IMG/VR virus record: IMGVR_UViG_3300028394_003336
DNA from: a virus
Length of the DNA stretch: 64,000 nucleotides
Direction: 5' to 3' (one strand)
Position numbers and translations under genes: made by a program. Each line of letters begins with the position of its first letter. Within the stretch, counting starts at the first letter, position 1. Below, piece after piece: positions 1 through 64,000 of this stretch. The notes beneath the pieces were generated by a model. It was not told the DNA's origin. It was given only the letters and a program-made list of their open reading frames with translations, and did not search any database.

Positions 1-1055
1 GCCACAACCCAAAAATCATAATCTTTTTCTGGAACACTTGAATAACCAACATCAATACAATGTTTGTATATTGTTGCAAAACTATCTTTCCATTCTTCTT
101 CATTATCAAAAGCATATGGACTTGGTGGATATTGTTTGTCTAAACAATGTTTGTCAATTGCTCTTCTTTCAAATAATAAGCCAGAATATTTTTCATAATC
201 TCTTAAAGTTCTAACAGTGCCAAATCCAAATGGTCCATCATGACCTTCTTGAACTTCACCATCCATACCAAATAATTTTCTATTAGTTAAATGAGAAACT
301 CTATTTTTTTCTCCCCAAGTCTTATCATCATCCCATTGTTTTGTTCTACCCTTACGAGTGTACTCATGGTAAACAACAGGAACATGTGGGTGGAATAAAT
401 CATAACCCCATGTGTATGCTCTTGCCGCAATTGAAATCTCTTCTCCGTGGAAATAGTATTCAGGATTGTGTTGAACCTCTACTGAGAATTCACCTAATGT
501 AAAACAGAAGTGAGCGGAATAGAATCTTGCTGTTACAGGTTTTGTCATTTCTCTCCAACCTGGAATTGTTTCAGGTAAAAAGAATACAGCACCTTCAGGA
601 ATAAATCTATCAAATGCCATTCTCCAAGCATCTTGTGCTCTACCTGCAGGGTCATTCTCGGGGTCAAAAGATGGGACATAACCCGTAAGTAGAGGTTTCT
701 TGTACCCATCCTTTTGTAACCCCTTTATCATTTTGATTAGAACATCATCCCAATCTTTAATAAATCTCATGTGAGAATCAATTTGAAGGGTATATGTTTC
801 ACCATCATAAAGTTGTTGTGTTAGGTTTCTCGCCCAACAAACTCCTTTAGCATCTTGATAAGGAATATCTAAGATTTTAAATCTTTTATCGGTTCTGAAT
901 TCATCTAAGTTATCAAAACCATCTGTTTCGCTAAATTGTCTTGCGATTGCAAAAACCAGATTCTTTGGTTTCTTAGCGTTGGCAATCATATCTTTTAATG
1001 TTGGGATTAACTGTGGGTCCCTGTAGGATGCAATTTGAATAAAAATTTTGCTCAT
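1..1055 (-). CDS. GT60-family (Skp1/polypeptide alpha-GlcNAc transferase-like) glycosyltransferase, 3' end beyond window
   Basis: Absent from the ORF track. Manual translation from ATG 1055 gives MSKIFIQIASYRDPQL...GVCWARN...TLQIDSHMRFIKDWDD...YYFHGEEISIAARAYTWGYDLFHP. IASYRD, WAR, QIDSHMRF-WD and FxGEE are hallmark GT60 (PF11397-type) motifs. Confidence 0.85.
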   Translation of the reverse strand, partial: MSKIFIQIASYRDPQLIPTLKDMIANAKKPKNLVFAIARQFSETDGFDNLDEFRTDKRFKILDIPYQDAKGVCWARNLTQQLYDGETYTLQIDSHMRFIKDWDDVLIKMIKGLQKDGYKKPLLTGYVPSFDPENDPAGRAQDAWRMAFDRFIPEGAVFFLPETIPGWREMTKPVTARFYSAHFCFTLGEFSVEVQHNPEYYFHGEEISIAARAYTWGYDLFHPHVPVVYHEYTRKGRTKQWDDDKTWGEKNRVSHLTNRKLFGMDGEVQEGHDGPFGFGTVRTLRDYEKYSGLLFERRAIDKHCLDKQYPPSPYAFDNEEEWKDSFATIYKHCIDVGYSSVPEKDYDFWVV

Positions 1056-1080
1056 TTATAGTATTTTGTCTTAAAAATAA

Positions 1081-1108
1081 AAAACCCTCCACAAAAGTAG
1101 AGGGTTTT
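1081..1108. terminator. Intrinsic terminator hairpin
   Basis: AAAACCCTC-cacaaaagta-GAGGGTTTT inverted repeat with A/T tails, lying between the 1131 and 1055 genes. Confidence 0.6.
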
Positions 1109-1130
1109 ATTTATATTATTTTTTTTATTT

Positions 1131-2375
1131 TTAAGTATGAGATGGTGTTGGTGATGGTGTATTTGTTGATGTAACTGTTTGTGTTGGTGTAACTGGTGGT
1201 GTTCCTGTTTGAGTTGGTGTTATACTTGGAGTTGGTGTTGGAGTTTGAGTTCGTGTTGGTGTAACGGTTGGAGTTACATTACAGAAAGAACTATATCCAA
1301 GAGTTGAACCTGTAGAACATCCTATACCACAATCATTATTAACAAAATAAACAATATTATCAAGTGCATAGAATCCTGTAGGGTTTCCTGTGTTAACACC
1401 TGTTGCGCCAGACCAAAACAAGGTAGAAGCACTAAACTGAACATTATTTGAATATATTGTTGCCGTACCCACACATCCACAAGCACTATCGGCACTTGAC
1501 AGATTAAAACAAACATTTGATTGAATATATCTAGCTATTGGTGTTGCCGAAGGAGTTACTGACGGTGTTGCCGTAATTGTTGCAGTTACTGATGGTGTTG
1601 GTGTTGAAGTTACTGTACTAGTAACTGTTGGAGTTGGTGTTACCAAGTTCAAACAACCATTATCATCTTTAGCAGATACTTCACCTAATCCACCTGTAAC
1701 TCTATACCAATTTGTACCATCGGAATAGTATCCATCAGGTGCTGGTATTGTAGTTGTAGCGTTTGTATATAATTCATCACCAACTTCAATTGATGGTCCT
1801 TGTGACCTTGTAGTATAAAGAGATGTTGTTGATGCCGCACAAGCTGCGTTTTGTGTATCACCTGAACCTAAAGCAAAACTATAGTTGAATGGTGTTGGTG
1901 TAGGAGTTGGTGTTTTTGTTACCGTTGGTGTTTGAGTTGCAGTCAACGTAGTTGTTGTAGTTGGTGTTGGAGTTGATGTTTCAGTAGGTGTTTGAGTAGC
2001 AGTTAATGTTGTTGTTGGTGTTTGAGTGTTAGTTTGCGTCTGAGTTTGTGTTTGAGTTTGTGTTTGACTTGGAGTGTTAGTCTGAGTCGGTGTTTGAGTA
2101 GTCGTAACCGATGGTGTTGGTGTAACGGTAGGTGTTGTTGTTGGAGTTGGAGTCGGTGTTGCAGTAGCATTTAATGGAGGAAAAGGTCCTTGATTAACAA
2201 GCAAAATTTGACTTGAAAATGCGGTTCCATAAGAACCATTTATTAACCAAATGTTTTTAGTTTCACTTGGGTCCAAAGGAACTTGGTATTCCCACATATT
2301 ATCGTCACATCTTCTATAACTAAAATTTGCTATTGAAGTGCCCGTGTTTGTTAGAGTATATTTGCTACATGCCAT
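1131..2375 (-). CDS. Thr/Pro-rich mucin-like protein with Cys-containing beta modules (putative virion surface/fibre protein)
   Basis: Three TPTPT/TQT tracts separating globular modules; TATTTAT motif upstream (2393-2399). Confidence 0.75.
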   Translation of the reverse strand: MACSKYTLTNTGTSIANFSYRRCDDNMWEYQVPLDPSETKNIWLINGSYGTAFSSQILLVNQGPFPPLNATATPTPTPTTTPTVTPTPSVTTTQTPTQTNTPSQTQTQTQTQTQTNTQTPTTTLTATQTPTETSTPTPTTTTTLTATQTPTVTKTPTPTPTPFNYSFALGSGDTQNAACAASTTSLYTTRSQGPSIEVGDELYTNATTTIPAPDGYYSDGTNWYRVTGGLGEVSAKDDNGCLNLVTPTPTVTSTVTSTPTPSVTATITATPSVTPSATPIARYIQSNVCFNLSSADSACGCVGTATIYSNNVQFSASTLFWSGATGVNTGNPTGFYALDNIVYFVNNDCGIGCSTGSTLGYSSFCNVTPTVTPTRTQTPTPTPSITPTQTGTPPVTPTQTVTSTNTPSPTPSHT

Positions 2376-2442
2376 CGTATTACTATTTTTTAATAAATAC
2401 TACGATTTATACTAATTTATTTCAGAAATTAAAAAAATGTTC

Positions 2443-3588
2443 TTAAGTACAAGAAAAAGGAGACGCAACACGAAGTCCGTTGGAACTCAATTGTAAAACT
2501 GAGTTTTCAAAACTATAAAATCCTGTCATATTAATTGTAACAGGTCCTGTACTATTATTATAAAATTGTGTGTTACTACTAAAACTTGGTGAATCTCCGT
2601 ATATTAAAGTACCATATAATTCAGAACAAGCATCATTAAAATTAGTTCCTGAATATGATGAAAATACATATCTAATATGAGTTGGTGTTGGAGTTACTGT
2701 TTGACTTGCAGTAATACTTGGTGTTGGTGTATTACTAGCAGTTATACTTGGAGTGAGTGTTGGAGTTAAAGTTGGAGTTGATGTTAAAGTTGTTGTAGTA
2801 GTTGGAGTTAAAGTTGGAGTTGGTGTACTTGTAGATGTTTGTGTTACAGTTGGAGTTGGTGTTACCAAATTATCACATCCGTTATTATATTTTGCAACAA
2901 TCTCACCTAATCCTCCTGACACAACATATAATATAGTTCCATCAGAATAATATCCGTTAGGTACTGGTGTAGTTACACTTGCGTTTGTATATAAAATTTC
3001 ACTAACCTCAAGAGTTGGTCCACCTGACCTTGAACCGTAAAATGATGTATCAGTTGAAGAACAAGCATCATTTGGTGTAAATCCGTAACCTAATTCAAAT
3101 TGATAATTAATTGGTGTTGGAGTTTGAGTTAATGTTGGTGTAGGTGTTGGCGTTTCAGAACTTGTTACCGTTGGTGTTGGCGTTTCAGAACTTGTTATAG
3201 ATGGTGTAGGTGTTGATGTTTGAGTTTCAGTAACCGATGGTGTTGGAGTTTGAGAACTTGTTATAGATGGTGTAGGTGTCGGAGTTTCACTACTTGTTGG
3301 TGTTGATGTTGGTAAACCTATTGTCGGACTTGCGGTTATTGTTGGAGTTGGTGTTAATGTAGGTGTCGGAGTTGGAGTAGATGATGGACACGGAACATCA
3401 ACAATATAAGAGTATGCGTATGTTGAGACATAACAATCGTAAGTTCCATACCAATAATCAGTCACATATGTAAACGGAAAAACTTGGTCTCCCAAACTAA
3501 TTGTTCCACCAGTACAAGGAAAAAAGGTAACGTTGGCCGTTTGACCACTTAAGTTATTACTAAAAATTGAAACACCACAATATGACAT
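2443..3588 (-). CDS. Thr/Pro-rich mucin-like protein, paralogue of 1131..2375
   Basis: TPTP/SSETPTP tracts; shares the GYYSDGT...GGLGE..AK..NGC.NLVTPTPT module; TATTTAT upstream (3594-3600). Confidence 0.75.
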   Translation of the reverse strand: MSYCGVSIFSNNLSGQTANVTFFPCTGGTISLGDQVFPFTYVTDYWYGTYDCYVSTYAYSYIVDVPCPSSTPTPTPTLTPTPTITASPTIGLPTSTPTSSETPTPTPSITSSQTPTPSVTETQTSTPTPSITSSETPTPTVTSSETPTPTPTLTQTPTPINYQFELGYGFTPNDACSSTDTSFYGSRSGGPTLEVSEILYTNASVTTPVPNGYYSDGTILYVVSGGLGEIVAKYNNGCDNLVTPTPTVTQTSTSTPTPTLTPTTTTTLTSTPTLTPTLTPSITASNTPTPSITASQTVTPTPTHIRYVFSSYSGTNFNDACSELYGTLIYGDSPSFSSNTQFYNNSTGPVTINMTGFYSFENSVLQLSSNGLRVASPFSCT

Positions 3589-3618
3589 AATATATAAATA
3601 CTTAAAAAAATTGTTTTA

Positions 3619-4176
3619 TTAAAAGCAAATACCAATATCAAGGACTTGTCCATTTGCGATATTAAATTGTACCCATCTTGCTCCGTCAGAAACTATGTTA
3701 CCAACAAAAGTAGGTGGAATTGTGCAAGAAGCGTTTCCATACACATAATCCCCAATTTGTAGAGCTTCAAATGGAGTTGCGCTATAAATTGCAACATTTG
3801 ATGGACCATATCCTGCATCACCACAAGCATCCTCAAAATATCCAGCACCCCACAAATTATATACAGGAATAAATGTTTGGGTAATACTTGGTGTTACAGT
3901 CGGTGTAGGGGTTGGAGTTTGAGTAATATTTGTTGGTGTAGGAGTTGGCGTAAATGATGGTGTTGGAGTTACAGAAGGACATAGTCCCACATAAACAACA
4001 GTTAAAGGAGCTCCGCAATCTTGAGCATATAAATCATAAGCACAAACATAATGAGAATCTAACGGGTCAATTGGTGTAACACTAACAATACCAGTACAAC
4101 CAGTCCAAGCATAGTACCCTTGTTGAACAGCATTATAGTTTGTTATCTTAAAATAGTTACAGTCTGTTGTATACAT
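3619..4176 (-). CDS. Thr/Pro-linker protein with Cys-containing modules
   Basis: Start moved to ATG 4176 (MYTTDC) because the ORF-track extension is only an alternative frame of the upstream gene's TP tail; carries a TPTP linker plus a related module. Confidence 0.7.
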   Translation of the reverse strand: MYTTDCNYFKITNYNAVQQGYYAWTGCTGIVSVTPIDPLDSHYVCAYDLYAQDCGAPLTVVYVGLCPSVTPTPSFTPTPTPTNITQTPTPTPTVTPSITQTFIPVYNLWGAGYFEDACGDAGYGPSNVAIYSATPFEALQIGDYVYGNASCTIPPTFVGNIVSDGARWVQFNIANGQVLDIGICF

Positions 4177-4187
4177 TTGAATTAAGT

Positions 4188-6194
4188 TTAAATTGGAGTT
4201 ACTGTTGGTGTTATTGTTGGAGTTGGTGTTGGGCAATTATACAGTTCATACCCCAAATCATTACAAGGTAGTGATAGGTATATTAAATCATTACAAGGTA
4301 ATGTAACATAGTATAAGTCATTATTAGGTATTACAATTCTACAGTTAGGACAATCAGGGTCTAATAATCCATATCTATTTTTAAGAATTCTGAAGTTATG
4401 TTTAATTTGAGATGCGTTAAGTGGTTCGAGATACATTCTAAAAGCACTAACGTCACCAATTAAACTTCCACCAAAAATTCCTTCAAGTTCTATATTTGTG
4501 GTTAATCCCGAATAAATTGTGTGGTCTAAATCATATGTTGTTAAACATTCTGGGTCTTGTTGATATACAATATCATCAACGGTCTCAGGACATCCTCCTG
4601 AAAAAGTTAAATTGTCATGTAAACCTTGTGTACCACCACCAACCGAAATATTATACCCAACACCAATTTGTCTTTCTTTTGGTGTGTTTAATAGTCTTGG
4701 TATAATCTCCTCAAAATCTTCCGCAACCATGAATAATCTACCGTTAACATAAAACTTCAATGTACCCAATCTATACTTTTCTTCTTCCGTCCACATGTCG
4801 TTAAACTTAACAACTTCTGTTGTTGCTGGGTCGTAAGGTTGTTCGTGTGTTAATGGAGGTTCAATAAGACTCACGCTATTATTTGCAGGTGTTGCTGTGA
4901 AAATTGTATCAACAATTAATCCTAACCCGCCTTTTTCATATAAATCACAAGTATCTAACCATTTGTTTCTTTGGAATACCGCATCAATCTGAACCCAATG
5001 TTCAACATTTGGATATGTTGTTTGAATACAATCGTGGAAAATTCCTCTTGTTGAGCACCACTCACTTATTGTAACGCCTGTTTGATAAGTTAAACCTGTA
5101 AGACAAGTTCCTGAATGTTCACAATGTCCTGTGATTCTATAAGTCTTAACACATAATCTTGGGTTTCCTGTATCACCACTCAATCTTAATGAAAGGGCGT
5201 TTGAAACATCGTCATATAATGGGTCGGTTTCAGGATATTTTACAGTAACAGTACAATTACAAGGACATCCACAATTGCAATTAGTAGATGTTCCACCTGA
5301 TTGTTGGTAAACATGTATACAACTATGTTCAGCTGTCTTACCTGTTTGTTGACACTCACAGGTGTGCATACAAGTTAAACCCGAAGTTACTCTTGTATAT
5401 CCTGTATCTTGTTTTGGACTTCCATCGGGATAATGGTAGAATTTATTCTCAGCTCTGGCCCCCATGTAAAAGAAGGTTCCTTTATTATTTGGGTATCTTT
5501 TATTTAATCCTGTATCAGTATTTCCTGTCCATCTATACTTCAACATGAATTCTGCTGTCCAGCCTAAAGAAACTCTCTGAGGAAAAACTTGATAATCATA
5601 TCCTGGTATTTTATAAAACCCTTGGAAAAATCCTCCGTTAAGTCTTGCAAAATACCCAACAGAATCCCCATTTGTTTGATAATTTAAATTATATGTGTAT
5701 GAGTCATCGTTCCATAATCTATTTGATGATGTTGTAAAACCTGTGATAGGGTGCATTTTCATTCTCCTATCGTATTTGTATCTACTGTAAGTGTCGGCTG
5801 AAGATGTATATAAACCTGTTGTAATTTCAATGGTTTCACCAGACATTTTTTTAGTCAATCCGTTATCAATACCTGTCAAACCAACATCACATAATTCAGT
5901 TACAACAGGACAAAAATTAGGGTCAACATAGTCTGGATTCCAATAATTTTCAGAAACAATAACATCATTATCAAAACTACAAGAATTGGTTTGACAAATT
6001 GTTGTTGCAGAATTATTGAAGTCAAATTTGAATGGCATTCTATTTCCATCATCTTCACCAATTAAAAATGGAGAAAATACAACCTCTTGGTCATAATCTT
6101 TTTCGTCTGATGCAAGGCAAATGTCCGTTATTTCATTAAACGGAATTATTCCCCATCTCCTAAAATTATATTGATTAATGTTTTGGTATGCCAT
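4188..6194 (-). CDS. Cys-rich LamG/concanavalin-like virion protein with C-terminal TP tail
   Basis: HWVQID, LKFYVNG and IGDVSAFRMY..PLN..QI pattern typical of LamG-like folds; Cys cluster; 3x10-aa repeat; TATTTAT upstream (6204-6210). Confidence 0.55.
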   Translation of the reverse strand: MAYQNINQYNFRRWGIIPFNEITDICLASDEKDYDQEVVFSPFLIGEDDGNRMPFKFDFNNSATTICQTNSCSFDNDVIVSENYWNPDYVDPNFCPVVTELCDVGLTGIDNGLTKKMSGETIEITTGLYTSSADTYSRYKYDRRMKMHPITGFTTSSNRLWNDDSYTYNLNYQTNGDSVGYFARLNGGFFQGFYKIPGYDYQVFPQRVSLGWTAEFMLKYRWTGNTDTGLNKRYPNNKGTFFYMGARAENKFYHYPDGSPKQDTGYTRVTSGLTCMHTCECQQTGKTAEHSCIHVYQQSGGTSTNCNCGCPCNCTVTVKYPETDPLYDDVSNALSLRLSGDTGNPRLCVKTYRITGHCEHSGTCLTGLTYQTGVTISEWCSTRGIFHDCIQTTYPNVEHWVQIDAVFQRNKWLDTCDLYEKGGLGLIVDTIFTATPANNSVSLIEPPLTHEQPYDPATTEVVKFNDMWTEEEKYRLGTLKFYVNGRLFMVAEDFEEIIPRLLNTPKERQIGVGYNISVGGGTQGLHDNLTFSGGCPETVDDIVYQQDPECLTTYDLDHTIYSGLTTNIELEGIFGGSLIGDVSAFRMYLEPLNASQIKHNFRILKNRYGLLDPDCPNCRIVIPNNDLYYVTLPCNDLIYLSLPCNDLGYELYNCPTPTPTITPTVTPI

Positions 6195-6203
6195 AAACTA
6201 ATG

Positions 6204-6230
6204 ATAAATACCTTGTATCAGAGTATTTAT
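6204..6230. promoter_or_regulatory. Back-to-back TATTTAT putative late promoters for divergent genes
   Basis: ATAAATA 6204-6210 (serves the minus-strand gene) and TATTTAT 6224-6230 (serves the plus-strand gene); the same motif precedes >20 genes in this window. Confidence 0.65.
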
Positions 6231-6246
6231 AGATTAAAAAGAAGAG

Positions 6247-7071
6247 ATGATTACCACAGATAAAGAATTTTATTCATCACCATATTATTTTTTCCTTAGA
6301 GATAAAGGAAAAGATTATTCTTTATACTTCTCAGTTGAAGAAACTTTAACTGAAGCAAGAAAAAAAGATGAGATGATTAAAGTACCAAAAGAAAAGGTTA
6401 AACATGTTAAAACCTATTTGGAAAAGTTATTGAAGGGAAAGAAGAAAAAATCTACAAAAGATGTTTCGGGTGAGTTAGAAGAACTTGTTAACCTAGATGG
6501 TGCAATATCAAATAGTAAGATTCCAATTCTTGACCCTAAGCTTCACCCAAGAAAAACTATGGACCAAACTGTTGCTGCGGCAAGAATTACAAACGACCCA
6601 ATATCTCGTGGATATAGAACATATTATGGTGAATCAGTTGAAGAGGAAGTTAGTGAAATAGATATGTCAAAAGCATTTGGATATGAGGAAACTGAAGATA
6701 TGGACGGTAAAGAAACTTTTGACTACATGGTTGATGAATTAGAAATGGAACCTGAAGAAGCGATAGACAGAACTGAACAACAAGGTAAAGACCCATCAGG
6801 GAAGAAAGATAAAAAATCAGAATATTACCACGATAAAAATTTTATTACAAGAGCAACATTATCTGAGATTCAAAAACAAAAAGCAATCAAAATGGTTGAG
6901 GATTTGTTAATGAAGAAAAAAAATTCAGATAACTCTGAGGTCGGTAAAAAAGAATCTGATTCTAAAGAAGCGTCAAATATTCTAAAAAAGAATCTTAAGT
7001 CTCTTCTTAAACAGATGGATAAAGAAGGATTATCAAGAAAAGATATTCTTAAACTATTAGACGGTGAATAA
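6247..7071 (+). CDS. Hypothetical charged protein (putative head-associated)
   Basis: 274-aa ORF, TATTTAT upstream, several (L/V)xE sites. Confidence 0.6.
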   Translation: MITTDKEFYSSPYYFFLRDKGKDYSLYFSVEETLTEARKKDEMIKVPKEKVKHVKTYLEKLLKGKKKKSTKDVSGELEELVNLDGAISNSKIPILDPKLHPRKTMDQTVAAARITNDPISRGYRTYYGESVEEEVSEIDMSKAFGYEETEDMDGKETFDYMVDELEMEPEEAIDRTEQQGKDPSGKKDKKSEYYHDKNFITRATLSEIQKQKAIKMVEDLLMKKKNSDNSEVGKKESDSKEASNILKKNLKSLLKQMDKEGLSRKDILKLLDGE

Positions 7072-7540
7072 AGATTTATATAATTCGGCCAAAGGTGAGA
7101 TAGAATTTCCTAAAGACAAACAGGAACATATGAGAATGTGTTTTCATAGAGTGAAAAACGCCAATGAGAATACCGAGGGATTTAATAGAAACAAAGAACT
7201 TCAAGGACAATCGTTTATTGATTATAAACAATTAAAAAGAATTAAAAACTTTTTTGATAATTTCAAAGGAAATGAAAAACATCCGTCATTTATTTTAAAT
7301 GGAGGTGTAGTTATTAAAAACTGGGTTAATAATGAACTCAGAAAAATGAGAGACTACAATAAAATGACAAAAAGAAATAAAATGGATACGGGGATGCAAA
7401 ACCAATTTTTGGACCCTCATCAAAAGAAAGACTTTAATAATGTAAGACCATCTCAAGAACATTCAAAAACTATGGACAAATATAACGCCTCAGTTACTGA
7501 AAGTTTAAAAAGAATAAATGAATTAATATCAAAAATATAA
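7064..7540 (+). CDS. Hypothetical protein
   Basis: 158-aa ORF coupled to the upstream gene; C-terminal VTESLKRINELI. Confidence 0.6.
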   Translation: MNKDLYNSAKGEIEFPKDKQEHMRMCFHRVKNANENTEGFNRNKELQGQSFIDYKQLKRIKNFFDNFKGNEKHPSFILNGGVVIKNWVNNELRKMRDYNKMTKRNKMDTGMQNQFLDPHQKKDFNNVRPSQEHSKTMDKYNASVTESLKRINELISKI

Positions 7541-7544
7541 AAAT

Positions 7545-7838
7545 ATGGCACTAGAAATCGCAGTTGATTTAACACAAAATGAACCAAACGCATTAACAGC
7601 TGTTGCTGACGTTGAAAGGTCTAAACTTATCCCAAGAAACGATTACAACGAAGTGGGTAATCAATATTCCGTAGTAAACCGTGATGCTTTGGCTGACGGA
7701 GATGCTAAAGGAAGAGGTACTGGTATTTTTTTAGACGTTTATAATGCAAATGCTGGAACAATTACTGATGTAGTTGAAAGAAAAAATGAAATTAAAATAA
7801 ACAGTTACAATTCTTCAAAACCGTATCCTAACTTCTAA
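7545..7838 (+). CDS. Hypothetical protein
   Basis: 97-aa ORF in the operon, TAATG coupling to the next gene. Confidence 0.6.
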   Translation: MALEIAVDLTQNEPNALTAVADVERSKLIPRNDYNEVGNQYSVVNRDALADGDAKGRGTGIFLDVYNANAGTITDVVERKNEIKINSYNSSKPYPNF

Positions 7839-8263
7839 TGAAATTACAAGAATCACTTAAAGGATTAATTCTTGAAATTGCATCTCTTGATAGCATTCAA
7901 ATCTCTGTTAATAATAGAAATGTTGTGATTATCAACTACGATGGTGACGAACCAGGTGGTAAAGGCGTACGTGAAGTAGAACCTGTCGCATTAGGTAAAA
8001 GTAAGGCAGGTAATTTAGTTATGAGAGGTTGGGACCGTGAAGGTTCTTCTCACACCGCATATAAAGGTGAACAACCGTTACCAGGATGGAGATTATTTAG
8101 ATTAGATAAAATCTTATCGTTCAAACCAACAGGTGAGATTTACAATGAACCAAAGCCTGGTTATAATTTTAATGGAGATAAAAGTATGGTTAGTGTTATA
8201 ACAATTGCAAAATTTAATAACACACCTACACCTACAACAACTCCAACACAACAAACAGTTTAA
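7838..8263 (+). CDS. Stand-alone WYL-domain protein
   Basis: I.Y...R.VEP..LG...(M)RGWD...WRLFRLDKI matches the WYL signature; no HTH domain; short TP tail. Confidence 0.7.
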   Translation: MKLQESLKGLILEIASLDSIQISVNNRNVVIINYDGDEPGGKGVREVEPVALGKSKAGNLVMRGWDREGSSHTAYKGEQPLPGWRLFRLDKILSFKPTGEIYNEPKPGYNFNGDKSMVSVITIAKFNNTPTPTTTPTQQTV

Positions 8264-8267
8264 GATT

Positions 8268-8900
8268 ATGAACGAAAACGATTTAATGAGTAGATTGGTA
8301 GCATCTAAAGCTATTATGGATAATCCAAAATTTACTAAAAGCAGAAATTCAATGAATGACGGGTTACCTCCAACATCTTTACAAGATTTTGACGTACCTA
8401 ATGCAAAATACAATATTCCTCAGGAATTCTTACAAGAATCTCCATCAATGAGTCAACCTTATTTGTCTGAACTTCCTAAGGTTAATACAAAGCCAGTTGG
8501 TATGCCAAGTGTTGATGCAATTAAAAGTTCTAAATTACCTGATGAAATTAAAAGGTTAATGATTGAACATCCAATAGCACAAGCGCAACAACAAGGAGGA
8601 GGCGCAACATTATCTGATGACTTAATTGAAAGAGCGTCAAGATTAATGAAAAATGAAAATTCAAACAACTATATCCCTGAGTCCGTTAAACCTAAAACAC
8701 AACAACAACCTCAAACACAATCTACATCACAAATTGATTATAAATTGATTAAAAAAATGATTAGAGAAGCTGTTGATGAAGCTTTACAAGAAAATGGATT
8801 AATGGTTGAGAGTAGTGAAAAGGCTAATGAGATGTTAAGTTTTAAAGTTGGAAAACATCTTTTTGAAGGTAAAGTAACAAAAATCAAAAAATTAGTTTAA
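8268..8900 (+). CDS. Hypothetical protein
   Basis: Start at ATG 8268 (MNENDL) avoids overlap with the WYL gene; contains IKKMIREAVDEAL.E. Confidence 0.6.
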   Translation: MNENDLMSRLVASKAIMDNPKFTKSRNSMNDGLPPTSLQDFDVPNAKYNIPQEFLQESPSMSQPYLSELPKVNTKPVGMPSVDAIKSSKLPDEIKRLMIEHPIAQAQQQGGGATLSDDLIERASRLMKNENSNNYIPESVKPKTQQQPQTQSTSQIDYKLIKKMIREAVDEALQENGLMVESSEKANEMLSFKVGKHLFEGKVTKIKKLV

Positions 8901-8955
8901 GGCATTTTCTTATTGGATATAAATTATTATATTTCTTTAAATATATTAATAATTT

Positions 8956-10167
8956 ATGTCTAAAATCAATGTACTAGTCGTACCCTCCGATAGAACTGGA
9001 GTTGGTAAATTTAGGTCAATAGACCCTCACATCTTTCTTCAAAACTTATATCCTGAAGATTTTCATATAGATATCGTATACGATGTTGTATATGATGATT
9101 TAGAATTCTTTAAAAAGTATCAAATTGTTTCTTTCCACAGAAGCATTGGTCCTGATTTTGAAAGAGCTAATCAGTTAATTCTTAAATTAAATGAACTTGG
9201 TATCGCCACTGTTGGTGATATTGATGATTATTGGATGCCAGGTAAAGAACATCCAATCCATGATGTTATCAGATTCAATAAAATCAATGAAAAAATTACA
9301 ACAAACTTAAAAATTGCAAAATACGTTTCAACAACAACATCATTATTTGCAGATGAGATAATGAAAATGAATAAAAATGTTGTGGTGTTTCCTAACGCAA
9401 TTAACCCAAAAGAATCTCAATTTAAAGAACCAACACCTGAATCAGATAGATTAAGGATTGGATGGTTAGGTGGTTCATCTCACTTACATGATTTACAATT
9501 ATTAGACCAATCATTCAGCAAGTTAGGTTCAATTAGTGATAAATTACAATATGTTCTTTGTGGATTTGATACAAGAGGAACTGTTACAGAAATTAATTCT
9601 CAAACAGGAGAACATGTTAAAAGAAATATCACACCTGAAGAAACTGTATGGGCATCATACGAAAAAATATTCACTCAAAAATACACAACTATTTCTGAAG
9701 ACTATAAAAAGTTTTTAGAAAAATACGTACAAGACTCTTATCCTAACGAAAATGATGAGGCATATATCAGAGTTTGGACTAGACCCGTACAATCATATGC
9801 AAAGAATTATTCAAAATTTGATGTATCTTTGGCACCAATCAAAAACCACATGTTTAATAGAATGAAATCTCAATTAAAAGTTATTGAGGCAGGTTTCTAT
9901 AAAAAAGCAATTATAGCGTCAAATGTTGGTCCATATACTTTAGACTTAAAACATTGTTTAGACCATGGTAATTTTGTTGACGGAAATGCTTTATTAGTTG
10001 ATGAAAATAGAAATCACTCTGATTGGGCTAAATTCATTGACAAATTGGTAAAAAATCCAAATATGGTAAAAGATATGGGAGAAAGATTATATGAGACCGT
10101 AAAGGACACATATGATTTAAATGTTGTAACAAAAGCAAGAGCAGAATTTTATAAATCAATCGTATGA
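8956..10167 (+). CDS. GT-B (GT4-like) glycosyltransferase
   Basis: GDIDDYW, RIGWLGGSSH and FDVSLAP...FNRMKSQLKVIEAG...IIASNVGPY motifs. Confidence 0.8.
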   Translation: MSKINVLVVPSDRTGVGKFRSIDPHIFLQNLYPEDFHIDIVYDVVYDDLEFFKKYQIVSFHRSIGPDFERANQLILKLNELGIATVGDIDDYWMPGKEHPIHDVIRFNKINEKITTNLKIAKYVSTTTSLFADEIMKMNKNVVVFPNAINPKESQFKEPTPESDRLRIGWLGGSSHLHDLQLLDQSFSKLGSISDKLQYVLCGFDTRGTVTEINSQTGEHVKRNITPEETVWASYEKIFTQKYTTISEDYKKFLEKYVQDSYPNENDEAYIRVWTRPVQSYAKNYSKFDVSLAPIKNHMFNRMKSQLKVIEAGFYKKAIIASNVGPYTLDLKHCLDHGNFVDGNALLVDENRNHSDWAKFIDKLVKNPNMVKDMGERLYETVKDTYDLNVVTKARAEFYKSIV

Positions 10168-10868
10168 TAAATAATGTACCACTAACCAAGTTTTTATTCT
10201 TAGACATTGAAACCGTAGGATGTGAATCCAATTGGGAAAATTTTAAGAAAAATAAAAAAGAACTTTCATTTCAATTTGAACACATTCAAGACAATCTTAG
10301 AAAAAGATTTCCTGAGGAATCTGACACACCTATTGAGCAATTGTTTGTTAATAGAGCCGCGTTAGTTCCTGAATTTTTAAAGATAGTTTGTGTTAGTGTT
10401 GCATTTGTTATGGATGACGGAACAGTTAAACTACAATCTTTTCATAGTGAAGATGAAGGTAAATTACTTCAAGATGTACAGAAATTATTAAATCGTACAG
10501 GGGATTTAGGGTTCTTCTTATGTGGACATAATGTTAAAGGATTTGATATCCCAACATTAGCTAAACGTATGATGATGTATGGATTAGAACCTCCAAAACT
10601 ATTACCAAGTTATGATACAAAACCTTGGGAGGTTAAGGCAATTGATACCAAAGACATATGGCAATATGGTGGATATGGTCAATTCGCATCTCTTGAATTA
10701 ATGTGTGTTTGTATGGGTGTTGAGTCATCTAAAAATACAGAAGTAACAGGAAATAGAGTTCATGAGGCGTATTGGATAGATAAAAATATTGAAGGTATTG
10801 TAAAATATTGTGAGAAAGATGTTGTGGTTTTGATAGAATTAATTAAAAAATTAAAACAATTAAAATGA
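10164..10868 (+). CDS. DEDDy 3'-5' exonuclease (PolB-exo-like, stand-alone)
   Basis: FLDIET (ExoI), GHNVKGFD (ExoII), YCEKD (ExoIII). Confidence 0.8.
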   Translation: MINNVPLTKFLFLDIETVGCESNWENFKKNKKELSFQFEHIQDNLRKRFPEESDTPIEQLFVNRAALVPEFLKIVCVSVAFVMDDGTVKLQSFHSEDEGKLLQDVQKLLNRTGDLGFFLCGHNVKGFDIPTLAKRMMMYGLEPPKLLPSYDTKPWEVKAIDTKDIWQYGGYGQFASLELMCVCMGVESSKNTEVTGNRVHEAYWIDKNIEGIVKYCEKDVVVLIELIKKLKQLK

Positions 10869-11494
10869 TGCAAGAAATTGACAAAGAAGAAGAATCAGAT
10901 TTATGGAAACAGGTCCAAGAACAATTTGAAAAATTAAAAATACAAACAGGTATTGAATCTGATGAAAATTATAAGAAAGAACTTGATGAAATACTTGGAT
11001 TAACTGATGAAGATTTTAAAGAAATTGACGAAAACACAAAGTTGTTATTATCAAGAAAAAATGTTCAAGTTCAGTTATTAGATAACCTTGCAGTTTATCC
11101 AAAATACGCTTATCCAACAGATTCTGGTTTTGATTTACACTCTACTATAGAATATACTTTACCATCTCTTGGTAGAGCAATAATTCCAACAGGAATTAAA
11201 GTATCTTTTGATGAAAGTTTGGAATTACAAATTAGACCTAAGAGTGGTTTAGCAATCAATCAAGGAATTACTGTTTTGAATACTCCTGGTACTGTGGATG
11301 TAGGATACACAGGTGAACTTAAGGTAATTGTTTTTAATACAAACAAAACTGATTTCACAATCACAAAAGGTATGAAAATTGCTCAAGCTGTTTTTGCACC
11401 AGTAATAAACGGTAGATATATTAACTTTCAAACAGTTAGTGAAGTAGAAGAAAAAGATAGAGGGGATAACGGTTTTGGCAGTACTGGTATTTAA
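10865..11494 (+). CDS. dut: Trimeric dUTPase with acidic N-terminal extension
   Basis: DSGFDL, RPKSG, GTVDVGYTGE, KIAQ and RGDNGFGSTG (motifs 1-5). Confidence 0.93.
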   Translation: MMQEIDKEEESDLWKQVQEQFEKLKIQTGIESDENYKKELDEILGLTDEDFKEIDENTKLLLSRKNVQVQLLDNLAVYPKYAYPTDSGFDLHSTIEYTLPSLGRAIIPTGIKVSFDESLELQIRPKSGLAINQGITVLNTPGTVDVGYTGELKVIVFNTNKTDFTITKGMKIAQAVFAPVINGRYINFQTVSEVEEKDRGDNGFGSTGI

Positions 11495-11508
11495 ATTAAA
11501 CTTACTAT

Positions 11509-11679
11509 ATGGGAAAGTATTACGAAAATTTAGAAACTTTAATAGAACTCATAAAAAAAATAGAAAAAAAGAATCTTTTAGCTGAGTTTATTTTGGACTG
11601 TGTTATTATTACAAAGGGAAATCCTGACAAAAGTGCACATGAAATAATAAAAGAAGCAAAGAAAAAACGACTCAAATAA
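11509..11679 (+). CDS. Small hypothetical protein (56 aa)
   Basis: Manual translation MGKYYENLETLIELIKK...KKKRLK*; fills the gap, and its stop overlaps the next ATG (TAATG). Confidence 0.55.
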   Translation: MGKYYENLETLIELIKKIEKKNLLAEFILDCVIITKGNPDKSAHEIIKEAKKKRLK

Positions 11680-13307
11680 TGTTAACAATAGCATATTCAA
11701 CAAGAGAACACAAACCAGAATTTATTGAATACCTGAAAAAAAGTTCAGGTTTTAAGAAAATTGAAGTTATTGAAAAAGTTAATAACGGTGAAAAGTCTTT
11801 GGCCAAATTATATAATGAAATTTTGTCTGAAGCAAAAACTGACATAATTGTTTTTTGTCATGACGACATTTATTTTGATACAACAGGATGGTATCATAAA
11901 TTAATGAAACATTTTGATAAATCTGATTACGGTATTATTGGAATGGCTGGTACAACAGATATGCCAGCAAGTGGTAAATGGTGGGAAGATAGAAAAAAAA
12001 TGATTGGGATTGTTAACCACGAAAATGGTGGAAAAAAATGGGAATCAAAATATTCTGAATCATTAAATAATAATATAGGTCAAACAATAATTGTTGACGG
12101 TTTATTCATTGCTGTTGATAAAAGAAAAATTAAAAAAACTTTTGATGAAGAATTTGAAGGGTTTCATTTTTATGATATTCCTTTTTGTTTTGAAAATCAT
12201 TTAGAAGGCGTTAAAATAGGCGTAATAACAAATATTAGAATTACTCATAAATCTATCGGTCAAACTAATGAACAATGGGAAAAAAATAGACAGTTATTTG
12301 AAAAAAAATATAAAGACAACCTTCCATTAAAACTTCCATTTGACCCACAAAAAAGACTTAAAATTTTAATTTCTTGTTTATTTTTTAGAACATTTACAGG
12401 TTCTGAATTATACGTTTATGAATTAGCAAAAAATTTATTAAGTCAAAATTGTGATGTTACTGTGATGTCTCAAATAGGAGGACCATTAACAGATATGGCA
12501 AAAAAGATTGGGATTAAGTGTATTACGTTTGAACAAGCACCAGGATTCAAACTTGGTGATGGTGTGTGGACTTTTGATGCTGGTAATGGACCACAAGTTT
12601 CAACGCCAAATATGATGTATAGGGTTTCAGATGTTAATTTTGATTTAATCCATATGCAACATAAACCTGTTGCGGAAAGAATGATTCAATTTTATCCTGA
12701 AATTGACAAAATATATTCAATTCATTCTGAGGTTATAGAATTAGAAGACCCAATTAAACACGAATCAATTAAAAAATATATTGCAATTAGACCCGAGATT
12801 AAGGAATACATAATTAATAATTTTGAAATTCCTGAAAAAGATATTGAAGTTATTTATAATCCTGTGGATAATGAAAAATTCAAATCAAGACCTTCAAAGG
12901 TTCAAAATGCTGTTTTATTTGTCGGTACCATAGATTATTTGAGAAGAGAAACAATTATGGATTTAATTGATTACACAAAAGATAATAATAAAGAACTTTG
13001 GTTAATGGGTGAGGATAAACAAAATTATCTCATATCAATTTTAACACAGCCACACGTTAAACATTTTAAACCAGGTTGGAACGTTGAAAAACTAATTAAT
13101 GAATGTGATGAAACTGCAGGAATACAATTAGGAAGAACAACAATTGAAAGTTGGTTATGTGGAAAACCGAGCTGGATTTATAAGGTAAATTCATATGGAA
13201 ATATTGAGTCCAAAGAAAAATTTGACCCACCTACTGATTTAGAAAAATACTATGCAAACAATGTTGTCAAACAAATCAAAGAACAATATTTAAAGATTCT
13301 CTCATGA
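11679..13307 (+). CDS. Bifunctional glycosyltransferase (GT-A/GT2-like + GT-B/GT4-like fusion)
   Basis: N-terminal IVFCHDD...VDGLF...FHFYD; C-terminal TGSELYVYELAK.L...VIYNPVD...LFVGTI. Confidence 0.8.
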   Translation: MLTIAYSTREHKPEFIEYLKKSSGFKKIEVIEKVNNGEKSLAKLYNEILSEAKTDIIVFCHDDIYFDTTGWYHKLMKHFDKSDYGIIGMAGTTDMPASGKWWEDRKKMIGIVNHENGGKKWESKYSESLNNNIGQTIIVDGLFIAVDKRKIKKTFDEEFEGFHFYDIPFCFENHLEGVKIGVITNIRITHKSIGQTNEQWEKNRQLFEKKYKDNLPLKLPFDPQKRLKILISCLFFRTFTGSELYVYELAKNLLSQNCDVTVMSQIGGPLTDMAKKIGIKCITFEQAPGFKLGDGVWTFDAGNGPQVSTPNMMYRVSDVNFDLIHMQHKPVAERMIQFYPEIDKIYSIHSEVIELEDPIKHESIKKYIAIRPEIKEYIINNFEIPEKDIEVIYNPVDNEKFKSRPSKVQNAVLFVGTIDYLRRETIMDLIDYTKDNNKELWLMGEDKQNYLISILTQPHVKHFKPGWNVEKLINECDETAGIQLGRTTIESWLCGKPSWIYKVNSYGNIESKEKFDPPTDLEKYYANNVVKQIKEQYLKILS

Positions 13308-14014
13308 TTATTTTAACAACAACATATAATTGTGCTCCGTATGTTGAAAGGAGTCTACTGAGTATTATGTCTCAGAGATTCAAAGATTTTACTTGTTACA
13401 TACTTGATGATGTGTCTACTGACAACACAAAAGAAATTGTAAAAAAAACAATAGAGGGTGATTCAAGATTTATACTTGTTGAAAATCACACTAAGTTTTA
13501 CCAACCAGGAAATTACGACCAAGTAATAAATTGGAGAGCAATTTCTGGTGATGAAATTTGTGTTGAGGTTGATGGTGATGATTGGTTACCAAACTCAAAT
13601 GTTTTTGACTTAATCAATGAAACATATAAAGACCCTGAAGTTTGGATGACAAGTGGTTCATTCAAATATCACGATGGAAGACCAGGGTTTGCTAATCCCC
13701 CTACTCACTTTACTAACGTTAGAAAACAAGCCTTCACTCTTTCTCATCTTAGAACTTGGAAATCTTGGTTATGGAAAAAAATCAAAGAAGAAGATTTAAG
13801 AGATGAAAATGGTAATTACTGGAGCGTTGCTGGTGACTTATCATTCATGTTTCCAATGTTTGAAATGTCAGGACAAGAACACTATAGATTTTTACCAAAC
13901 ATAAATTACATTTACAACGAATCTAACCCAATTAATGACCATAAAGTTAACATGTCTAATGTTACTCAAACGGTAAATAAAATAAGAAATAAAACACCAT
14001 ATACAAAATTATGA
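13304..14014 (+). CDS. GT2 glycosyltransferase
   Basis: TTYN, DDVSTDNT and VDGDDW (DxD). Confidence 0.85.
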   Translation: MIILTTTYNCAPYVERSLLSIMSQRFKDFTCYILDDVSTDNTKEIVKKTIEGDSRFILVENHTKFYQPGNYDQVINWRAISGDEICVEVDGDDWLPNSNVFDLINETYKDPEVWMTSGSFKYHDGRPGFANPPTHFTNVRKQAFTLSHLRTWKSWLWKKIKEEDLRDENGNYWSVAGDLSFMFPMFEMSGQEHYRFLPNINYIYNESNPINDHKVNMSNVTQTVNKIRNKTPYTKL

Positions 14015-14658
14015 GTTTTCATTCAATCGTTGAATCAATAATATTTTATAGAAATTCAAAAAACAAAATAAATAATATCTTGCACATTGGTGCATGTTTA
14101 GGAGAAGAATTATCTTTTTATAAAGAATTAAATCCAGAAAAAATTTATTGGTTTGAACCAAACCCAAAATTATTAGAACAGTTAAAATATAATGTAACTA
14201 ATCAATCATTTGAAAGTTTAGTATTTCCATACGCGGTTAGTAATAAAAAAGGTACTGCGGAATTTAACATTATTGAAAATACTAAAAAAACAAATCCTGG
14301 ATGTTCATCATTACAAAATTTAAAAGTTCATGCAGAATTATATCAAGACATTACCAAGGTTGATACCTGTATTGTTAATACAATTAACATTGATGAATTT
14401 TTACAAGAAAATAATTTAGAAACAAATTTTGATTTAGTAAGTTTAGATACTCAAGGTCACGACTATGAAATTTTAAGTTCAAGCGAACTTATTTTTAATA
14501 GTAAAATAATTGTGATTGAAACGGCTAAAGTAGAACTCTATGAAGGCCAAAAAATAGATGTTGAAATTGAAGAATTTTTAAATTCTAAAGGGTATAGTAA
14601 ATACTACTACCATGAATTCCATTCTACATGGGGAGATACATTATATGTTAAAAATTAA
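14011..14658 (+). CDS. FkbM-family methyltransferase
   Basis: HIGACLG, FEPNP, AVSN and LDTQGHDYEIL. Confidence 0.85.
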   Translation: MSFHSIVESIIFYRNSKNKINNILHIGACLGEELSFYKELNPEKIYWFEPNPKLLEQLKYNVTNQSFESLVFPYAVSNKKGTAEFNIIENTKKTNPGCSSLQNLKVHAELYQDITKVDTCIVNTINIDEFLQENNLETNFDLVSLDTQGHDYEILSSSELIFNSKIIVIETAKVELYEGQKIDVEIEEFLNSKGYSKYYYHEFHSTWGDTLYVKN

Positions 14659-14663
14659 TACTA

Positions 14664-15437
14664 ATGGAAAACGTATCTTGTATATTAACAATACATAATA
14701 AAGATTTTTTAATTGAGCGGGTATGTAAGTCTTTGTTAAATAATTTATCTAACAAAACTAATCAACTTATTATTGTTTTTGATGGATGTACTGATAATTC
14801 TATCCCAATAGTTAAAAACACATTAAAAAATATAACAAAATTAAAAATTGATTATGTTTACACTGATAACGTTTTTGAGACTAAAGCAAACAATGCGGGG
14901 TTAAAAATCGTTGATAACGATTACGCATTATTAATTCAAGATGATATGGTTGTTAATGAAAAAGATTTTGACATTAGAATGTTAAAACCATATCAAACAT
15001 TTAATGATGTTTTTGCGGTAACCTCATTTATTGCACACAACAATATATATAATGAACAAATTAAAGAAATTAATTATATTGATATGGCAAATAAAAAAGA
15101 TTCGTCTAGGGATATTTTTTATGCCCGAGAATATGGAAATAGAGGACCTTTAATGTACAACTATCAAGATGTGGTAAAACTTAATTATTTGGACGAATGG
15201 TTCTCTCCACAAAATTATGATGATATGGATATCTCAATTAGGGCATTTAAAGAATTAAAAAAAGTATCAGGATTATATTGGATAGATTATACATCAGACC
15301 CAAGATGGGGTTCTACTCGTCAAAAAAATCATGATTTACATCATAATTTAGTTAAGGTAAATTCTCAAAAAATTTTAGAAAGGCATAAAGATTTACTTTA
15401 TGGTGATAAATTTATTGAAAATAGAGAATTAAAATGA
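14664..15437 (+). CDS. GT2 glycosyltransferase
   Basis: IHNK, DGCTDNS, NAGL, IQDD and DDMD.S.RA. Confidence 0.8.
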   Translation: MENVSCILTIHNKDFLIERVCKSLLNNLSNKTNQLIIVFDGCTDNSIPIVKNTLKNITKLKIDYVYTDNVFETKANNAGLKIVDNDYALLIQDDMVVNEKDFDIRMLKPYQTFNDVFAVTSFIAHNNIYNEQIKEINYIDMANKKDSSRDIFYAREYGNRGPLMYNYQDVVKLNYLDEWFSPQNYDDMDISIRAFKELKKVSGLYWIDYTSDPRWGSTRQKNHDLHHNLVKVNSQKILERHKDLLYGDKFIENRELK

Positions 15438-16030
15438 AAATAAAACCGTCAAACGATACCGAATGGAGACAACAAAATGGTGATTATACATACAGAATTA
15501 ATTATCCATTAACGAACAATTCAATTGTTGTTGATTTGGGGGCAAGACATGGACATTGGTCAGAATTAATTAGAAAGAAATATTCACCAAAAATATATTG
15601 TTTTGAAGTTGTTAGTGAATTTTGTAATCAATTAAAAAATTTAAATTATAAAACATTTTGTATTGCGGTTTCTGATAAAAAAGAAAAAGTTAAATTAGGA
15701 ATTGTCCAATCAGAAGCATCATTATTTTTTAAAGAATCTACATTTGAAAGTGAATCAATTCCCGCAAATGAAATATTTGAAATTATTAATGAAGAACACA
15801 TTGATTTAATGAAAATAAATGTTGAAGGTGCTGAGTATTCAATTTTAAAAAATTTAATTGAGACTAATTCAATAATTAAAATAAAAAATATACAAGTACA
15901 ATTTCATTTATTTAATGACGAAGAAAATTCTGATTATGATTTAATATCTAAAGAATTATCTAAAACACATAAACTAACTTGGAGATTTCCATTTGTGTGG
16001 GAAAATTGGGAATTAAAATATGAAATTTAA
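15434..16030 (+). CDS. FkbM-family methyltransferase
   Basis: VDLGARHG, CFE, IDLMKINVEGAEY and QVQFH. Confidence 0.85.
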   Translation: MKIKPSNDTEWRQQNGDYTYRINYPLTNNSIVVDLGARHGHWSELIRKKYSPKIYCFEVVSEFCNQLKNLNYKTFCIAVSDKKEKVKLGIVQSEASLFFKESTFESESIPANEIFEIINEEHIDLMKINVEGAEYSILKNLIETNSIIKIKNIQVQFHLFNDEENSDYDLISKELSKTHKLTWRFPFVWENWELKYEI

Positions 16031-16715
16031 TATATCTTTTTTTACAGACGAAAATTTTAGATTCAGAGAAAATCTATTATTAGAACGATATCAAAATATG
16101 AAATTTGATAACGTATTTGTGCACACATCAGAAGAAATAAGAAATACTGATTTTTACAAAGAATTTAAACATATTTTAGACCAACCAAAGGGCGCAGGAT
16201 ATTGTTTATGGAAACCATACATTATATTAGAAGATTTAAATAAAATGGATGATGGCGATGTTTTAGTATATTTGGATGCCGCGGATGATTTAGTGGGTGA
16301 TGGTTTACATCATATTAAAATTGCCATGGATAAAAGAGATTATTACATCAGTAATTGGCGTGGAGCAAGAAATAAGCAAAGAGAAAAAACAAAAAAAGAT
16401 TGTTTTGTTCTTATGGATTGTGACAATGAGTTTTTTCATAACTTCCCTCAAGTAGAAGCTGGATTTGTAATTTTTAAAAAAAATCAAGATAATGTGAATT
16501 TTATCAATCAATGGTTAAATTATTGTAAAAACGAAAATATATTGACTGATAAACCAAATGAACATGGGAATAATCTACCTGAATTCAAAAATCATTTATA
16601 CGACCAAAGTGTTTTAACCAATTTAGTTTTAAAAAATAATATAAAACTTTCATATGTTTTAAAAGATAGTGTTGCATATAATGTAGTCCCACCTTCAAAC
16701 ACCCATAACTTGTAA
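16020..16715 (+). CDS. Putative GT-A-fold glycosyltransferase
   Basis: LWKPYII, YLDA(A)D, EAGF and H.YDQSVL pattern; position within the glycan cluster. Confidence 0.55.
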   Translation: MKFNISFFTDENFRFRENLLLERYQNMKFDNVFVHTSEEIRNTDFYKEFKHILDQPKGAGYCLWKPYIILEDLNKMDDGDVLVYLDAADDLVGDGLHHIKIAMDKRDYYISNWRGARNKQREKTKKDCFVLMDCDNEFFHNFPQVEAGFVIFKKNQDNVNFINQWLNYCKNENILTDKPNEHGNNLPEFKNHLYDQSVLTNLVLKNNIKLSYVLKDSVAYNVVPPSNTHNL

Positions 16716-16749
16716 TTTACATTTAAACACTATTATTTATTCTTAGTAA

Positions 16750-17577
16750 ATGGGAAATTCAATAACCGCAAATTTAATGGGTGGTCTTGGTAATCAATTA
16801 TTTGAAGCCGCTCACGCATTAGCACAAGGTTGGAAGCACAATAGAGAAACTGTATTCCTTCCACATTCATGGACACCAGGTCAAGGTAGAGGTGCCGAAA
16901 ATTACATTAACAATGTATTCAGAAATCTAAAGTTTGTTGAAAGAGTTGAAGACACAACTACAGTAAACGAAGGACATTTTGAATATTCAGAAGTTAATCC
17001 AGTAGAAGGAGATACCGCATTTCACGGATACTTTCAATCAACAAAAAATTGGTTTGGATTTGACGAAAAAATTAGAGAAATCTTCCAGCCACCCGCAGAA
17101 CTTGTAGAAGAGTTCATGGGAAAATACCCTCAACTATCTCAACCAAACACATTATCACTTCACGTTAGAAGAAGTGAGTATCTTCAGTTCCCTGAAATAC
17201 ACCCTACAATCAGCATAGAATACATTCAAGAGGCTTTAAAAGTTATTGGTGAATATTCTACCGTTTTTGTATTCAGTGACGACCACGACTTTGTAAGAGA
17301 GAATTTAAACTTCCCTTCAGTTATTTTTGTTAACGAACCTGAAGATTACAGAGAATTATGGTTAATGGGGTTATGTCAAAATCATATCATATCAAACTCC
17401 ACATTTTCATGGTGGGGAGTTTTCTTAAATAAAAAACTAAACAAAAAAATCGTTGCACCATCTCGTTGGTTTGGTCCACGAGGTCCTGAGGCAAAAGATA
17501 TCTACGAATCATATTGGAACATAATTCCTTGTGATTGGATTGAGGGCGGTAAATTAATGCCGATTAAAAATGATTAA
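16750..17577 (+). CDS. GT11 alpha-1,2-fucosyltransferase-like
   Basis: GGLGNQLF, GYFQS, LHVRR.EY, FSDD and IISNSTFSWW are canonical GT11 motifs; TATTTAT upstream (16734-16740). Confidence 0.9.
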   Translation: MGNSITANLMGGLGNQLFEAAHALAQGWKHNRETVFLPHSWTPGQGRGAENYINNVFRNLKFVERVEDTTTVNEGHFEYSEVNPVEGDTAFHGYFQSTKNWFGFDEKIREIFQPPAELVEEFMGKYPQLSQPNTLSLHVRRSEYLQFPEIHPTISIEYIQEALKVIGEYSTVFVFSDDHDFVRENLNFPSVIFVNEPEDYRELWLMGLCQNHIISNSTFSWWGVFLNKKLNKKIVAPSRWFGPRGPEAKDIYESYWNIIPCDWIEGGKLMPIKND

Positions 17578-18196
17578 TACAAATCCTAATAACAAAACAT
17601 GTGACATAGCACACATCAAAAGTATTATAACAATTAACAATTATGATTTAATTGGTGATGTTATTGAATTTGGAACCTTTACAGGTGGAAGTACAAAAAC
17701 TTTATCCTTAACATTTCCTAATAAAACAATATTCACAATTGACCATTTTCAGGGGTTAGAACAAACCAATAAGAACGTACCAAGTGATAGTGATTGGATT
17801 GAAAGAGCATTTGCATTAGACAATCCATTATATGTTGATAACCACAACATACCCAAATCTATTGATGAAGTTAGAGAAAGATTCATGGGTCATGATAACA
17901 TCAAAATGATTATATCCGATGTTCACGACTTAACAGAACCATCTGATTATGGTATTGGTAAAATTTCTGTTTGTAATTTAGATGTTGATATCTATGAACC
18001 AGCAGTATCTGCATTAGAGTTTTTAACCAAGTGCGAATGGTCTGAAGTATTCATCAGATTTGATGATTGGCACGGTGGTGAACCAGAATATGACCAACAT
18101 GAAAGATTGGCATTTGTAGAATGGATTGAAAAGTATAACTATAAATTTAACATTACTCATGGTGGATACATCGGTGGTGTTTATGTAAAACGATAA
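17570..18196 (+). CDS. TylF/MycF-like sugar O-methyltransferase
   Basis: GDVIEFGTFTGGS, DHFQGL, LDVDIYE and FDDW. Confidence 0.75.
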   Translation: MINTNPNNKTCDIAHIKSIITINNYDLIGDVIEFGTFTGGSTKTLSLTFPNKTIFTIDHFQGLEQTNKNVPSDSDWIERAFALDNPLYVDNHNIPKSIDEVRERFMGHDNIKMIISDVHDLTEPSDYGIGKISVCNLDVDIYEPAVSALEFLTKCEWSEVFIRFDDWHGGEPEYDQHERLAFVEWIEKYNYKFNITHGGYIGGVYVKR

Positions 18197-18198
18197 AA

Positions 18199-19032
18199 AT
18201 GGAAAAAAAACAAATTAGAAAAGTATCAGATTGGTGGGGTGAATACGATTGTTCATCAAACCGCAACATGCCAAAACACATTCAATGGCTATCAAGAGAC
18301 ACTGAAACACCACACGAAGTGAGTGTTTATGTTGATAACTACATCAAAGATTGGGGATTCAATGACCCAAAAAGAGATAAGATTGGATGGTTATTAGAAT
18401 CGCCTCAAATGAATGAAGGTACCATCAAATATCTCGTTGACAACATTGACATGACAAGGGAACATTTCAAGTGGATTTTCACTTGTATGGATAGTCTTAT
18501 TGAATTAGGTGCTCCATTTGTATACAACATTTCAAATGCAGCCCCTTGGATTTGGGAAAAAAACAGAGCAATTCACCCTAAAACTAAATTGGTATCAATG
18601 ATTGCATCTAATAAAGGATGGTTACGTGGGCACCAAAATAGATTACAATGGGTTGAAAAATTAAAAGATAAAGTTGACTTATTTGGTTCAGGAAGACCTA
18701 ATCAATTGAATGATAAAGAAGATGGTTTAAAAGATTACATGTTCTCAGTTGCAATTGAGAATGATAATTCGGATACTTACTTCACAGAAAAATTAACCGA
18801 TTGTTTTGCGATGGGTACAGTTCCAGTTTATTATGGTTCAAGAAAAGTTGTTGAAAAATATTTTGACCCAACAGGAGTTATCTTCTTAGAAGATGATGCT
18901 GATTTATCAACATTAACATTAGAAAAATATCAATCATTAATGCCAGCAATTGAAAGGAATTTCATAGCTGCGAATAACCTACCTGTATCGGAAGACTACA
19001 TGTGGGAAAATTATTTAAAAAACTTATTTTAA
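18199..19032 (+). CDS. GT10 (alpha-1,3-fucosyltransferase)-like glycosyltransferase
   Basis: LLESP, IASNK, VDLFG and YMFSVAIEN...YFTEKL.DCF..GTVPVYYG. Confidence 0.8.
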   Translation: MEKKQIRKVSDWWGEYDCSSNRNMPKHIQWLSRDTETPHEVSVYVDNYIKDWGFNDPKRDKIGWLLESPQMNEGTIKYLVDNIDMTREHFKWIFTCMDSLIELGAPFVYNISNAAPWIWEKNRAIHPKTKLVSMIASNKGWLRGHQNRLQWVEKLKDKVDLFGSGRPNQLNDKEDGLKDYMFSVAIENDNSDTYFTEKLTDCFAMGTVPVYYGSRKVVEKYFDPTGVIFLEDDADLSTLTLEKYQSLMPAIERNFIAANNLPVSEDYMWENYLKNLF

Positions 19033-19033
19033 T

Positions 19034-19849
19034 ATGAAATATCTAGTACTTGGCTCATCAGGGCAAATTGGTGCAGAACTTTGTAAATTCTTAAAGAAAG
19101 AAGGTCATGAAGTTTTGACGTTTGATATAGAAGAAAATTCTATGCAAGATTTAAGAATAAAAGGAATTGTTGATTCACATATTAATGAATCAGATTTTGT
19201 GATGTTTTTAGCGTTTGACGTAGGAGGTTCAAGATACTTGAAGAAGTATCAACACACTTATGAGTTTATAGACAACAATGCTAGACTTATGGTTCACACA
19301 TTTAACGCATTAAAATCATATAGGAAACCATTCATTTTTGCGTCATCTCAAATGTCCAACATGTCGTACTCTCCATATGGAATCGCAAAAGCTTTAGGTG
19401 AATCTTATACAAGGGCTTTGGGAGGCATTACAGTTAAGTTTTGGAACGTTTATGGTCCTGAACATAATTTAGAAAAATCTCACGTAATTACTGACTTTAT
19501 CTTAAAGGCACACAATTACGGACATATCACCATGATGACAGACGGAACTGAAGAAAGACAATTCTTGCACGCTGAAGATTGTTCAAACGCTTTAATGATT
19601 CTTTCTCAAAAATACAATGAAATAGATAGAGACAAAGAATTACACATTACAAATTTTAAGTGGGAGTCTATTCTTGAGGTTGGATTAATTATTAGTGAAG
19701 AAATTCCTTGTAGAATTACTCCAGGAAAAGATACTGATACAGTTCAACTTAATAAAAGAAATGAACCCGACCCGTATATTTTGAATTTTTGGGAACCAAA
19801 GATTTCATTAAAAGAGGGTATAAAAAGAATAATTAAAGAAATGATATGA
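19034..19849 (+). CDS. NAD-dependent nucleotide-sugar epimerase/dehydratase
   Basis: GSSGQIG, FASS, YGIAK, NVYG and RQFLH. Confidence 0.85.
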   Translation: MKYLVLGSSGQIGAELCKFLKKEGHEVLTFDIEENSMQDLRIKGIVDSHINESDFVMFLAFDVGGSRYLKKYQHTYEFIDNNARLMVHTFNALKSYRKPFIFASSQMSNMSYSPYGIAKALGESYTRALGGITVKFWNVYGPEHNLEKSHVITDFILKAHNYGHITMMTDGTEERQFLHAEDCSNALMILSQKYNEIDRDKELHITNFKWESILEVGLIISEEIPCRITPGKDTDTVQLNKRNEPDPYILNFWEPKISLKEGIKRIIKEMI

Positions 19850-20940
19850 AAAAAATAGTAATATTAGGAGGAGGTGGATTCATCGGAGGACACCTTGCAA
19901 AAAGATTAAAAGAAGAAGGTAATCACGTTAGAATTTGTGATATTAAAAAACACGAATATTTCTTTCAAGACGAAATATGTAACGAATTCATTTTAGGGGA
20001 TTTAACAGACCCTAAGGTCGTTGATTTGGTGATTGAAGAAGGAGTTGATGAAGTATATCAATTAGCGGCAGACATGGGTGGAGCTCTTTATATCTTCACT
20101 GGTGAGAATGATGCAAATTTAATGCATAATTCAGCAACAATTAACTTAAACGTTTCAAGAGAATGTGTTAAGAAAAAAGTTGGTAAAGTATTTTATTCTT
20201 CATCAGCGTGTATGTATCCTGAACACAATCAATTAGACCCATTAAATCCAAACTGTGAAGAAAGTTCTGCATATCCTGCAAATCCAGATTCAGAATACGG
20301 ATGGGAAAAATTATTCTCTGAAAGAGTATTCTTGGCATACCATAGAAATTATAAGTTAAATGTGAGAATTGCGAGATTCCATAACATCTTCGGTCCACAA
20401 GGTACGTGGAGAGGTGGTAGAGAAAAATCACCAGCAGCAATGTGTAGAAAAGTCGCAGAGTCTAAAGACGGAGATATTATTGAAGTGTGGGGTAACGGTA
20501 TGCAAACACGTTCATTCTTATATGTTGAAGAATGTGTTGAAGCTGTTTTAAGATTAATGGATAGTGATTTTACTGGACCTGTTAATATTGGTAGTGAAGA
20601 AATGGTTACAATTAATCAACTTGCTGGAATGGCAATTGCAATTTCTGAAAAGAATTTAGAAATTAAAAATATTGACGGAGAAGAATTTGTTCAAAAATAT
20701 GGTTTCAAATGCCCTTTAGGCGTTAAGGGTAGAAATTCAGATAATAACCTTTATAGAGAAAAAATTGGATGGGAAGTTAGTCAGCCCCTTTCAATCGGAT
20801 TAAAAAAGACTTATAATTGGATTAAGTCACAAGTTGACCATGTAGAAATTAACACTCCTTGGATTTATGAAAGTCCTGATGGGGGTAATTCAATCTACAG
20901 AAGAGAACCAGGTAGTTTAGATAAACAAAAAATTAAATAA
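19846..20940 (+). CDS. GDP-mannose 3,5-epimerase-like
   Basis: GGGGFIG, LAADMGG, SSACMYPE.NQ, AYPA.P.S.YG.EKL, RFHNIFGP.GTW.GGREK.PAA.CRK and GRNSDN closely follow the GME consensus. Confidence 0.85.
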   Translation: MKKIVILGGGGFIGGHLAKRLKEEGNHVRICDIKKHEYFFQDEICNEFILGDLTDPKVVDLVIEEGVDEVYQLAADMGGALYIFTGENDANLMHNSATINLNVSRECVKKKVGKVFYSSSACMYPEHNQLDPLNPNCEESSAYPANPDSEYGWEKLFSERVFLAYHRNYKLNVRIARFHNIFGPQGTWRGGREKSPAAMCRKVAESKDGDIIEVWGNGMQTRSFLYVEECVEAVLRLMDSDFTGPVNIGSEEMVTINQLAGMAIAISEKNLEIKNIDGEEFVQKYGFKCPLGVKGRNSDNNLYREKIGWEVSQPLSIGLKKTYNWIKSQVDHVEINTPWIYESPDGGNSIYRREPGSLDKQKIK

Positions 20941-20941
20941 A

Positions 20942-21322
20942 ATGGTAACAGTTCCTGTTAGTGTTGGAGAAATGATTGATAAGTTATCAATACTCCAAGT
21001 AAAAAAGAATAATGTAAAAGATGAAAACAAATTAGTATTCATCAAAAAAGAATTTGAATTACTTTATAATTTTTCTTCGGAATATCTAAGTAACTTAGAG
21101 ACAGAATCAATTTATCACAGATTGGTTGAAGTTAATTCTAATCTTTGGGATGTTGAGGATAAATTGAGAATCATGGAAAAAGAACAAAAATTTGATGATG
21201 AATTTATATCTTTGGCTAGAAAAGTATATTTTACAAATGATGAAAGATTTACATTAAAAAATGAAATTAATCTAATAACGGATTCAGAAATCCGAGAGAT
21301 TAAAGATTACGTAAAGTATTAA
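20942..21322 (+). CDS. DUF6165-like protein
   Basis: VPVSVGE.IDK..IL, N..LWDVED.LR and LAR.VY..ND.R pattern. Confidence 0.65.
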   Translation: MVTVPVSVGEMIDKLSILQVKKNNVKDENKLVFIKKEFELLYNFSSEYLSNLETESIYHRLVEVNSNLWDVEDKLRIMEKEQKFDDEFISLARKVYFTNDERFTLKNEINLITDSEIREIKDYVKY

Positions 21323-21339
21323 ATAACAAAAAAATATTA

Positions 21340-22074
21340 ATGGGTAAAACAACCAGAAGACAACCAACTCAAACACCTACTTTAGAAGTAGGAATTGCAA
21401 AAACAAAAAAACAATTGATTTGTTCAATTGTAAAAAAGAAAACTAAAGAAAAATTTTTATCTGAAAGTCAGAAAATATATTACGAAACATTATCTTCAAA
21501 CCAAATAACAATTTGTTCAGGGCCTGCAGGTGTTGGTAAAAGTTACATTGCAATGAAATGTGCTGTAGACTTATTGGTAGACCCTGAAACACCTTATGAG
21601 AAAATTATAATTGTAAGACCAGCTGTTGAAGCGGAAGAAAAACTTGGAAGTTTACCTGGTGGTGTTGAAGAAAAATTAGACCCTTACATATTTCCATCAT
21701 ATTATCTTTTAAATAAGATAATTGGTAAAGAATCAAGGGAGAGGTTAAAAGATGTTGAGGCTATTGAAGTTTTTGCCTTGGCGTATATGAGAGGAATGAA
21801 TATAGATAATTCAATTCTTATTTTTGAAGAGGCTCAAAACTCAACTCCAAGTCAAATGAAACTTTTATTAACAAGAATTGGGTTCAATTCAAAATTTTTC
21901 ATATCAGGTGATTTGGAACAATTTGATAGACATAAAGATAAAACACAGACAGGATTATGGGATGCATTAAAAAAATTCCAAAATATGAAGGACATTGGTG
22001 TCTTTGAATTTAATCCCGAAGATATTGTTAGAAATCCATTGATTTCGGACATATTAAAAAGATATGAAGAATGA
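21340..22074 (+). CDS. phoH: PhoH-family ATPase
   Basis: GPAGVGKS, RPAVE, LGSLPG, YMRG, EEAQN, LTRIG, GD..Q.D and IVRNP. Confidence 0.93.
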   Translation: MGKTTRRQPTQTPTLEVGIAKTKKQLICSIVKKKTKEKFLSESQKIYYETLSSNQITICSGPAGVGKSYIAMKCAVDLLVDPETPYEKIIIVRPAVEAEEKLGSLPGGVEEKLDPYIFPSYYLLNKIIGKESRERLKDVEAIEVFALAYMRGMNIDNSILIFEEAQNSTPSQMKLLLTRIGFNSKFFISGDLEQFDRHKDKTQTGLWDALKKFQNMKDIGVFEFNPEDIVRNPLISDILKRYEE

Positions 22075-22682
22075 AAATAGGAATAGAAATAAATGGGGTT
22101 TTAAGAGACACTTTAAAAAAAGTTCAGCAAGAGTATGAGAAATGGTACCTTAATGAAAATTTAAAGGAACTTAAATTAATTCAAGACGACCCTAGCATTG
22201 AAAGAAAAGTAATATCAGACGTTACTTCTTTAGAATTAACTAAACACTTATCATTTAAAGATGAAGATGAGGTTTATAATTTTTTATACAAAGAGCACAC
22301 GATGGAAATTTTTGGTCACGCTGGTTCTGTTGAATACAACGGAATGAGTGAGCTAAATGATTTTTATTTTGATATGAGAGATTCTCATGATATTATCATT
22401 GTTTCTGATGAAATTGGAAAATCAAAACCAGCATCTCTATTCTTTTTGGCTAAGTTTGGTTGCTTAGTTGAAAACATTAAATTTTATAGTGAAGTTACAA
22501 TTAATTCGTTATGGGATTCAATAGACATTTTACTTACAGCGAATCCTAATCTATTATTAAATCACCCAACAAATAAACGAGTAATAAAATTTAATACTGA
22601 TTATAACTCCAACATTAAAGTTGAGAATGAAATATCAAGTATGAAAGAACTCAAAACAAAAATAGAACAAATATATGCTTAA
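22071..22682 (+). CDS. 5'(3')-nucleotidase-like HAD-fold protein with degenerate motif I
   Basis: MKIGIEINGVLRD aligns to IGIDxDGVL but both Asp are replaced. Confidence 0.5.
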   Translation: MKIGIEINGVLRDTLKKVQQEYEKWYLNENLKELKLIQDDPSIERKVISDVTSLELTKHLSFKDEDEVYNFLYKEHTMEIFGHAGSVEYNGMSELNDFYFDMRDSHDIIIVSDEIGKSKPASLFFLAKFGCLVENIKFYSEVTINSLWDSIDILLTANPNLLLNHPTNKRVIKFNTDYNSNIKVENEISSMKELKTKIEQIYA

Positions 22683-22956
22683 TGTTTTAGGAGAAAATTA
22701 TTATGTAGATTTAGATGCCATTGAAGAGTATCTTGATATGACTGATGAACTATCTGTAGAACCAACTAGTGGTACAACAGAAATGAGAATTAATATCATA
22801 AAATTAGAAATGGTTAAAATGATGTTAGAAACTGTATTATCTGAACACGACGATGTTGATGAAAGTTTAGGTATAAAATCATCTACAAAAACAAGTATCC
22901 CTTTCAAAATCGCATTTAACAGTTTATTAAATAAAAACCTTATCAATCATTATTAA
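22675..22956 (+). CDS. Hypothetical protein
   Basis: 93-aa ORF within the operon. Confidence 0.6.
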   Translation: MLNVLGENYYVDLDAIEEYLDMTDELSVEPTSGTTEMRINIIKLEMVKMMLETVLSEHDDVDESLGIKSSTKTSIPFKIAFNSLLNKNLINHY

Positions 22957-22957
22957 T

Positions 22958-24010
22958 ATGGAAAATACATTAAAAGAAAAAGTACTTAAATCCATTGAGG
23001 TATTAAAAGACAAACAAGCAAGAATTTATTTCCTAACACAAGACACAAAAGGAAATGCAAAAGCTTCGGTTAGATTTATATATCAAGTGGCAAAAACACT
23101 AAAAGATGCAGGATTCAATCCAATCATCTTACATGAAAAAAACGACTATGCAGGTGTTGCAAAATGGCTTGGTGAAGAATATATGAATATTCCTCATAGA
23201 GTTATTGAAGGTCAAAATTTAGAAATATCTCCAGAAGATTTTTTAATTGTTCCTGAAATTTTTGGTTTCATGATGGAACAAGTTAAACAATTACCTTGTG
23301 CTAAAGTTGTTTTGGCTCAATCTTACGCCTACATTGTTGAAACTTTACAACCAGGTCAAAACTGGGCTCAATATGGTTTCTTTAAATGTTTAACAACAAC
23401 AAACAATCAAAAGGAATATATTGAAAGAGTAATGAGACAATCAACTTTTGATATTATCAAACCTTATGTTTCAGAAAATTTCTACCCTAAATCACAACCT
23501 CCGATGCCAATTGTTGCTGTTCACACTAAAGAACAAAGTGATGCAATTAATATTATCAAAACATTTTATTTAAAATTCCCTCAATATAGATGGTTCACAT
23601 TTAGAGATTTAAGAGGACTTACAGAAGTTGAGTTTGCTAACTCGTTAAGAGATTGTTTTGTAAGTGTATGGATTGACGATGAAAGTGGATTTGGTACATT
23701 CCCATTGGAGTCTATGAAATCTAATGTACCTGTAATTGGAAAGGTTCCAAATTTACCTACAGAATGGATGACTGAGGATAATGGTATATGGATTACGGAC
23801 AAAACTTTATTTGCAGACGTAATTGCTGATTTTATTCAAAATTGGTTAGAGGATAATATTAAACCTGAAATGTATGAAGAAATGAAAAAAACTGCAGACA
23901 AATACTCAGATAAACAAGAATTTGAAACTTCTGTGACAACTTTATTTAAAAAGTTTTTAATTAACAGAGCGGATTCATTTGAAGAACAAATCATTAAAAC
24001 AGAAGAATAA
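22958..24010 (+). CDS. GT-B-fold glycosyltransferase-like
   Basis: DFLIVPE and ESGFGTFPLESM...VPVIG (Ex7E-like GT4 signature region). Confidence 0.65.
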   Translation: MENTLKEKVLKSIEVLKDKQARIYFLTQDTKGNAKASVRFIYQVAKTLKDAGFNPIILHEKNDYAGVAKWLGEEYMNIPHRVIEGQNLEISPEDFLIVPEIFGFMMEQVKQLPCAKVVLAQSYAYIVETLQPGQNWAQYGFFKCLTTTNNQKEYIERVMRQSTFDIIKPYVSENFYPKSQPPMPIVAVHTKEQSDAINIIKTFYLKFPQYRWFTFRDLRGLTEVEFANSLRDCFVSVWIDDESGFGTFPLESMKSNVPVIGKVPNLPTEWMTEDNGIWITDKTLFADVIADFIQNWLEDNIKPEMYEEMKKTADKYSDKQEFETSVTTLFKKFLINRADSFEEQIIKTEE

Positions 24011-24011
24011 T

Positions 24012-24818
24012 ATGGAAAATAAAATATCATTATCAGTTATACTGCCAATCAAATCAGCAAAAGCAAAAGACTTTGATGAACTTTTTGGAAAAGCAATTAA
24101 TTCTTTAAAAGAACAAAAAGTTGATTTTGAAGAACTAGTAATTGTTCACACTCAAGAAGAATCGTTAATACAAGTTTTAGAGGACTACGACTTTGGAAAT
24201 ATAAATGTTACTAAAGTATTGTGGGATAAAGAACCTAACTACGCATCACAAATAAACTATGGTGTTGAACAAGCAAAAGGTACTTGGGTTTCATTGTTAG
24301 AATTTGATGACGAATATTCATCAATTTGGTTTAAAAATGTAAAACAATATTCAGAATCATATCCTGATGTTCAAATGTTTTTACCTGTAGTTGTTGAAGT
24401 TGATGATAAAGGAATGTTTGCTGGTTTCACTAATGAAGCAACTTTTGCAGCAAACTTCACACAAGAAATGGGGTTCTTAACTAACGAAACTTTACAAGAT
24501 TATCAAAATTTCCAAACTGCTGGTTCTGTGATTAAAAAATCTGTATTTGAAGACTTTGGTGGATTTAAACCATCAATAAAATTAACATTTGTTTACGAAT
24601 TCTTATTAAGACTATCTTACAATTCTGTATCAATTATGACAATACCTAAGTTAGGGTATAAACATATTAACATGAGAGAAGGTTCAATATTTTGGACATA
24701 TAAGAATGGAGAAAACAAAATGCTTGATGATGAAGTTAAGTTTTGGATTCAAACTGCAAAGAAAGAATATTTTTTTACTGACGATAGAGTCATAAAATAT
24801 CAATCAGAAAATGCATAA
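24012..24818 (+). CDS. GT2-like glycosyltransferase
   Basis: Start at ATG 24012; LSVILP, INYGV..AKG.WV.LLEFDD and FEDFGGF. Confidence 0.7.
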   Translation: MENKISLSVILPIKSAKAKDFDELFGKAINSLKEQKVDFEELVIVHTQEESLIQVLEDYDFGNINVTKVLWDKEPNYASQINYGVEQAKGTWVSLLEFDDEYSSIWFKNVKQYSESYPDVQMFLPVVVEVDDKGMFAGFTNEATFAANFTQEMGFLTNETLQDYQNFQTAGSVIKKSVFEDFGGFKPSIKLTFVYEFLLRLSYNSVSIMTIPKLGYKHINMREGSIFWTYKNGENKMLDDEVKFWIQTAKKEYFFTDDRVIKYQSENA

Positions 24819-25565
24819 ATGCAAGAAACTCTATCTGCACAAACAGAAGATGTTTCATCCAAAAAAAGAGGTAGAAAGGCAGTCAAAGAAAATTATTTTG
24901 ACGTAAGAGAAGAAACCGCAGTTAGAAAATTTTTAATTGCTGAAACTTCATACGAAAAAAACAAAATATATAATGAATTCTTAAGAGCTCCTCTTGATAA
25001 GATGATTTCATCAATTATAAGACGTTACAAATTGTATCGTAAAGATATGGATTTTATTGAAATTCATACTGACACACATTCTTTTTTGATGACTAAGGTT
25101 GATAAATTCAAACCAGACAAAAACAAAAAAGCGTATTCATATTTTGGAACGATTTGTAAAAATTATTTAATGGGTCAAATCATTAAAGACCAAAAAGAAA
25201 CAAATCGTAAAATTTCATATGAGGATATTTCTTCAAGTATTGAAGAAAGACCTGACATGATTTATCGTATAGATGACGATATTGTAGAAACTGATGTCAT
25301 AATTACTCAATACCTTAAAGAACTTAAAGATTTTATTGAAACAGAATCATTGAATGATAATGAAAAAAAGTTAGGTTATGCATTAATTGATTTATTTGAC
25401 AATTACGAAACTATATTTTCAGGTGCAGATAATAACAAATTTAATAAAAATGTCATACTACTTTCATTAAGAGAAATGACTAATCTTAGTACAAAAGAGA
25501 TAAGAAGTTCAATAAAAAGATTCAAAAAACTTTATTTAGTTATTCAACATAAAATGAAAAACTAA
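24819..25565 (+). CDS. Phage RNA polymerase sigma factor, T4 gp55-like (late transcription)
   Basis: KFKPDKNKKAYSYFGTICKNYL..IIKD.K resembles the sigma region 2 / gp55 FD..K..N..AY.T....N.F...I.KE pattern. Confidence 0.65.
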   Translation: MQETLSAQTEDVSSKKRGRKAVKENYFDVREETAVRKFLIAETSYEKNKIYNEFLRAPLDKMISSIIRRYKLYRKDMDFIEIHTDTHSFLMTKVDKFKPDKNKKAYSYFGTICKNYLMGQIIKDQKETNRKISYEDISSSIEERPDMIYRIDDDIVETDVIITQYLKELKDFIETESLNDNEKKLGYALIDLFDNYETIFSGADNNKFNKNVILLSLREMTNLSTKEIRSSIKRFKKLYLVIQHKMKN

Positions 25566-25583
25566 TTAAAACTATTTATAGGT

Positions 25584-25949
25584 ATGCCAAGACCACAAAG
25601 AAAAGAAATTAATTTTACTAAAGATTCTATTTTATCTCTCATGCAAGAAATTTATAATGAACTTGTAGAGCAAAGACAAACTGCAATAAGAATTCAAAAT
25701 AAAATGTTGTCTATGTTAAAAGACCCAGAGGACATGACAACTATTGGACCTGTAATTGAAAAACAACAAAAAATTGTTAACGAATGTGTTGAAAAGAAAA
25801 TTAGTCTTTCAAAACTTCAATCAGGAATTTGGGAAAAATCAAACAATAATACTGAATCATTTTCTCTTGCCGATTTAGATGATGACTTAATTCAAAATCT
25901 TATAGAAAAAGATGTTTCTAATGACGAGCAAACTTATAAAATGAGATAA
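25584..25949 (+). CDS. Hypothetical helical protein
   Basis: 121-aa ORF; TATTTAT 25573-25579 upstream. Confidence 0.6.
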   Translation: MPRPQRKEINFTKDSILSLMQEIYNELVEQRQTAIRIQNKMLSMLKDPEDMTTIGPVIEKQQKIVNECVEKKISLSKLQSGIWEKSNNNTESFSLADLDDDLIQNLIEKDVSNDEQTYKMR

Positions 25950-25952
25950 GAT

Positions 25953-28073
25953 ATGCAAGCAGCACCAGATTTAAATTCCTTAGGACTAGATATATCTTCA
26001 AAGATTACTGCAGTAAAAACCGCTGTAGATACTTTAAAGCAAGAAAAAACTTTAAAAAAATCTGTCGCAAATTCAACATCTTCAGCCGCGTCACAAATAA
26101 CTTCTCAGTTAGATAAAATTAAAGATTTACAAAAAAGATACCAAAGAGAACCTCCAACCTCTATGGATAAGTTGTTAGATTTTTTGTCTCAAACAAGAGG
26201 AAATGGTGACAATACTATAAAGTATTTAAGAAAAAAAATTTTAGAGGCGGCAGTAAAGATTGAACCTGAAATGGTTAATATTCTTAAGGAACAGTCTATG
26301 AAAGCTTTAGGTTGTTCACAAGAACAAAGTTATAAAGGTGTTAACCCACAAAGTCTACAATTACAACCATTACCTTTAATACCACAAGGACCAAACGATG
26401 GTTCAATATATATCCCCGTTCAATCTGTTGATTTTTTTTCTAATTTAAAACAATCTCCAACAACAAATTTTGGTAAAGTATATTATGAAAAACCAGAACC
26501 ATCTGCAGATACAATTTTCAAGCCTTTTGGTGGAGACGTTAATTTTCCAATGAATAAACAGTTATATCAATTAACGAATGAAAATGGAAGGTCTTTATCT
26601 CAAATTTTGGGTACAAACTATAAAGGTAAATCAGGTCAAAATTTGTTTGATGTCCAATATACAAAAACAAATGGATATGGAGTAACTGGTGATTATTTTA
26701 GAGTTATATTAATTGATAGGTTAAATAATAACAGTGCAAGTTTAAATAATAAGGTTGGTGAGTTTATTAGTGATTATTATAGTACAATAAATCTTATAGA
26801 CCCTGTTGATATTGGTGCCCAAATAGTAAATATAATTTCAGGGGCAATGAATATTAATGCAAAAATTGGTATTGGAGAACTTCAAAATCAATCAAAGTTT
26901 TCATTAGTTCTTCAAAGAATATTAGGATTATGTTTTGATGACCGTACTGAAATTGATGTTAGCGGTATTGCCAAAGTAGCAGAACTTGATGGAGTTGACG
27001 ATACTTTTTTTGAATTAAATGAAATTGATTTAAGAAATATTGACCAAAATATTTCTAATATTCAAAACGGGGTTATGGAATTTGAAGACTGTAATAATGT
27101 AAAAGTTCCCGTTGATTCAGAATCCCTTGTTGACCAACTTATTCTTTTTAGAGATAAATTAAGTGGTAAAACAAACGAAGAAAAAGTTAAGACTATAGAA
27201 ACTATAGTAGATTCAATTTCTCAAAATCCTGAATGGAAACCAAAACTCCCTTCAAGTTTTAATGCGAATATATCAATTGATAAAAATATTATAAAGAAAA
27301 TTTCTTTAGCGGTTGCTGCTGGTGTATTAACCCCAAAAAATTTATTACCAGTATTTTCATTATTATACGTAATACAATCAGGTGCAACATACACATATAA
27401 TCAAGCGGTAACAAGCGCAAACACATTAATTAGTTCAGGAAACTCAATATTTAATTCAGGAAATACAATATTATCACAAACAAATAATATTATTACTGAC
27501 GGTAAAGATTTCTTACAAAAATGGAGAACATTTTCAATTGAAATGATTACTAAAATTAATGTTATCTTTTTAGAAACGTTATTTCAAATATTAAAAAAAG
27601 ATTTAATACTTTTAATTGGAGAAATTGTTAAAGATATTGAAACAAACAAAGCCATTAGAAAATATCAAAAAATTTTAGCGCTAATAGCTGTAGCATATGG
27701 AGTAACTCAGTTACTTAAAAATGATTACAGAAAATGCAAACCTTTACTACAAGATATTTTAGCAATATTAACTTTAGTTGAAAGCGCTGGTAAAACACTG
27801 GGTATTTTGAAAAAAGATATTCCGTTATCACTACTTGCCTTTTCAGATTTTTTACCAGGGTATTCTCCTGAGAGAGCCTTTATTAATGTGATTGAAGGTC
27901 TTCAAAAGATTGGGGTTCCTACAGGGACTTTACCTGATGGGTCTCCTAATTTAATGTTGTTATATAATAAAATTACCCAAGACGGCATTGGTAAAGAAAA
28001 AAAGAATGAAAAAATTGAAGCCTTTGGTGTTGGTGTAACGGGTATGGTTAAAGTTTATGGAGTTCCAGTATGA
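25953..28073 (+). CDS. Large hypothetical protein (putative tail/baseplate-associated)
   Basis: 706-aa ORF in a late operon upstream of the spike-like gene. Confidence 0.5.
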   Translation: MQAAPDLNSLGLDISSKITAVKTAVDTLKQEKTLKKSVANSTSSAASQITSQLDKIKDLQKRYQREPPTSMDKLLDFLSQTRGNGDNTIKYLRKKILEAAVKIEPEMVNILKEQSMKALGCSQEQSYKGVNPQSLQLQPLPLIPQGPNDGSIYIPVQSVDFFSNLKQSPTTNFGKVYYEKPEPSADTIFKPFGGDVNFPMNKQLYQLTNENGRSLSQILGTNYKGKSGQNLFDVQYTKTNGYGVTGDYFRVILIDRLNNNSASLNNKVGEFISDYYSTINLIDPVDIGAQIVNIISGAMNINAKIGIGELQNQSKFSLVLQRILGLCFDDRTEIDVSGIAKVAELDGVDDTFFELNEIDLRNIDQNISNIQNGVMEFEDCNNVKVPVDSESLVDQLILFRDKLSGKTNEEKVKTIETIVDSISQNPEWKPKLPSSFNANISIDKNIIKKISLAVAAGVLTPKNLLPVFSLLYVIQSGATYTYNQAVTSANTLISSGNSIFNSGNTILSQTNNIITDGKDFLQKWRTFSIEMITKINVIFLETLFQILKKDLILLIGEIVKDIETNKAIRKYQKILALIAVAYGVTQLLKNDYRKCKPLLQDILAILTLVESAGKTLGILKKDIPLSLLAFSDFLPGYSPERAFINVIEGLQKIGVPTGTLPDGSPNLMLLYNKITQDGIGKEKKNEKIEAFGVGVTGMVKVYGVPV

Positions 28074-28276
28074 TAAAAGAAGATTTTGAAAATATTATTA
28101 ACGAACAGTCCAATTTAAAAAATTTGCCAAGCGCGACGTTATCAAATTTTATGGACTTATTATCAACTGATTTTGAAATCACAAAAGATAATATTATAAA
28201 GCAAACAATTTATTTAGATAAATTAGAAGAATTATATAACAACATTTTAAAAATATATCAAGAAAGAAATGGCTAA
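28070..28276 (+). CDS. Small hypothetical protein
   Basis: 68-aa ORF overlapping both neighbours. Confidence 0.55.
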   Translation: MIKEDFENIINEQSNLKNLPSATLSNFMDLLSTDFEITKDNIIKQTIYLDKLEELYNNILKIYQERNG

Positions 28277-29810
28277 GGTAGACGATAACTCAATATTATT
28301 TCAGGCACAAGTTTTAAATATTCAAGACCCAATGATGCTTGGTAGAATACGTGCAATTAGGTTAATTGACAATCTTGATGATATATTAAGAAGTGTTACG
28401 GACCCACCATGGAATGCCGAAAAAGATATATGGACAGCCAGAGACCCGTTAGTATTCACACCATTATTACCATATTTTATATATCAAGTACCAAAAACTG
28501 ATGAATTAATTCAAGTAATGTATTTGAATAAAGACTTTAGATTTCAGAATCAATTCTATATACAAGCCGCGGCGTTTTCATCTCCAACTGCAACTAACAA
28601 AGAATATTATTATGGTGGTAACAAATGGAGTGGTAATGGTGTTCAAATTGTGAATCCAAACCCTTTAAAAAACCAAGATGGGACTTATAAAGATAAATCA
28701 ATACATGAGGGTGTATTCCCACAACCTGGTGATAATGCCATTTTAGGTAGAGGTAGTGCAGACTTAGTTGTTAAACAAGATGACGTTTTATTAAGAGCAG
28801 GTAAATTTAAAGAAGAAAATTTACAACCAAACATTTTACCTGTTGCAAATCCAAAGAGAGCCTTTTTACAATTATCAAGATTTCAAACAACAAAAGAAGT
28901 ATTACCACCGAAAACATATTTTGAGTTTAATGAAGAGGTTGTATTGGTAAAATATTTGATTGAATGGGTTATAGTTAATCCTGAAAATACTAAAGATAAC
29001 TTTACAGGAGATGTATACCTATACCAATTAAAAGCCGACCCATCAACTAATTCTAAAAATTTAACTATTGGTAGTACTGTTGCTTCAAATCTTAAAACGA
29101 TTGTTTTTAAACAAGAAATTAAGGGTAATACTTTAGACATTATTAACCAAATTAATGATTTCATTAAAGCGTGTAACAAAACTAATTTTTATAACGGATA
29201 TCAACTTTTCCCTGATAACCAAGACAATACAAAGTTCCCTATATTTTATAGACCAACAAATGAAACTTATGCTAAAATAAATCCAAGTACTCCTTCAGGA
29301 CAAACAAGTACAACAATTATCAATAACCTTTCAAAGATTTACAAAGGAATAAAAATAAGTCCAGGAATTAAAGGTGGATATGGTTTAATTTATACAAAAA
29401 ATAATGTTGGGATTGTTGGAGCATATGTTAAAAAAACCGCCGCTCAATCAAGATTTATCACACAACAAGCAACATACGGTACATTAGGTGCTGACAAAGT
29501 ATTCTTATTATCTCACAATTCTGCAATACCTGGAAAAGGTGGCCCAATAAATTTTGATAATACATTATACGGAATAACACCTGAACAATATGGGGATGAG
29601 ATTGTACCAAAGACATCAAGTATGGTAAGGGGAGAAGAGTTAATGGAATTGATTAATTTAATTGTTCAATTCTTAATTACACATACTCACGCTTATCCAG
29701 GATTAGCTCCAGTCCCTGTAACTGAGAGTGGTGTTAAAGTAGAATCACTTACTTCAGAACTACAAAATGCCGTTAATAAGATTCTTAACGGAAATATCAG
29801 ACTTAATTGA
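28269..29810 (+). CDS. Baseplate hub/central spike protein (gp5/gpV-like)
   Basis: N-terminal V....DP..LGRIRA OB-fold motif; C-terminal HTH (H-x-H) metal-binding tip motif. Confidence 0.65.
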   Translation: MAKVDDNSILFQAQVLNIQDPMMLGRIRAIRLIDNLDDILRSVTDPPWNAEKDIWTARDPLVFTPLLPYFIYQVPKTDELIQVMYLNKDFRFQNQFYIQAAAFSSPTATNKEYYYGGNKWSGNGVQIVNPNPLKNQDGTYKDKSIHEGVFPQPGDNAILGRGSADLVVKQDDVLLRAGKFKEENLQPNILPVANPKRAFLQLSRFQTTKEVLPPKTYFEFNEEVVLVKYLIEWVIVNPENTKDNFTGDVYLYQLKADPSTNSKNLTIGSTVASNLKTIVFKQEIKGNTLDIINQINDFIKACNKTNFYNGYQLFPDNQDNTKFPIFYRPTNETYAKINPSTPSGQTSTTIINNLSKIYKGIKISPGIKGGYGLIYTKNNVGIVGAYVKKTAAQSRFITQQATYGTLGADKVFLLSHNSAIPGKGGPINFDNTLYGITPEQYGDEIVPKTSSMVRGEELMELINLIVQFLITHTHAYPGLAPVPVTESGVKVESLTSELQNAVNKILNGNIRLN

Positions 29811-29829
29811 TATTTATTGAAAAAGATAG

Positions 29830-31338
29830 ATGTCAATTTTAAGGTCGTATATAGATAAAAATAATACCATTACATCAAATTCATATGTAAACACGGCAAG
29901 AAACCCTGTTGTTGAGTTGAATTTTGGTGCTTCGGACTACGTAGTTCCAAACTACGGATACACAAGGTATATCTTTGATTTAGATTTAGTGTTACTTAGA
30001 CAAGACATTGCAACAGGAGTTATCTCAACAGGATGTACTTCAGCAATGACACACACATTAAAGATGACAAACACATCTTCATTTGATAATGAGTTACTTA
30101 ATTCATTTATGTCAAATGAAAGAAGAAGAGCAACTTCATTTGATTTAATTCTTTTCAGAATCCCTCAAACTTCAGGTAATACAGGTAATCCACAATATTG
30201 GGATGAAGGTGTTGGATATGATTATAATGACTTTAATATTGCAAAAAATAGTGCGATAGGTGGGTCATCCCCACTTACTTACGTAGATAGCAGAGCCTTT
30301 TCAACAAGACCTTCAAACTGGTACCAAACCACAACATTAGATACATGGTCACAACCTGGTATCTATAATAACAAAAATGAAGGTGCAGTTAACTTCTCAG
30401 GACTTACAATCGTAGCAAGACAACACTTTCAATTAGGAAATGAAGACCTTAACATGGATATGACTGATGAAATTAATGGAATACTTCAAGGAACAATAAC
30501 TGGTGTTACAGGGTGGGGTTTGGCCTACTTACCTCAAATTGAAAACATTACAGGTTTGACTGACAGTTATAGTGTTGCGTTTTTCTCAAAAGACACTCAA
30601 ACATTCTACCAACCATTCTTATTAACAAACTATGATGATTATATTAAAGATGATAGAAATCAATTTTTAAAGAACCAAGAAAATAGACTGTATCTTTATG
30701 TTTATCAAAATGGTGATTTAGTTAATTTGGATGCCGACCCAATTGTTAGAATTGAAGATAGACTTGGTGTTGCTGTTGATGGAATGGCAACTCTGAGTAC
30801 TTGTTTAAGAACAAAAGGTATCTATGAAGTAATTGTTCCGAATGGATTTACAGGTTCTCCAACTCCTTGTCAATATTTTGATATTTGGTCAGGATTGACA
30901 ATTAATGGACAATGTATCCCAAATGTTAAAAACCAATTCATACTTCAACCATATAGTGCTGGAATACAAATCGGACCAATATCAAAAGAACCTCAAATCT
31001 ATGGATTTGATTTCTATGGTATATTACAAAACGAACAAATTTTAAATTCAGACATTAGAAAAGTTGGGGTTACAATTAAGAAAGCCTATACAGGTCAACA
31101 AGTTCTTTTAAACGTTTCTGCATCATATAGAGTATATGTTATGGAAGGAACAACTGAAGTATTAGTTCAGGACTGGACACCAGTTAATAGAACACCTAAT
31201 GAATATTATTTCATTTTTGATATGAGAGATAAAATACCAAATCAATATTATGTTGATATTCAAGTGAGCACTTCAGGAGAGAAAGATACTTATAAAAGAC
31301 AATTAACGTTTAATATCGTAAACACAAAACAATCATGA
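29830..31338 (+). CDS. Putative virion structural protein (beta-rich)
   Basis: Thr/Asn/Gly-rich with WDEG.G motif; TATTTAT 29811-29817 upstream. Confidence 0.5.
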   Translation: MSILRSYIDKNNTITSNSYVNTARNPVVELNFGASDYVVPNYGYTRYIFDLDLVLLRQDIATGVISTGCTSAMTHTLKMTNTSSFDNELLNSFMSNERRRATSFDLILFRIPQTSGNTGNPQYWDEGVGYDYNDFNIAKNSAIGGSSPLTYVDSRAFSTRPSNWYQTTTLDTWSQPGIYNNKNEGAVNFSGLTIVARQHFQLGNEDLNMDMTDEINGILQGTITGVTGWGLAYLPQIENITGLTDSYSVAFFSKDTQTFYQPFLLTNYDDYIKDDRNQFLKNQENRLYLYVYQNGDLVNLDADPIVRIEDRLGVAVDGMATLSTCLRTKGIYEVIVPNGFTGSPTPCQYFDIWSGLTINGQCIPNVKNQFILQPYSAGIQIGPISKEPQIYGFDFYGILQNEQILNSDIRKVGVTIKKAYTGQQVLLNVSASYRVYVMEGTTEVLVQDWTPVNRTPNEYYFIFDMRDKIPNQYYVDIQVSTSGEKDTYKRQLTFNIVNTKQS

Positions 31339-31736
31339 GTAAAATAGTAAAATTTACTGAATCAGATTTAAATAGATTGGTAAAAAAGGTAATCTCCGAA
31401 CAGGAGGTTGAAGAAGGAATCTTTGATGGTGTTAAAGATTTATATAGAGGGGTTAAAGGAGTTAAAAGAGGATACGGCATGGATTATTTTCAAAACATGA
31501 GTAAACTAGAAAACCTTGTTAGAAAATTAAAAAATTTAGATGTTCCAAACGAAAAAGTTATGTTGGAATTGAAACAACTAAGAACAAAAGTTTCTTCATT
31601 AAACATGCCACAACAAAGAAAAGATGCAATTGTTAACCTGATTGATAATTCACTTTATCATTTTAGAAAATATTCTGATATTAATGACCAAATTTTGAAT
31701 CAAATAAAAACATTAAATTTAGACAGCTGGAAATAA
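31335..31736 (+). CDS. Hypothetical protein with N-terminal KxVKxTExDL..LVKKVxxEQ leader
   Basis: MSKIVKFTESDLNRLVKKVISEQ. Confidence 0.65.
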   Translation: MSKIVKFTESDLNRLVKKVISEQEVEEGIFDGVKDLYRGVKGVKRGYGMDYFQNMSKLENLVRKLKNLDVPNEKVMLELKQLRTKVSSLNMPQQRKDAIVNLIDNSLYHFRKYSDINDQILNQIKTLNLDSWK

Positions 31737-31737
31737 T

Positions 31738-32217
31738 ATGAAAAAATTAGTAAAATTAACAGAAAGAGATTTGAACATCCTCGTAAGAAAAGTTCTAAAA
31801 GAACAAGAAGAAGTAAACTACATGTTCTTTAGTAATCTGAAGCAAATTAAAAGACAATGTGAAATGATGCTTGAGATGAATCCAAGTGAAATAGATAGTA
31901 TAATTCAAAATGGTCATGATTGGGCTGATGACCACATAACTGAAGCCAAAACAAACATTGACCAAGTATTTGATTTTTTCAAAAATCAAATGGATGAACA
32001 ATCTGAATATGTTGATTATGAGGATATGGAAGAAAATTCATTATCCGAAGGTAGAAAAAAAACAGGTACTCCACTTTGTTCAAGAGGTAAAGCAGCTGCT
32101 AAATCAAAATTTAAGGTTTACCCAAGTGCATATGCAAACGGATATGCCGTTCAAGTTTGTAAGGGAAAGATTAAAGGGCTTGATGGTAAAAAACATTGTT
32201 CAGGTGCCTATTGTTAA
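31738..32217 (+). CDS. Hypothetical protein with the same leader and a C-terminal KFKVYPSAYAN module
   Basis: MKKLVKLTERDLNILVRKVLKEQ; basic Cys-containing C-terminal module. Confidence 0.65.
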   Translation: MKKLVKLTERDLNILVRKVLKEQEEVNYMFFSNLKQIKRQCEMMLEMNPSEIDSIIQNGHDWADDHITEAKTNIDQVFDFFKNQMDEQSEYVDYEDMEENSLSEGRKKTGTPLCSRGKAAAKSKFKVYPSAYANGYAVQVCKGKIKGLDGKKHCSGAYC

Positions 32218-32241
32218 TTTCTAAAATTATCCTTATCTTTG
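32210..32241 (+). promoter_or_regulatory. Bacteroidota-type housekeeping sigma promoter
   Basis: ATTG-N20-TATCTTTG immediately upstream of ATG 32246. Confidence 0.55.
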
Positions 32242-32245
32242 GAAA

Positions 32246-32656
32246 ATGGAAAACAAAGTTGTGGGACACATCCCGCGTTTATTATTCAAAATATATTTGA
32301 GTCTTAAAGAAAGATTTGACCCTACCCCTCCAATACCTGAAGAGGAAAGAATTACCGTAGAAATTTGTAAAAAATTAATTAATGACCCTGATTCAGAATT
32401 AACCTACGCACCAATTTCCGCAAAAAGATTTATTAAGAATGAAAGTAAAAGTATGTTTGTTGTTATTGAACATCACACAATTAACTTAATAAATCACGTA
32501 TATAGTTATTCGGTTTATCTTTCAAAAAACTCAGACTACAATGAAATTATTGGAGGTTTTGATAAAATCTTAGAAGTTAAGAGACAGTCTTTAGAAGATG
32601 AAATTACAAGTAATATTCAACATTCTTTACAGACTATTTTGAAGAAACTTGATTAG
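32246..32656 (+). CDS. Hypothetical protein
   Basis: 136-aa ORF with a host-type promoter. Confidence 0.6.
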   Translation: MENKVVGHIPRLLFKIYLSLKERFDPTPPIPEEERITVEICKKLINDPDSELTYAPISAKRFIKNESKSMFVVIEHHTINLINHVYSYSVYLSKNSDYNEIIGGFDKILEVKRQSLEDEITSNIQHSLQTILKKLD

Positions 32657-33332
32657 TATTTTCTCTAATCACCCTTCTTATAATTGTGGACAATTCTTCA
32701 TTTTTTGGTTCATAATGAGTCATCTTAGGCTTATTACCTGTACCTGATTTTGAATGTGTTTTTTCTGCCTTTCTTTTTTGTTGACATGCAGATTTTTTTT
32801 GTGATACAGACATTTTAGATGCAACTCCTGCGGCTCTACATTTTGGATAACCCTTATCACTTGCTTCAGGTCTTCCACAAGGTGGATGTTTACCATTAAC
32901 TTTTCTACAAATATTAACCCATGGTCCTGCTGGTTGTTTACTACCTTTTGGTTTCTTTTTTGTACCAAACCAAACCGCTAAATCTTCTTTAAGTGGACCT
33001 GTCGCTTGTTGTATTAATTTTTCAGGTAATTCTAAATCACCAATATTGCTTCCTTCGTCATCATTTTGACCAGTATAAAATTGTTTTAAATATCTATCAA
33101 TTTCTGCAACCCTATCTGTTCTCGCCTCAATTTTTTTTCTTTCTTCAGGTGATTCTTTAAAATCATCATCAGCTTCTTCATAAGCTAACTCAGCATTCTT
33201 ATAATGATATACAGGTTCAGTATAAGGACCAAGTTCGTTATTTTTCCAAAGTTGAGGCGCTAATACAATAGGAACTTTAAATTTTCCTGAACTTGATGCA
33301 CCAGTGGCTTCATTTATTGGCGTTTTTTTCAT
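32634..33332 (-). CDS. Hypothetical protein with basic DUF5872-like domain
   Basis: DL..WF...WVNI...PCGR...YPKCR motif; TATTTAT upstream (33341-33347). Confidence 0.55.
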   Translation of the reverse strand: MKKTPINEATGASSSGKFKVPIVLAPQLWKNNELGPYTEPVYHYKNAELAYEEADDDFKESPEERKKIEARTDRVAEIDRYLKQFYTGQNDDEGSNIGDLELPEKLIQQATGPLKEDLAVWFGTKKKPKGSKQPAGPWVNICRKVNGKHPPCGRPEASDKGYPKCRAAGVASKMSVSQKKSACQQKRKAEKTHSKSGTGNKPKMTHYEPKNEELSTIIRRVIRENTNQVSSK

Positions 33333-33361
33333 ATATTACAATAAATATCATTAAACTTATT

Positions 33362-33589
33362 ATGGAGAACGAAAAAATACCTATTACTCTTTTACTTGGG
33401 AGTATTGCGGTTTACAAACCTGAAGATGTAGATTCATTAATTGATAATATGAATTTTGAACAATCATTTTTTTATGTTATGCAAGCAATTCAATATGGTC
33501 ATAATTCAAATCTTTTTTCACTACAGGAAAGCGAATTAATATCAAAGTCATTAAGAATCTTAAATAAAGGAGTTAAATCTAAAGAATAA
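33362..33589 (+). CDS. Hypothetical protein
   Basis: Start at ATG 33362 (MENEK) avoids overlap with the divergent gene; followed by a terminator. Confidence 0.55.
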   Translation: MENEKIPITLLLGSIAVYKPEDVDSLIDNMNFEQSFFYVMQAIQYGHNSNLFSLQESELISKSLRILNKGVKSKE

Positions 33590-33616
33590 AAAAAAGGACC
33601 TCACGGGGTCCTTTTT
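33588..33616. terminator. Bidirectional intrinsic terminator
   Basis: AAAAAGGACC-tcacgg-GGTCCTTTTT between convergent genes. Confidence 0.8.
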
Positions 33617-33619
33617 CAT

Positions 33620-34444
33620 TTATATTTTATTTCCACAAGATGGACAAAACTTATAGTTTGATTTCATCTTGGTTCCACACTCAGTACAATATTGTCTAAT
33701 TTCTTCAACATTAATATTTTTAGTACTTATTGGTTGAATCTTAAATTTAATTGTATGAGATGTATGATAATTAAATTGTTCGTATGAATTGGTGAAAGTT
33801 TGATTTGATTGCTCACCCTTTTCAACTCTACCCGTTTCAATTGATTTACTTTTCTTCTTTGGTGATTTACCACTCAACAACGTACTTGATGTGTCAAATT
33901 TACTTCTAAAAGTATCTGAAGTAACAGAGCTTGTATAAGTCGCATTTGATAAATTTTGTGTTGTAAGTGTTGATGTACCACAAGTAAGACCTCCTGTTGT
34001 ACTAATTGTTGTTCCATAATACGAAGGAATAGTTGTATTTGGACCAGCATAAATGGTTCTATTACTATTCAAGTATAAAAAATTATTACTAATTTCTTGT
34101 TCGCTATAGAACTCAACTAATACATCCCCATTTAAATCAATTGCAGACCTATTTTCAGACGTGTCTTTTACTTTGTAGGTACTGAACTCAAACTTGTTAT
34201 TAGAGTCAAGGAAACGTTCTAAAAACACTCTCTGACCTGACTTCAATACAATACCACTTGTGGATATGTAAGAACCATTTAATTTGATTTTACAGAGAAC
34301 TGTTTTGTTTGTTGGATTATGAATTTCAAATTCAAAATTGTCTTTATCATTTAAGAAGACAATATGGCCGTTATAGACCTTTAGACGTGACTTTTTCTTT
34401 GTGATGTGCGCAGTCGGTTTGCCCACTTGTGTTGCGTAATTCAT
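33620..34444 (-). CDS. Hypothetical protein with C-terminal zinc ribbon
   Basis: YCTECG...FCPSCG; Ser/Thr-rich central linker. Confidence 0.7.
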   Translation of the reverse strand: MNYATQVGKPTAHITKKKSRLKVYNGHIVFLNDKDNFEFEIHNPTNKTVLCKIKLNGSYISTSGIVLKSGQRVFLERFLDSNNKFEFSTYKVKDTSENRSAIDLNGDVLVEFYSEQEISNNFLYLNSNRTIYAGPNTTIPSYYGTTISTTGGLTCGTSTLTTQNLSNATYTSSVTSDTFRSKFDTSSTLLSGKSPKKKSKSIETGRVEKGEQSNQTFTNSYEQFNYHTSHTIKFKIQPISTKNINVEEIRQYCTECGTKMKSNYKFCPSCGNKI

Positions 34445-34568
34445 TTTTTTTAATTTTATATTAGCTTATGACTACGTTACCAATACCTTTGTATCCGTGA
34501 ATACTCAACAGCCATTACGACTGGGGACTGATAACTTAAAATCTAATAATAAATATAGTAAAATTTTT

Positions 34569-34599
34569 TTTGATGAAAACAAAAAATGTCTTATCTTTG
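34569..34599 (+). promoter_or_regulatory. Bacteroidota-type housekeeping sigma promoter
   Basis: TTTG-N19-TATCTTTG upstream of ATG 34605. Confidence 0.7.
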
Positions 34600-34604
34600 T
34601 ATCT

Positions 34605-34817
34605 ATGAGAAAATTAATTCTTTTTATTGTATTGTTAGTGGGATTTACTTCTTGTTCTTCTACAAGACATGGTATTGTAAAAATGCCAAAACAATCTTAT
34701 GTAAAATGGTATTCCAAAAATTCTTTGAAAAAATATTCTAAAGAATTTTATGGGAAAGATTGGACAAAAAGGGATACTGTTTTTGTACCTATATTAGATA
34801 CTACAAAATTTAATTAA
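34605..34817 (+). CDS. Small lipoprotein
   Basis: MRKLILFIVLLVGFTS-C signal peptide II/lipobox; start revised to ATG 34605. Confidence 0.65.
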   Translation: MRKLILFIVLLVGFTSCSSTRHGIVKMPKQSYVKWYSKNSLKKYSKEFYGKDWTKRDTVFVPILDTTKFN

Positions 34818-36374
34818 TTATTGAATAATAAGTTTTAAAATACTTCCTTTTGTTCCTTGTATTGTAACACCTTTTTCATTTTCAATATCGGAAGTTAAGT
34901 AAAAATAATTTTGTTCTCCATCAACAGGAGTTGCCTGAGAGTAGTTTTTTATAAATTTTTCCTTTCTTTTTGAATACTGAAATTGTATAAGGGGATATCT
35001 TACTATAAACTCAAGATTGCCTGGTACGGAAAATTGTCCTACTTTATTTTGTATTGTATCGTTAATGTATTTTATAGTAGTTGGATATTTTTGTTTATTT
35101 TTTAGATTAACTACATAAAATTCGCCTTCTTCTCTTTGTCCCAAAACTTGTAGATTGTAAGTTCTTGTGAAAACATTTGTGTTAAGAGCATTTTTAACAA
35201 AATTAAAACCTTGTGTTTGAGCAACTTCAATATATTGTTTTTGTAAAGCAACTTGTTCAGCGGCAACTTTAGCATCCTCATCTTGTTTCTTTTTCACCTT
35301 TGCTGCTTCTTCAGCCGCAATTTCATCTTGTATCGCCTTCATTTCTTCGTTGGTGGCTTGTACTGACATTTTTATTGGGATACCACATCCATCTAAAACC
35401 ATTAAAGACCATGGTCCTTTATCACCTTTTTTGGAACCTGTCGCAACACAAGGAGATGGGAAATTGGTATTTGGGAATAGTTGTTTATTGTTTTTGTCTT
35501 TTATGTAAATTTCAGGTATTGATGAATGGCAATTTTGGGCTAAGCAAGAATACCATAACACTAACTGTTTTTTCTTTTCAAATTCAGGATTATTAACTAT
35601 TTGATTAACCATTTCAGGAGTAACCTCAACAACCGAATTCCTATTACAATCTCTTCCTTGACACCCTCCATTATTTAAGTTGGCAGTTCCCACTCTTGTC
35701 TTATTCAAATAAACCGCAAAAACCGCTTCATCACAAAAATGGTCTCCTCTACATGGTATTTGTGGGCTTGATTCATTTATGTAAACAAATTGTATTTTTA
35801 AACCAACTAAACATTCCGTAGTTACTTCTCCAGATGCCACTACAGAAAAACGAATAAATTGTTCCGCCTGATATTTTGGGTCATTTGGGTCCAATCCTTT
35901 TGGTGTTTTTCCTATTTCGGTTTTAAACTGTGGGATTTTTGGCATGGAAGGTAACTCTCCTTTTTGAACTAACCCGTTAAAAAAATCTGTTAATATTCTT
36001 GTAATTGTTTGTCCTCTTAAATTTGCAAGTTCTCCTGTACCTAAACTTTTCTTATTTTCTTTATCGTAATTTGTTGGTTTGGATTCCCCTGTGGTTAGTT
36101 GAATTTCCATAGGGATTCCTTTGTACTGTTTTAAATAATCCGCGATTTGAGTTAAAACATTTGTTATCTGCGTTTTTTGACTAGGACTTAACGCATTTTC
36201 GGAATGATACCCACTAGCAAAAGTTTGACTTGGTAAATCAAATGTTTTTGGTTCAATAGTTTGAGTTTTTTTAATTTGCTCGTTAACCAAGTATAAATTT
36301 TTTGTTGCACTTTCATGCATCATTAATATTCTTTTAACTTCTTCTGTGTCAATATTCCAATTCTGTTTAATCAT
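34818..36374 (-). CDS. Protein with N-terminal leader, OmpA-C-like domain and Cys-rich region
   Basis: F.SG...L...L..IA.YLK...I....GES..N...LA..R...I...L resembles the OmpA-like domain; TATTTAT upstream (36379-36385). Confidence 0.45.
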   Translation of the reverse strand: MIKQNWNIDTEEVKRILMMHESATKNLYLVNEQIKKTQTIEPKTFDLPSQTFASGYHSENALSPSQKTQITNVLTQIADYLKQYKGIPMEIQLTTGESKPTNYDKENKKSLGTGELANLRGQTITRILTDFFNGLVQKGELPSMPKIPQFKTEIGKTPKGLDPNDPKYQAEQFIRFSVVASGEVTTECLVGLKIQFVYINESSPQIPCRGDHFCDEAVFAVYLNKTRVGTANLNNGGCQGRDCNRNSVVEVTPEMVNQIVNNPEFEKKKQLVLWYSCLAQNCHSSIPEIYIKDKNNKQLFPNTNFPSPCVATGSKKGDKGPWSLMVLDGCGIPIKMSVQATNEEMKAIQDEIAAEEAAKVKKKQDEDAKVAAEQVALQKQYIEVAQTQGFNFVKNALNTNVFTRTYNLQVLGQREEGEFYVVNLKNKQKYPTTIKYINDTIQNKVGQFSVPGNLEFIVRYPLIQFQYSKRKEKFIKNYSQATPVDGEQNYFYLTSDIENEKGVTIQGTKGSILKLIIQ

Positions 36375-36395
36375 AATGATAAATATACTGGAAAT

Positions 36396-36425
36396 AAAAA
36401 AAGGGTCCCTTGTGAGGACCCTTTT
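36396..36425 (-). terminator. Terminator downstream of the major capsid gene
   Basis: AAAAGGGTCC-cttgtga-GGACCCTTTT. Confidence 0.8.
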
Positions 36426-36446
36426 GTATAATTGGTTTGGACCAGA

Positions 36447-38258
36447 TTATCTTAACTCTTTTAAGTCAAATGTTCTAACTCCATCAACTGTGATTCTACC
36501 ATAGAATCTGTTGTTCACCATTTTCTTAGCGTATCTAGTCATGATACCTTTGATTGGTGTGAAGTTAAATGGATTGTACATTGTTGGAGTAAGTTGTAAA
36601 GGTACATATGGTGCGTAAATGTAACCAGTGTCTAATAAAGACGTACCTTTATGTCCAATCAACACTTGGTTTGGTGGGAAGTAAGGGTCTCTATAAACTT
36701 GGTATCTACCAGCTAAAGTACCTACTCTCTCAATACCCATGTTGTATTGGTCTTGCTCTGGAGCCGCATTTGATACGTGGAAATATTCCAAATCATCAAA
36801 AATTGCACTGATTTCAGAAGAAACCACAATCCAGTTAGCACCACCTCTTAAAGTAGACTTGTGAATTTGTGCAGATAATTGGTTGATTGCTGTAATCAAT
36901 GTTTGGTTCCAGTCTTTTTGTGTGTAAGGTTGAGCGTTACCGCCTAATCTCTTCCAACCGTTGTAATCCCATCTTAAGTTCCAAGCCGCACCTTTTCTAA
37001 GGTCTCTCAAGATTTCTCTATCAATTTCAGCCGCAACTTGTTCAGATAATAAAGCTGTTAATTCAGCTTCAGCATCAATGTTGTGGAATGCTGCAACGTC
37101 TTGTGCCATTTCTGGAGACCATTGAGCTCTTAATTTTCTTTCAGTTACAGAAACTGTTACTGACATAAGGTCAAACGAAACTTCACCGATTCTATCTTCA
37201 AATTCTAAGTTCTTATAGATTCTATAAGTTGCTGAGAACGCGTTGTTAGACGCTGTAGAAGAAGAGAATGTAGAACCTGTGTAACCGTCCATAGAACCGC
37301 CACAAGTAATACATACTGGTACTTGTAAATCAACTTCCAAATAAATGAATCCGTTTACATCACAAATGTTGTCATATTGACCACCATCTGTTAATGAATT
37401 AGGGAAAACTAAGTTTTGGTTATTGTTACCGTATTGAACAATACCTTTACCATATCTTTGAGTTACAACTCTGAATAAGTAAGGACCTCCACCTGCTGTT
37501 GTTGTATTTGTAGAAACACCATTGATTGTTAAATCAGCTAAGAAAGCTTCAGTATCAATTGGGTTACCATCTGGACCAATTAATTTTCCAGCAGCTACAG
37601 ATGCAAAACCTGACATGATAACTAATACTTTTCTGTAATCAGTTAAAGCGTATGCTGCTGCGTCTAAGTTTAACGTTGTGTTATTCCATTGTGCTGTAAC
37701 ACAAGAAGTAACTGCAGATGTGATAGAACTAAATTGTCCTTTAGAATAATCATATAAACCTGGAGGGTCTAATGCAGGTTCGTTACCTTCGTAGAATCTA
37801 TCATAAAGGTCTCTTCCTGTATTATAATCATATCCAGCGTTTGGTGATGCAGGACCACTTGGTGCTCCGTAAGGAGGATAATGTATTCCTGTGTTGTCAT
37901 CTTGACCACCACCTGTTTCGTAGGATTGAATGTTAGGTACAAAGTAGAATAATTTACCGATTGGTAAGTTCATTGCTTGTACTGAAACGATATCGTTTGC
38001 TAATAATTTAGAGAAAACTCTTCTAACGATAGGGAAAACAACTGTTTCAAATGCACCTGTATCAGATGTAGATGATGCTTCATTAATTAAAAATGATGCT
38101 TGGTTTTCGTAAAGTTGAGCTACGTTTTCTCTCATGTGACCTTTAAGACCTTCTAAAAAGCCTAATTTGTCCCATTTGTTGATTGTATCTTCTTTGATAA
38201 CTTTAAGGTGCTTAAGACCGATGTTACCAACAAGACCTGATTCTAATAATGCTCCCAT
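36447..38258 (-). CDS. Major capsid protein (T4 gp23-like)
   Basis: P.VRRV...L.A.DIV.VQ.M..P.G.LF, RKLRA.W..E.AQD..A.H.IDAEAEL...L...I..EIDREI, YAPYVPL and F.P..G..TRY motifs. Confidence 0.96.
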   Translation of the reverse strand: MGALLESGLVGNIGLKHLKVIKEDTINKWDKLGFLEGLKGHMRENVAQLYENQASFLINEASSTSDTGAFETVVFPIVRRVFSKLLANDIVSVQAMNLPIGKLFYFVPNIQSYETGGGQDDNTGIHYPPYGAPSGPASPNAGYDYNTGRDLYDRFYEGNEPALDPPGLYDYSKGQFSSITSAVTSCVTAQWNNTTLNLDAAAYALTDYRKVLVIMSGFASVAAGKLIGPDGNPIDTEAFLADLTINGVSTNTTTAGGGPYLFRVVTQRYGKGIVQYGNNNQNLVFPNSLTDGGQYDNICDVNGFIYLEVDLQVPVCITCGGSMDGYTGSTFSSSTASNNAFSATYRIYKNLEFEDRIGEVSFDLMSVTVSVTERKLRAQWSPEMAQDVAAFHNIDAEAELTALLSEQVAAEIDREILRDLRKGAAWNLRWDYNGWKRLGGNAQPYTQKDWNQTLITAINQLSAQIHKSTLRGGANWIVVSSEISAIFDDLEYFHVSNAAPEQDQYNMGIERVGTLAGRYQVYRDPYFPPNQVLIGHKGTSLLDTGYIYAPYVPLQLTPTMYNPFNFTPIKGIMTRYAKKMVNNRFYGRITVDGVRTFDLKELR

Positions 38259-38280
38259 TTTAGTATTTGTTTTGTTTTAT

Positions 38281-39960
38281 TTATTTTATTTTTGTCATCA
38301 AATCCTTCATTCTTAAGAATTGAGGATTTTCGTACGTTTTTGATTCAATTAAAGTTGTCGCTGAACCTGAAGACATTGTGTTATTGATTGTCTTTTCAAC
38401 TGATTCATTAACTGATTTAGTTTCTGTTTTTCCTAACTCATCTTTTAAAGACCTGTAAAGATTTTTAGATTCTTTAAGAGTTTCAACATCGTCAAATCTT
38501 CTTAAGATATTGATTTTCTCTTTTTTAGTTGTTGAATGTTCTGTAAACAATCTTGTAGCATATGCCAAGTTTGAGTTGAATATAGCAACTTCAGTAAGTT
38601 TTTCTCTGAAAACATTTAATGCTTTTCTATATTCTTCATTCTTTTCTCTTAACATTTTTACTTCAGACTCAAGAGATTCTACTTTAACACCACTATTACT
38701 GTAAACATAGTTTCTATTATTAGTGATACCTTTTCTTAAACCTCTACCTTCTTTTGAACCATTACCATAAGTTCTTGCAGCTTCTTTAGTTTCTGCCTTC
38801 TTAACAACTTTTGATTTTTCTTCCATATTTGCTCCCTTCTTGTATTCAAACTTAGCCTTTCCAGTTCCCATTGTTTTAGGACCTTCTTTTTTATCGTCTT
38901 TAAAACCACCTTTACCAGATGATTTGTAAGAGAATTTAGGACCATGACCAAGACCAACACCTTTAGGTTTTTTTACTGCTAATTTTTTGCCCTCTCCAAC
39001 ATATTTTGGGTTGTAAGATTCCTCCAAATCATCATCAGACTCATCCATTTCATCAGACTCGTCAAGTTCTTCTTCATCTTCGTCGTCAGCTTCATACATG
39101 TCATGAGTATGATTTTTGTCATGTTTCATATCAAGTTCTAAATCTCTGATATGAGCAGCATCATCTTTCTCAGCATCTCTGTAGTGGTCAAAATCTGAAT
39201 CGTCTTCGTCAAATTCAATTTCATAGACAACTTCGTCCATGTCGTCTTCTTCGTCCATTTCATAGTCTTTGTAGTGTCCGTCAACGTCACCCATTTTGTG
39301 ACCACCGCGTCTTTTGAACTCGTGCTTTTTACTACCATACTCTTCTTCCATGTCTTCAGTTTCTTCCATTTCACCACCACCAAAGATTGCATTAATTACG
39401 TCTTCAGTTGATGCGTCTTGACTATCCTCAGAATCATCAAAATTTAAGTCCATGTTTTCTTTAATTTTCATTTTTTTTATTTTTGATTTTTCCTTTGATT
39501 CGCCAAGCTTTACGAGATATTCTACGTCAGCGTCATTGTCTTTTAAGTGAACGTTTTCACCATCTTTTTTAACGATGATTCCATCTTCTTCACCCATAGC
39601 CTTGAACACCTTAAGAATTTCTTCGTCAGAAGCGTCTGTTAAATCTATTGGAGTTTCTTCGGAATCCATGTCCATATCCATGTCCATGTCATCCACATTA
39701 TCTGCGTCTAAATCAACGTCATCTTCAACATCAATGTCTGTATCCATCTCTGTGTCTACATCATCTTCTGTGTCATCTACGTCAATTTCAGCATCTAAGT
39801 CAACCTCATCTTGTTCAGAAAGAGATTCTTTTACTAATTGATTGATTTCTTCCTTCATAGTAGAAGCAAGTATTCCTTTTGCATTCTCGGCGATAGCTTC
39901 TTCAACATTTTTCATTTGAATAAGTGCCTCCTCAACTGGATTTTTTTTAGTTTCTTGCAT
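38281..39960 (-). CDS. Prohead scaffold/core protein (gp22-like)
   Basis: Highly acidic coiled-coil protein directly upstream of the MCP; many LxE sites; TATTTAT 39984-39990. Confidence 0.7.
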   Translation of the reverse strand: MQETKKNPVEEALIQMKNVEEAIAENAKGILASTMKEEINQLVKESLSEQDEVDLDAEIDVDDTEDDVDTEMDTDIDVEDDVDLDADNVDDMDMDMDMDSEETPIDLTDASDEEILKVFKAMGEEDGIIVKKDGENVHLKDNDADVEYLVKLGESKEKSKIKKMKIKENMDLNFDDSEDSQDASTEDVINAIFGGGEMEETEDMEEEYGSKKHEFKRRGGHKMGDVDGHYKDYEMDEEDDMDEVVYEIEFDEDDSDFDHYRDAEKDDAAHIRDLELDMKHDKNHTHDMYEADDEDEEELDESDEMDESDDDLEESYNPKYVGEGKKLAVKKPKGVGLGHGPKFSYKSSGKGGFKDDKKEGPKTMGTGKAKFEYKKGANMEEKSKVVKKAETKEAARTYGNGSKEGRGLRKGITNNRNYVYSNSGVKVESLESEVKMLREKNEEYRKALNVFREKLTEVAIFNSNLAYATRLFTEHSTTKKEKINILRRFDDVETLKESKNLYRSLKDELGKTETKSVNESVEKTINNTMSSGSATTLIESKTYENPQFLRMKDLMTKIK

Positions 39961-40017
39961 GAAAATATTTAATTATTTAACTAATAAATAGTGTCAAAAC
40001 ATAAAAAAGTTGATTTT

Positions 40018-40341
40018 TTATATTTGAACAAACGGTCTATTTTGATATTGTAAGTTTTGTAAGCTTTTTCCTGTTTGAGAATTCACCCAAGAAATAACAT
40101 TATTATAAGTGTCATAGATTATATATGATGAACTCATACTTGTAACATTATCCTTTAAACCCACATTATAAGATTCACTTGAAGATGTGTTATTACCAAT
40201 AAAAATTTGGTTTTGAATATTAATAGAACTGATAGCATCACCAGTTCCTTCAAGGTATGCAGCGCAACTACTCCAAGTATTTCCGCTGATTAATTTATTT
40301 GAATTCACACCTGATATTTGTAATGAGCAACTGAATAACAT
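40018..40341 (-). CDS. Hypothetical Ser/Asn-rich protein
   Basis: 107-aa ORF with TATTTAT 40357-40363 upstream. Confidence 0.55.
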   Translation of the reverse strand: MLFSCSLQISGVNSNKLISGNTWSSCAAYLEGTGDAISSINIQNQIFIGNNTSSSESYNVGLKDNVTSMSSSYIIYDTYNNVISWVNSQTGKSLQNLQYQNRPFVQI

Positions 40342-40374
40342 ATTATTTAATTTACTATAAATATGTTCTAAAAT

Positions 40375-40399
40375 AAAAAAAGTGGTACAAGACCACTTT
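40375..40399 (-). terminator. Intrinsic terminator
   Basis: AAAGTGGT-acaag-ACCACTTT with an A-tract (U-tract on the minus strand). Confidence 0.6.
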
Positions 40400-40607
40400 A
40401 TTCAATTACTTCGTCAATTTTACTTTCCGAAACTGAGGTTATTCTCCAATCGTGAGTAAAACCTTCATATCTTTTTGTGACTTTTGCTTCCACATCTGTC
40501 ACTGAAAAACCCTTAACAAGTTTTTCTTCTCTAATTTTTTTGATTTTACCAGAATTCTCATCAGGTAAGTCATACTGAATTTTTGCTACAAAAAATTTTT
40601 CGTCCAT
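40398..40607 (-). CDS. DUF4494-like protein
   Basis: F..KI.Y...ENSGKIKKI.E..LV...S.TD.EA.V pattern of the Bacteroidota DUF4494 N-terminus. Confidence 0.55.
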   Translation of the reverse strand: MDEKFFVAKIQYDLPDENSGKIKKIREEKLVKGFSVTDVEAKVTKRYEGFTHDWRITSVSESKIDEVIE

Positions 40608-40611
40608 AATA

Positions 40612-41334
40612 TTATTTTCCCAAAAAATCGTTCAATTTTTTCATTAAGTCAAGAGACTTATCCATTGAATCTGGTTGAGATTGTTGTTTGTGCTTTATTT
40701 CTTCTTCTAAATTTTCCTCATACTTGTTTCTATCATCAGGATTAGAAAATAAATAAGCACCTGGTGTTGATGGTGAGGATACTAAATCAAAACAAATTAA
40801 CTCAAAATCGTCTTGAACTTCATTTCTTTCTCCAACCTTTTTTAAAGAACCAACTCCTCTTGAAGAAACTCCCATTGTTACACCTTGTCTCATTAAGTTA
40901 GCGGCTTGGTCACCTTTAGTTGACACAATACCTCTTTCATGAAATCCTGGAGATGTTAACAATTTAAGTTTACCCATCAAAATATTTTTATCCCACCAAA
41001 TATCAGTAATGATGTGAGATACTCTATCTAAGTCAATTAGAGATGATTCAGGGTGATTTAATTCTGAAGTAGATAAACCTTTATCAATTGCTTTTTTATA
41101 ATTTTCGGCTTCTCTTTTTAAAATCCTTTCAGGATAAAATCTACCGTTTCTATTTGGAGTATCGTATTTCTGAAGAACCGCATAAAATTCAAATGGATTT
41201 TTATAATCCAAGTTTGCAGCTTCTTTTAAAATATCTGAATTAAGTCTATCTTTTGGAGATACGTGACCCGCATCCATTTCAATTAGTATACCATGACCAA
41301 CTTCGCTAGCCTCTAAAATTCTCAAATTTTTCAT
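40612..41334 (-). CDS. Prohead protease (T4 gp21-like)
   Basis: NRNGRFYP, ELNHP, RVSH, GVSSRGVGS and DLVSSPSTPGA; TATTTAT 41348-41354. Confidence 0.92.
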   Translation of the reverse strand: MKNLRILEASEVGHGILIEMDAGHVSPKDRLNSDILKEAANLDYKNPFEFYAVLQKYDTPNRNGRFYPERILKREAENYKKAIDKGLSTSELNHPESSLIDLDRVSHIITDIWWDKNILMGKLKLLTSPGFHERGIVSTKGDQAANLMRQGVTMGVSSRGVGSLKKVGERNEVQDDFELICFDLVSSPSTPGAYLFSNPDDRNKYEENLEEEIKHKQQSQPDSMDKSLDLMKKLNDFLGK

Positions 41335-41370
41335 CTAATCTTTTATGATAAATATACGGTATTGATAAGT

Positions 41371-41811
41371 TTATTCTTTTTCGTCTTTTTTAGAAATTGA
41401 AAATTCAAAATGTTTGTTTTCTATAATGTTGTTTTTAAAAATGTTTCGTACGATTTGTTTTACTGAATCTTTAATTTCCTTTGATTTGAAATCTATTTCA
41501 GATATTGTAAAAAGATTTACCTCTAAATTAAAAAAGGATTTTTTTCCGTGAGATATTCCACTTGTTCTTAAATCTAAATCAACAATACTATTTTCTTGGA
41601 AAATTTTTTGATTGATTGAATTAAATACGGAATGTTTAATTTCTCTGTTTAAATTACCTACAATACGATTCCAATTTTCAGTCTCATATTTTGGTGTAAT
41701 CCAAGATTGGATGTTAATATAGACGGATTTTAGGTTTTTGGAATCAACTGTTCCATAGACTGATTTAATAGGATTGTATAAATTCAACTTTACACTTTTG
41801 CCTTTTTTCAT
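41371..41811 (-). CDS. Hypothetical protein
   Basis: 146-aa ORF in the head module. Confidence 0.6.
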   Translation of the reverse strand: MKKGKSVKLNLYNPIKSVYGTVDSKNLKSVYINIQSWITPKYETENWNRIVGNLNREIKHSVFNSINQKIFQENSIVDLDLRTSGISHGKKSFFNLEVNLFTISEIDFKSKEIKDSVKQIVRNIFKNNIIENKHFEFSISKKDEKE

Positions 41812-41908
41812 TAATTTTCATTGTTATTATGTTTATTTTCATTAAAAAAATAACACATATAAATGTTAATGTCAAAAATTTTTTAAGTTTTCAAGATATT
41901 TGTAAGAT

Positions 41909-42094
41909 ATGCTAATAATAGAAATCAAAAACGGAGAGAATATTGAAAGAGCTCTCAAAACACTTAAGTCAAAAGTGATTAAAACAAAACAGAATCAAAA
42001 ACTTTCAGGTAGAAAACAATACATTAAACCTTCTGTTGTAAACAGAAATAAAGTTTTAAAGGCAATTTATATTCAGAAAAAAAGAATATCTTAA
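41909..42094 (+). CDS. rpsU: Ribosomal protein bS21 (Bacteroidota-type)
   Basis: MLII.IK.GENI.RALK..K.K...R..Y.KPSV..R....KA.YIQ. Confidence 0.88.
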   Translation: MLIIEIKNGENIERALKTLKSKVIKTKQNQKLSGRKQYIKPSVVNRNKVLKAIYIQKKRIS

Positions 42095-42789
42095 ATTGAC
42101 CCTTCTAAGTTTTTAAGTTTTAAGAAATTAACCTGGTCAAACTTTTCAGTCTTAAGTCTATCAATTGTTTCAGAAATTTTTGTTTTTAACTCAAACTCTT
42201 CTTCGTTATCTAAAATAGATTTTAATTTAGTAATAGTACTTTCTTTTAAAGTTTCAAATTTTGTCTCAAGAGATTTAGAATCTTCAGAAATTAATTTAAA
42301 AAATTCTTTTTTAGTGTTTTCATCTAAAGTTTCAATATAAGTTCTTAAAGTTTGATTTGCAATATTAACCATTGATTTGATTGGTATATTGATTGATTCT
42401 TTAATTGTTTTTGAATTAGATGTTAAAATAGAAATTATATTTCTTTTTGATTGTATCCTCTCATGAAGATTTAATTTGTTAGTATAAACTAACGTATCAA
42501 TATCAGAATATTTGTTTTCGGCTGATTCCTCCAAAGCCTTTGGAAGTTTAATAGATGGTAAAATTTTACCTAAAAGATTTACACCTTCTTCTAAAAATTC
42601 TTTAGCGTCGGATTCAGATAATCCCTGAGGAGTACTTAATTGGTCATACAAAGAATAAGCCTTTGAAATTGGCTTATCATTCAAAACATTGTGTTTGAAT
42701 TCTCTCAAAGATTTCTTGAATTCTTTTTCGTTCTGATACGACTCAAGAAGATTTTTTTCAATTATGGATTTTATTTTACCGAAGGTCAT
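42091..42789 (-). CDS. Hypothetical head-module protein
   Basis: 232-aa helical ORF between portal and protease; LLES and IKES sites; TATTTAT 42804-42810. Confidence 0.6.
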   Translation of the reverse strand: MTFGKIKSIIEKNLLESYQNEKEFKKSLREFKHNVLNDKPISKAYSLYDQLSTPQGLSESDAKEFLEEGVNLLGKILPSIKLPKALEESAENKYSDIDTLVYTNKLNLHERIQSKRNIISILTSNSKTIKESINIPIKSMVNIANQTLRTYIETLDENTKKEFFKLISEDSKSLETKFETLKESTITKLKSILDNEEEFELKTKISETIDRLKTEKFDQVNFLKLKNLEGSI

Positions 42790-42810
42790 CTTAACATTTT
42801 TTAATAAATA

Positions 42811-44664
42811 TTAGGAATTTAGTAACTTATCCAATTCTTTTGAAATTTCTCCTAAAGATTCTTGTCCATGACCTAAATCTATGAATGTTGCTCCGTCAAT
42901 TAAGTTGTTTTCAATCAACATATTTAAGCTATTTAATTTTGACTCAGGTATTGGTGGTTCTCCTTCAGTTGGTGGTGGAGGAGCTTCTCCCCCTAATTCC
43001 TCTCCTCCTGGCGGTGGCGGAGGTGTTCCTAAATCTCCACCTGGAGGTGGTCCTAATTCCTCGGCACCACCTGGAGTTGTTGAAGCTCCCGCTGATGGTG
43101 TTGAGCCCGAAGGACTTCCGTAAAGTTTGTCAATATTATCAAAAATACCTGTCTTAGTAATAACAGTTGCTGTTGCTTTAAGTTCTTCTCCAACAGCTCT
43201 TTCAATTCTTTGTTGTTGTAGGTCAAGTCTAATTTCTTCGTCTGACCAACCAAAGATATGTTTCTTAGCCCAAGTAGAAGATGTTGCTTGAATACCATTT
43301 CCTGGGTCGGCAACCAAGTCTTTATATAATAATATTTTTTCTTTCCAAATATCTACTTTAAGTAAATCTGCTTGTGTAGATGGGTTAGTTAATCCTAATG
43401 TAAAGTTTTGTAATTCGTCCTCAAACCCTAATAAGAATAAATGCACAATTGCAATCTTATTAAGCTCTTGAATCATACTTTTTTGAATTCTATTAATTGT
43501 ACGAGCAAATCTAATATCTTGTAATGCTAGGTTTTTTCCGTCACCAACAACTTCTTCAAATCCTAAAAATGCTTTAGGAACACGAAGAGCAGTTAATAAT
43601 TTCTTTTGAATATATTCAATATCCGCAATTTCTGATAAATTTGTTGCTCCTGGCAATGTATCAATTGGGCTTGGTGCCGCTGGGTCTCTAACAGGTACAA
43701 AATAATCTTGGTCAACCGCCATTTGGTTGAATCTCATATCCACATTACCTGTCTTACTATCAACAATTTGTTCTCTTTTGAATTTGTTAGCAACACGTTG
43801 TACATATGCTTCAACATCATCATCATTCATATTTCCAACAAATACTTTAAAGATTCTTCTTTCAGGAGCTCTTGAAGTTCTATAGATTAACATAGCATCT
43901 TCACACAATAAAAGTTGTTTCCAAGTTCTTCTTGCTTTTTCTAACATAGAAGTACCATAAGGAAGTTTTCTATCATCACCCAATAATCTAAAGTGAGCCA
44001 TTTCCCATGATTGGAATTCCATATTTTTGTTCTTCCAAGTGAAATGTAATGCCTTTTTGTCCTTATCTAATTCTTTTGTAATATCAACAGAAATTTTTTG
44101 ACTAACACCAACTTCATGTCTTTCAATTTCAATTGTTGGTAATTGTTGAACACCAACAACTCCTTTCTCAGGGTCTAATTTCAAATACACAAAGTTATCA
44201 CCATACTTACAAGTGTTTCTTGTCCACATTGGTAAGTTAGTGTTAATATCCAATGAGTTGTTAAATAAATCGGCTAATACACCCTTAATTCTTTTTGATT
44301 CAGAATAAATTTGTAATATAAATCCATCTTCATTTGTTGTTGTAGATTCTTCAGCATAAATGTCCAAAGCGGCAGAAATCTCAGGAGTATACTCCATTGA
44401 TTCATAATCATACTGAGAAGATAATCTTGTTGGCTCATAATAAATTGCTTGAGAATATAAATTATTCTCAACCTTAGCCCATTGATTTGCTAAATAAAAA
44501 GTTTGTTGTGCTTGAAGTTTTTCGGTTTCGTATTCCTGTTTGTTTGTTGTACGCAACAATTCCTGTTTATCAAACTTAAATGTTGGATAATCTTGTCCTA
44601 AAAGTGAATTAGGTCCAAATGTTTGCGACAATCGTTGCCAAACCGTCATGTTCTGTTCTGCCAT
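42811..44664 (-). CDS. Portal protein (T4 gp20-like)
   Basis: Y..M...PEI..ALD, EDA..IYR..RAPERRIF.V.VGN, DYF.P.R, I.TLPG..NL..I.DI.Y..KKL..AL.VP and RFARTI.R.Q; TATTTAT 44694-44700. Confidence 0.95.
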   Translation of the reverse strand: MAEQNMTVWQRLSQTFGPNSLLGQDYPTFKFDKQELLRTTNKQEYETEKLQAQQTFYLANQWAKVENNLYSQAIYYEPTRLSSQYDYESMEYTPEISAALDIYAEESTTTNEDGFILQIYSESKRIKGVLADLFNNSLDINTNLPMWTRNTCKYGDNFVYLKLDPEKGVVGVQQLPTIEIERHEVGVSQKISVDITKELDKDKKALHFTWKNKNMEFQSWEMAHFRLLGDDRKLPYGTSMLEKARRTWKQLLLCEDAMLIYRTSRAPERRIFKVFVGNMNDDDVEAYVQRVANKFKREQIVDSKTGNVDMRFNQMAVDQDYFVPVRDPAAPSPIDTLPGATNLSEIADIEYIQKKLLTALRVPKAFLGFEEVVGDGKNLALQDIRFARTINRIQKSMIQELNKIAIVHLFLLGFEDELQNFTLGLTNPSTQADLLKVDIWKEKILLYKDLVADPGNGIQATSSTWAKKHIFGWSDEEIRLDLQQQRIERAVGEELKATATVITKTGIFDNIDKLYGSPSGSTPSAGASTTPGGAEELGPPPGGDLGTPPPPPGGEELGGEAPPPPTEGEPPIPESKLNSLNMLIENNLIDGATFIDLGHGQESLGEISKELDKLLNS

Positions 44665-44701
44665 ATTACAATTTTACTTATTACCTTGATAATATAAATA
44701 G

Positions 44702-46462
44702 TTATTTGGAACCAAATAACCATCCATATTTTTGATAATCGGCTTTAGTGGCTGATTGGTTACTATAAGGGTTTTGTCTTCCCATTTGAGGAATCATTGG
44801 ATTAAAGTAATCTGAAGTGTTTTTATTCTCGTTAACGACAGATGTCCAAGAATTTAACATTGCCTTTGTATGATTAACAACTTTTTGTAAGGATTGAAAT
44901 GATTTTTCTGCAACATATATTGCCATAGAAATACCCATAATACAGTCATCATGATGACCTTTTTGATGGTCTGGTCTACCATTCACATAAATAAATGTGT
45001 TCATTTCGTTATATAATCTATGAGAATATATTTTGAAATCGTGTCTACACGCTTCTTCCAATGATGCAATAATTTGAACTCTTTTATTGTTGAAATTAAT
45101 ACCAGGTATTTTTTCATTCATTTTTGGGTCCCATTTCCACTTATTATTTGGGTCAACATTATCAACGTACATCCCTCCTTGATAACCCATTTCTTGCATT
45201 TTTCTTGCTGTAGCGACCCCCATTCCACCTGTTAAATCCACAACACAATATGCGGTATACATACTTCCCCACTTATAAGCAATCTCAGCAGTAATGTCTG
45301 GTGGAACTTTTCCAACATATTCAAGTACTTGTTCTCTTGTATCAAAATCAATTATTTGAATGCTACTAAAATCTTCCGAGTCACCTCTTGATACGTCCAC
45401 ACCCATAACATATTTATGACCATTTTCTGGTTCTTTAAAAATCCAAAGTGAGCCACCCATCATTTTAGCTAAAGGTTCTCTTAATTGATTTTTGGAAATG
45501 TTCTGCATTAATTCAGAGTCAAAAACGTTATCACCTGAACCCAAGAAATTGCATTCTAATTCCTGAGCCACTTTTCTCCTATCAAACTTTAACTTTTTAA
45601 CCATTCCTTCAAACCAAGACGAACATGGTTTATACCCCTGACTTATATAATCAGTTGTTATTTCATGGTCTCGTTCATATGGATTATCAATTGATAACTC
45701 CACAACAACATCTTTGGCATAATCTTCTCTATTTAACAAAAAATGAACTAAATCATTTGTTTTAACCATATACAAATCTTTTGTATATCTTGGGTCACGA
45801 TACCAGTACATTTCAGAAATTTTGAAGTCATTCATATTTCTTAATGCTTGGTCATAAATTTCATAATAAATTGCGTCGTATCCGTTTGGAGTAGAAACAA
45901 CGATAACCTTACCACCCGTAGATAGTGAGGCCATACACGCTGACCAAAAATCTCCGTCAGCCTCAATGAACGCCGCCTCATCAAAAATAAGAATAGTTGG
46001 GGTATAACCTCTCAACGCATCCTTTGATGTTGCAACCGCTTTAACTTCACAGTCATTAGTAAGTTTAAAATGTCTTTGTGCGTTTTTATCAGGTGAAAAT
46101 CCAACACCTACCCAAGATGGCCATTGTTCTGTAAAATTTCTAATTTTGTTAGCCATCTCAACGGATGTATCTAACTTATTGGCAATGATTAGAATTTTTT
46201 CAGGTTTCTGTTTTTTGGCAAATACCAATTTTTTGGATGCCCATGCAGCGGTTACTGTTGTTACACCAGCCTGACGATACTTTAATGCAATGTTTTCATT
46301 GTGGGCATCGTAATCTTCAATAAGACTAACTTGGTCAGGAAAAAGGTCTAAGGGAACATACTTTGATACTGTGTTATCGTATGTCTGTAAATAAGTACGA
46401 AGTGCGTAAGGAGTATTCCTCATACACTTCGTAACTTCTATAATTAATTGTTCTTTAGTCAC
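44702..46462 (-). CDS. Terminase large subunit (T4 gp17-like)
   Basis: KYRQAGVTT (Walker A), IFDEAAF (Walker B), STPNG, QELEC.F, GVDVSRG..ED.S and HDD nuclease motifs. Confidence 0.95.
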   Translation of the reverse strand: MTKEQLIIEVTKCMRNTPYALRTYLQTYDNTVSKYVPLDLFPDQVSLIEDYDAHNENIALKYRQAGVTTVTAAWASKKLVFAKKQKPEKILIIANKLDTSVEMANKIRNFTEQWPSWVGVGFSPDKNAQRHFKLTNDCEVKAVATSKDALRGYTPTILIFDEAAFIEADGDFWSACMASLSTGGKVIVVSTPNGYDAIYYEIYDQALRNMNDFKISEMYWYRDPRYTKDLYMVKTNDLVHFLLNREDYAKDVVVELSIDNPYERDHEITTDYISQGYKPCSSWFEGMVKKLKFDRRKVAQELECNFLGSGDNVFDSELMQNISKNQLREPLAKMMGGSLWIFKEPENGHKYVMGVDVSRGDSEDFSSIQIIDFDTREQVLEYVGKVPPDITAEIAYKWGSMYTAYCVVDLTGGMGVATARKMQEMGYQGGMYVDNVDPNNKWKWDPKMNEKIPGINFNNKRVQIIASLEEACRHDFKIYSHRLYNEMNTFIYVNGRPDHQKGHHDDCIMGISMAIYVAEKSFQSLQKVVNHTKAMLNSWTSVVNENKNTSDYFNPMIPQMGRQNPYSNQSATKADYQKYGWLFGSK

Positions 46463-46468
46463 AAATTA

Positions 46469-47779
46469 TTATTTGGGTCTTGATATACCCAAACTACCGA
46501 AGAAATCGTCAAGTCCGTCATCTTCATCAAAATCATCATCATCAGATTCAATCCCTTTTTCTTCTTTATAATCTTCAAACTCACTCTTCATTTCTTGGGC
46601 TTCTCTCATAACTTCTCTGAATCTATCAGTTGCTTTTTTAACTTTAGATTCATCTTCTGAAATTGCATTTCCGATAATTTCTAAAAATTCTTGTGCTGGT
46701 ATTTGGTATAACAAAATTTGAAACCAGTTTATTAGACCCTTGTTTGATTCATCAAACATTTCATCAGGCATTGCGTGTCTAAACTTTTCTACAATCTCGG
46801 GTCCTATTCTTAATTGCATTGGTTCGTTAGATAATACATCTACCGCTCCTCTAACTTTATCACGAATATCAGGATTTTTAGAATGACCATGTCTACCTTT
46901 AGCCTCTTCTAAACCTTTAATAATTTCATGACATAAGATAGGGAATATCATTCCTACTGCAATAATTTTTGTGTCAGGTTGTTCTTCACCACCACCACCT
47001 TCTTCACCATCTTCTTCATCTGCATCATCTAATGACACTTTACCTGCAACACCTTGACCTGTTTGACTCATCATTTCAATCATTTGTTCCATAGTAAAAT
47101 ACATGAAATCATTGATTGCCATAATTCCCAAATAATCTCCATATAGAGATGGGTCAATAGCATCTAATCTTGCTCTAATGTCAGGCTTTTGAAAAAGGTA
47201 ATGTCCTCTTTTTGCAGCGCCTTGAATAATTGCATTTATTATATTTCTTTTATGTTTTTCTAATTCTAATTCTTCCTCATCTGTTAAATCCTCAATATCA
47301 AATGATGGAATTTCTAATTCATCTTTCTCCTCATCATCATCTTCGTCATCCTTTGGTTCTTCAGGTGAAAATCTAAAATCTGAAACATCAGGTTGTTGTC
47401 CTAAATGTGGTTCAATTTGATACCACCCTTCAGGTACTTCTTGCTCTTCTAAACTGGCATCAACTGCTAATTGTTCAAGTTCATCTTTATGAGCAGATTC
47501 AATTGACATAATGTTTCTAAGCTTACCCATCATCTCATTATAAATCATTCCTTGAACTTGCTGAGAACCAATATTTCTATTACCTACAACTTCTTTTAAT
47601 TTATCCGCAACTTTTTGGAATCTTTGACTAACTAATCTTTGTACATCAGCAACCCCCTTTCTCATTGCAGGATTTTGTGCATATAAACTATCAGGACTAG
47701 CCAATTTTCTTTCCAAACTTGGGTCCATTCTTTCAGGTCTATTACCGTAATCTAATTGTTCTTTTAATTTTTTTGCCAT
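46469..47779 (-). CDS. Hypothetical acidic protein
   Basis: Start revised to ATG 47779 (MAKKLKEQ); contains HEIIKG..E. Confidence 0.6.
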   Translation of the reverse strand: MAKKLKEQLDYGNRPERMDPSLERKLASPDSLYAQNPAMRKGVADVQRLVSQRFQKVADKLKEVVGNRNIGSQQVQGMIYNEMMGKLRNIMSIESAHKDELEQLAVDASLEEQEVPEGWYQIEPHLGQQPDVSDFRFSPEEPKDDEDDDEEKDELEIPSFDIEDLTDEEELELEKHKRNIINAIIQGAAKRGHYLFQKPDIRARLDAIDPSLYGDYLGIMAINDFMYFTMEQMIEMMSQTGQGVAGKVSLDDADEEDGEEGGGGEEQPDTKIIAVGMIFPILCHEIIKGLEEAKGRHGHSKNPDIRDKVRGAVDVLSNEPMQLRIGPEIVEKFRHAMPDEMFDESNKGLINWFQILLYQIPAQEFLEIIGNAISEDESKVKKATDRFREVMREAQEMKSEFEDYKEEKGIESDDDDFDEDDGLDDFFGSLGISRPK

Positions 47780-47783
47780 TTTC

Positions 47784-48518
47784 TTATTTTTGTAAAAGTT
47801 GCATAATAACATCTATAACCTCATCTTTCGCCTTTTCAGCAGATATTTTTTGAGCCTTTGGGGATTCTTTTTCTCCTGGGTTTGGATTCTTACCAGGATG
47901 TGATGGTCTTGGTCTAGTTGCTGGTTTTCCTGGTTTTGTGGTTGGAGATGTCTTTGGTTTTGATGGTGCAGTTGCAGGACCTGCTTCTGACAAATACTTA
48001 ACTAAATCACCTTTAGTAATTCTTGGTGGGATATTTCTTTCAACTATTCTCATAATTTCGTTTTCTAAAAACAAAGATACGGGATTTTTTCCTTCTCCCA
48101 ATTGTTTTTTAATTTCTCTTACACATCTTTCCCACTTTCTTGATTTTTTTGGTCCTACTTGAGAATGACAAATAGACGATGCGGTTGATTTTCCTTCAAA
48201 CATACCCATACCGTCATCTTCATTTCCAAATCCATCATCTGATGATGGGCCAACTTGTTTTGGGTCCTGAGTTTCAGTTTCTTTGTTCGGGTCTACGGTT
48301 ACTTCTTCCTCTTCGTCAAGTTCTTTTTCATAAACTTGGAATGGCTTTTTCTCACTTTTTAATTTGCTAATCATAGCAGTATCCGTTTTAGAAACATTAA
48401 CTTGTTCAACAAATAATTTTTTGTATAAAACGTCAATCTGTGATTCATCTAATTTTGAAACAGTATTAGCAGATAAACCTTTATCTATTAATCTCAAAGC
48501 TTTTTTATTAATTTTCAT
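47784..48518 (-). CDS. Hypothetical protein with Pro/Lys-rich segment
   Basis: 244-aa ORF in the late operon. Confidence 0.6.
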   Translation of the reverse strand: MKINKKALRLIDKGLSANTVSKLDESQIDVLYKKLFVEQVNVSKTDTAMISKLKSEKKPFQVYEKELDEEEEVTVDPNKETETQDPKQVGPSSDDGFGNEDDGMGMFEGKSTASSICHSQVGPKKSRKWERCVREIKKQLGEGKNPVSLFLENEIMRIVERNIPPRITKGDLVKYLSEAGPATAPSKPKTSPTTKPGKPATRPRPSHPGKNPNPGEKESPKAQKISAEKAKDEVIDVIMQLLQK

Positions 48519-48903
48519 ATACTACTTTCTTTTCAAATTCTAAAATCAAATCTCTTTCGTAGAGTTTGTCTTTTATTTCTTGTTCTGTTGTACCAAATCT
48601 AAATACTAATCTTTTTTGACTTTCTTCTTCATCAGTTTCCCAGGCTAATGCAACGACATCATCAATTGCATCTATCATACAAAAAAAATCGGAGTTCTGA
48701 ATCAATTCCAACTTTACATCAGTATTTCTCAGAACTCCTACTTTTTTAATATATTTTAATTCAGGTGGTCCAGGATAACCATTACATGGTTTACTTTCCC
48801 AAGATTCTCCCCAAACATCTTCAGTATCAGAGAATATAAACTCGTAAAGATTGTCTCCCTTATAATTAGGCCCTAAACCATTTACGTAGATTAATTTACT
48901 CAT
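48508..48903 (-). CDS. Hypothetical protein
   Basis: 131-aa ORF overlapping its neighbours. Confidence 0.6.
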   Translation of the reverse strand: MSKLIYVNGLGPNYKGDNLYEFIFSDTEDVWGESWESKPCNGYPGPPELKYIKKVGVLRNTDVKLELIQNSDFFCMIDAIDDVVALAWETDEEESQKRLVFRFGTTEQEIKDKLYERDLILEFEKKVVYEN

Positions 48904-50126
48904 ACTAAAAATCCTTCAGGTGAAATTTTTACTTGTCTTCCTTTATTCTCAAACACCAAGTTTTTTTTGTTTGTTATTCCAACAACTTTAGCACTTCTAT
49001 TTTCTTCTAAAAATTTCTTTGACGCCAATTCTTGTTCAATTGTTTCAGTAAATTTTACAACTTCTTTCATTTGTCTTTTAACTTGAGAAATTTTTTGAAT
49101 TTGTTTTTGTGCATTTCTTTCTCTGTTTTCCAATATTTCTTTTTTTGTTACTTCAAAATATTTTGAAATTACTTTGTCAACTTTTGATTCACCGAAAATA
49201 TGGTCCATAATTGCACCATATGATGGAGTTTCTCTCATTTCACCTTCGGCAGGTACTTCAGCACTCATTTCAACATCCCCTTCAGGACCTTCAAAATCAG
49301 CAGTCATTTCCTCTTCACCACCAAAGTCAGAACCTTCTTCTCTTTCTTCAGCTTCTTCAAATTTACCCATAATGTCTTCTTTATCTTCTTCAGATAAATT
49401 TTTTAAATCTAAAGATGATAAAACCATATTGATAACATATTTGATATTTTCAGAAGTCATTCCTTCTTCGTTATCTAATGTTCTAATTTTTTGAGTCAAT
49501 TTACCTGTAAGTTTTTGAATTGATTTGAAAGTTACTTTTTCTTCCATATCTTGGCCTTCTTCAGAATCCATCCCCATATCTTCATCTCCTGGTTCCATTC
49601 CTAAGTCATCACCCATAGGTAATTCTTCTCCACCTTCTGGAGGTAAATCATCTCCCATTGGAGAAGGAGGTAGTTCTGGTGAAGGAACTGGAGGAGGTTC
49701 CATTGGAACTTCAGCAGCTGGTGCAGGTAGTTCTTCAGGTGCTGGTTTAGGTGTTTTTAAAACGAATTTTTTTTGTTCGCCGTATAAAGAAACACCTTCC
49801 TCATTTTCGTTTAAACGATTCAATTCACCCGCGAGTAAATTCATTCTTTTAAATGCTTGAGAATATGAAGAATAGTATTTTCTATTTTTCATTGGTTCAA
49901 TGTAATCAGTATCAGATTCTGAAATAGTTTTTTTAATGATATATCCTTGTCTTTCTTTAACAATTTGATAGTCATGTCCATCCGCTAAATTTACTGAATA
50001 TTCTTTTTTGGCAGTTTCATTTATTTTTTCAGGAATAACTTCGTTGAATCTTGCGATTTCCATTATTCTTTTCATTTTTTCTTGACCAGTCAGTTTTTCG
50101 CTTCCTATTGGTTTTAAGTCTCCCAT
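48900..50126 (-). CDS. Acidic Pro-rich protein (putative prohead core component)
   Basis: 408 aa; PPP/GD/EE low-complexity tracts; many (I/L)xE sites. Confidence 0.6.
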   Translation of the reverse strand: MGDLKPIGSEKLTGQEKMKRIMEIARFNEVIPEKINETAKKEYSVNLADGHDYQIVKERQGYIIKKTISESDTDYIEPMKNRKYYSSYSQAFKRMNLLAGELNRLNENEEGVSLYGEQKKFVLKTPKPAPEELPAPAAEVPMEPPPVPSPELPPSPMGDDLPPEGGEELPMGDDLGMEPGDEDMGMDSEEGQDMEEKVTFKSIQKLTGKLTQKIRTLDNEEGMTSENIKYVINMVLSSLDLKNLSEEDKEDIMGKFEEAEEREEGSDFGGEEEMTADFEGPEGDVEMSAEVPAEGEMRETPSYGAIMDHIFGESKVDKVISKYFEVTKKEILENRERNAQKQIQKISQVKRQMKEVVKFTETIEQELASKKFLEENRSAKVVGITNKKNLVFENKGRQVKISPEGFLV

Positions 50127-50145
50127 ATCTAAAAATTTATATTTT

Positions 50146-50985
50146 TTAATTATTTAATCCGTATTGTCCTCCAAGGGCAATTGCGTTTAGTTGTGTTACT
50201 TGTGTTGTAGTACCATCATTATTATCAGTTACATATTGAGCGTAAGGAACAACTGTACCTGGAGGTAATGTTCCACCACTAAATGAACCTAACATAGCCG
50301 CAGTATATTCATAAAATTCATTTACCGAAATACCACTATAGAATGGTGTTACACTTGGTGTTGGTGTGTTAGTTGGTGTTATTGGTGGTGTTTTTGTTGG
50401 TGTTGGCGTTGTTGTTTTTGTTGGTGTTACATTTGGTGTATCAGTTGGAGATGCGGTAATACTTGGTGTTACATTTGGTGTTCTCGTTTGTGTAGTGGTT
50501 ACACTTGGTGTTGGTGTTTTTGTTGGTGTTACATTTGGTGTATCTGTTGGAGATGCCGTAATACTTGGTGTTGGCGTATTAGTTGATGACGGAGTATCTG
50601 TTGGTGTTGCAGTTTGTGTTGGTGTCACATTTGGAGTATCTGTTGGTGTTGCAGTTTGTGTTGGTGTTACATTTGGAGTATCTGTTGGTGTTGGTGTTTG
50701 AGATTTAGTTGGTGTAGGAGTTGGTGTTTTTGTTACCGTTGGTGTTGGTGTTACAACTGCTAAACAAGTTGCACAATCCGTATAATCTACCGACATAGTT
50801 AATACAGTATCAGTACCTGTGTTAGGTTCTGCATTATCAATGATATCATAACATCCAGGTGTTGTACCACCAGTGAATGTCAAATAGTAATTTCCATTAA
50901 CCGCTGGTAATGATGAACTATTAAAGTCAACTAATATTGCGGGACCACCGCCACAATAACCTATAAGATATGTTACTAAAGCCAT
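50146..50985 (-). CDS. Thr/Pro-rich mucin-like protein
   Basis: ~135-aa TP tract between a Cys-containing N-domain (DCATC) and a short C-domain; TATTTAT 50999-51005. Confidence 0.75.
   Translation of the reverse strand: MALVTYLIGYCGGGPAILVDFNSSSLPAVNGNYYLTFTGGTTPGCYDIIDNAEPNTGTDTVLTMSVDYTDCATCLAVVTPTPTVTKTPTPTPTKSQTPTPTDTPNVTPTQTATPTDTPNVTPTQTATPTDTPSSTNTPTPSITASPTDTPNVTPTKTPTPSVTTTQTRTPNVTPSITASPTDTPNVTPTKTTTPTPTKTPPITPTNTPTPSVTPFYSGISVNEFYEYTAAMLGSFSGGTLPPGTVVPYAQYVTDNNDGTTTQVTQLNAIALGGQYGLNN
50591..50693. repeat. 42-bp tandem repeat (about 2.4 copies) encoding TPTDTPNVTPTQTA
   Basis: Near-identical units gtatctgttggtgttgcagtttgtgttggtgt(c/t)acatttgga. Confidence 0.75.
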
Positions 50986-51020
50986 CTATTTTTTCTTTAT
51001 AAATATACGATTATACCTAA

Positions 51021-51761
51021 TTATTTAAGTGTTTCTTGAATTTGTCTCTCTACAGTCAGCTCTTTATCCAAAGTTTTATTTAATCTGTCAAACAATTTTT
51101 GAATATGACCCGACCTCCTCAAGAATTTGAATACTAAATTTTCGTAAGAAAGTTCCCCGTCTTTCTCAAGACCTGAGTTTCTATATTCTTTTAATTTGGT
51201 TTTTAACAAGTCTAATTTTTTATTATCATCATCTTCAATCGCAGAATCAATCTTATCAGTCCAAGTTTTAATTTTCTGTTTTAAAACTTCTTGGTCTACC
51301 TGATTTTTCATTTTACTTGGCTCACTAATCCATTCATTATTCATAATTGAGAACACACCTGAACTATAATGTGATTCTTCAGTGTCTTGGGCATAAAGTT
51401 CAACATCGTATCCATAGATTTTGATGTCATGTTTGTCATTAAAGATTTGTTTCTTTAAATTATATAATTCTTTGTAAAGTTCTGAATCATCTTCATATTG
51501 TTGTAAATTAACATGTACGTGTAAATCAAAATCAGAAAATTCTGACCAATTGAAGTTAGCCAAAGAACCTGTTAATACAACATCTTCCACAAAAACATCT
51601 TCTCCAAGATAATCAATGAATTCCTCAGCAATCTTTAAAAGAGCCTTTCTAACTTTTGGAATTATTGTTGCCTTGTTAGGATTTGCAGGGTTTTCCCAAA
51701 CTTTTGGATTTAAAGTTTCTTTAACGGAAAAACTATCAAGGATTTTTTGAAAATTACTCAT
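51021..51761 (-). CDS. Pol-beta-superfamily nucleotidyltransferase
   Basis: LTGS.ANFNWS..SD.DLH plus downstream DVELY; TATTTAT 51767-51773. Confidence 0.75.
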   Translation of the reverse strand: MSNFQKILDSFSVKETLNPKVWENPANPNKATIIPKVRKALLKIAEEFIDYLGEDVFVEDVVLTGSLANFNWSEFSDFDLHVHVNLQQYEDDSELYKELYNLKKQIFNDKHDIKIYGYDVELYAQDTEESHYSSGVFSIMNNEWISEPSKMKNQVDQEVLKQKIKTWTDKIDSAIEDDDNKKLDLLKTKLKEYRNSGLEKDGELSYENLVFKFLRRSGHIQKLFDRLNKTLDKELTVERQIQETLK

Positions 51762-51773
51762 CCTTAATAAATA

Positions 51774-52016
51774 CTACAGTTTCTTATACTTATACTTTTT
51801 TGAAATATCGGTTGTAAAATACTTTCCTTGAGATTCGGATTTTCTGAATGCTGTGTAGGCTTGGTGTGGAACTGATTCATATTCGTATCTGTGTCCATTA
51901 TTAAACTCAACAATTAACTTACTTGTTTCAGTATCGTATTCAGTTTTCTTTATGTTTGAAGATTTTATTTCATTGATAATCTTCGTTCCTTTGATTTCTT
52001 CTTTAGTTATTCCCAT
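51774..52016 (-). CDS. KTSC-domain protein
   Basis: SSNI....YD.....L.VEF.NG..YEY..VP...Y..F....S.GKYF. Confidence 0.85.
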   Translation of the reverse strand: MGITKEEIKGTKIINEIKSSNIKKTEYDTETSKLIVEFNNGHRYEYESVPHQAYTAFRKSESQGKYFTTDISKKYKYKKL

Positions 52017-52305
52017 CTTTTAAAGGTGTTAATTCATCAATTTTATTTAATAACGGTTGGATGTATTCAGTTAACTCACCCTGGTGTATTTCAAAACCAT
52101 AATCCTTAATTTGTTTAAATAAAGCATTTTTCTTGTTAATGAACTTTTCACGTAATGTCATCATCTTAAACGTAGGGTTCATAACCCTCTCCAATTGTTC
52201 TTGACTAAATCCCTCCTCTTGTAAATGAGTTCTTAACTCAAGATAATTATCCAAAAGTTCTCTTAAGGTTAAACTACTCTCCAAAAATTTTTCAAATGGT
52301 TTCAT
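52003..52305 (-). CDS. Hypothetical protein
   Basis: Start revised to ATG 52305 (MKPFEKFLES), just downstream of TATTTAT 52311-52317 and the terminator. Confidence 0.6.
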   Translation of the reverse strand: MKPFEKFLESSLTLRELLDNYLELRTHLQEEGFSQEQLERVMNPTFKMMTLREKFINKKNALFKQIKDYGFEIHQGELTEYIQPLLNKIDELTPLKDGNN

Positions 52306-52317
52306 ATAATATAAATA

Positions 52318-52347
52318 CAAAACCCCCACCAAAATGATGAGGGTTTG
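52318..52347 (-). terminator. Terminator after hsp20
   Basis: CAAAACCC...GGGTTTG imperfect hairpin. Confidence 0.45.
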
Positions 52348-52365
52348 TAAATCCACGGAATTTAA

Positions 52366-52752
52366 TTATAGAATACTAATTCTTTTCTTCTCTTGTTTTT
52401 TGAAGTTTGGAACAAATACGGTTAAAAGACCGTCTTCTATTGTTGCCTCTACAGACTCAGGATTATAACCATCACCAATAGTAAATTTCTTAGATATTGA
52501 TTTGGTTCTTGATTCTCCTTTCATTTTATATGTTCTTTCTCCTTCAATGTGTAGAACACCGTCTTCCATTTCTACTTTTAGATTTGTTTTATTAAATCCT
52601 GGCGCTTCAAAGAAAAGATACGCTCCGTCATTTGTGTAATCAACTTCATACTTATCATCTGTATCACTTGTTGTAGTTTTTTTATAATACGGATAAGTCG
52701 GAATTTCTCCAAAGAATTTGTCAAATAAATCATTTGCATTTCTGTAAATCAT
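52366..52752 (-). CDS. Small heat-shock protein (Hsp20/alpha-crystallin)
   Basis: EAPGF.K..LKV..EDG.L.I.GER and A..EDGLL.V.VP. Confidence 0.9.
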   Translation of the reverse strand: MIYRNANDLFDKFFGEIPTYPYYKKTTTSDTDDKYEVDYTNDGAYLFFEAPGFNKTNLKVEMEDGVLHIEGERTYKMKGESRTKSISKKFTIGDGYNPESVEATIEDGLLTVFVPNFKKQEKKRISIL

Positions 52753-52850
52753 AATTTTTTAGTTTTTTAAAATTTATTATTTATATTTGTAATAATCAAG
52801 TTTGATGCCGCTGAAACTTACCTGTAATTATTTCAGTTCTTTTCTTAACA

Positions 52851-52897
52851 ATATGTCATTATGACATATAAAAAAAATAAATCCTGACAATTTGTCA
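52851..52897. promoter_or_regulatory. Paired TG(A/T)CA-N3-TG(A/T)CA palindromes (putative operator) between divergent hsp20 and clpC
   Basis: ATATGTCAT-T-ATGACATAT (52851-52869) and TGACAA-T-TTGTCA (52885-52897). Confidence 0.55.
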
Positions 52898-52902
52898 AAT
52901 TA

Positions 52903-52934
52903 TTTGGCGGTGTATGAAATTTGACACATCTTTG
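52903..52934 (+). promoter_or_regulatory. Bacteroidota-type promoter for clpC (one mismatch)
   Basis: TTTG-N20-CATCTTTG. Confidence 0.55.
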
Positions 52935-52950
52935 TAAAAATTATTTAATT

Positions 52951-54963
52951 ATGCACGATATCATGGACGACGACGACAAAATGAGTAAAAAACAAAAACA
53001 GTCTTCTGACAGCAATACTCCTGTCTTGGACAACTTCAGTAGAGATTTAAATAAACTTGCCGCTGAAGGTAAATTAGACCCTGTCATCGGACGTGACAGA
53101 GAGATTTTAAGAATCGCTCAAATTCTATCTCGTAGAAAAAAGAATAACCCAATTATTATTGGTGAACCTGGTTGTGGTAAGACTGCAATTGTAGATGGTT
53201 TGGCAATGAAAATTGTAAGCGGGGAATGTCCTCGTAATTTAGTTGATAAAAGAATCGTAAACCTTGATTTGACTTCAGTGGTTGCTGGTACAAAATACCG
53301 TGGTCAGTTTGAAGAAAGAATGAAGGTGATTATTGAAGAACTTCATGCTAATCCAAACATCATTGTATTCATTGATGAGATTCATACCTTGGTGGGTTCT
53401 GGTAACTCAGCTGGTTCAATGGATGGTTCTAATATCTTTAAACCCGCATTATCTCGCGGTGAACTTCAATGTATTGGTGCTACCACATTGGATGAATTCA
53501 GAAAAAATATTGAAAAGGATGGAGCTCTTGAGCGTAGATTCCAAAAGGTTATGGTTGAACCATCTTCTGTGGTGGAGACAATTCAAATCCTAAAGAACAT
53601 TCGTGAGAAATATGAAAGCTTCCATAAAGTTGTCTATTCAGACGAGGTTATTGAATCTTGTGTAAAATTAGCTGACCGTTATATTACAGATAGAGAATTC
53701 CCTGATAAGGCGTTTGATATTATGGATGAGGTTGGAGCTCGTATGCAAACTGAACTAAAGGTACCCGAAGCAATTGAAGAATTGAAGAAGAAAGCTGCAG
53801 AAATTCGTGAACAAAAAGTTGATGTTGTTAAGAAACAAAACTACGAACAAGCTGCTCAGTTAAGAGATAAGGAAAAAAAGTTATTAGACAAACTTGAAAT
53901 AGAAAAAAGAAAGTTTGAAGACGAACTTCAAAAAGACAAACAAATCATTTCTCTTGAGGATGTTTATGATGTGGTTTCCAATATGACTAAAATCCCTGTT
54001 AATAAAATGAGTGTTGATGATGCAAAAGCATTAATCAACTTGGATAAAGAATTAATCGGTAAGGTTATTGGTCAAGATGCTGCGGTTGTTAAAATTGCGA
54101 AAGCAATCAAAAGAAACAGATTGGGTATTAAAGACCCGAACCGTCCAATTGGTTCATTTGTATTTCTTGGTTCAACAGGTGTTGGTAAGACTCACTTGGC
54201 CAAACAATTAGCAAAAGAAATGTTTGGCTCTGAAGATTCACTTATCCGTGTGGATATGTCTGAATACCAAGAGAAACATACTGTATCTAAATTGGTGGGA
54301 GCTCCTCCAGGTTATGTTGGATATGAAGAAGGTGGTCAGTTGACTGAAAAGGTTAAGAATAAACCATATTCTGTTATTTTATTTGATGAGGTTGAAAAGG
54401 CTCACAAAGACGTATTCACTGTGTTACTTCAAATCTTAGATGATGGTCACGTAACAGATAGTTTAGGTCGTAAGATTAACTTCAAGAATACCTTAATCAT
54501 CTTAACATCAAACTTAGGTGTTAAAAAATTACAAGACTTCGGTACAGGTATTGGTTTTTCCTCTAACTCTTACAGTAATGATGAGGCTAAGAAACAAGTA
54601 TTAATGAAAGAGATGAAAAATTTCTTCTCTCCTGAGTTCTTGAACCGTATTGATGATACAATTGTATTCAATTCTTTAACTCCTGAAGACATCAAGAAAA
54701 TAACTGATATTGAATTGAAGAAATTAGTAACTCGTTTGAAAGATATGAAATACGGAATTTCTTATGATGAGACTTTGGTTGAATACTTAGCTAAAATTGG
54801 ATTTGATGAGTTATACGGAGCTCGACCTTTGAAAAGAGCAATACAAGACAAAGTTGAGGATTTGTTGTCTGAAGAAGTTTTAACAGGTAAGATGATTGAA
54901 GGTAAATCCTACAACATCAAGGTTGAAAATGAGGAGATTAAAATTGTGAAGAAAGGTAAATAA
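52951..54963 (+). CDS. clpC: ClpC-type AAA+ unfoldase lacking the N-terminal Clp-repeat domain
   Basis: GEPGCGKT/FIDEIH and GSTGVGKT/LFDEVEK ATPase modules, short UVR-type middle domain (YEQAAQLRD), GIGF ClpP-docking loop; start ATG 52951. Confidence 0.9.
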   Translation: MHDIMDDDDKMSKKQKQSSDSNTPVLDNFSRDLNKLAAEGKLDPVIGRDREILRIAQILSRRKKNNPIIIGEPGCGKTAIVDGLAMKIVSGECPRNLVDKRIVNLDLTSVVAGTKYRGQFEERMKVIIEELHANPNIIVFIDEIHTLVGSGNSAGSMDGSNIFKPALSRGELQCIGATTLDEFRKNIEKDGALERRFQKVMVEPSSVVETIQILKNIREKYESFHKVVYSDEVIESCVKLADRYITDREFPDKAFDIMDEVGARMQTELKVPEAIEELKKKAAEIREQKVDVVKKQNYEQAAQLRDKEKKLLDKLEIEKRKFEDELQKDKQIISLEDVYDVVSNMTKIPVNKMSVDDAKALINLDKELIGKVIGQDAAVVKIAKAIKRNRLGIKDPNRPIGSFVFLGSTGVGKTHLAKQLAKEMFGSEDSLIRVDMSEYQEKHTVSKLVGAPPGYVGYEEGGQLTEKVKNKPYSVILFDEVEKAHKDVFTVLLQILDDGHVTDSLGRKINFKNTLIILTSNLGVKKLQDFGTGIGFSSNSYSNDEAKKQVLMKEMKNFFSPEFLNRIDDTIVFNSLTPEDIKKITDIELKKLVTRLKDMKYGISYDETLVEYLAKIGFDELYGARPLKRAIQDKVEDLLSEEVLTGKMIEGKSYNIKVENEEIKIVKKGK

Positions 54964-54965
54964 AT

Positions 54966-54992
54966 AAAAGGGGGAGAAATCCCCCTTTTTTT
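54966..54992 (+). terminator. Intrinsic terminator
   Basis: AAAAGGGGGA-gaaa-TCCCCCTTTTTTT. Confidence 0.85.
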
Positions 54993-55004
54993 GTATTTAT
55001 AAAA

Positions 55005-55646
55005 GTGAGAGACTTAATAAGAAAAATTTTAACTGAAGAACAAACTCAATCTAATCTAGACAGAGTCATAGACTCTTTAGGTAACGGAATTGATTCTGAG
55101 TTACTTAATAGAATAAAACATTACATTAAGTCATACATTCAAGATAGGGGGTACACCGTAAAATTTTTAAATTCCTGTTCAACAGGGTTTTCAGGTGTTA
55201 GAACTAAAAAACAAGTGATAATTTGTTCACCAATGACTATGAGTTCTATTGGTGATTTCATTTACACAATTTTCCACGAATTAAGGCATGAAGACCAAAT
55301 GACAACACTTCAAATGGAAAATCCATTAACCGATATGGATTTAGAAGATTTTGAAGAACTTTCAGAACAATACTGGAACATGGAAATGGATGCTGACACA
55401 TCAGCAAAAAAAGAAGTGGCGAAAATGATATTAGATTTAGGTATCCCAATTAAAGAAGCGAAACAAAATTTCAGATTAGCTCAACATATTGAAAATTACC
55501 AATATTCAAGTAATTTAGTAAAAGCCTACATCCAACGTTTAGTAATGGATATTATCCGCATGAAAAAGGATGGTGTTGAATTTACTGACATCCAAGACCA
55601 TCCTTTTGTTAAAAGACATTTAGATAAACTAGAAGAGTTTATTTAA
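55005..55646 (+). CDS. HExxH zincin-like metallopeptidase-type protein with N-terminal leader
   Basis: IFHELRH..Q...E.DA; MRDLIRKILTEE leader; TATTTAT 54994-55000. Confidence 0.55.
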   Translation: MRDLIRKILTEEQTQSNLDRVIDSLGNGIDSELLNRIKHYIKSYIQDRGYTVKFLNSCSTGFSGVRTKKQVIICSPMTMSSIGDFIYTIFHELRHEDQMTTLQMENPLTDMDLEDFEELSEQYWNMEMDADTSAKKEVAKMILDLGIPIKEAKQNFRLAQHIENYQYSSNLVKAYIQRLVMDIIRMKKDGVEFTDIQDHPFVKRHLDKLEEFI

Positions 55647-56485
55647 AAAATAAATCTACTCTGTTGGTTATAAATTTTAGCCTCTTTATAGTGTAATTTA
55701 TACCCTAATTTTTCAATCATTTTTTTACCCATACTGATTCCGTTGAAAACATCTTCAACAACGACATATTCATTTTTTGTATGATAGTTGTAATATCCGA
55801 TTGAGAAATTAATACAAGAAAAATCAAACTTACCTCTTAATGAATAAACGTCAGTATACGGATGAACCATATATTGCATACGTTCATTGTCCATACCTTC
55901 TGTTAAGATTTCATCAACAGTACTGAAGAATTCAGAATCTCTATCAAATAATATTTGACCAAAACATTTTTCAGTAATCATCCAGTTTTCAGGGGCGTCA
56001 AATTGAATTGCATAACCGACATTTTGGAAAAATTCTTCGTTAGCTTTTTTGGACCCGTGACAACCAGTTTCTTCCGATACGAAAAATGCCGCTTTCAAAT
56101 ATGGTAATTCTTTCAATAAAGTTAAACATCCAAAAACACCACATTTGTCATCACCACCAATACCTGTCGCGTGACCGAAGTCATTATATGCTTTATAGGA
56201 TAACTTTGTTTCTCCTTGAGCATTTGGAAGGTATTCTTCCGCAATATTGATTGTATCAATTTCGTGAACAGTATCTGTATGTGAAATCACACACGGGAAA
56301 TAAAAGTCAGGAGCAATTAATGGTGATTCCTGCTTGGTGGCATAAACGTTCTTGAATTCATCAACATAGAATTCAATATTGTTTTCAGTCAACCAATTTT
56401 TTAGGAATTCAACCATAAGGTCTTCCTGATACGTTTTAGTTGGAACACTTAGAACGTCTTTAAGTAATTGTAGATTTTGTGTCAT
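55643..56485 (-). CDS. M20/M28-family Zn peptidase
   Basis: SHTDTV, GGDDKCG, EETG, QFD and YH metal ligands; start ATG 56485. Confidence 0.8.
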   Translation of the reverse strand: MTQNLQLLKDVLSVPTKTYQEDLMVEFLKNWLTENNIEFYVDEFKNVYATKQESPLIAPDFYFPCVISHTDTVHEIDTINIAEEYLPNAQGETKLSYKAYNDFGHATGIGGDDKCGVFGCLTLLKELPYLKAAFFVSEETGCHGSKKANEEFFQNVGYAIQFDAPENWMITEKCFGQILFDRDSEFFSTVDEILTEGMDNERMQYMVHPYTDVYSLRGKFDFSCINFSIGYYNYHTKNEYVVVEDVFNGISMGKKMIEKLGYKLHYKEAKIYNQQSRFIF

Positions 56486-56490
56486 AAACA

Positions 56491-56522
56491 CAAAGATAAG
56501 AAAAAATTAGATTTCTTCCAAA
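56491..56522 (-). promoter_or_regulatory. Bacteroidota-type housekeeping sigma promoter
   Basis: Minus strand TTTG-N20-TATCTTTG. Confidence 0.7.
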
Positions 56523-57547
56523 TTAAATAATGTGGGCTGATAAAGTAGATAATAGAAATTCTCCTCAGTCAATTTCAATGTTCTTTGTTTTAACTCTTTT
56601 GAAAGTTTAACAATAACCTTATTTGGGTTCATTTCAAAATTTTCAATATAAAATCTAACATCTTTCTTTTTAGGTAAAGTGTGCCATTTACCAACTTCAA
56701 ATTTCTTGCCAACCCTATCTACCATATCAAGATATTCTTGCATACTGAAATCACCGTTTCCACCATCTTCAATCTTTTCAATTATATCATCTAATTTACG
56801 TCCAACATAATTGTTGAATGAATCACTATCAAATTTTTCAGAATCTTGATATTCATAACTATTCTCTTGCCATCCACCTATTGAAGATTTACTTGAACTG
56901 AAAATTTTAGGTAGTAATTCCGCAATTGGTACATGTACCATATTTTCCTTAATATACCACATTACAAGATTTGCAATAGTTGTTGTAAATTCGTCATCAG
57001 CAACATAGGTAAATCCAAAATCATTAAAATAGTCATTTAACTCTTTTTCAATTCTTTCTTGAGCAACTTGGGTCATTTCCCTATTTTTTTCGGTATGATA
57101 ATCGTCAAGAATATCTTGGGTTTCATTTTTAAATGAGGATAATAATTTTTTTGATAAATCTGACCTGAACTCATCATTTTCCAAATCAAACTTTTTTGGG
57201 AAAATGTATCTTGATATTTGTTTTAACTTTTCAATATTGTCCTCATTTAATTCATAAAAAATGATGTACCCATTTTCAAAGTCCTCTTTAACACTAGACG
57301 AATCAATAAAGTCATAATCTGAATAATACGAATTAATCATTTTCATAAACCAAACATCATCTTCGTGTAAACCTACTCTGTCCCAAAATTTCTTATCGTT
57401 AAACCCTAGTTTAACAACACTTTGTCCACGGTTAGACCTATCTTCTCTAACATGATAGATGTCTGAGTCAGAATCTTCTAATTCCCCTTTTTGAATTTTA
57501 CCTCTAACGTAATCCTTCAAAGCCATAAAAGTATCGTATGATGCCAT
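56507..57547 (-). CDS. Hypothetical acidic protein
   Basis: 346-aa ORF; TATTTAT 57555-57561. Confidence 0.6.
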   Translation of the reverse strand: MASYDTFMALKDYVRGKIQKGELEDSDSDIYHVREDRSNRGQSVVKLGFNDKKFWDRVGLHEDDVWFMKMINSYYSDYDFIDSSSVKEDFENGYIIFYELNEDNIEKLKQISRYIFPKKFDLENDEFRSDLSKKLLSSFKNETQDILDDYHTEKNREMTQVAQERIEKELNDYFNDFGFTYVADDEFTTTIANLVMWYIKENMVHVPIAELLPKIFSSSKSSIGGWQENSYEYQDSEKFDSDSFNNYVGRKLDDIIEKIEDGGNGDFSMQEYLDMVDRVGKKFEVGKWHTLPKKKDVRFYIENFEMNPNKVIVKLSKELKQRTLKLTEENFYYLLYQPTLFNLEEI

Positions 57548-57585
57548 ATTGTTTATAAATACTTAAAATATTCTATATTTTTCAC

Positions 57586-58347
57586 ATGAAAACAATTGAA
57601 GAGGCAATCCAGTCTGTCAAAGACTTTGACTGGAAAAATTCAACTCAAGAAGAGATTGAAAATATTTTGCCTACGTTTGGAATGAATGACGAGCAGTTGT
57701 TTGAAATGCCGAAAGAATTTGAACCTAATATGGGTTGGGGAATCAAGTTTTGGCAATACCCAAATCAATTAAGTAAGTTAATTACATACCTCAGGGACAA
57801 AGAAATTAATTCTTATTTTGAGATTGGTGTAAGGTGGGGTGGGACTTTTATAATAATGAATGAAGTTCTAAGAACAAACAATCCATATATTGAATCATTT
57901 GCAAATGATTTTATTGACGCCTCAGAAATATTAGATACATATCAAAATAAATTTACAGGAAACAGATTCACTTATTTACAAAATGATTCTAACGACGTGT
58001 ATTTGTTTTATAATATAGGACCAAAAATACATAAACCAGAACCTCACATTGATTGTGTTTTTATTGATGGATGTCACCTATATTGGTGCATTAAAGAAGA
58101 TTATCAACGAGCACTAAATTTAGGTGCCAAGTATATTATATTTCACGATATTATCAGTCAATCTTCCGTACCATCAAAAATGGCATGGGATGACATCAAA
58201 AAGAAACACAGAAAAACTTACGAATTTACCGACCAATATGATTCAGTTAAAGGGACTTATTTAGGTATTGGTGTTGTAGAAGTCACAAAAGATGACGATA
58301 TATTTCCTTTCTATGAGGAATACTACCCACATTTGTTTGGAAAATAA
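57586..58347 (+). CDS. Class I SAM methyltransferase (Methyltransf_24-like)
   Basis: YFEIGV..GGT, D.VFIDG.H.Y....DY and IIFHDI. Confidence 0.8.
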   Translation: MKTIEEAIQSVKDFDWKNSTQEEIENILPTFGMNDEQLFEMPKEFEPNMGWGIKFWQYPNQLSKLITYLRDKEINSYFEIGVRWGGTFIIMNEVLRTNNPYIESFANDFIDASEILDTYQNKFTGNRFTYLQNDSNDVYLFYNIGPKIHKPEPHIDCVFIDGCHLYWCIKEDYQRALNLGAKYIIFHDIISQSSVPSKMAWDDIKKKHRKTYEFTDQYDSVKGTYLGIGVVEVTKDDDIFPFYEEYYPHLFGK

Positions 58348-58367
58348 CATATTTATACTTACCTTTG
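58336..58367 (+). promoter_or_regulatory. Promoter for tmRNA (host-type, with embedded TATTTAT)
   Basis: TTTG-N20-TACCTTTG, with TATTTAT at 58350-58356 inside the spacer. Confidence 0.7.
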
Positions 58368-58386
58368 TTTCAGTTCTTTAAAATAT

Positions 58387-58784
58387 GGGCCCGCCTTGGA
58401 TTTGATTTCAGGTGTCAGGGGTAGGTGGCATGTAGTCAGAATTCATCTATGACTTAAATCCATGGTGAAAAAATTCAAATGGCAATACTTTTGCTAAAAT
58501 GGCTGCTTTAGGTTTAACTAGAGAAGCTGTTACTGTTGGTGCTTAATTAGTACAGAACAGTCTCGGGTCGGTTAGGACATATAACCTAGGAACAGAAGTC
58601 CACTATAGGGGTCACAGGTCAGAGCTCCTTTAAAATAATTCTGAGACCAAGTTGTTTGCAGGTAGGTTTCTCACATACATCAGACCTGATATTTCGTAAC
58701 ATTGAGAAACAATGTTGTACTAAACATGTAGTCACTTATTGTTGAGCAGGAAACACAGCGGTTCGACTCCGCTCGGGTCCACCA
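58387..58784 (+). ncRNA. ssrA: tmRNA
   Basis: 5' GGGCCCG pairs with 3' CGGGTCC-ACCA including the G3:U70 Ala determinant; T-arm AGCGG-TTCGACT-CCGCT; GGATTTGA D-like loop; ~398 nt; tag frame 58481-58546. Confidence 0.93.
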
Positions 58785-58786
58785 CT

Positions 58787-58816
58787 TGGTAATCTGAAAA
58801 GATTACCATTTTTTTT
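58787..58816 (+). terminator. Terminator after tmRNA
   Basis: TGGTAATCT-gaaa-AGATTACCA followed by T8. Confidence 0.8.
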
Positions 58817-58821
58817 AAATT

Positions 58822-59211
58822 ATGAGTAAAATATGCGATATATGTAGTAACAAATGTTGGGGTAGTCCAGGCTATCACGGTAGTTGTTGCTCAATTGAAG
58901 ACCGTGATTTCATTATTGGTCCACATGCTGATTCCGAAGAATTCTTAACTAAATTGAATGAAAAATTTGGTCGTGAATTTGAATTTGATGAAATTTTTTA
59001 TAGTTACGAAAAAGGTAAAACTATTTTTCCAAATAAGTCAACTTGGCAAAATCCTAACTCATATCCTGCTTTAAAAATTAACTTTTCAAGTATGAAAAAA
59101 CCGTGTATTTTTTATAATACACAAATCAAAGCATGTTCAATTTACGAAATTAGACCAAAGACTTGTCAAGACTATATGTGTGACTATTTGAAGGAAAATA
59201 TATCATTATAA
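58822..59211 (+). CDS. YkgJ/CxxCxxCC-family metal-cluster protein
   Basis: CDIC...C...SCC, PCIFY and CSIYEIRP.TC..Y.C. Confidence 0.8.
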   Translation: MSKICDICSNKCWGSPGYHGSCCSIEDRDFIIGPHADSEEFLTKLNEKFGREFEFDEIFYSYEKGKTIFPNKSTWQNPNSYPALKINFSSMKKPCIFYNTQIKACSIYEIRPKTCQDYMCDYLKENISL

Positions 59212-59215
59212 TATT

Positions 59216-59244
59216 AAACCCTCATCTTCGGATGGGGTTTTTTT
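59216..59244 (+). terminator. Intrinsic terminator
   Basis: AAACCCTCATC-TTCG-GATGGGGTTTTTTT. Confidence 0.85.
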
Positions 59245-59272
59245 GTCACAAATTTTTACTATATTTGTGACA

Positions 59273-59623
59273 ATGAACAAATTATTTATCGGGTTATTTA
59301 TTTTTTTTATATATACAATATCCCAAATTTTCACTTTTTATCAATTACAAGGACACTTGTGGAATAAATGGATTAAAGAGAATCCATTTATGATGACACT
59401 GATTGGTATTCCAATTAGTTATTACGTTATTTTAGCTAGCAGACAAATGGTTAATTTATGGGATGGTCAAACTTGGCCAAATAGAATCATTGGATTTTGT
59501 CTTGGAGTTATTGTTTTTAGCATTATGTCTTGGTTTATGTTAAAAGAACCTGTTACCCTTAAAACATCGGTTTGTCTTTTATTAAGTTTTGTTATTCTTG
59601 GAATCCAATTGTTTTGGAAATAA
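59273..59623 (+). CDS. Small 4-TM membrane protein (DMT/SMR-like)
   Basis: Four hydrophobic segments and an LKEP motif; TATATTTG (-7 box) at 59260-59267; start ATG 59273. Confidence 0.55.
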   Translation: MNKLFIGLFIFFIYTISQIFTFYQLQGHLWNKWIKENPFMMTLIGIPISYYVILASRQMVNLWDGQTWPNRIIGFCLGVIVFSIMSWFMLKEPVTLKTSVCLLLSFVILGIQLFWK

Positions 59624-59638
59624 AAGGTATTTATGAAT

Positions 59639-61132
59639 ATGAAATTCATGGGTATCTTATTAACAGAAGGCAGAAAAGAAGATTTAAAGAAAAAATATGC
59701 CAACAAGTTTGAGGGTGGTACTGGGTTAGACTTTATTTTGAATATTTCCGATTTGGTAGACTTTAATCACAAATACACAGATTGGGTACTTAAAAATGTA
59801 GACCCTGAATCGGAAAATTTTGATGATGATGTTGAATATATTGTAGAATTGGTCAAAGATTTTGATAAATATTCAAGTCAATTTCCTAAAAAAGATATAA
59901 ATCAATACGTATCCTTAAATGAACTTGAAAGTGTAGTCAATTTTGTAAGAACCAAAAACAAGGATAAAGAATTAGAAGGACAAGCAAAAAAGATTTACGA
60001 AAAAGGTGACTTTGTAGTTATTCAACCAAAAACTGAGCAAGCATCTTGTAAATACGGTTCAAATACAAAATGGTGTGTATCATCAAAAGACTCAGGACAT
60101 TTTAATAGATACACCGCAGGTCGTCAAGGATTATATTTCATAATTAATAAAGCCAAGTCCACAAACAAAAAGTACTCAAAAGTTGCAATTCATTTTGATG
60201 ATGGTGGAGAACCAAGATATTGGGACTCCCAAGATTCACCAATGGGTCAAAGGGAGATTGAAATATTTGAATATGCGTTTGATGAAATGATTGACGCAAT
60301 AAAGGCAGATTATAGAATATTTGCGGGGTCAATGACTGATAAGTTTTTAACAGAAGCATTTAATTCTGTAGGTGAAACTTCTGCAGATAAAAAAAACTAC
60401 TTAAATTCAACTTATACTTTATCAACACTTGTTAGAGGATTTCAAAATTTATCTAATTCAGATTTTGGTCATACGGAAGGTATTTTAACCATATCTTTAG
60501 ACTCAGATAATGAGAATAAATTAATTGATGGATATAGAATTTTTGTCACATATAAATCTAAAGATGAAAAAAATTTCATCGCTAGTATAGGATTTATGGG
60601 TGATGATGATATAAGAGGAGATGACATTCAGGACCTTGGTCTTGAGGAGTGGGGAATTGATTCAACATACTATCTTGGTAAAACTCCTGCAGAAACCGCT
60701 GAAGGTGTTAGAAGACACATTGCACATAGAGTATTGGACCACATCGTAACTAATCCAAAACTTACACAAAAAGTCGTTGGGACATCAAAAGTTTGGAATG
60801 CATCTTACGGTGGATATAAGTTTAGTAAAAACAAAGGATTAATTAAAAAATTAGTTGATTATTTAGACAAAGGTGAAATCGGTACTAAGTTAGATTTCTT
60901 GGAAAATATAGGTAAACTTGATTCTAAAGTTGTTGACGGTAAAAAATTGTATTCCCATTCAGGAAGTGATAAATTCTACCCTTCGGTTAATTGGAGAGGT
61001 CAGTTTGCAACATTCTTTTCGGCAGCCAAAAATGCAGGAATTTTAAATTATAGAAAAGTAGGTAAGGACTTCTTATTAGTTAAAGGTCCTAATTTTGAAG
61101 CATTCAAATCAGGTGAGCTCAAAGCTCTTTAG
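59639..61132 (+). CDS. Hypothetical protein with PcfJ-like ASCKYG..TKWC domain and N-terminal LLTEG leader
   Basis: KDINQY, P.TE.ASCKYG.NTKWC and LYFII; TATTTAT 59628-59634. Confidence 0.55.
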   Translation: MKFMGILLTEGRKEDLKKKYANKFEGGTGLDFILNISDLVDFNHKYTDWVLKNVDPESENFDDDVEYIVELVKDFDKYSSQFPKKDINQYVSLNELESVVNFVRTKNKDKELEGQAKKIYEKGDFVVIQPKTEQASCKYGSNTKWCVSSKDSGHFNRYTAGRQGLYFIINKAKSTNKKYSKVAIHFDDGGEPRYWDSQDSPMGQREIEIFEYAFDEMIDAIKADYRIFAGSMTDKFLTEAFNSVGETSADKKNYLNSTYTLSTLVRGFQNLSNSDFGHTEGILTISLDSDNENKLIDGYRIFVTYKSKDEKNFIASIGFMGDDDIRGDDIQDLGLEEWGIDSTYYLGKTPAETAEGVRRHIAHRVLDHIVTNPKLTQKVVGTSKVWNASYGGYKFSKNKGLIKKLVDYLDKGEIGTKLDFLENIGKLDSKVVDGKKLYSHSGSDKFYPSVNWRGQFATFFSAAKNAGILNYRKVGKDFLLVKGPNFEAFKSGELKAL

Positions 61133-61343
61133 ATAATTTGCGAAAGTAGATATACAATCCAAAGAAAAGCCCCGCAATACAATACAAAACGAAGTTCGCT
61201 TTCCATAAACTTCCTGTCAGTAATATTAGGGAATACTGAACGGCATCGAACCCAAAAGGATTGAAAAACAATGCCAGCATTAAAAATATTTGAGAGAGAT
61301 TGTCTTGAAACGTTCTTCTCCACGTTTTTCTGTTTGTCACCAT
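61119..61343 (-). CDS. Small membrane protein
   Basis: Two to three hydrophobic segments with basic termini; TATTTAT 61396-61402 upstream; the overlapping frame 61129..61350 is also open. Confidence 0.5.
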   Translation of the reverse strand: MVTNRKTWRRTFQDNLSQIFLMLALFFNPFGFDAVQYSLILLTGSLWKANFVLYCIAGLFFGLYIYFRKLSKEL

Positions 61344-61411
61344 CTGTCATATTTTAACGTTTAAAATTTATGTCGTTTGACCTATCTTAATTAACATAAA
61401 TACTTATTTAA

Positions 61412-62029
61412 ATGAAAATGCAAACTTATACAATATCAGAAAAACATAAAACATTTGTGTGGTTACCTCCCAAATGTGCAACTAATTTAATATCATGGGT
61501 ATTAGGTTATTTTGAATTTTCGTCCGTTGTAATGGATACAGAAACTAATCAAATTCATAAGATAATACCAAATCAAACAACTCATTTTGGACATAATACA
61601 ATTTTTCCCCCGAATCATGATGAATTATTATTTATCTGTGCAATAAGAAATCCTTATTATAGAGCACTATCACTGTATCAGTATCAAAGTGATGCAAAAA
61701 ACCTAAGTGTTGATAATTTTGAAAAATTTATAGATGAAAGAATCGTAAAAAACACTATCTTACCTATATTCAAATTTTCATCTTTTTTTAAAGATAGAAT
61801 GCCCAATTATTTAATCAGAACTGAAAATCTATATGACGACATAATAAAAATACCATTTATCAGAGATTCTGATTTAACCAGTTCTGGTGTTTTAAAAAAC
61901 TTTTGCGATAAAAAAATAAACAAAAGTTATAACCAACTTAACCCTGATGAGTATCTAACACCACATATTAAAGAAATCATTTATAATATTTCTTCGGACC
62001 ATTTTGATTTATTTGGATATGAAAGATAA
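61412..62029 (+). CDS. Sulfotransferase family 2 protein
   Basis: PKCAT (5'-PSB), IRNPY.R..S.Y (3'-PB) and IR.ENL. Confidence 0.75.
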   Translation: MKMQTYTISEKHKTFVWLPPKCATNLISWVLGYFEFSSVVMDTETNQIHKIIPNQTTHFGHNTIFPPNHDELLFICAIRNPYYRALSLYQYQSDAKNLSVDNFEKFIDERIVKNTILPIFKFSSFFKDRMPNYLIRTENLYDDIIKIPFIRDSDLTSSGVLKNFCDKKINKSYNQLNPDEYLTPHIKEIIYNISSDHFDLFGYER

Positions 62030-62043
62030 TTTATTTATCTTTG
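62012..62043 (+). promoter_or_regulatory. Bacteroidota-type housekeeping sigma promoter
   Basis: TTTG-N20-TATCTTTG upstream of ATG 62050. Confidence 0.7.
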
Positions 62044-62049
62044 TAGACT

Positions 62050-62664
62050 ATGAAAGTCATATTTTTAGATAATGATGGAGTAATCTGTTTATCAAATAAT
62101 TGGGGGGGTCGTACAAAAAAATGGGCGAAATATCGCTCCGCAAATCCTGAGTCAAGTAATTTACTCAGCGAAGCGCCAGTTGATGTAAGATTTGATGATT
62201 TTGATAAGAAATCTATTAAAATTTTAAATGAAATTTTAGAAGAAACAGGAGCAGAGATTGTAGTATCTTCTGATTGGAGATTTCATGCAACTTTAGAAGA
62301 ATTAGGTGGGTATTATTTATCCCAAGGAATCTCAAAAAAACCAATCGGATTTACCAAAAAGTTAGGTCAATTTCAAGAACCTAAAAACTTCCCATGGTCT
62401 CGTCAGTGGAATTTAGAACAGTCAAGGTCCTTAGAGATACTTCAATACCTTAAAGACCATCCAGAGGTCACAGAATGGGTTGCAGTAGATGATTTGAATA
62501 TGGGAATACCACAGACTCACGAGAGTTGGGGTGAAATGGAAATGGATTGGGGTTTGACCAATTTTGTACTCACACCAAAAAGTAGTGAAGGGATTAAACA
62601 AACAGGATTAAAAGATAAAATCATAAAACTATTAAATGATGACAATACTACATCAGGTATTTAA
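62050..62664 (+). CDS. HAD-superfamily phosphatase (Swiss-Army-knife RNA-repair type)
   Basis: IFLDNDGV, IVVSSDWR and WVAVDD. Confidence 0.8.
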   Translation: MKVIFLDNDGVICLSNNWGGRTKKWAKYRSANPESSNLLSEAPVDVRFDDFDKKSIKILNEILEETGAEIVVSSDWRFHATLEELGGYYLSQGISKKPIGFTKKLGQFQEPKNFPWSRQWNLEQSRSLEILQYLKDHPEVTEWVAVDDLNMGIPQTHESWGEMEMDWGLTNFVLTPKSSEGIKQTGLKDKIIKLLNDDNTTSGI

Positions 62665-62767
62665 TTTAATAATAGGGCTTGTTTCTATTGTAATAATAAT
62701 TTTAGCAATTGCAGGGGGCGCATTTTGGTTGGGAGATAAAATGAATAAAGATGATAGATATAAATAA
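62636..62767 (+). CDS. Small single-TM protein (43 aa)
   Basis: Manual translation MMTILHQVFNLIIGLVSIVIIILAIAGGAFWLGDKMNKDDRYK*. Confidence 0.45.
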   Translation: MMTILHQVFNLIIGLVSIVIIILAIAGGAFWLGDKMNKDDRYK

Positions 62768-62936
62768 GATAGTTGAAGGAAGGTATGTAGGAGTTGCTCC
62801 TGAGGGGTTTGTCCTACTTCATGAAAAGACAATTCAAGATTTACAAGATTTTGAAATTTGGAAAGAGTGGAAAAATAAAATTCTTGAATTAGATTTAAAA
62901 AACAGAATTGAGATGGAAGAGTGTAAAAAGTCTTAA
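62751..62936 (+). CDS. Small hypothetical protein
   Basis: 61-aa ORF, co-oriented with neighbours. Confidence 0.5.
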   Translation: MIDINKIVEGRYVGVAPEGFVLLHEKTIQDLQDFEIWKEWKNKILELDLKNRIEMEECKKS

Positions 62937-62947
62937 GTTTCAAAACA

Positions 62948-63022
62948 GGGTCAAGTTGGTGTAGCCATCTGCAGTGGTAAACGGAAGCTAGCTCCTAGGT
63001 AATACCCACCAACCTCTGACCT
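62948..63022. ncRNA. Candidate structured RNA element
   Basis: GC-rich intergenic island with closing stems GGTCA/TGACC and GTTGGTG/CACCAAC enclosing small hairpins. Confidence 0.35.
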
Positions 63023-63038
63023 ATAATTTAAAAGCATT

Positions 63039-63428
63039 ATGAGTAAAGTAACAAAAAACCCCACATTATTTGTGGATATAGACGGTACAATTGTGAAGTA
63101 TCGTAAATTTAATGAATTAGCCACAGCAGTATTAACACCCATTCAAGATGTAATTGATTACGTAAATAACCATTACAATTCAGGGTCGGTGATAATTATA
63201 ACTACAGCACGTCCTTCAAGTTATGAGTTGATGACCAAACAAGAGCTTGAAACTCTTGGTGTAAAATATCATCAAATTGTTATGGACTGTGGAAGAGGTA
63301 CAAGAGTCGTTTTAAACGATATGGACCCTGAAAACCCAATCCAACGGGCTGTTGGAATAAACTTCATTAGAGACGGTGGATTTGAACCAATAGGTGGAAT
63401 CCCAGATATTAAATCGTATGAGTTATAA
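63039..63428 (+). CDS. HAD-superfamily phosphatase (small, capless)
   Basis: FVDIDGT and ITTARP. Confidence 0.7.
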   Translation: MSKVTKNPTLFVDIDGTIVKYRKFNELATAVLTPIQDVIDYVNNHYNSGSVIIITTARPSSYELMTKQELETLGVKYHQIVMDCGRGTRVVLNDMDPENPIQRAVGINFIRDGGFEPIGGIPDIKSYEL

Positions 63429-63780
63429 AGTATCACCAAAAAGACATTTAGCTAAAACAATTAGTTATAGAATTATCAGTACATTAATCGGATTTTTTGC
63501 CATGTGGTGGGCAACAGGAGATATTAGATTTGGAACCGCTTTTGGTTTTATTGAATTAATTTTCAAACCATTTTTATATTACGCCCACGAAAGGGTATGG
63601 TACAAATGGTTCAAATTTGGATTAGTTGAGGAAAAGAAACCCAAACCAAAAAAAGTTCAATTAAATGAAGTGGAGACTAAAGTCTTAGAAGAAGTTCAAC
63701 CTGAACCATTAAGTAAAGAACCAACAAATATAGTTCAACCTACAGGAAAAAAAGTATTAAGTTATTCATCTAATAGATAA
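63418..63780 (+). CDS. DUF2061-domain membrane protein
   Basis: RHLAKTISYRI..T...E...K..LYY.HERVW; start ATG 63418. Confidence 0.75.
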   Translation: MSYKVSPKRHLAKTISYRIISTLIGFFAMWWATGDIRFGTAFGFIELIFKPFLYYAHERVWYKWFKFGLVEEKKPKPKKVQLNEVETKVLEEVQPEPLSKEPTNIVQPTGKKVLSYSSNR

Positions 63781-63802
63781 ACCGAGTTCGCTCGGTTTTT
63801 TT
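63779..63802 (+). terminator. Intrinsic terminator
   Basis: AAACCGAG-TTCG-CTCGGTTTTTTT. Confidence 0.85.
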
Positions 63803-63830
63803 ATTTCAAATTGTTGTATTTATATAACAT

Positions 63831-64000
63831 ATGAGGAGCACAGACATTAAAAAAATACTTGAATCATTTGATAAAATTCTTAATGAGAATAAATCATTTG
63901 TTAATGAAGCCGCCATTAATTCACCATTAGACCAAACATCTGCTGGTTCAGGATTTGGACAAAGGTGGGGTAAATTGCATAATGGTGTTGATTTGGCAGC
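63831..64000 (+). CDS. M23-family metallopeptidase (5' part only)
   Basis: Manual translation MRSTDIKKILESFDKILNENKSFVNEAAINSP...SGFGQRWGKLHNGVDLA (S.FG.R...HxGxD); TATTTAT 63817-63823. Confidence 0.75.
   Translation, partial: MRSTDIKKILESFDKILNENKSFVNEAAINSPLDQTSAGSGFGQRWGKLHNGVDLA

Follow-up and report, generated by a model that had tools for sequence, protein, structure and literature searches.

Does an uncultured freshwater jumbo phage encode both an enzyme related to those that start mucin-type O-glycosylation and the proteins on which this enzyme acts? The question is raised by a stretch of 64 kb of viral DNA (IMG/VR record IMGVR_UViG_3300028394_003336), hereafter the window. In a preliminary description, a minus-strand open reading frame (ORF) at the start of the window was assigned by its motifs to glycosyltransferase family GT60, immediately downstream of four co-oriented genes carrying TPTPT tracts, with a fifth such gene further along. 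It was proposed that enzyme and Thr acceptor scaffolds, together with an extension and capping cluster at 9-25 kb, could build a mucin-like glycan coat on virion fibres for shielding, adhesion, protease resistance or grazer evasion.

The observation was confirmed in the present analysis. The interpretation found partial support, which is comparative only: the pairing of GT60 with hypervariable, fibre-like proteins made of small domains joined by Thr/Pro (TP) linkers recurs across phages and bacteria, so the linkers are probably the targets of the enzyme, although no experiment has yet shown this.

A GT60 enzyme and five genes with Thr/Pro tracts

The ORF at 3-1055 has an ATG at 1055, runs off the start of the window and contains the motifs QIASYRD, CWARN, LQIDSHMRFIKDWDD and YYFHGEEIS. 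A search against the profile of the family, which had been put forward beforehand as a point on which the assignment could fail, returned Pfam PF11397 ('GlcNAc') at E 1.3e-64 and 219.4 bits against a cut-off of 21, while a full-length relative scored 225.5 bits; phrog_24687 ('glycosyltransferase') was matched at 1e-143. In relatives the protein is 421 aa long and carries a C-terminal beta domain of about 100 aa outside the Pfam model. The DxH-type motif QxDSH..WD is conserved in five phage lineages and in 40 cellular representatives: over 49 sequences D92 and H94, W101-D102 and H229 (in HEYTR) are invariant, and Q90 and S93 are nearly so. Neither a transmembrane (TM) segment nor a signal peptide was detected.

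No GT60 structure was found by sequence in the PDB, and an AF2 model was used instead (pLDDT 95.5). The predicted fold is GT-A, and its best solved matches by two methods are polypeptide GalNAc-transferases of the related family GT27: with Foldseek (E 4e-10) the first ~40 ranks are all ppGalNAc-T, and with VIA the Z scores are 21.1 (ppGalNAc-T1) and 19.7, against at most 16.6 for other GT-A enzymes. Transfer of alpha-GlcNAc from UDP-GlcNAc to a protein Thr or Hyp, with retention, was not assayed.

A six-frame scan of the whole window found exactly five ORFs with Thr/Pro tracts, all on the minus strand (A to E in Table 1), four of which lie directly upstream of GT60. Their T+P content is 16-42%, the tracts are 17-142 residues long, and at the DNA level they are imperfect tandem repeats with periods of 6-102 nt. 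The tracts are not an effect of composition, as in related and GT60-bearing genomes the TPTPTP-coding pattern gives 5-29 matches, while the same pattern read backwards, used as a control, gives 0-1. Long, Thr/Pro-rich, low-complexity tracts encoded with the enzyme, as expected of a mucin-type system, are present; whether glycans are attached to them was not measured here. Compared with the first reading, gene C most likely starts at ATG 4176, as in relatives, and protein D has only a short TP tail.

Table 1. Features of the window relevant to the GT60 locus
Position	Strand	Feature	Observations
3..1055	-	GT60 (PF11397) glycosyltransferase	First 351 of about 421 codons; C-terminal beta domain beyond the window start
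1081..1108	-	Terminator-like hairpin plus T-run between A and GT60	About 25 nt before the GT60 ATG; 12 pairs, 5 of them GC; present in 68 of 71 relatives, with differing but still pairing stems
1131..2375	-	TP protein A (414 aa)	N-terminal module, two small Cys modules, four Thr/Pro tracts including a C-terminal one; T+P 37%; TATTTAT starts 24 nt upstream of the start codon
2443..3588	-	TP protein B (381 aa)	N-terminal module, 100-aa TP tract, Cys module, 67-aa TP tract, C-terminal module; module model pLDDT 91.9; TATTTAT starts 12 nt upstream of the start codon
3619..4176	-	TP protein C (185 aa from ATG 4176)	N-terminal module, 40-aa TP tract, Cys module; orthologues of 184-190 aa in many relatives
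4188..6194	-	Protein D (668 aa)	Large globular part with a LamG/ConA-like lead, LPCNDL repeats, 17-residue C-terminal TP tract; relatives reach 1786 aa with many more tracts; no Pfam or PHROG hit
6204..6210	-	TATTTAT promoter-like motif ahead of D	Same motif precedes A, B, E and head-module genes; about 22 of the 41 copies in the window lie 11-36 nt before a gene start
8956..25565	+	Island of soluble glycan-building enzymes	At least four GT2-type enzymes (a fifth GT2-like domain on 11679-13307), GT4/GT1-like enzymes, GT11, GT10, two FkbM and one TylF methyltransferase, two SDR sugar-nucleotide enzymes, DUF6165; PhoH, dUTPase and an exonuclease interspersed; no TM-like segment in any glycosyltransferase or methyltransferase; link to GT60 inferred only
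50146..50985	-	TP protein E (279 aa)	142-aa TP tract; head of the late block that runs into terminase, portal, protease and major head protein; TATTTAT starts 20 nt upstream of the start codon

Organisation of the locus and context of the TP proteins

The placement of GT60 immediately downstream of the TP genes is literally true, but a conserved terminator lies between them and GT60 lacks the TATTTAT motif, so the two sets are not a simple operon. GT60 instead heads its own conserved glycosyltransferase operon (GT25-like, unknown, HtrL/YibB+GT2), which lies beyond the window. The operon is shared with the cultured Xanthomonas jumbo phage XacN1, the middle genes being matched by size and position only.

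The location of the TP proteins on the virion is suggested by context alone. The TATTTAT motif is shared by A, B, D, E and the protease, portal and other head-block genes; E heads the terminase-portal block; D has a LamG-like lead; and in relatives TP proteins lie next to tail fibre, baseplate and muzzle genes, such as one in the complete relative G002 which is placed between a virion-structural-like gene and a collagen-like tail fibre gene. On the other hand, none of A-E has a PHROG structural annotation and no proteome of this phage exists, so that these observations leave it undecided whether the proteins are virion components. In XacN1, whose virions contain at least two glycoprotein bands positive to periodic acid-Schiff (PAS) staining (PMC5852040), the glycosylated bands were never identified.

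Recurrence of the pairing across phages and bacteria

Co-occurrence and synteny of GT60 with TP-tract genes among relatives had been named in advance as the key test of the proposal, and both were found in several phage lineages and in bacterial genomes. In 80 IMG/VR relatives (GT 85-97% identical) TP ORFs lie directly upstream and co-oriented, and none lies downstream of GT60; the same holds in more distant members of the clade, at 59-68% identity. In a lineage whose GT60 is only 38% identical (L118/L120), a 402-aa TP protein ends 17 nt before the GT60 ATG and carries a module with the same PxGYY motif. The arrangement is also seen in a crAss-like prophage region and in several bacterial loci: on a Saprospiraceae MAG contig, crAss-type muzzle proteins with TP tracts flank GT60, and in bacterial loci PqqD-TP, Tat-signal-TP-FN3 and FN3-TP-BNR proteins lie directly upstream of it. 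The density of TP ORFs falls from 0.68 per 10 kb within 1 kb of GT60 to 0.09 per 10 kb at 5-8 kb. In the XacN1 clade the coupling is looser: a 3313-aa TP-tract protein directly after the baseplate wedge genes lies about 9 kb from the GT60 operon, but most TP arrays (for example ORF232-237) lie about 90 kb from GT60.

All six GT60-positive large phage genomes tested carry TPTPTP tracts. Eleven GT60-negative large phages, including RsoM2USA, the nearest relative of XacN1, and a second Xanthomonas jumbo phage, carry none, apart from one genome with 1 match, for which the backwards-read control gives 2. Of 27 viral contigs chosen only for a (TP)5 tract, 8 encode GT60, against 4 of 50,697 isolated phages. 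These counts are not corrected for phylogeny and rest on perhaps five lineages. The association is not strict in either direction, since four of the five (TP)5-selected viral records estimated to be at least 90% complete lack GT60, and of 12 further GT60-positive contigs 10 have tracts while a complete 61-kb phage and one fragment have none.

Discussion

The explanation favoured here, with moderate confidence, is that the phage encodes a soluble, cytoplasmic polypeptide glycosyltransferase of family GT60, which most likely attaches the first sugar to the TP linker tracts of the phage's own beads-on-a-string proteins while these are made in the infected cell. By family precedent, the sugar is probably an alpha-linked HexNAc from a UDP-sugar. 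The acceptors would be A, B, C, D and E, with further ones elsewhere in the genome; they consist of conserved N-terminal modules, variable numbers of a roughly 75-aa Cys-bounded beta module, and TP linkers, and are most likely fibre or decoration proteins of the virion. The enzymes encoded right after GT60 would extend the glycan, and the large soluble glycosyltransferase/methyltransferase/fucosyltransferase-like island at 9-25 kb may also contribute. What the analysis establishes is the membership of the family, the architecture and the genomic coupling across lineages, whereas the acceptor and its residue (Thr or hydroxyproline), the sugar, the extension steps, including any part played by the island, the virion location and any biological role are inferred, in the absence of biochemical or proteomic data for this phage. 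The roles of shielding, adhesion and grazer evasion in the preliminary description are speculation.

An alternative, considered unlikely, is that GT60 and its operon act on something other than the TP proteins, such as host envelope glycans or LPS, a capsid protein or a host protein, with the tracts being plain flexible linkers and the adjacency reflecting a shared hypervariable accessory island. In its favour, a terminator and a different promoter class separate the two gene sets, the HtrL/YibB, GT25, GT9 and GT11 families are typical of LPS loci, and many phages carry TP linkers without GT60. However, it does not explain the recurrence of the pairing in lineages 25-40% identical and in unrelated bacterial contexts, where the only shared feature of the neighbours is the TP tract, nor the all-or-none co-occurrence in large phages. 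Furthermore, no flippase, polymerase, initiating phosphoglycosyl transferase or membrane protein lies among the glycan genes of the window, and the major head protein has no TP tract.

Less likely still is the same system in a hydroxyproline-linked form, in which a phage or host prolyl 4-hydroxylase first hydroxylates Pro in the tracts and GT60 then adds GlcNAc to Hyp, mirroring the cytoplasmic Skp1 pathway (PhyA, then Gnt1) of Dictyostelium and Toxoplasma. Like Gnt1, the phage enzyme is soluble and cytoplasmic, the tracts are as rich in Pro as in Thr, and the complete relatives G001 and G002 each encode three PF13640 2OG-Fe(II) oxygenase genes; moreover, one large homologue with four GT60 repeats (P0122, 2461 aa) is named by JGI as a Tpa1-like proline 4-hydroxylase fusion. 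The presence of a hydroxylase acting before GT60 is left undecided by these observations, as XacN1 has GT60 and TP tracts but no PF13640 hit, none of the oxygenase genes is adjacent to GT60 (in G002 they lie tens of kb away), and none was found in the window ORFs that were scanned. PF13640 is a broad family, common in aquatic phages.

Glycosylation of phage DNA to evade restriction, as with T4 glucosyl-hydroxymethylcytosine, is very unlikely: although in both clades the operon lies beside the DNA polymerase gene, a dUTPase/dCTP-deaminase-like gene lies in the glycan island and phage glycosyltransferases are often DNA-modifying (reviewed in PMC12619734), G001, G002 and XacN1 each have a single ThyA-family gene, the G001 copy scores as a canonical thymidylate synthase (TIGR03284, 311 bits against a cut-off of 108), no hydroxymethylase candidate was seen (other routes to modified bases were not searched), the nearest solved folds are protein-modifying ppGalNAc-Ts, and the association with TP tracts is not explained.

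A broader reading, which is tentative but compatible with the data, is that prokaryotic and phage GT60 enzymes form a widespread, cytoplasmic, mucin-type protein O-glycosylation system whose general substrate would be the Thr/Pro linker. Phages would carry enzyme and substrate together as a mobile cassette coating their fibres, muzzle proteins and decoration proteins with methylated or fucosylated glycans, while bacteria would use the same enzyme on PqqD-, FN3- and BNR-type proteins. If true, this would place the roots of eukaryotic mucin-type O-glycosylation (GT60/GT27) in bacteria and their viruses, and the many 'PT linkers' in aquatic phage proteins would be glycan carriers rather than passive spacers.

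Comparison with known systems

Part of this picture is already known from XacN1, for which PAS-positive virion glycoproteins were reported and the homologue ORF334 was named as a candidate enzyme (PMC5852040); the glycoproteins, the glycosyltransferase family and the TP tracts were not identified in that work. The XacN1 GT60 is 46-49% identical, the same set of GT60, HtrL/YibB and two small genes is present, and the genome has 29 TPTPTP-coding matches. In contrast to the window's clade, a carbamoyltransferase is inserted after GT60, and the TP proteins share no BLAST-detectable modules with those of the window. What would be new is a phage virion glycosylation that pairs a GT60 enzyme with Thr/Pro-linker proteins.

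The protist polypeptide alpha-GlcNAc transferases of GT60 (Dictyostelium GntB / pp-alphaGlcNAcT2; Trypanosoma cruzi OGNT), which start mucin-type O-glycans on Thr of Thr/Pro-rich repeats, share the Pfam family and the DxH-type motif with the phage enzyme. The presumed phage acceptors are likewise Thr/Pro-rich repeats such as TPTPT, PTVT and PSVT, which resemble the PTVT-type spacers of Dictyostelium glycoproteins, a resemblance that was not tested here. The protist enzymes are Golgi type II membrane proteins acting in the secretory pathway, while the phage enzyme, whose activity and sugar are untested, has no TM segment and carries the extra C-terminal beta domain. Gnt1, which adds GlcNAc to hydroxyproline of Skp1 in Dictyostelium and Toxoplasma before Gal/Fuc extension, is a soluble cytoplasmic GT60 as well. 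In the phage, too, further glycosyltransferases follow, fucosyltransferase-like (GT11/GT10) and GT2 enzymes occur in the same genome, and P4H-like oxygenases are present in close relatives, though not, as PF13640 genes, in XacN1. Gnt1 modifies one Hyp on one protein, whereas here there are hundreds of potential sites in repeats; a Skp1-like target was not looked for.

The animal and Toxoplasma polypeptide GalNAc-transferases (GT27) are the closest solved structures (rmsd 3.7 A over 279 residues at Z 21.1) and, like the phage enzyme, have a catalytic GT-A domain followed by a C-terminal non-catalytic domain, which was not compared with the ricin-type lectin domain. Identity is only 12-14%, and the CAZy family is different.

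In mycobacteriophages, phage-encoded glycosyltransferases decorate virion proteins made in the cytoplasm, with glycans on the C-termini of capsid and tail-tube subunits (Freeman et al. 2023, as cited in PMC12619734). In the phage studied here the candidates are separate modular proteins with long internal linkers. The autonomous glycosylation machinery of giant viruses (chlorovirus, mimivirus; PMC9614988) similarly comprises a large set of virus-encoded soluble glycosyltransferases, sugar-nucleotide enzymes and methyltransferases, independent of host secretory glycosylation, but the host domain and the glycosyltransferase families differ, and chlorovirus glycans are N-linked to the capsid protein.

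Genomic context of the window and confirmation of the gene set

The window is part of an uncultured tailed phage of the T4-like superfamily with a GC content of about 31%, and it encodes a major head protein, a portal, a large terminase and a head protease. The terminase is at most 28% identical to anything in 50,697 phage records, and a megablast search of positions 1-6200 against the same records returned no match. IMG/VR holds hundreds of close relatives, several of which are complete genomes of 317-326 kb, so this is an abundant jumbo-phage clade. Whole-genome comparisons were made with complete IMG/VR relatives in place of the window's own genome.

The observation in the preliminary description, namely a GT60 gene directly downstream of four co-oriented genes with Thr/Pro (TP) tracts and a fifth such gene elsewhere in the window, was confirmed. 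The GT60 ORF is real and runs off the window; its 351 residues contain the motifs on which the assignment had been based, and they match Pfam PF11397 at 219 bits (E 1.3e-64, against a cut-off of 21) and phrog_24687 at 1e-143, whereas relatives give a full length of about 421 aa. A six-frame scan of the 64 kb found exactly five ORFs with TP tracts, four of them directly upstream of the enzyme. T+P content reaches 35-42% in proteins A, B and E, and the tracts are 17-142 residues long and encoded by imperfect tandem repeats. Two corrections are required, since gene C should start at ATG 4176 and protein D carries only a 17-residue C-terminal tract here, although its orthologues reach 1786 aa with many tracts. 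The possibility that the TP ORFs are wrong-frame artefacts was considered and rejected, as they are the longest ORFs at their loci and their globular modules are conserved and fold well.

The glycan-building island at 9-25 kb is as previously described, with GT2-type, GT4/GT1-like, GT11 and GT10 enzymes, two FkbM and one TylF methyltransferase and two SDR sugar-nucleotide enzymes. None of these proteins, nor GT60, nor A-E, has a TM-like segment. NCBIfam models did not assign the two SDR enzymes, which lie next to GT10 and GT11, to GMD, GDP-fucose synthase or GME, all scores being far below the cut-offs, and the 6-deoxy or L-sugar that they make was therefore not identified. The phage also encodes an FtsH-like ATP-dependent protease (phrog_4871, E 1.8e-243).

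Coordinates of the features in the window and in related loci
Feature	Location	Description
GT60 (PF11397)	3..1055 (-)	351 residues; runs off the window
Gene C start	4176	ATG
Fifth TP-tract ORF	50146-50985	
Cys-bounded beta module	2872-3099 (-), 1650-1874 (-), 3622-3864 (-), 1281-1532 (-), 2446-2670 (-)	Unnamed module of roughly 76 aa; found only in uncultured aquatic phage proteins and in Cellulophaga and Nonlabens phage proteins
TATTTAT motif (examples)	6204-6210 (-), and upstream of 2375, 3588, 50985, 41334, 44664, 36374, 39960, 16750 (+), 25584 (+)	Candidate late-type promoter element
SDR sugar-nucleotide enzymes	19034-20940 (+)	Two enzymes
Major head protein	36447-38258 (-)	
Head protease	40612-41334 (-)	
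Portal	42811-44664 (-)	
Large terminase	44702-46462 (-)	
FtsH-like protease	52921-54963 (+)	680 aa
C-terminal beta domain of GT60	L005:10970-11263	Residues ~325-421; L005 is a locus of the window's clade, and the domain lies beyond the window start
Superoxide dismutase protein	L005:19298-20836 (-)	512 aa; complete Fe/Mn superoxide dismutase followed by about 270 extra residues
Collagen-like tail fibre protein	L331:1-5417 (-)	More than 1800 aa; in the complete relative G002, directly after a TP-tract protein and a virion-structural-like gene
XacN1 ORF232-237	L083:41049-49901	Six tandem paralogues
PqqD-TP proteins	L264:7215-7940, L269:7314-7955	Gemmatimonadaceae, directly upstream of GT60

Architecture of the Thr/Pro-tract proteins

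A total of 196 TP ORFs from the window and the retrieved phage loci, mostly those of 80 relatives, were cut at their tracts, which gave 485 globular pieces. The window's pieces fall into six families, of which three are the distinct conserved N-terminal modules of A, B and C and a fourth is the large body of D. The remaining two are small-module families with 112 and 101 copies, which align with each other and share an A-C...T-I-Y-G...F-Y...G-Y-Y-S-x-G pattern. The number and length of TP genes differ greatly between relatives whose GT60 is 85-97% identical.

The small module, of roughly 76 aa, is predicted with confidence (AF2 pLDDT 91.9) to fold as a small beta domain, but it has no convincing solved relative, as Foldseek gave E above 2, VIA gave Z of at most 3.8, and a marginal profile hit to polyomavirus VP1 (E 0.003) was judged spurious. 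It resembles only uncharacterised proteins of uncultured phages and of Cellulophaga and Nonlabens phages, and its sequence homologues are all unnamed metagenomic proteins. For D, only a ConA/LamG-like lead was obtained. Pfam searches of A-E and of many large neighbouring ORFs returned nothing, while the PHROG hits to phrog_15511 and phrog_38031 cover only the TP tracts and are treated as low-complexity matches. A tblastn search with TP protein A gave no match, although the low-complexity filter was on. A second type of TP array, unrelated in sequence to that of the window, is found in Xanthomonas phage XacN1, where the paralogues ORF232-237 share an N-terminal domain of about 205 aa followed by TP tracts.

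Regulatory signals and the GT60 operon

The motif TATTTAT, present in 41 copies on both strands, lies 11-36 nt before about 22 gene starts, which include the protease, the portal, other head-block genes and TP genes A, B, D and E, but not GT60. It is a candidate late-type promoter element of this phage clade. The T4-type late promoter TATAAATA was also examined and was dropped in its favour, as it is not enriched (15 copies against 9.8 expected). A terminator-like hairpin with a T-run lies between A and GT60 and is present in 68 of 71 relatives, with different but still pairing stems. Only about 25 nt separate it from the GT60 start, and GT60 is therefore either read through at a lower level from the TP transcript or transcribed from a promoter upstream of the hairpin, two alternatives which were not distinguished here.

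In relatives, GT60 is followed, with overlapping stops and starts, by a GT25-like gene, a 293-aa unknown, an HtrL/YibB+GT2 gene and a 141-aa gene, and a family-B DNA polymerase gene follows after a short gap. XacN1 has GT60, a carbamoyltransferase, two genes of about 286 and 246 aa, and an HtrL/YibB gene, with its DNA polymerase nearby. Thus the set of GT60, two unannotated genes of similar size (the middle pair being matched by size and position only) and HtrL/YibB recurs in two clades whose GT60s are 46-49% identical.

Association between GT60 and Thr/Pro tracts

The preliminary description had itself set out a lack of correlation between GT60 and TP-repeat genes among relatives as grounds for rejecting its proposal, and the link was accordingly examined in four ways, in each of which it holds. 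First, TPTPTP-coding matches were counted in genomes with and without GT60. They number 29, 26 and 19 in XacN1, Xoo-sp13 and CM1, and 5, 19 and 19 in three complete relatives of the window, whereas backwards-read controls give 0-1. Eleven large phages without PF11397 have none (LR756511 has 1; its control 2), namely RsoM2USA (the next relative of XacN1), Xanthomonas phage XbC2, Phosso, a Vibrio jumbo phage, pEa_SNUABM_47, 121Q, two huge uncultured phages, a Flavobacterium phage, Mel-JY01 and S-CAM7. Ten of twelve further GT60-positive IMG/VR contigs have tracts, while one complete 61-kb phage has GT60 but no tract.

Second, the reverse test was performed on 27 contigs of at least 40 kb chosen only because they contain a (TP)5 tract. 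Eight of these encode PF11397, in comparison to only 4 of 50,697 isolated phages, and the eight span at least four GT60 lineages. However, four of the five (TP)5-selected viral records estimated to be at least 90% complete lack GT60, and none of these counts is corrected for phylogeny.

Third, synteny was found in distant lineages. In L118/L120, loci with a 38% identical GT60, a 402-aa TP protein ends 17 nt before the GT60 ATG, and in members of the window's clade at 59-68% identity the TP genes are again adjacent. In XacN1, a 3313-aa TP-tract protein follows the baseplate wedge genes, about 9 kb from the GT60 operon.

Fourth, in bacterial genome bins, 374 stretches encode relatives, and TP-rich ORFs are about seven times denser within 1 kb of GT60 than at 5-8 kb. 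The adjacent proteins share no globular domains, being a PqqD domain with a long TP tail in Gemmatimonadaceae, which may represent a glycosylated peptide-chaperone or RiPP-like system, a Tat-signal TP-FN3 protein in Vicinamibacterales, and an FN3-TP-BNR protein in Opitutaceae. In a Saprospiraceae MAG, crAss-type muzzle (tail) proteins with TP tracts lie on both sides of GT60, together with a GT32-like enzyme. The only common feature of all these neighbours is the tract. The GT60 copies nearest to the window's clade in bacterial bins (67-70% identical; L250-L257, contigs of Saprospiraceae and Bacteroidia MAGs) sit mostly in Saprospiraceae MAGs, which is either a host lead (Bacteroidota) or the result of mis-binned phage contigs, and the locus L274 is a crAss-like prophage region with TP-tract muzzle proteins around GT60.

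Predicted fold of the enzyme

The model of the full-length enzyme (pLDDT 95.5) is closest to polypeptide GalNAc-transferases. Foldseek gives E about 4e-10, with the first ~40 ranks all occupied by ppGalNAc-Ts, and VIA gives Z 21.1 and 19.7, clearly above other GT-A enzymes at Z 16.6 or less. A phmmer search of GT60 against PDB sequences returned nothing. A conserved C-terminal beta domain of phage and bacterial GT60s (about residues 325-415) lies outside the Pfam model, is duplicated in one lineage (L114) and may be an acceptor-binding domain. Among the wider homologues, giant proteins carry two to four tandem GT60 domains.

Interpretation and alternatives

Direct glycosylation by GT60 of the TP linkers of phage fibre or decoration proteins is considered more likely than not. 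The interpretation put forward in the preliminary description is partly supported, in that comparative genomics and the predicted fold support it well, but it is unproven biochemically. Modification of host envelope glycans is not excluded, although it does not explain the tract association or the absence of membrane-linked steps. A hydroxyproline-linked version is unlikely but still possible. Close relatives have three PF13640 oxygenases and XacN1 has none, and one giant homologue (P0122, 2461 aa) fuses GT60 repeats to a prolyl-hydroxylase-like part, according to its JGI name, a Tpa1-like prolyl 4-hydroxylase/peroxiredoxin fusion. DNA glycosylation is unlikely, since each genome searched has one ThyA-family gene and the one tested scores as a canonical thymidylate synthase.

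Such a system would also be common, as the first GT60 search alone gave 340 related stretches in IMG/VR, most from one abundant freshwater jumbo-phage clade, and the family has 4,437 clusters (at 50% identity) in the protein universe. The proposal gives a concrete function to an unannotated family that NCBI names only 'GlcNAc-transferase family protein', and a possible function to the Thr/Pro linkers that are frequent in aquatic phage proteins. Furthermore, it bears on where eukaryotic mucin-type O-glycosylation came from, and it is directly testable, because a cultured relative (XacN1) with virion mass-spectrometry data deposited under ProteomeXchange PXD008065 exists.

Comparison with known systems

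No paper linking GT60 or PF11397 to phages or to TP tracts was found in literature searches, and the study of the 'moraphage' jumbo phages (PMC12619734) showed no evident link to this clade and gives only general remarks on glycosyltransferases. The XacN1 study (PMC5852040) reports at least two PAS-positive virion bands and suggests that they are made by the two annotated glycosyltransferases of that phage, one of which is the homologue of the enzyme described here. Virion glycosylation of mycobacteriophages is known (Freeman et al. 2023, as cited in PMC12619734). In tailed phages, virion glycosylation is known from very few cases, and it affects immune recognition, stability and adsorption. 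The system proposed here would represent a different chemistry and architecture, in which a mucin-type initiating enzyme is accompanied by dedicated, hypervariable repeat substrates.
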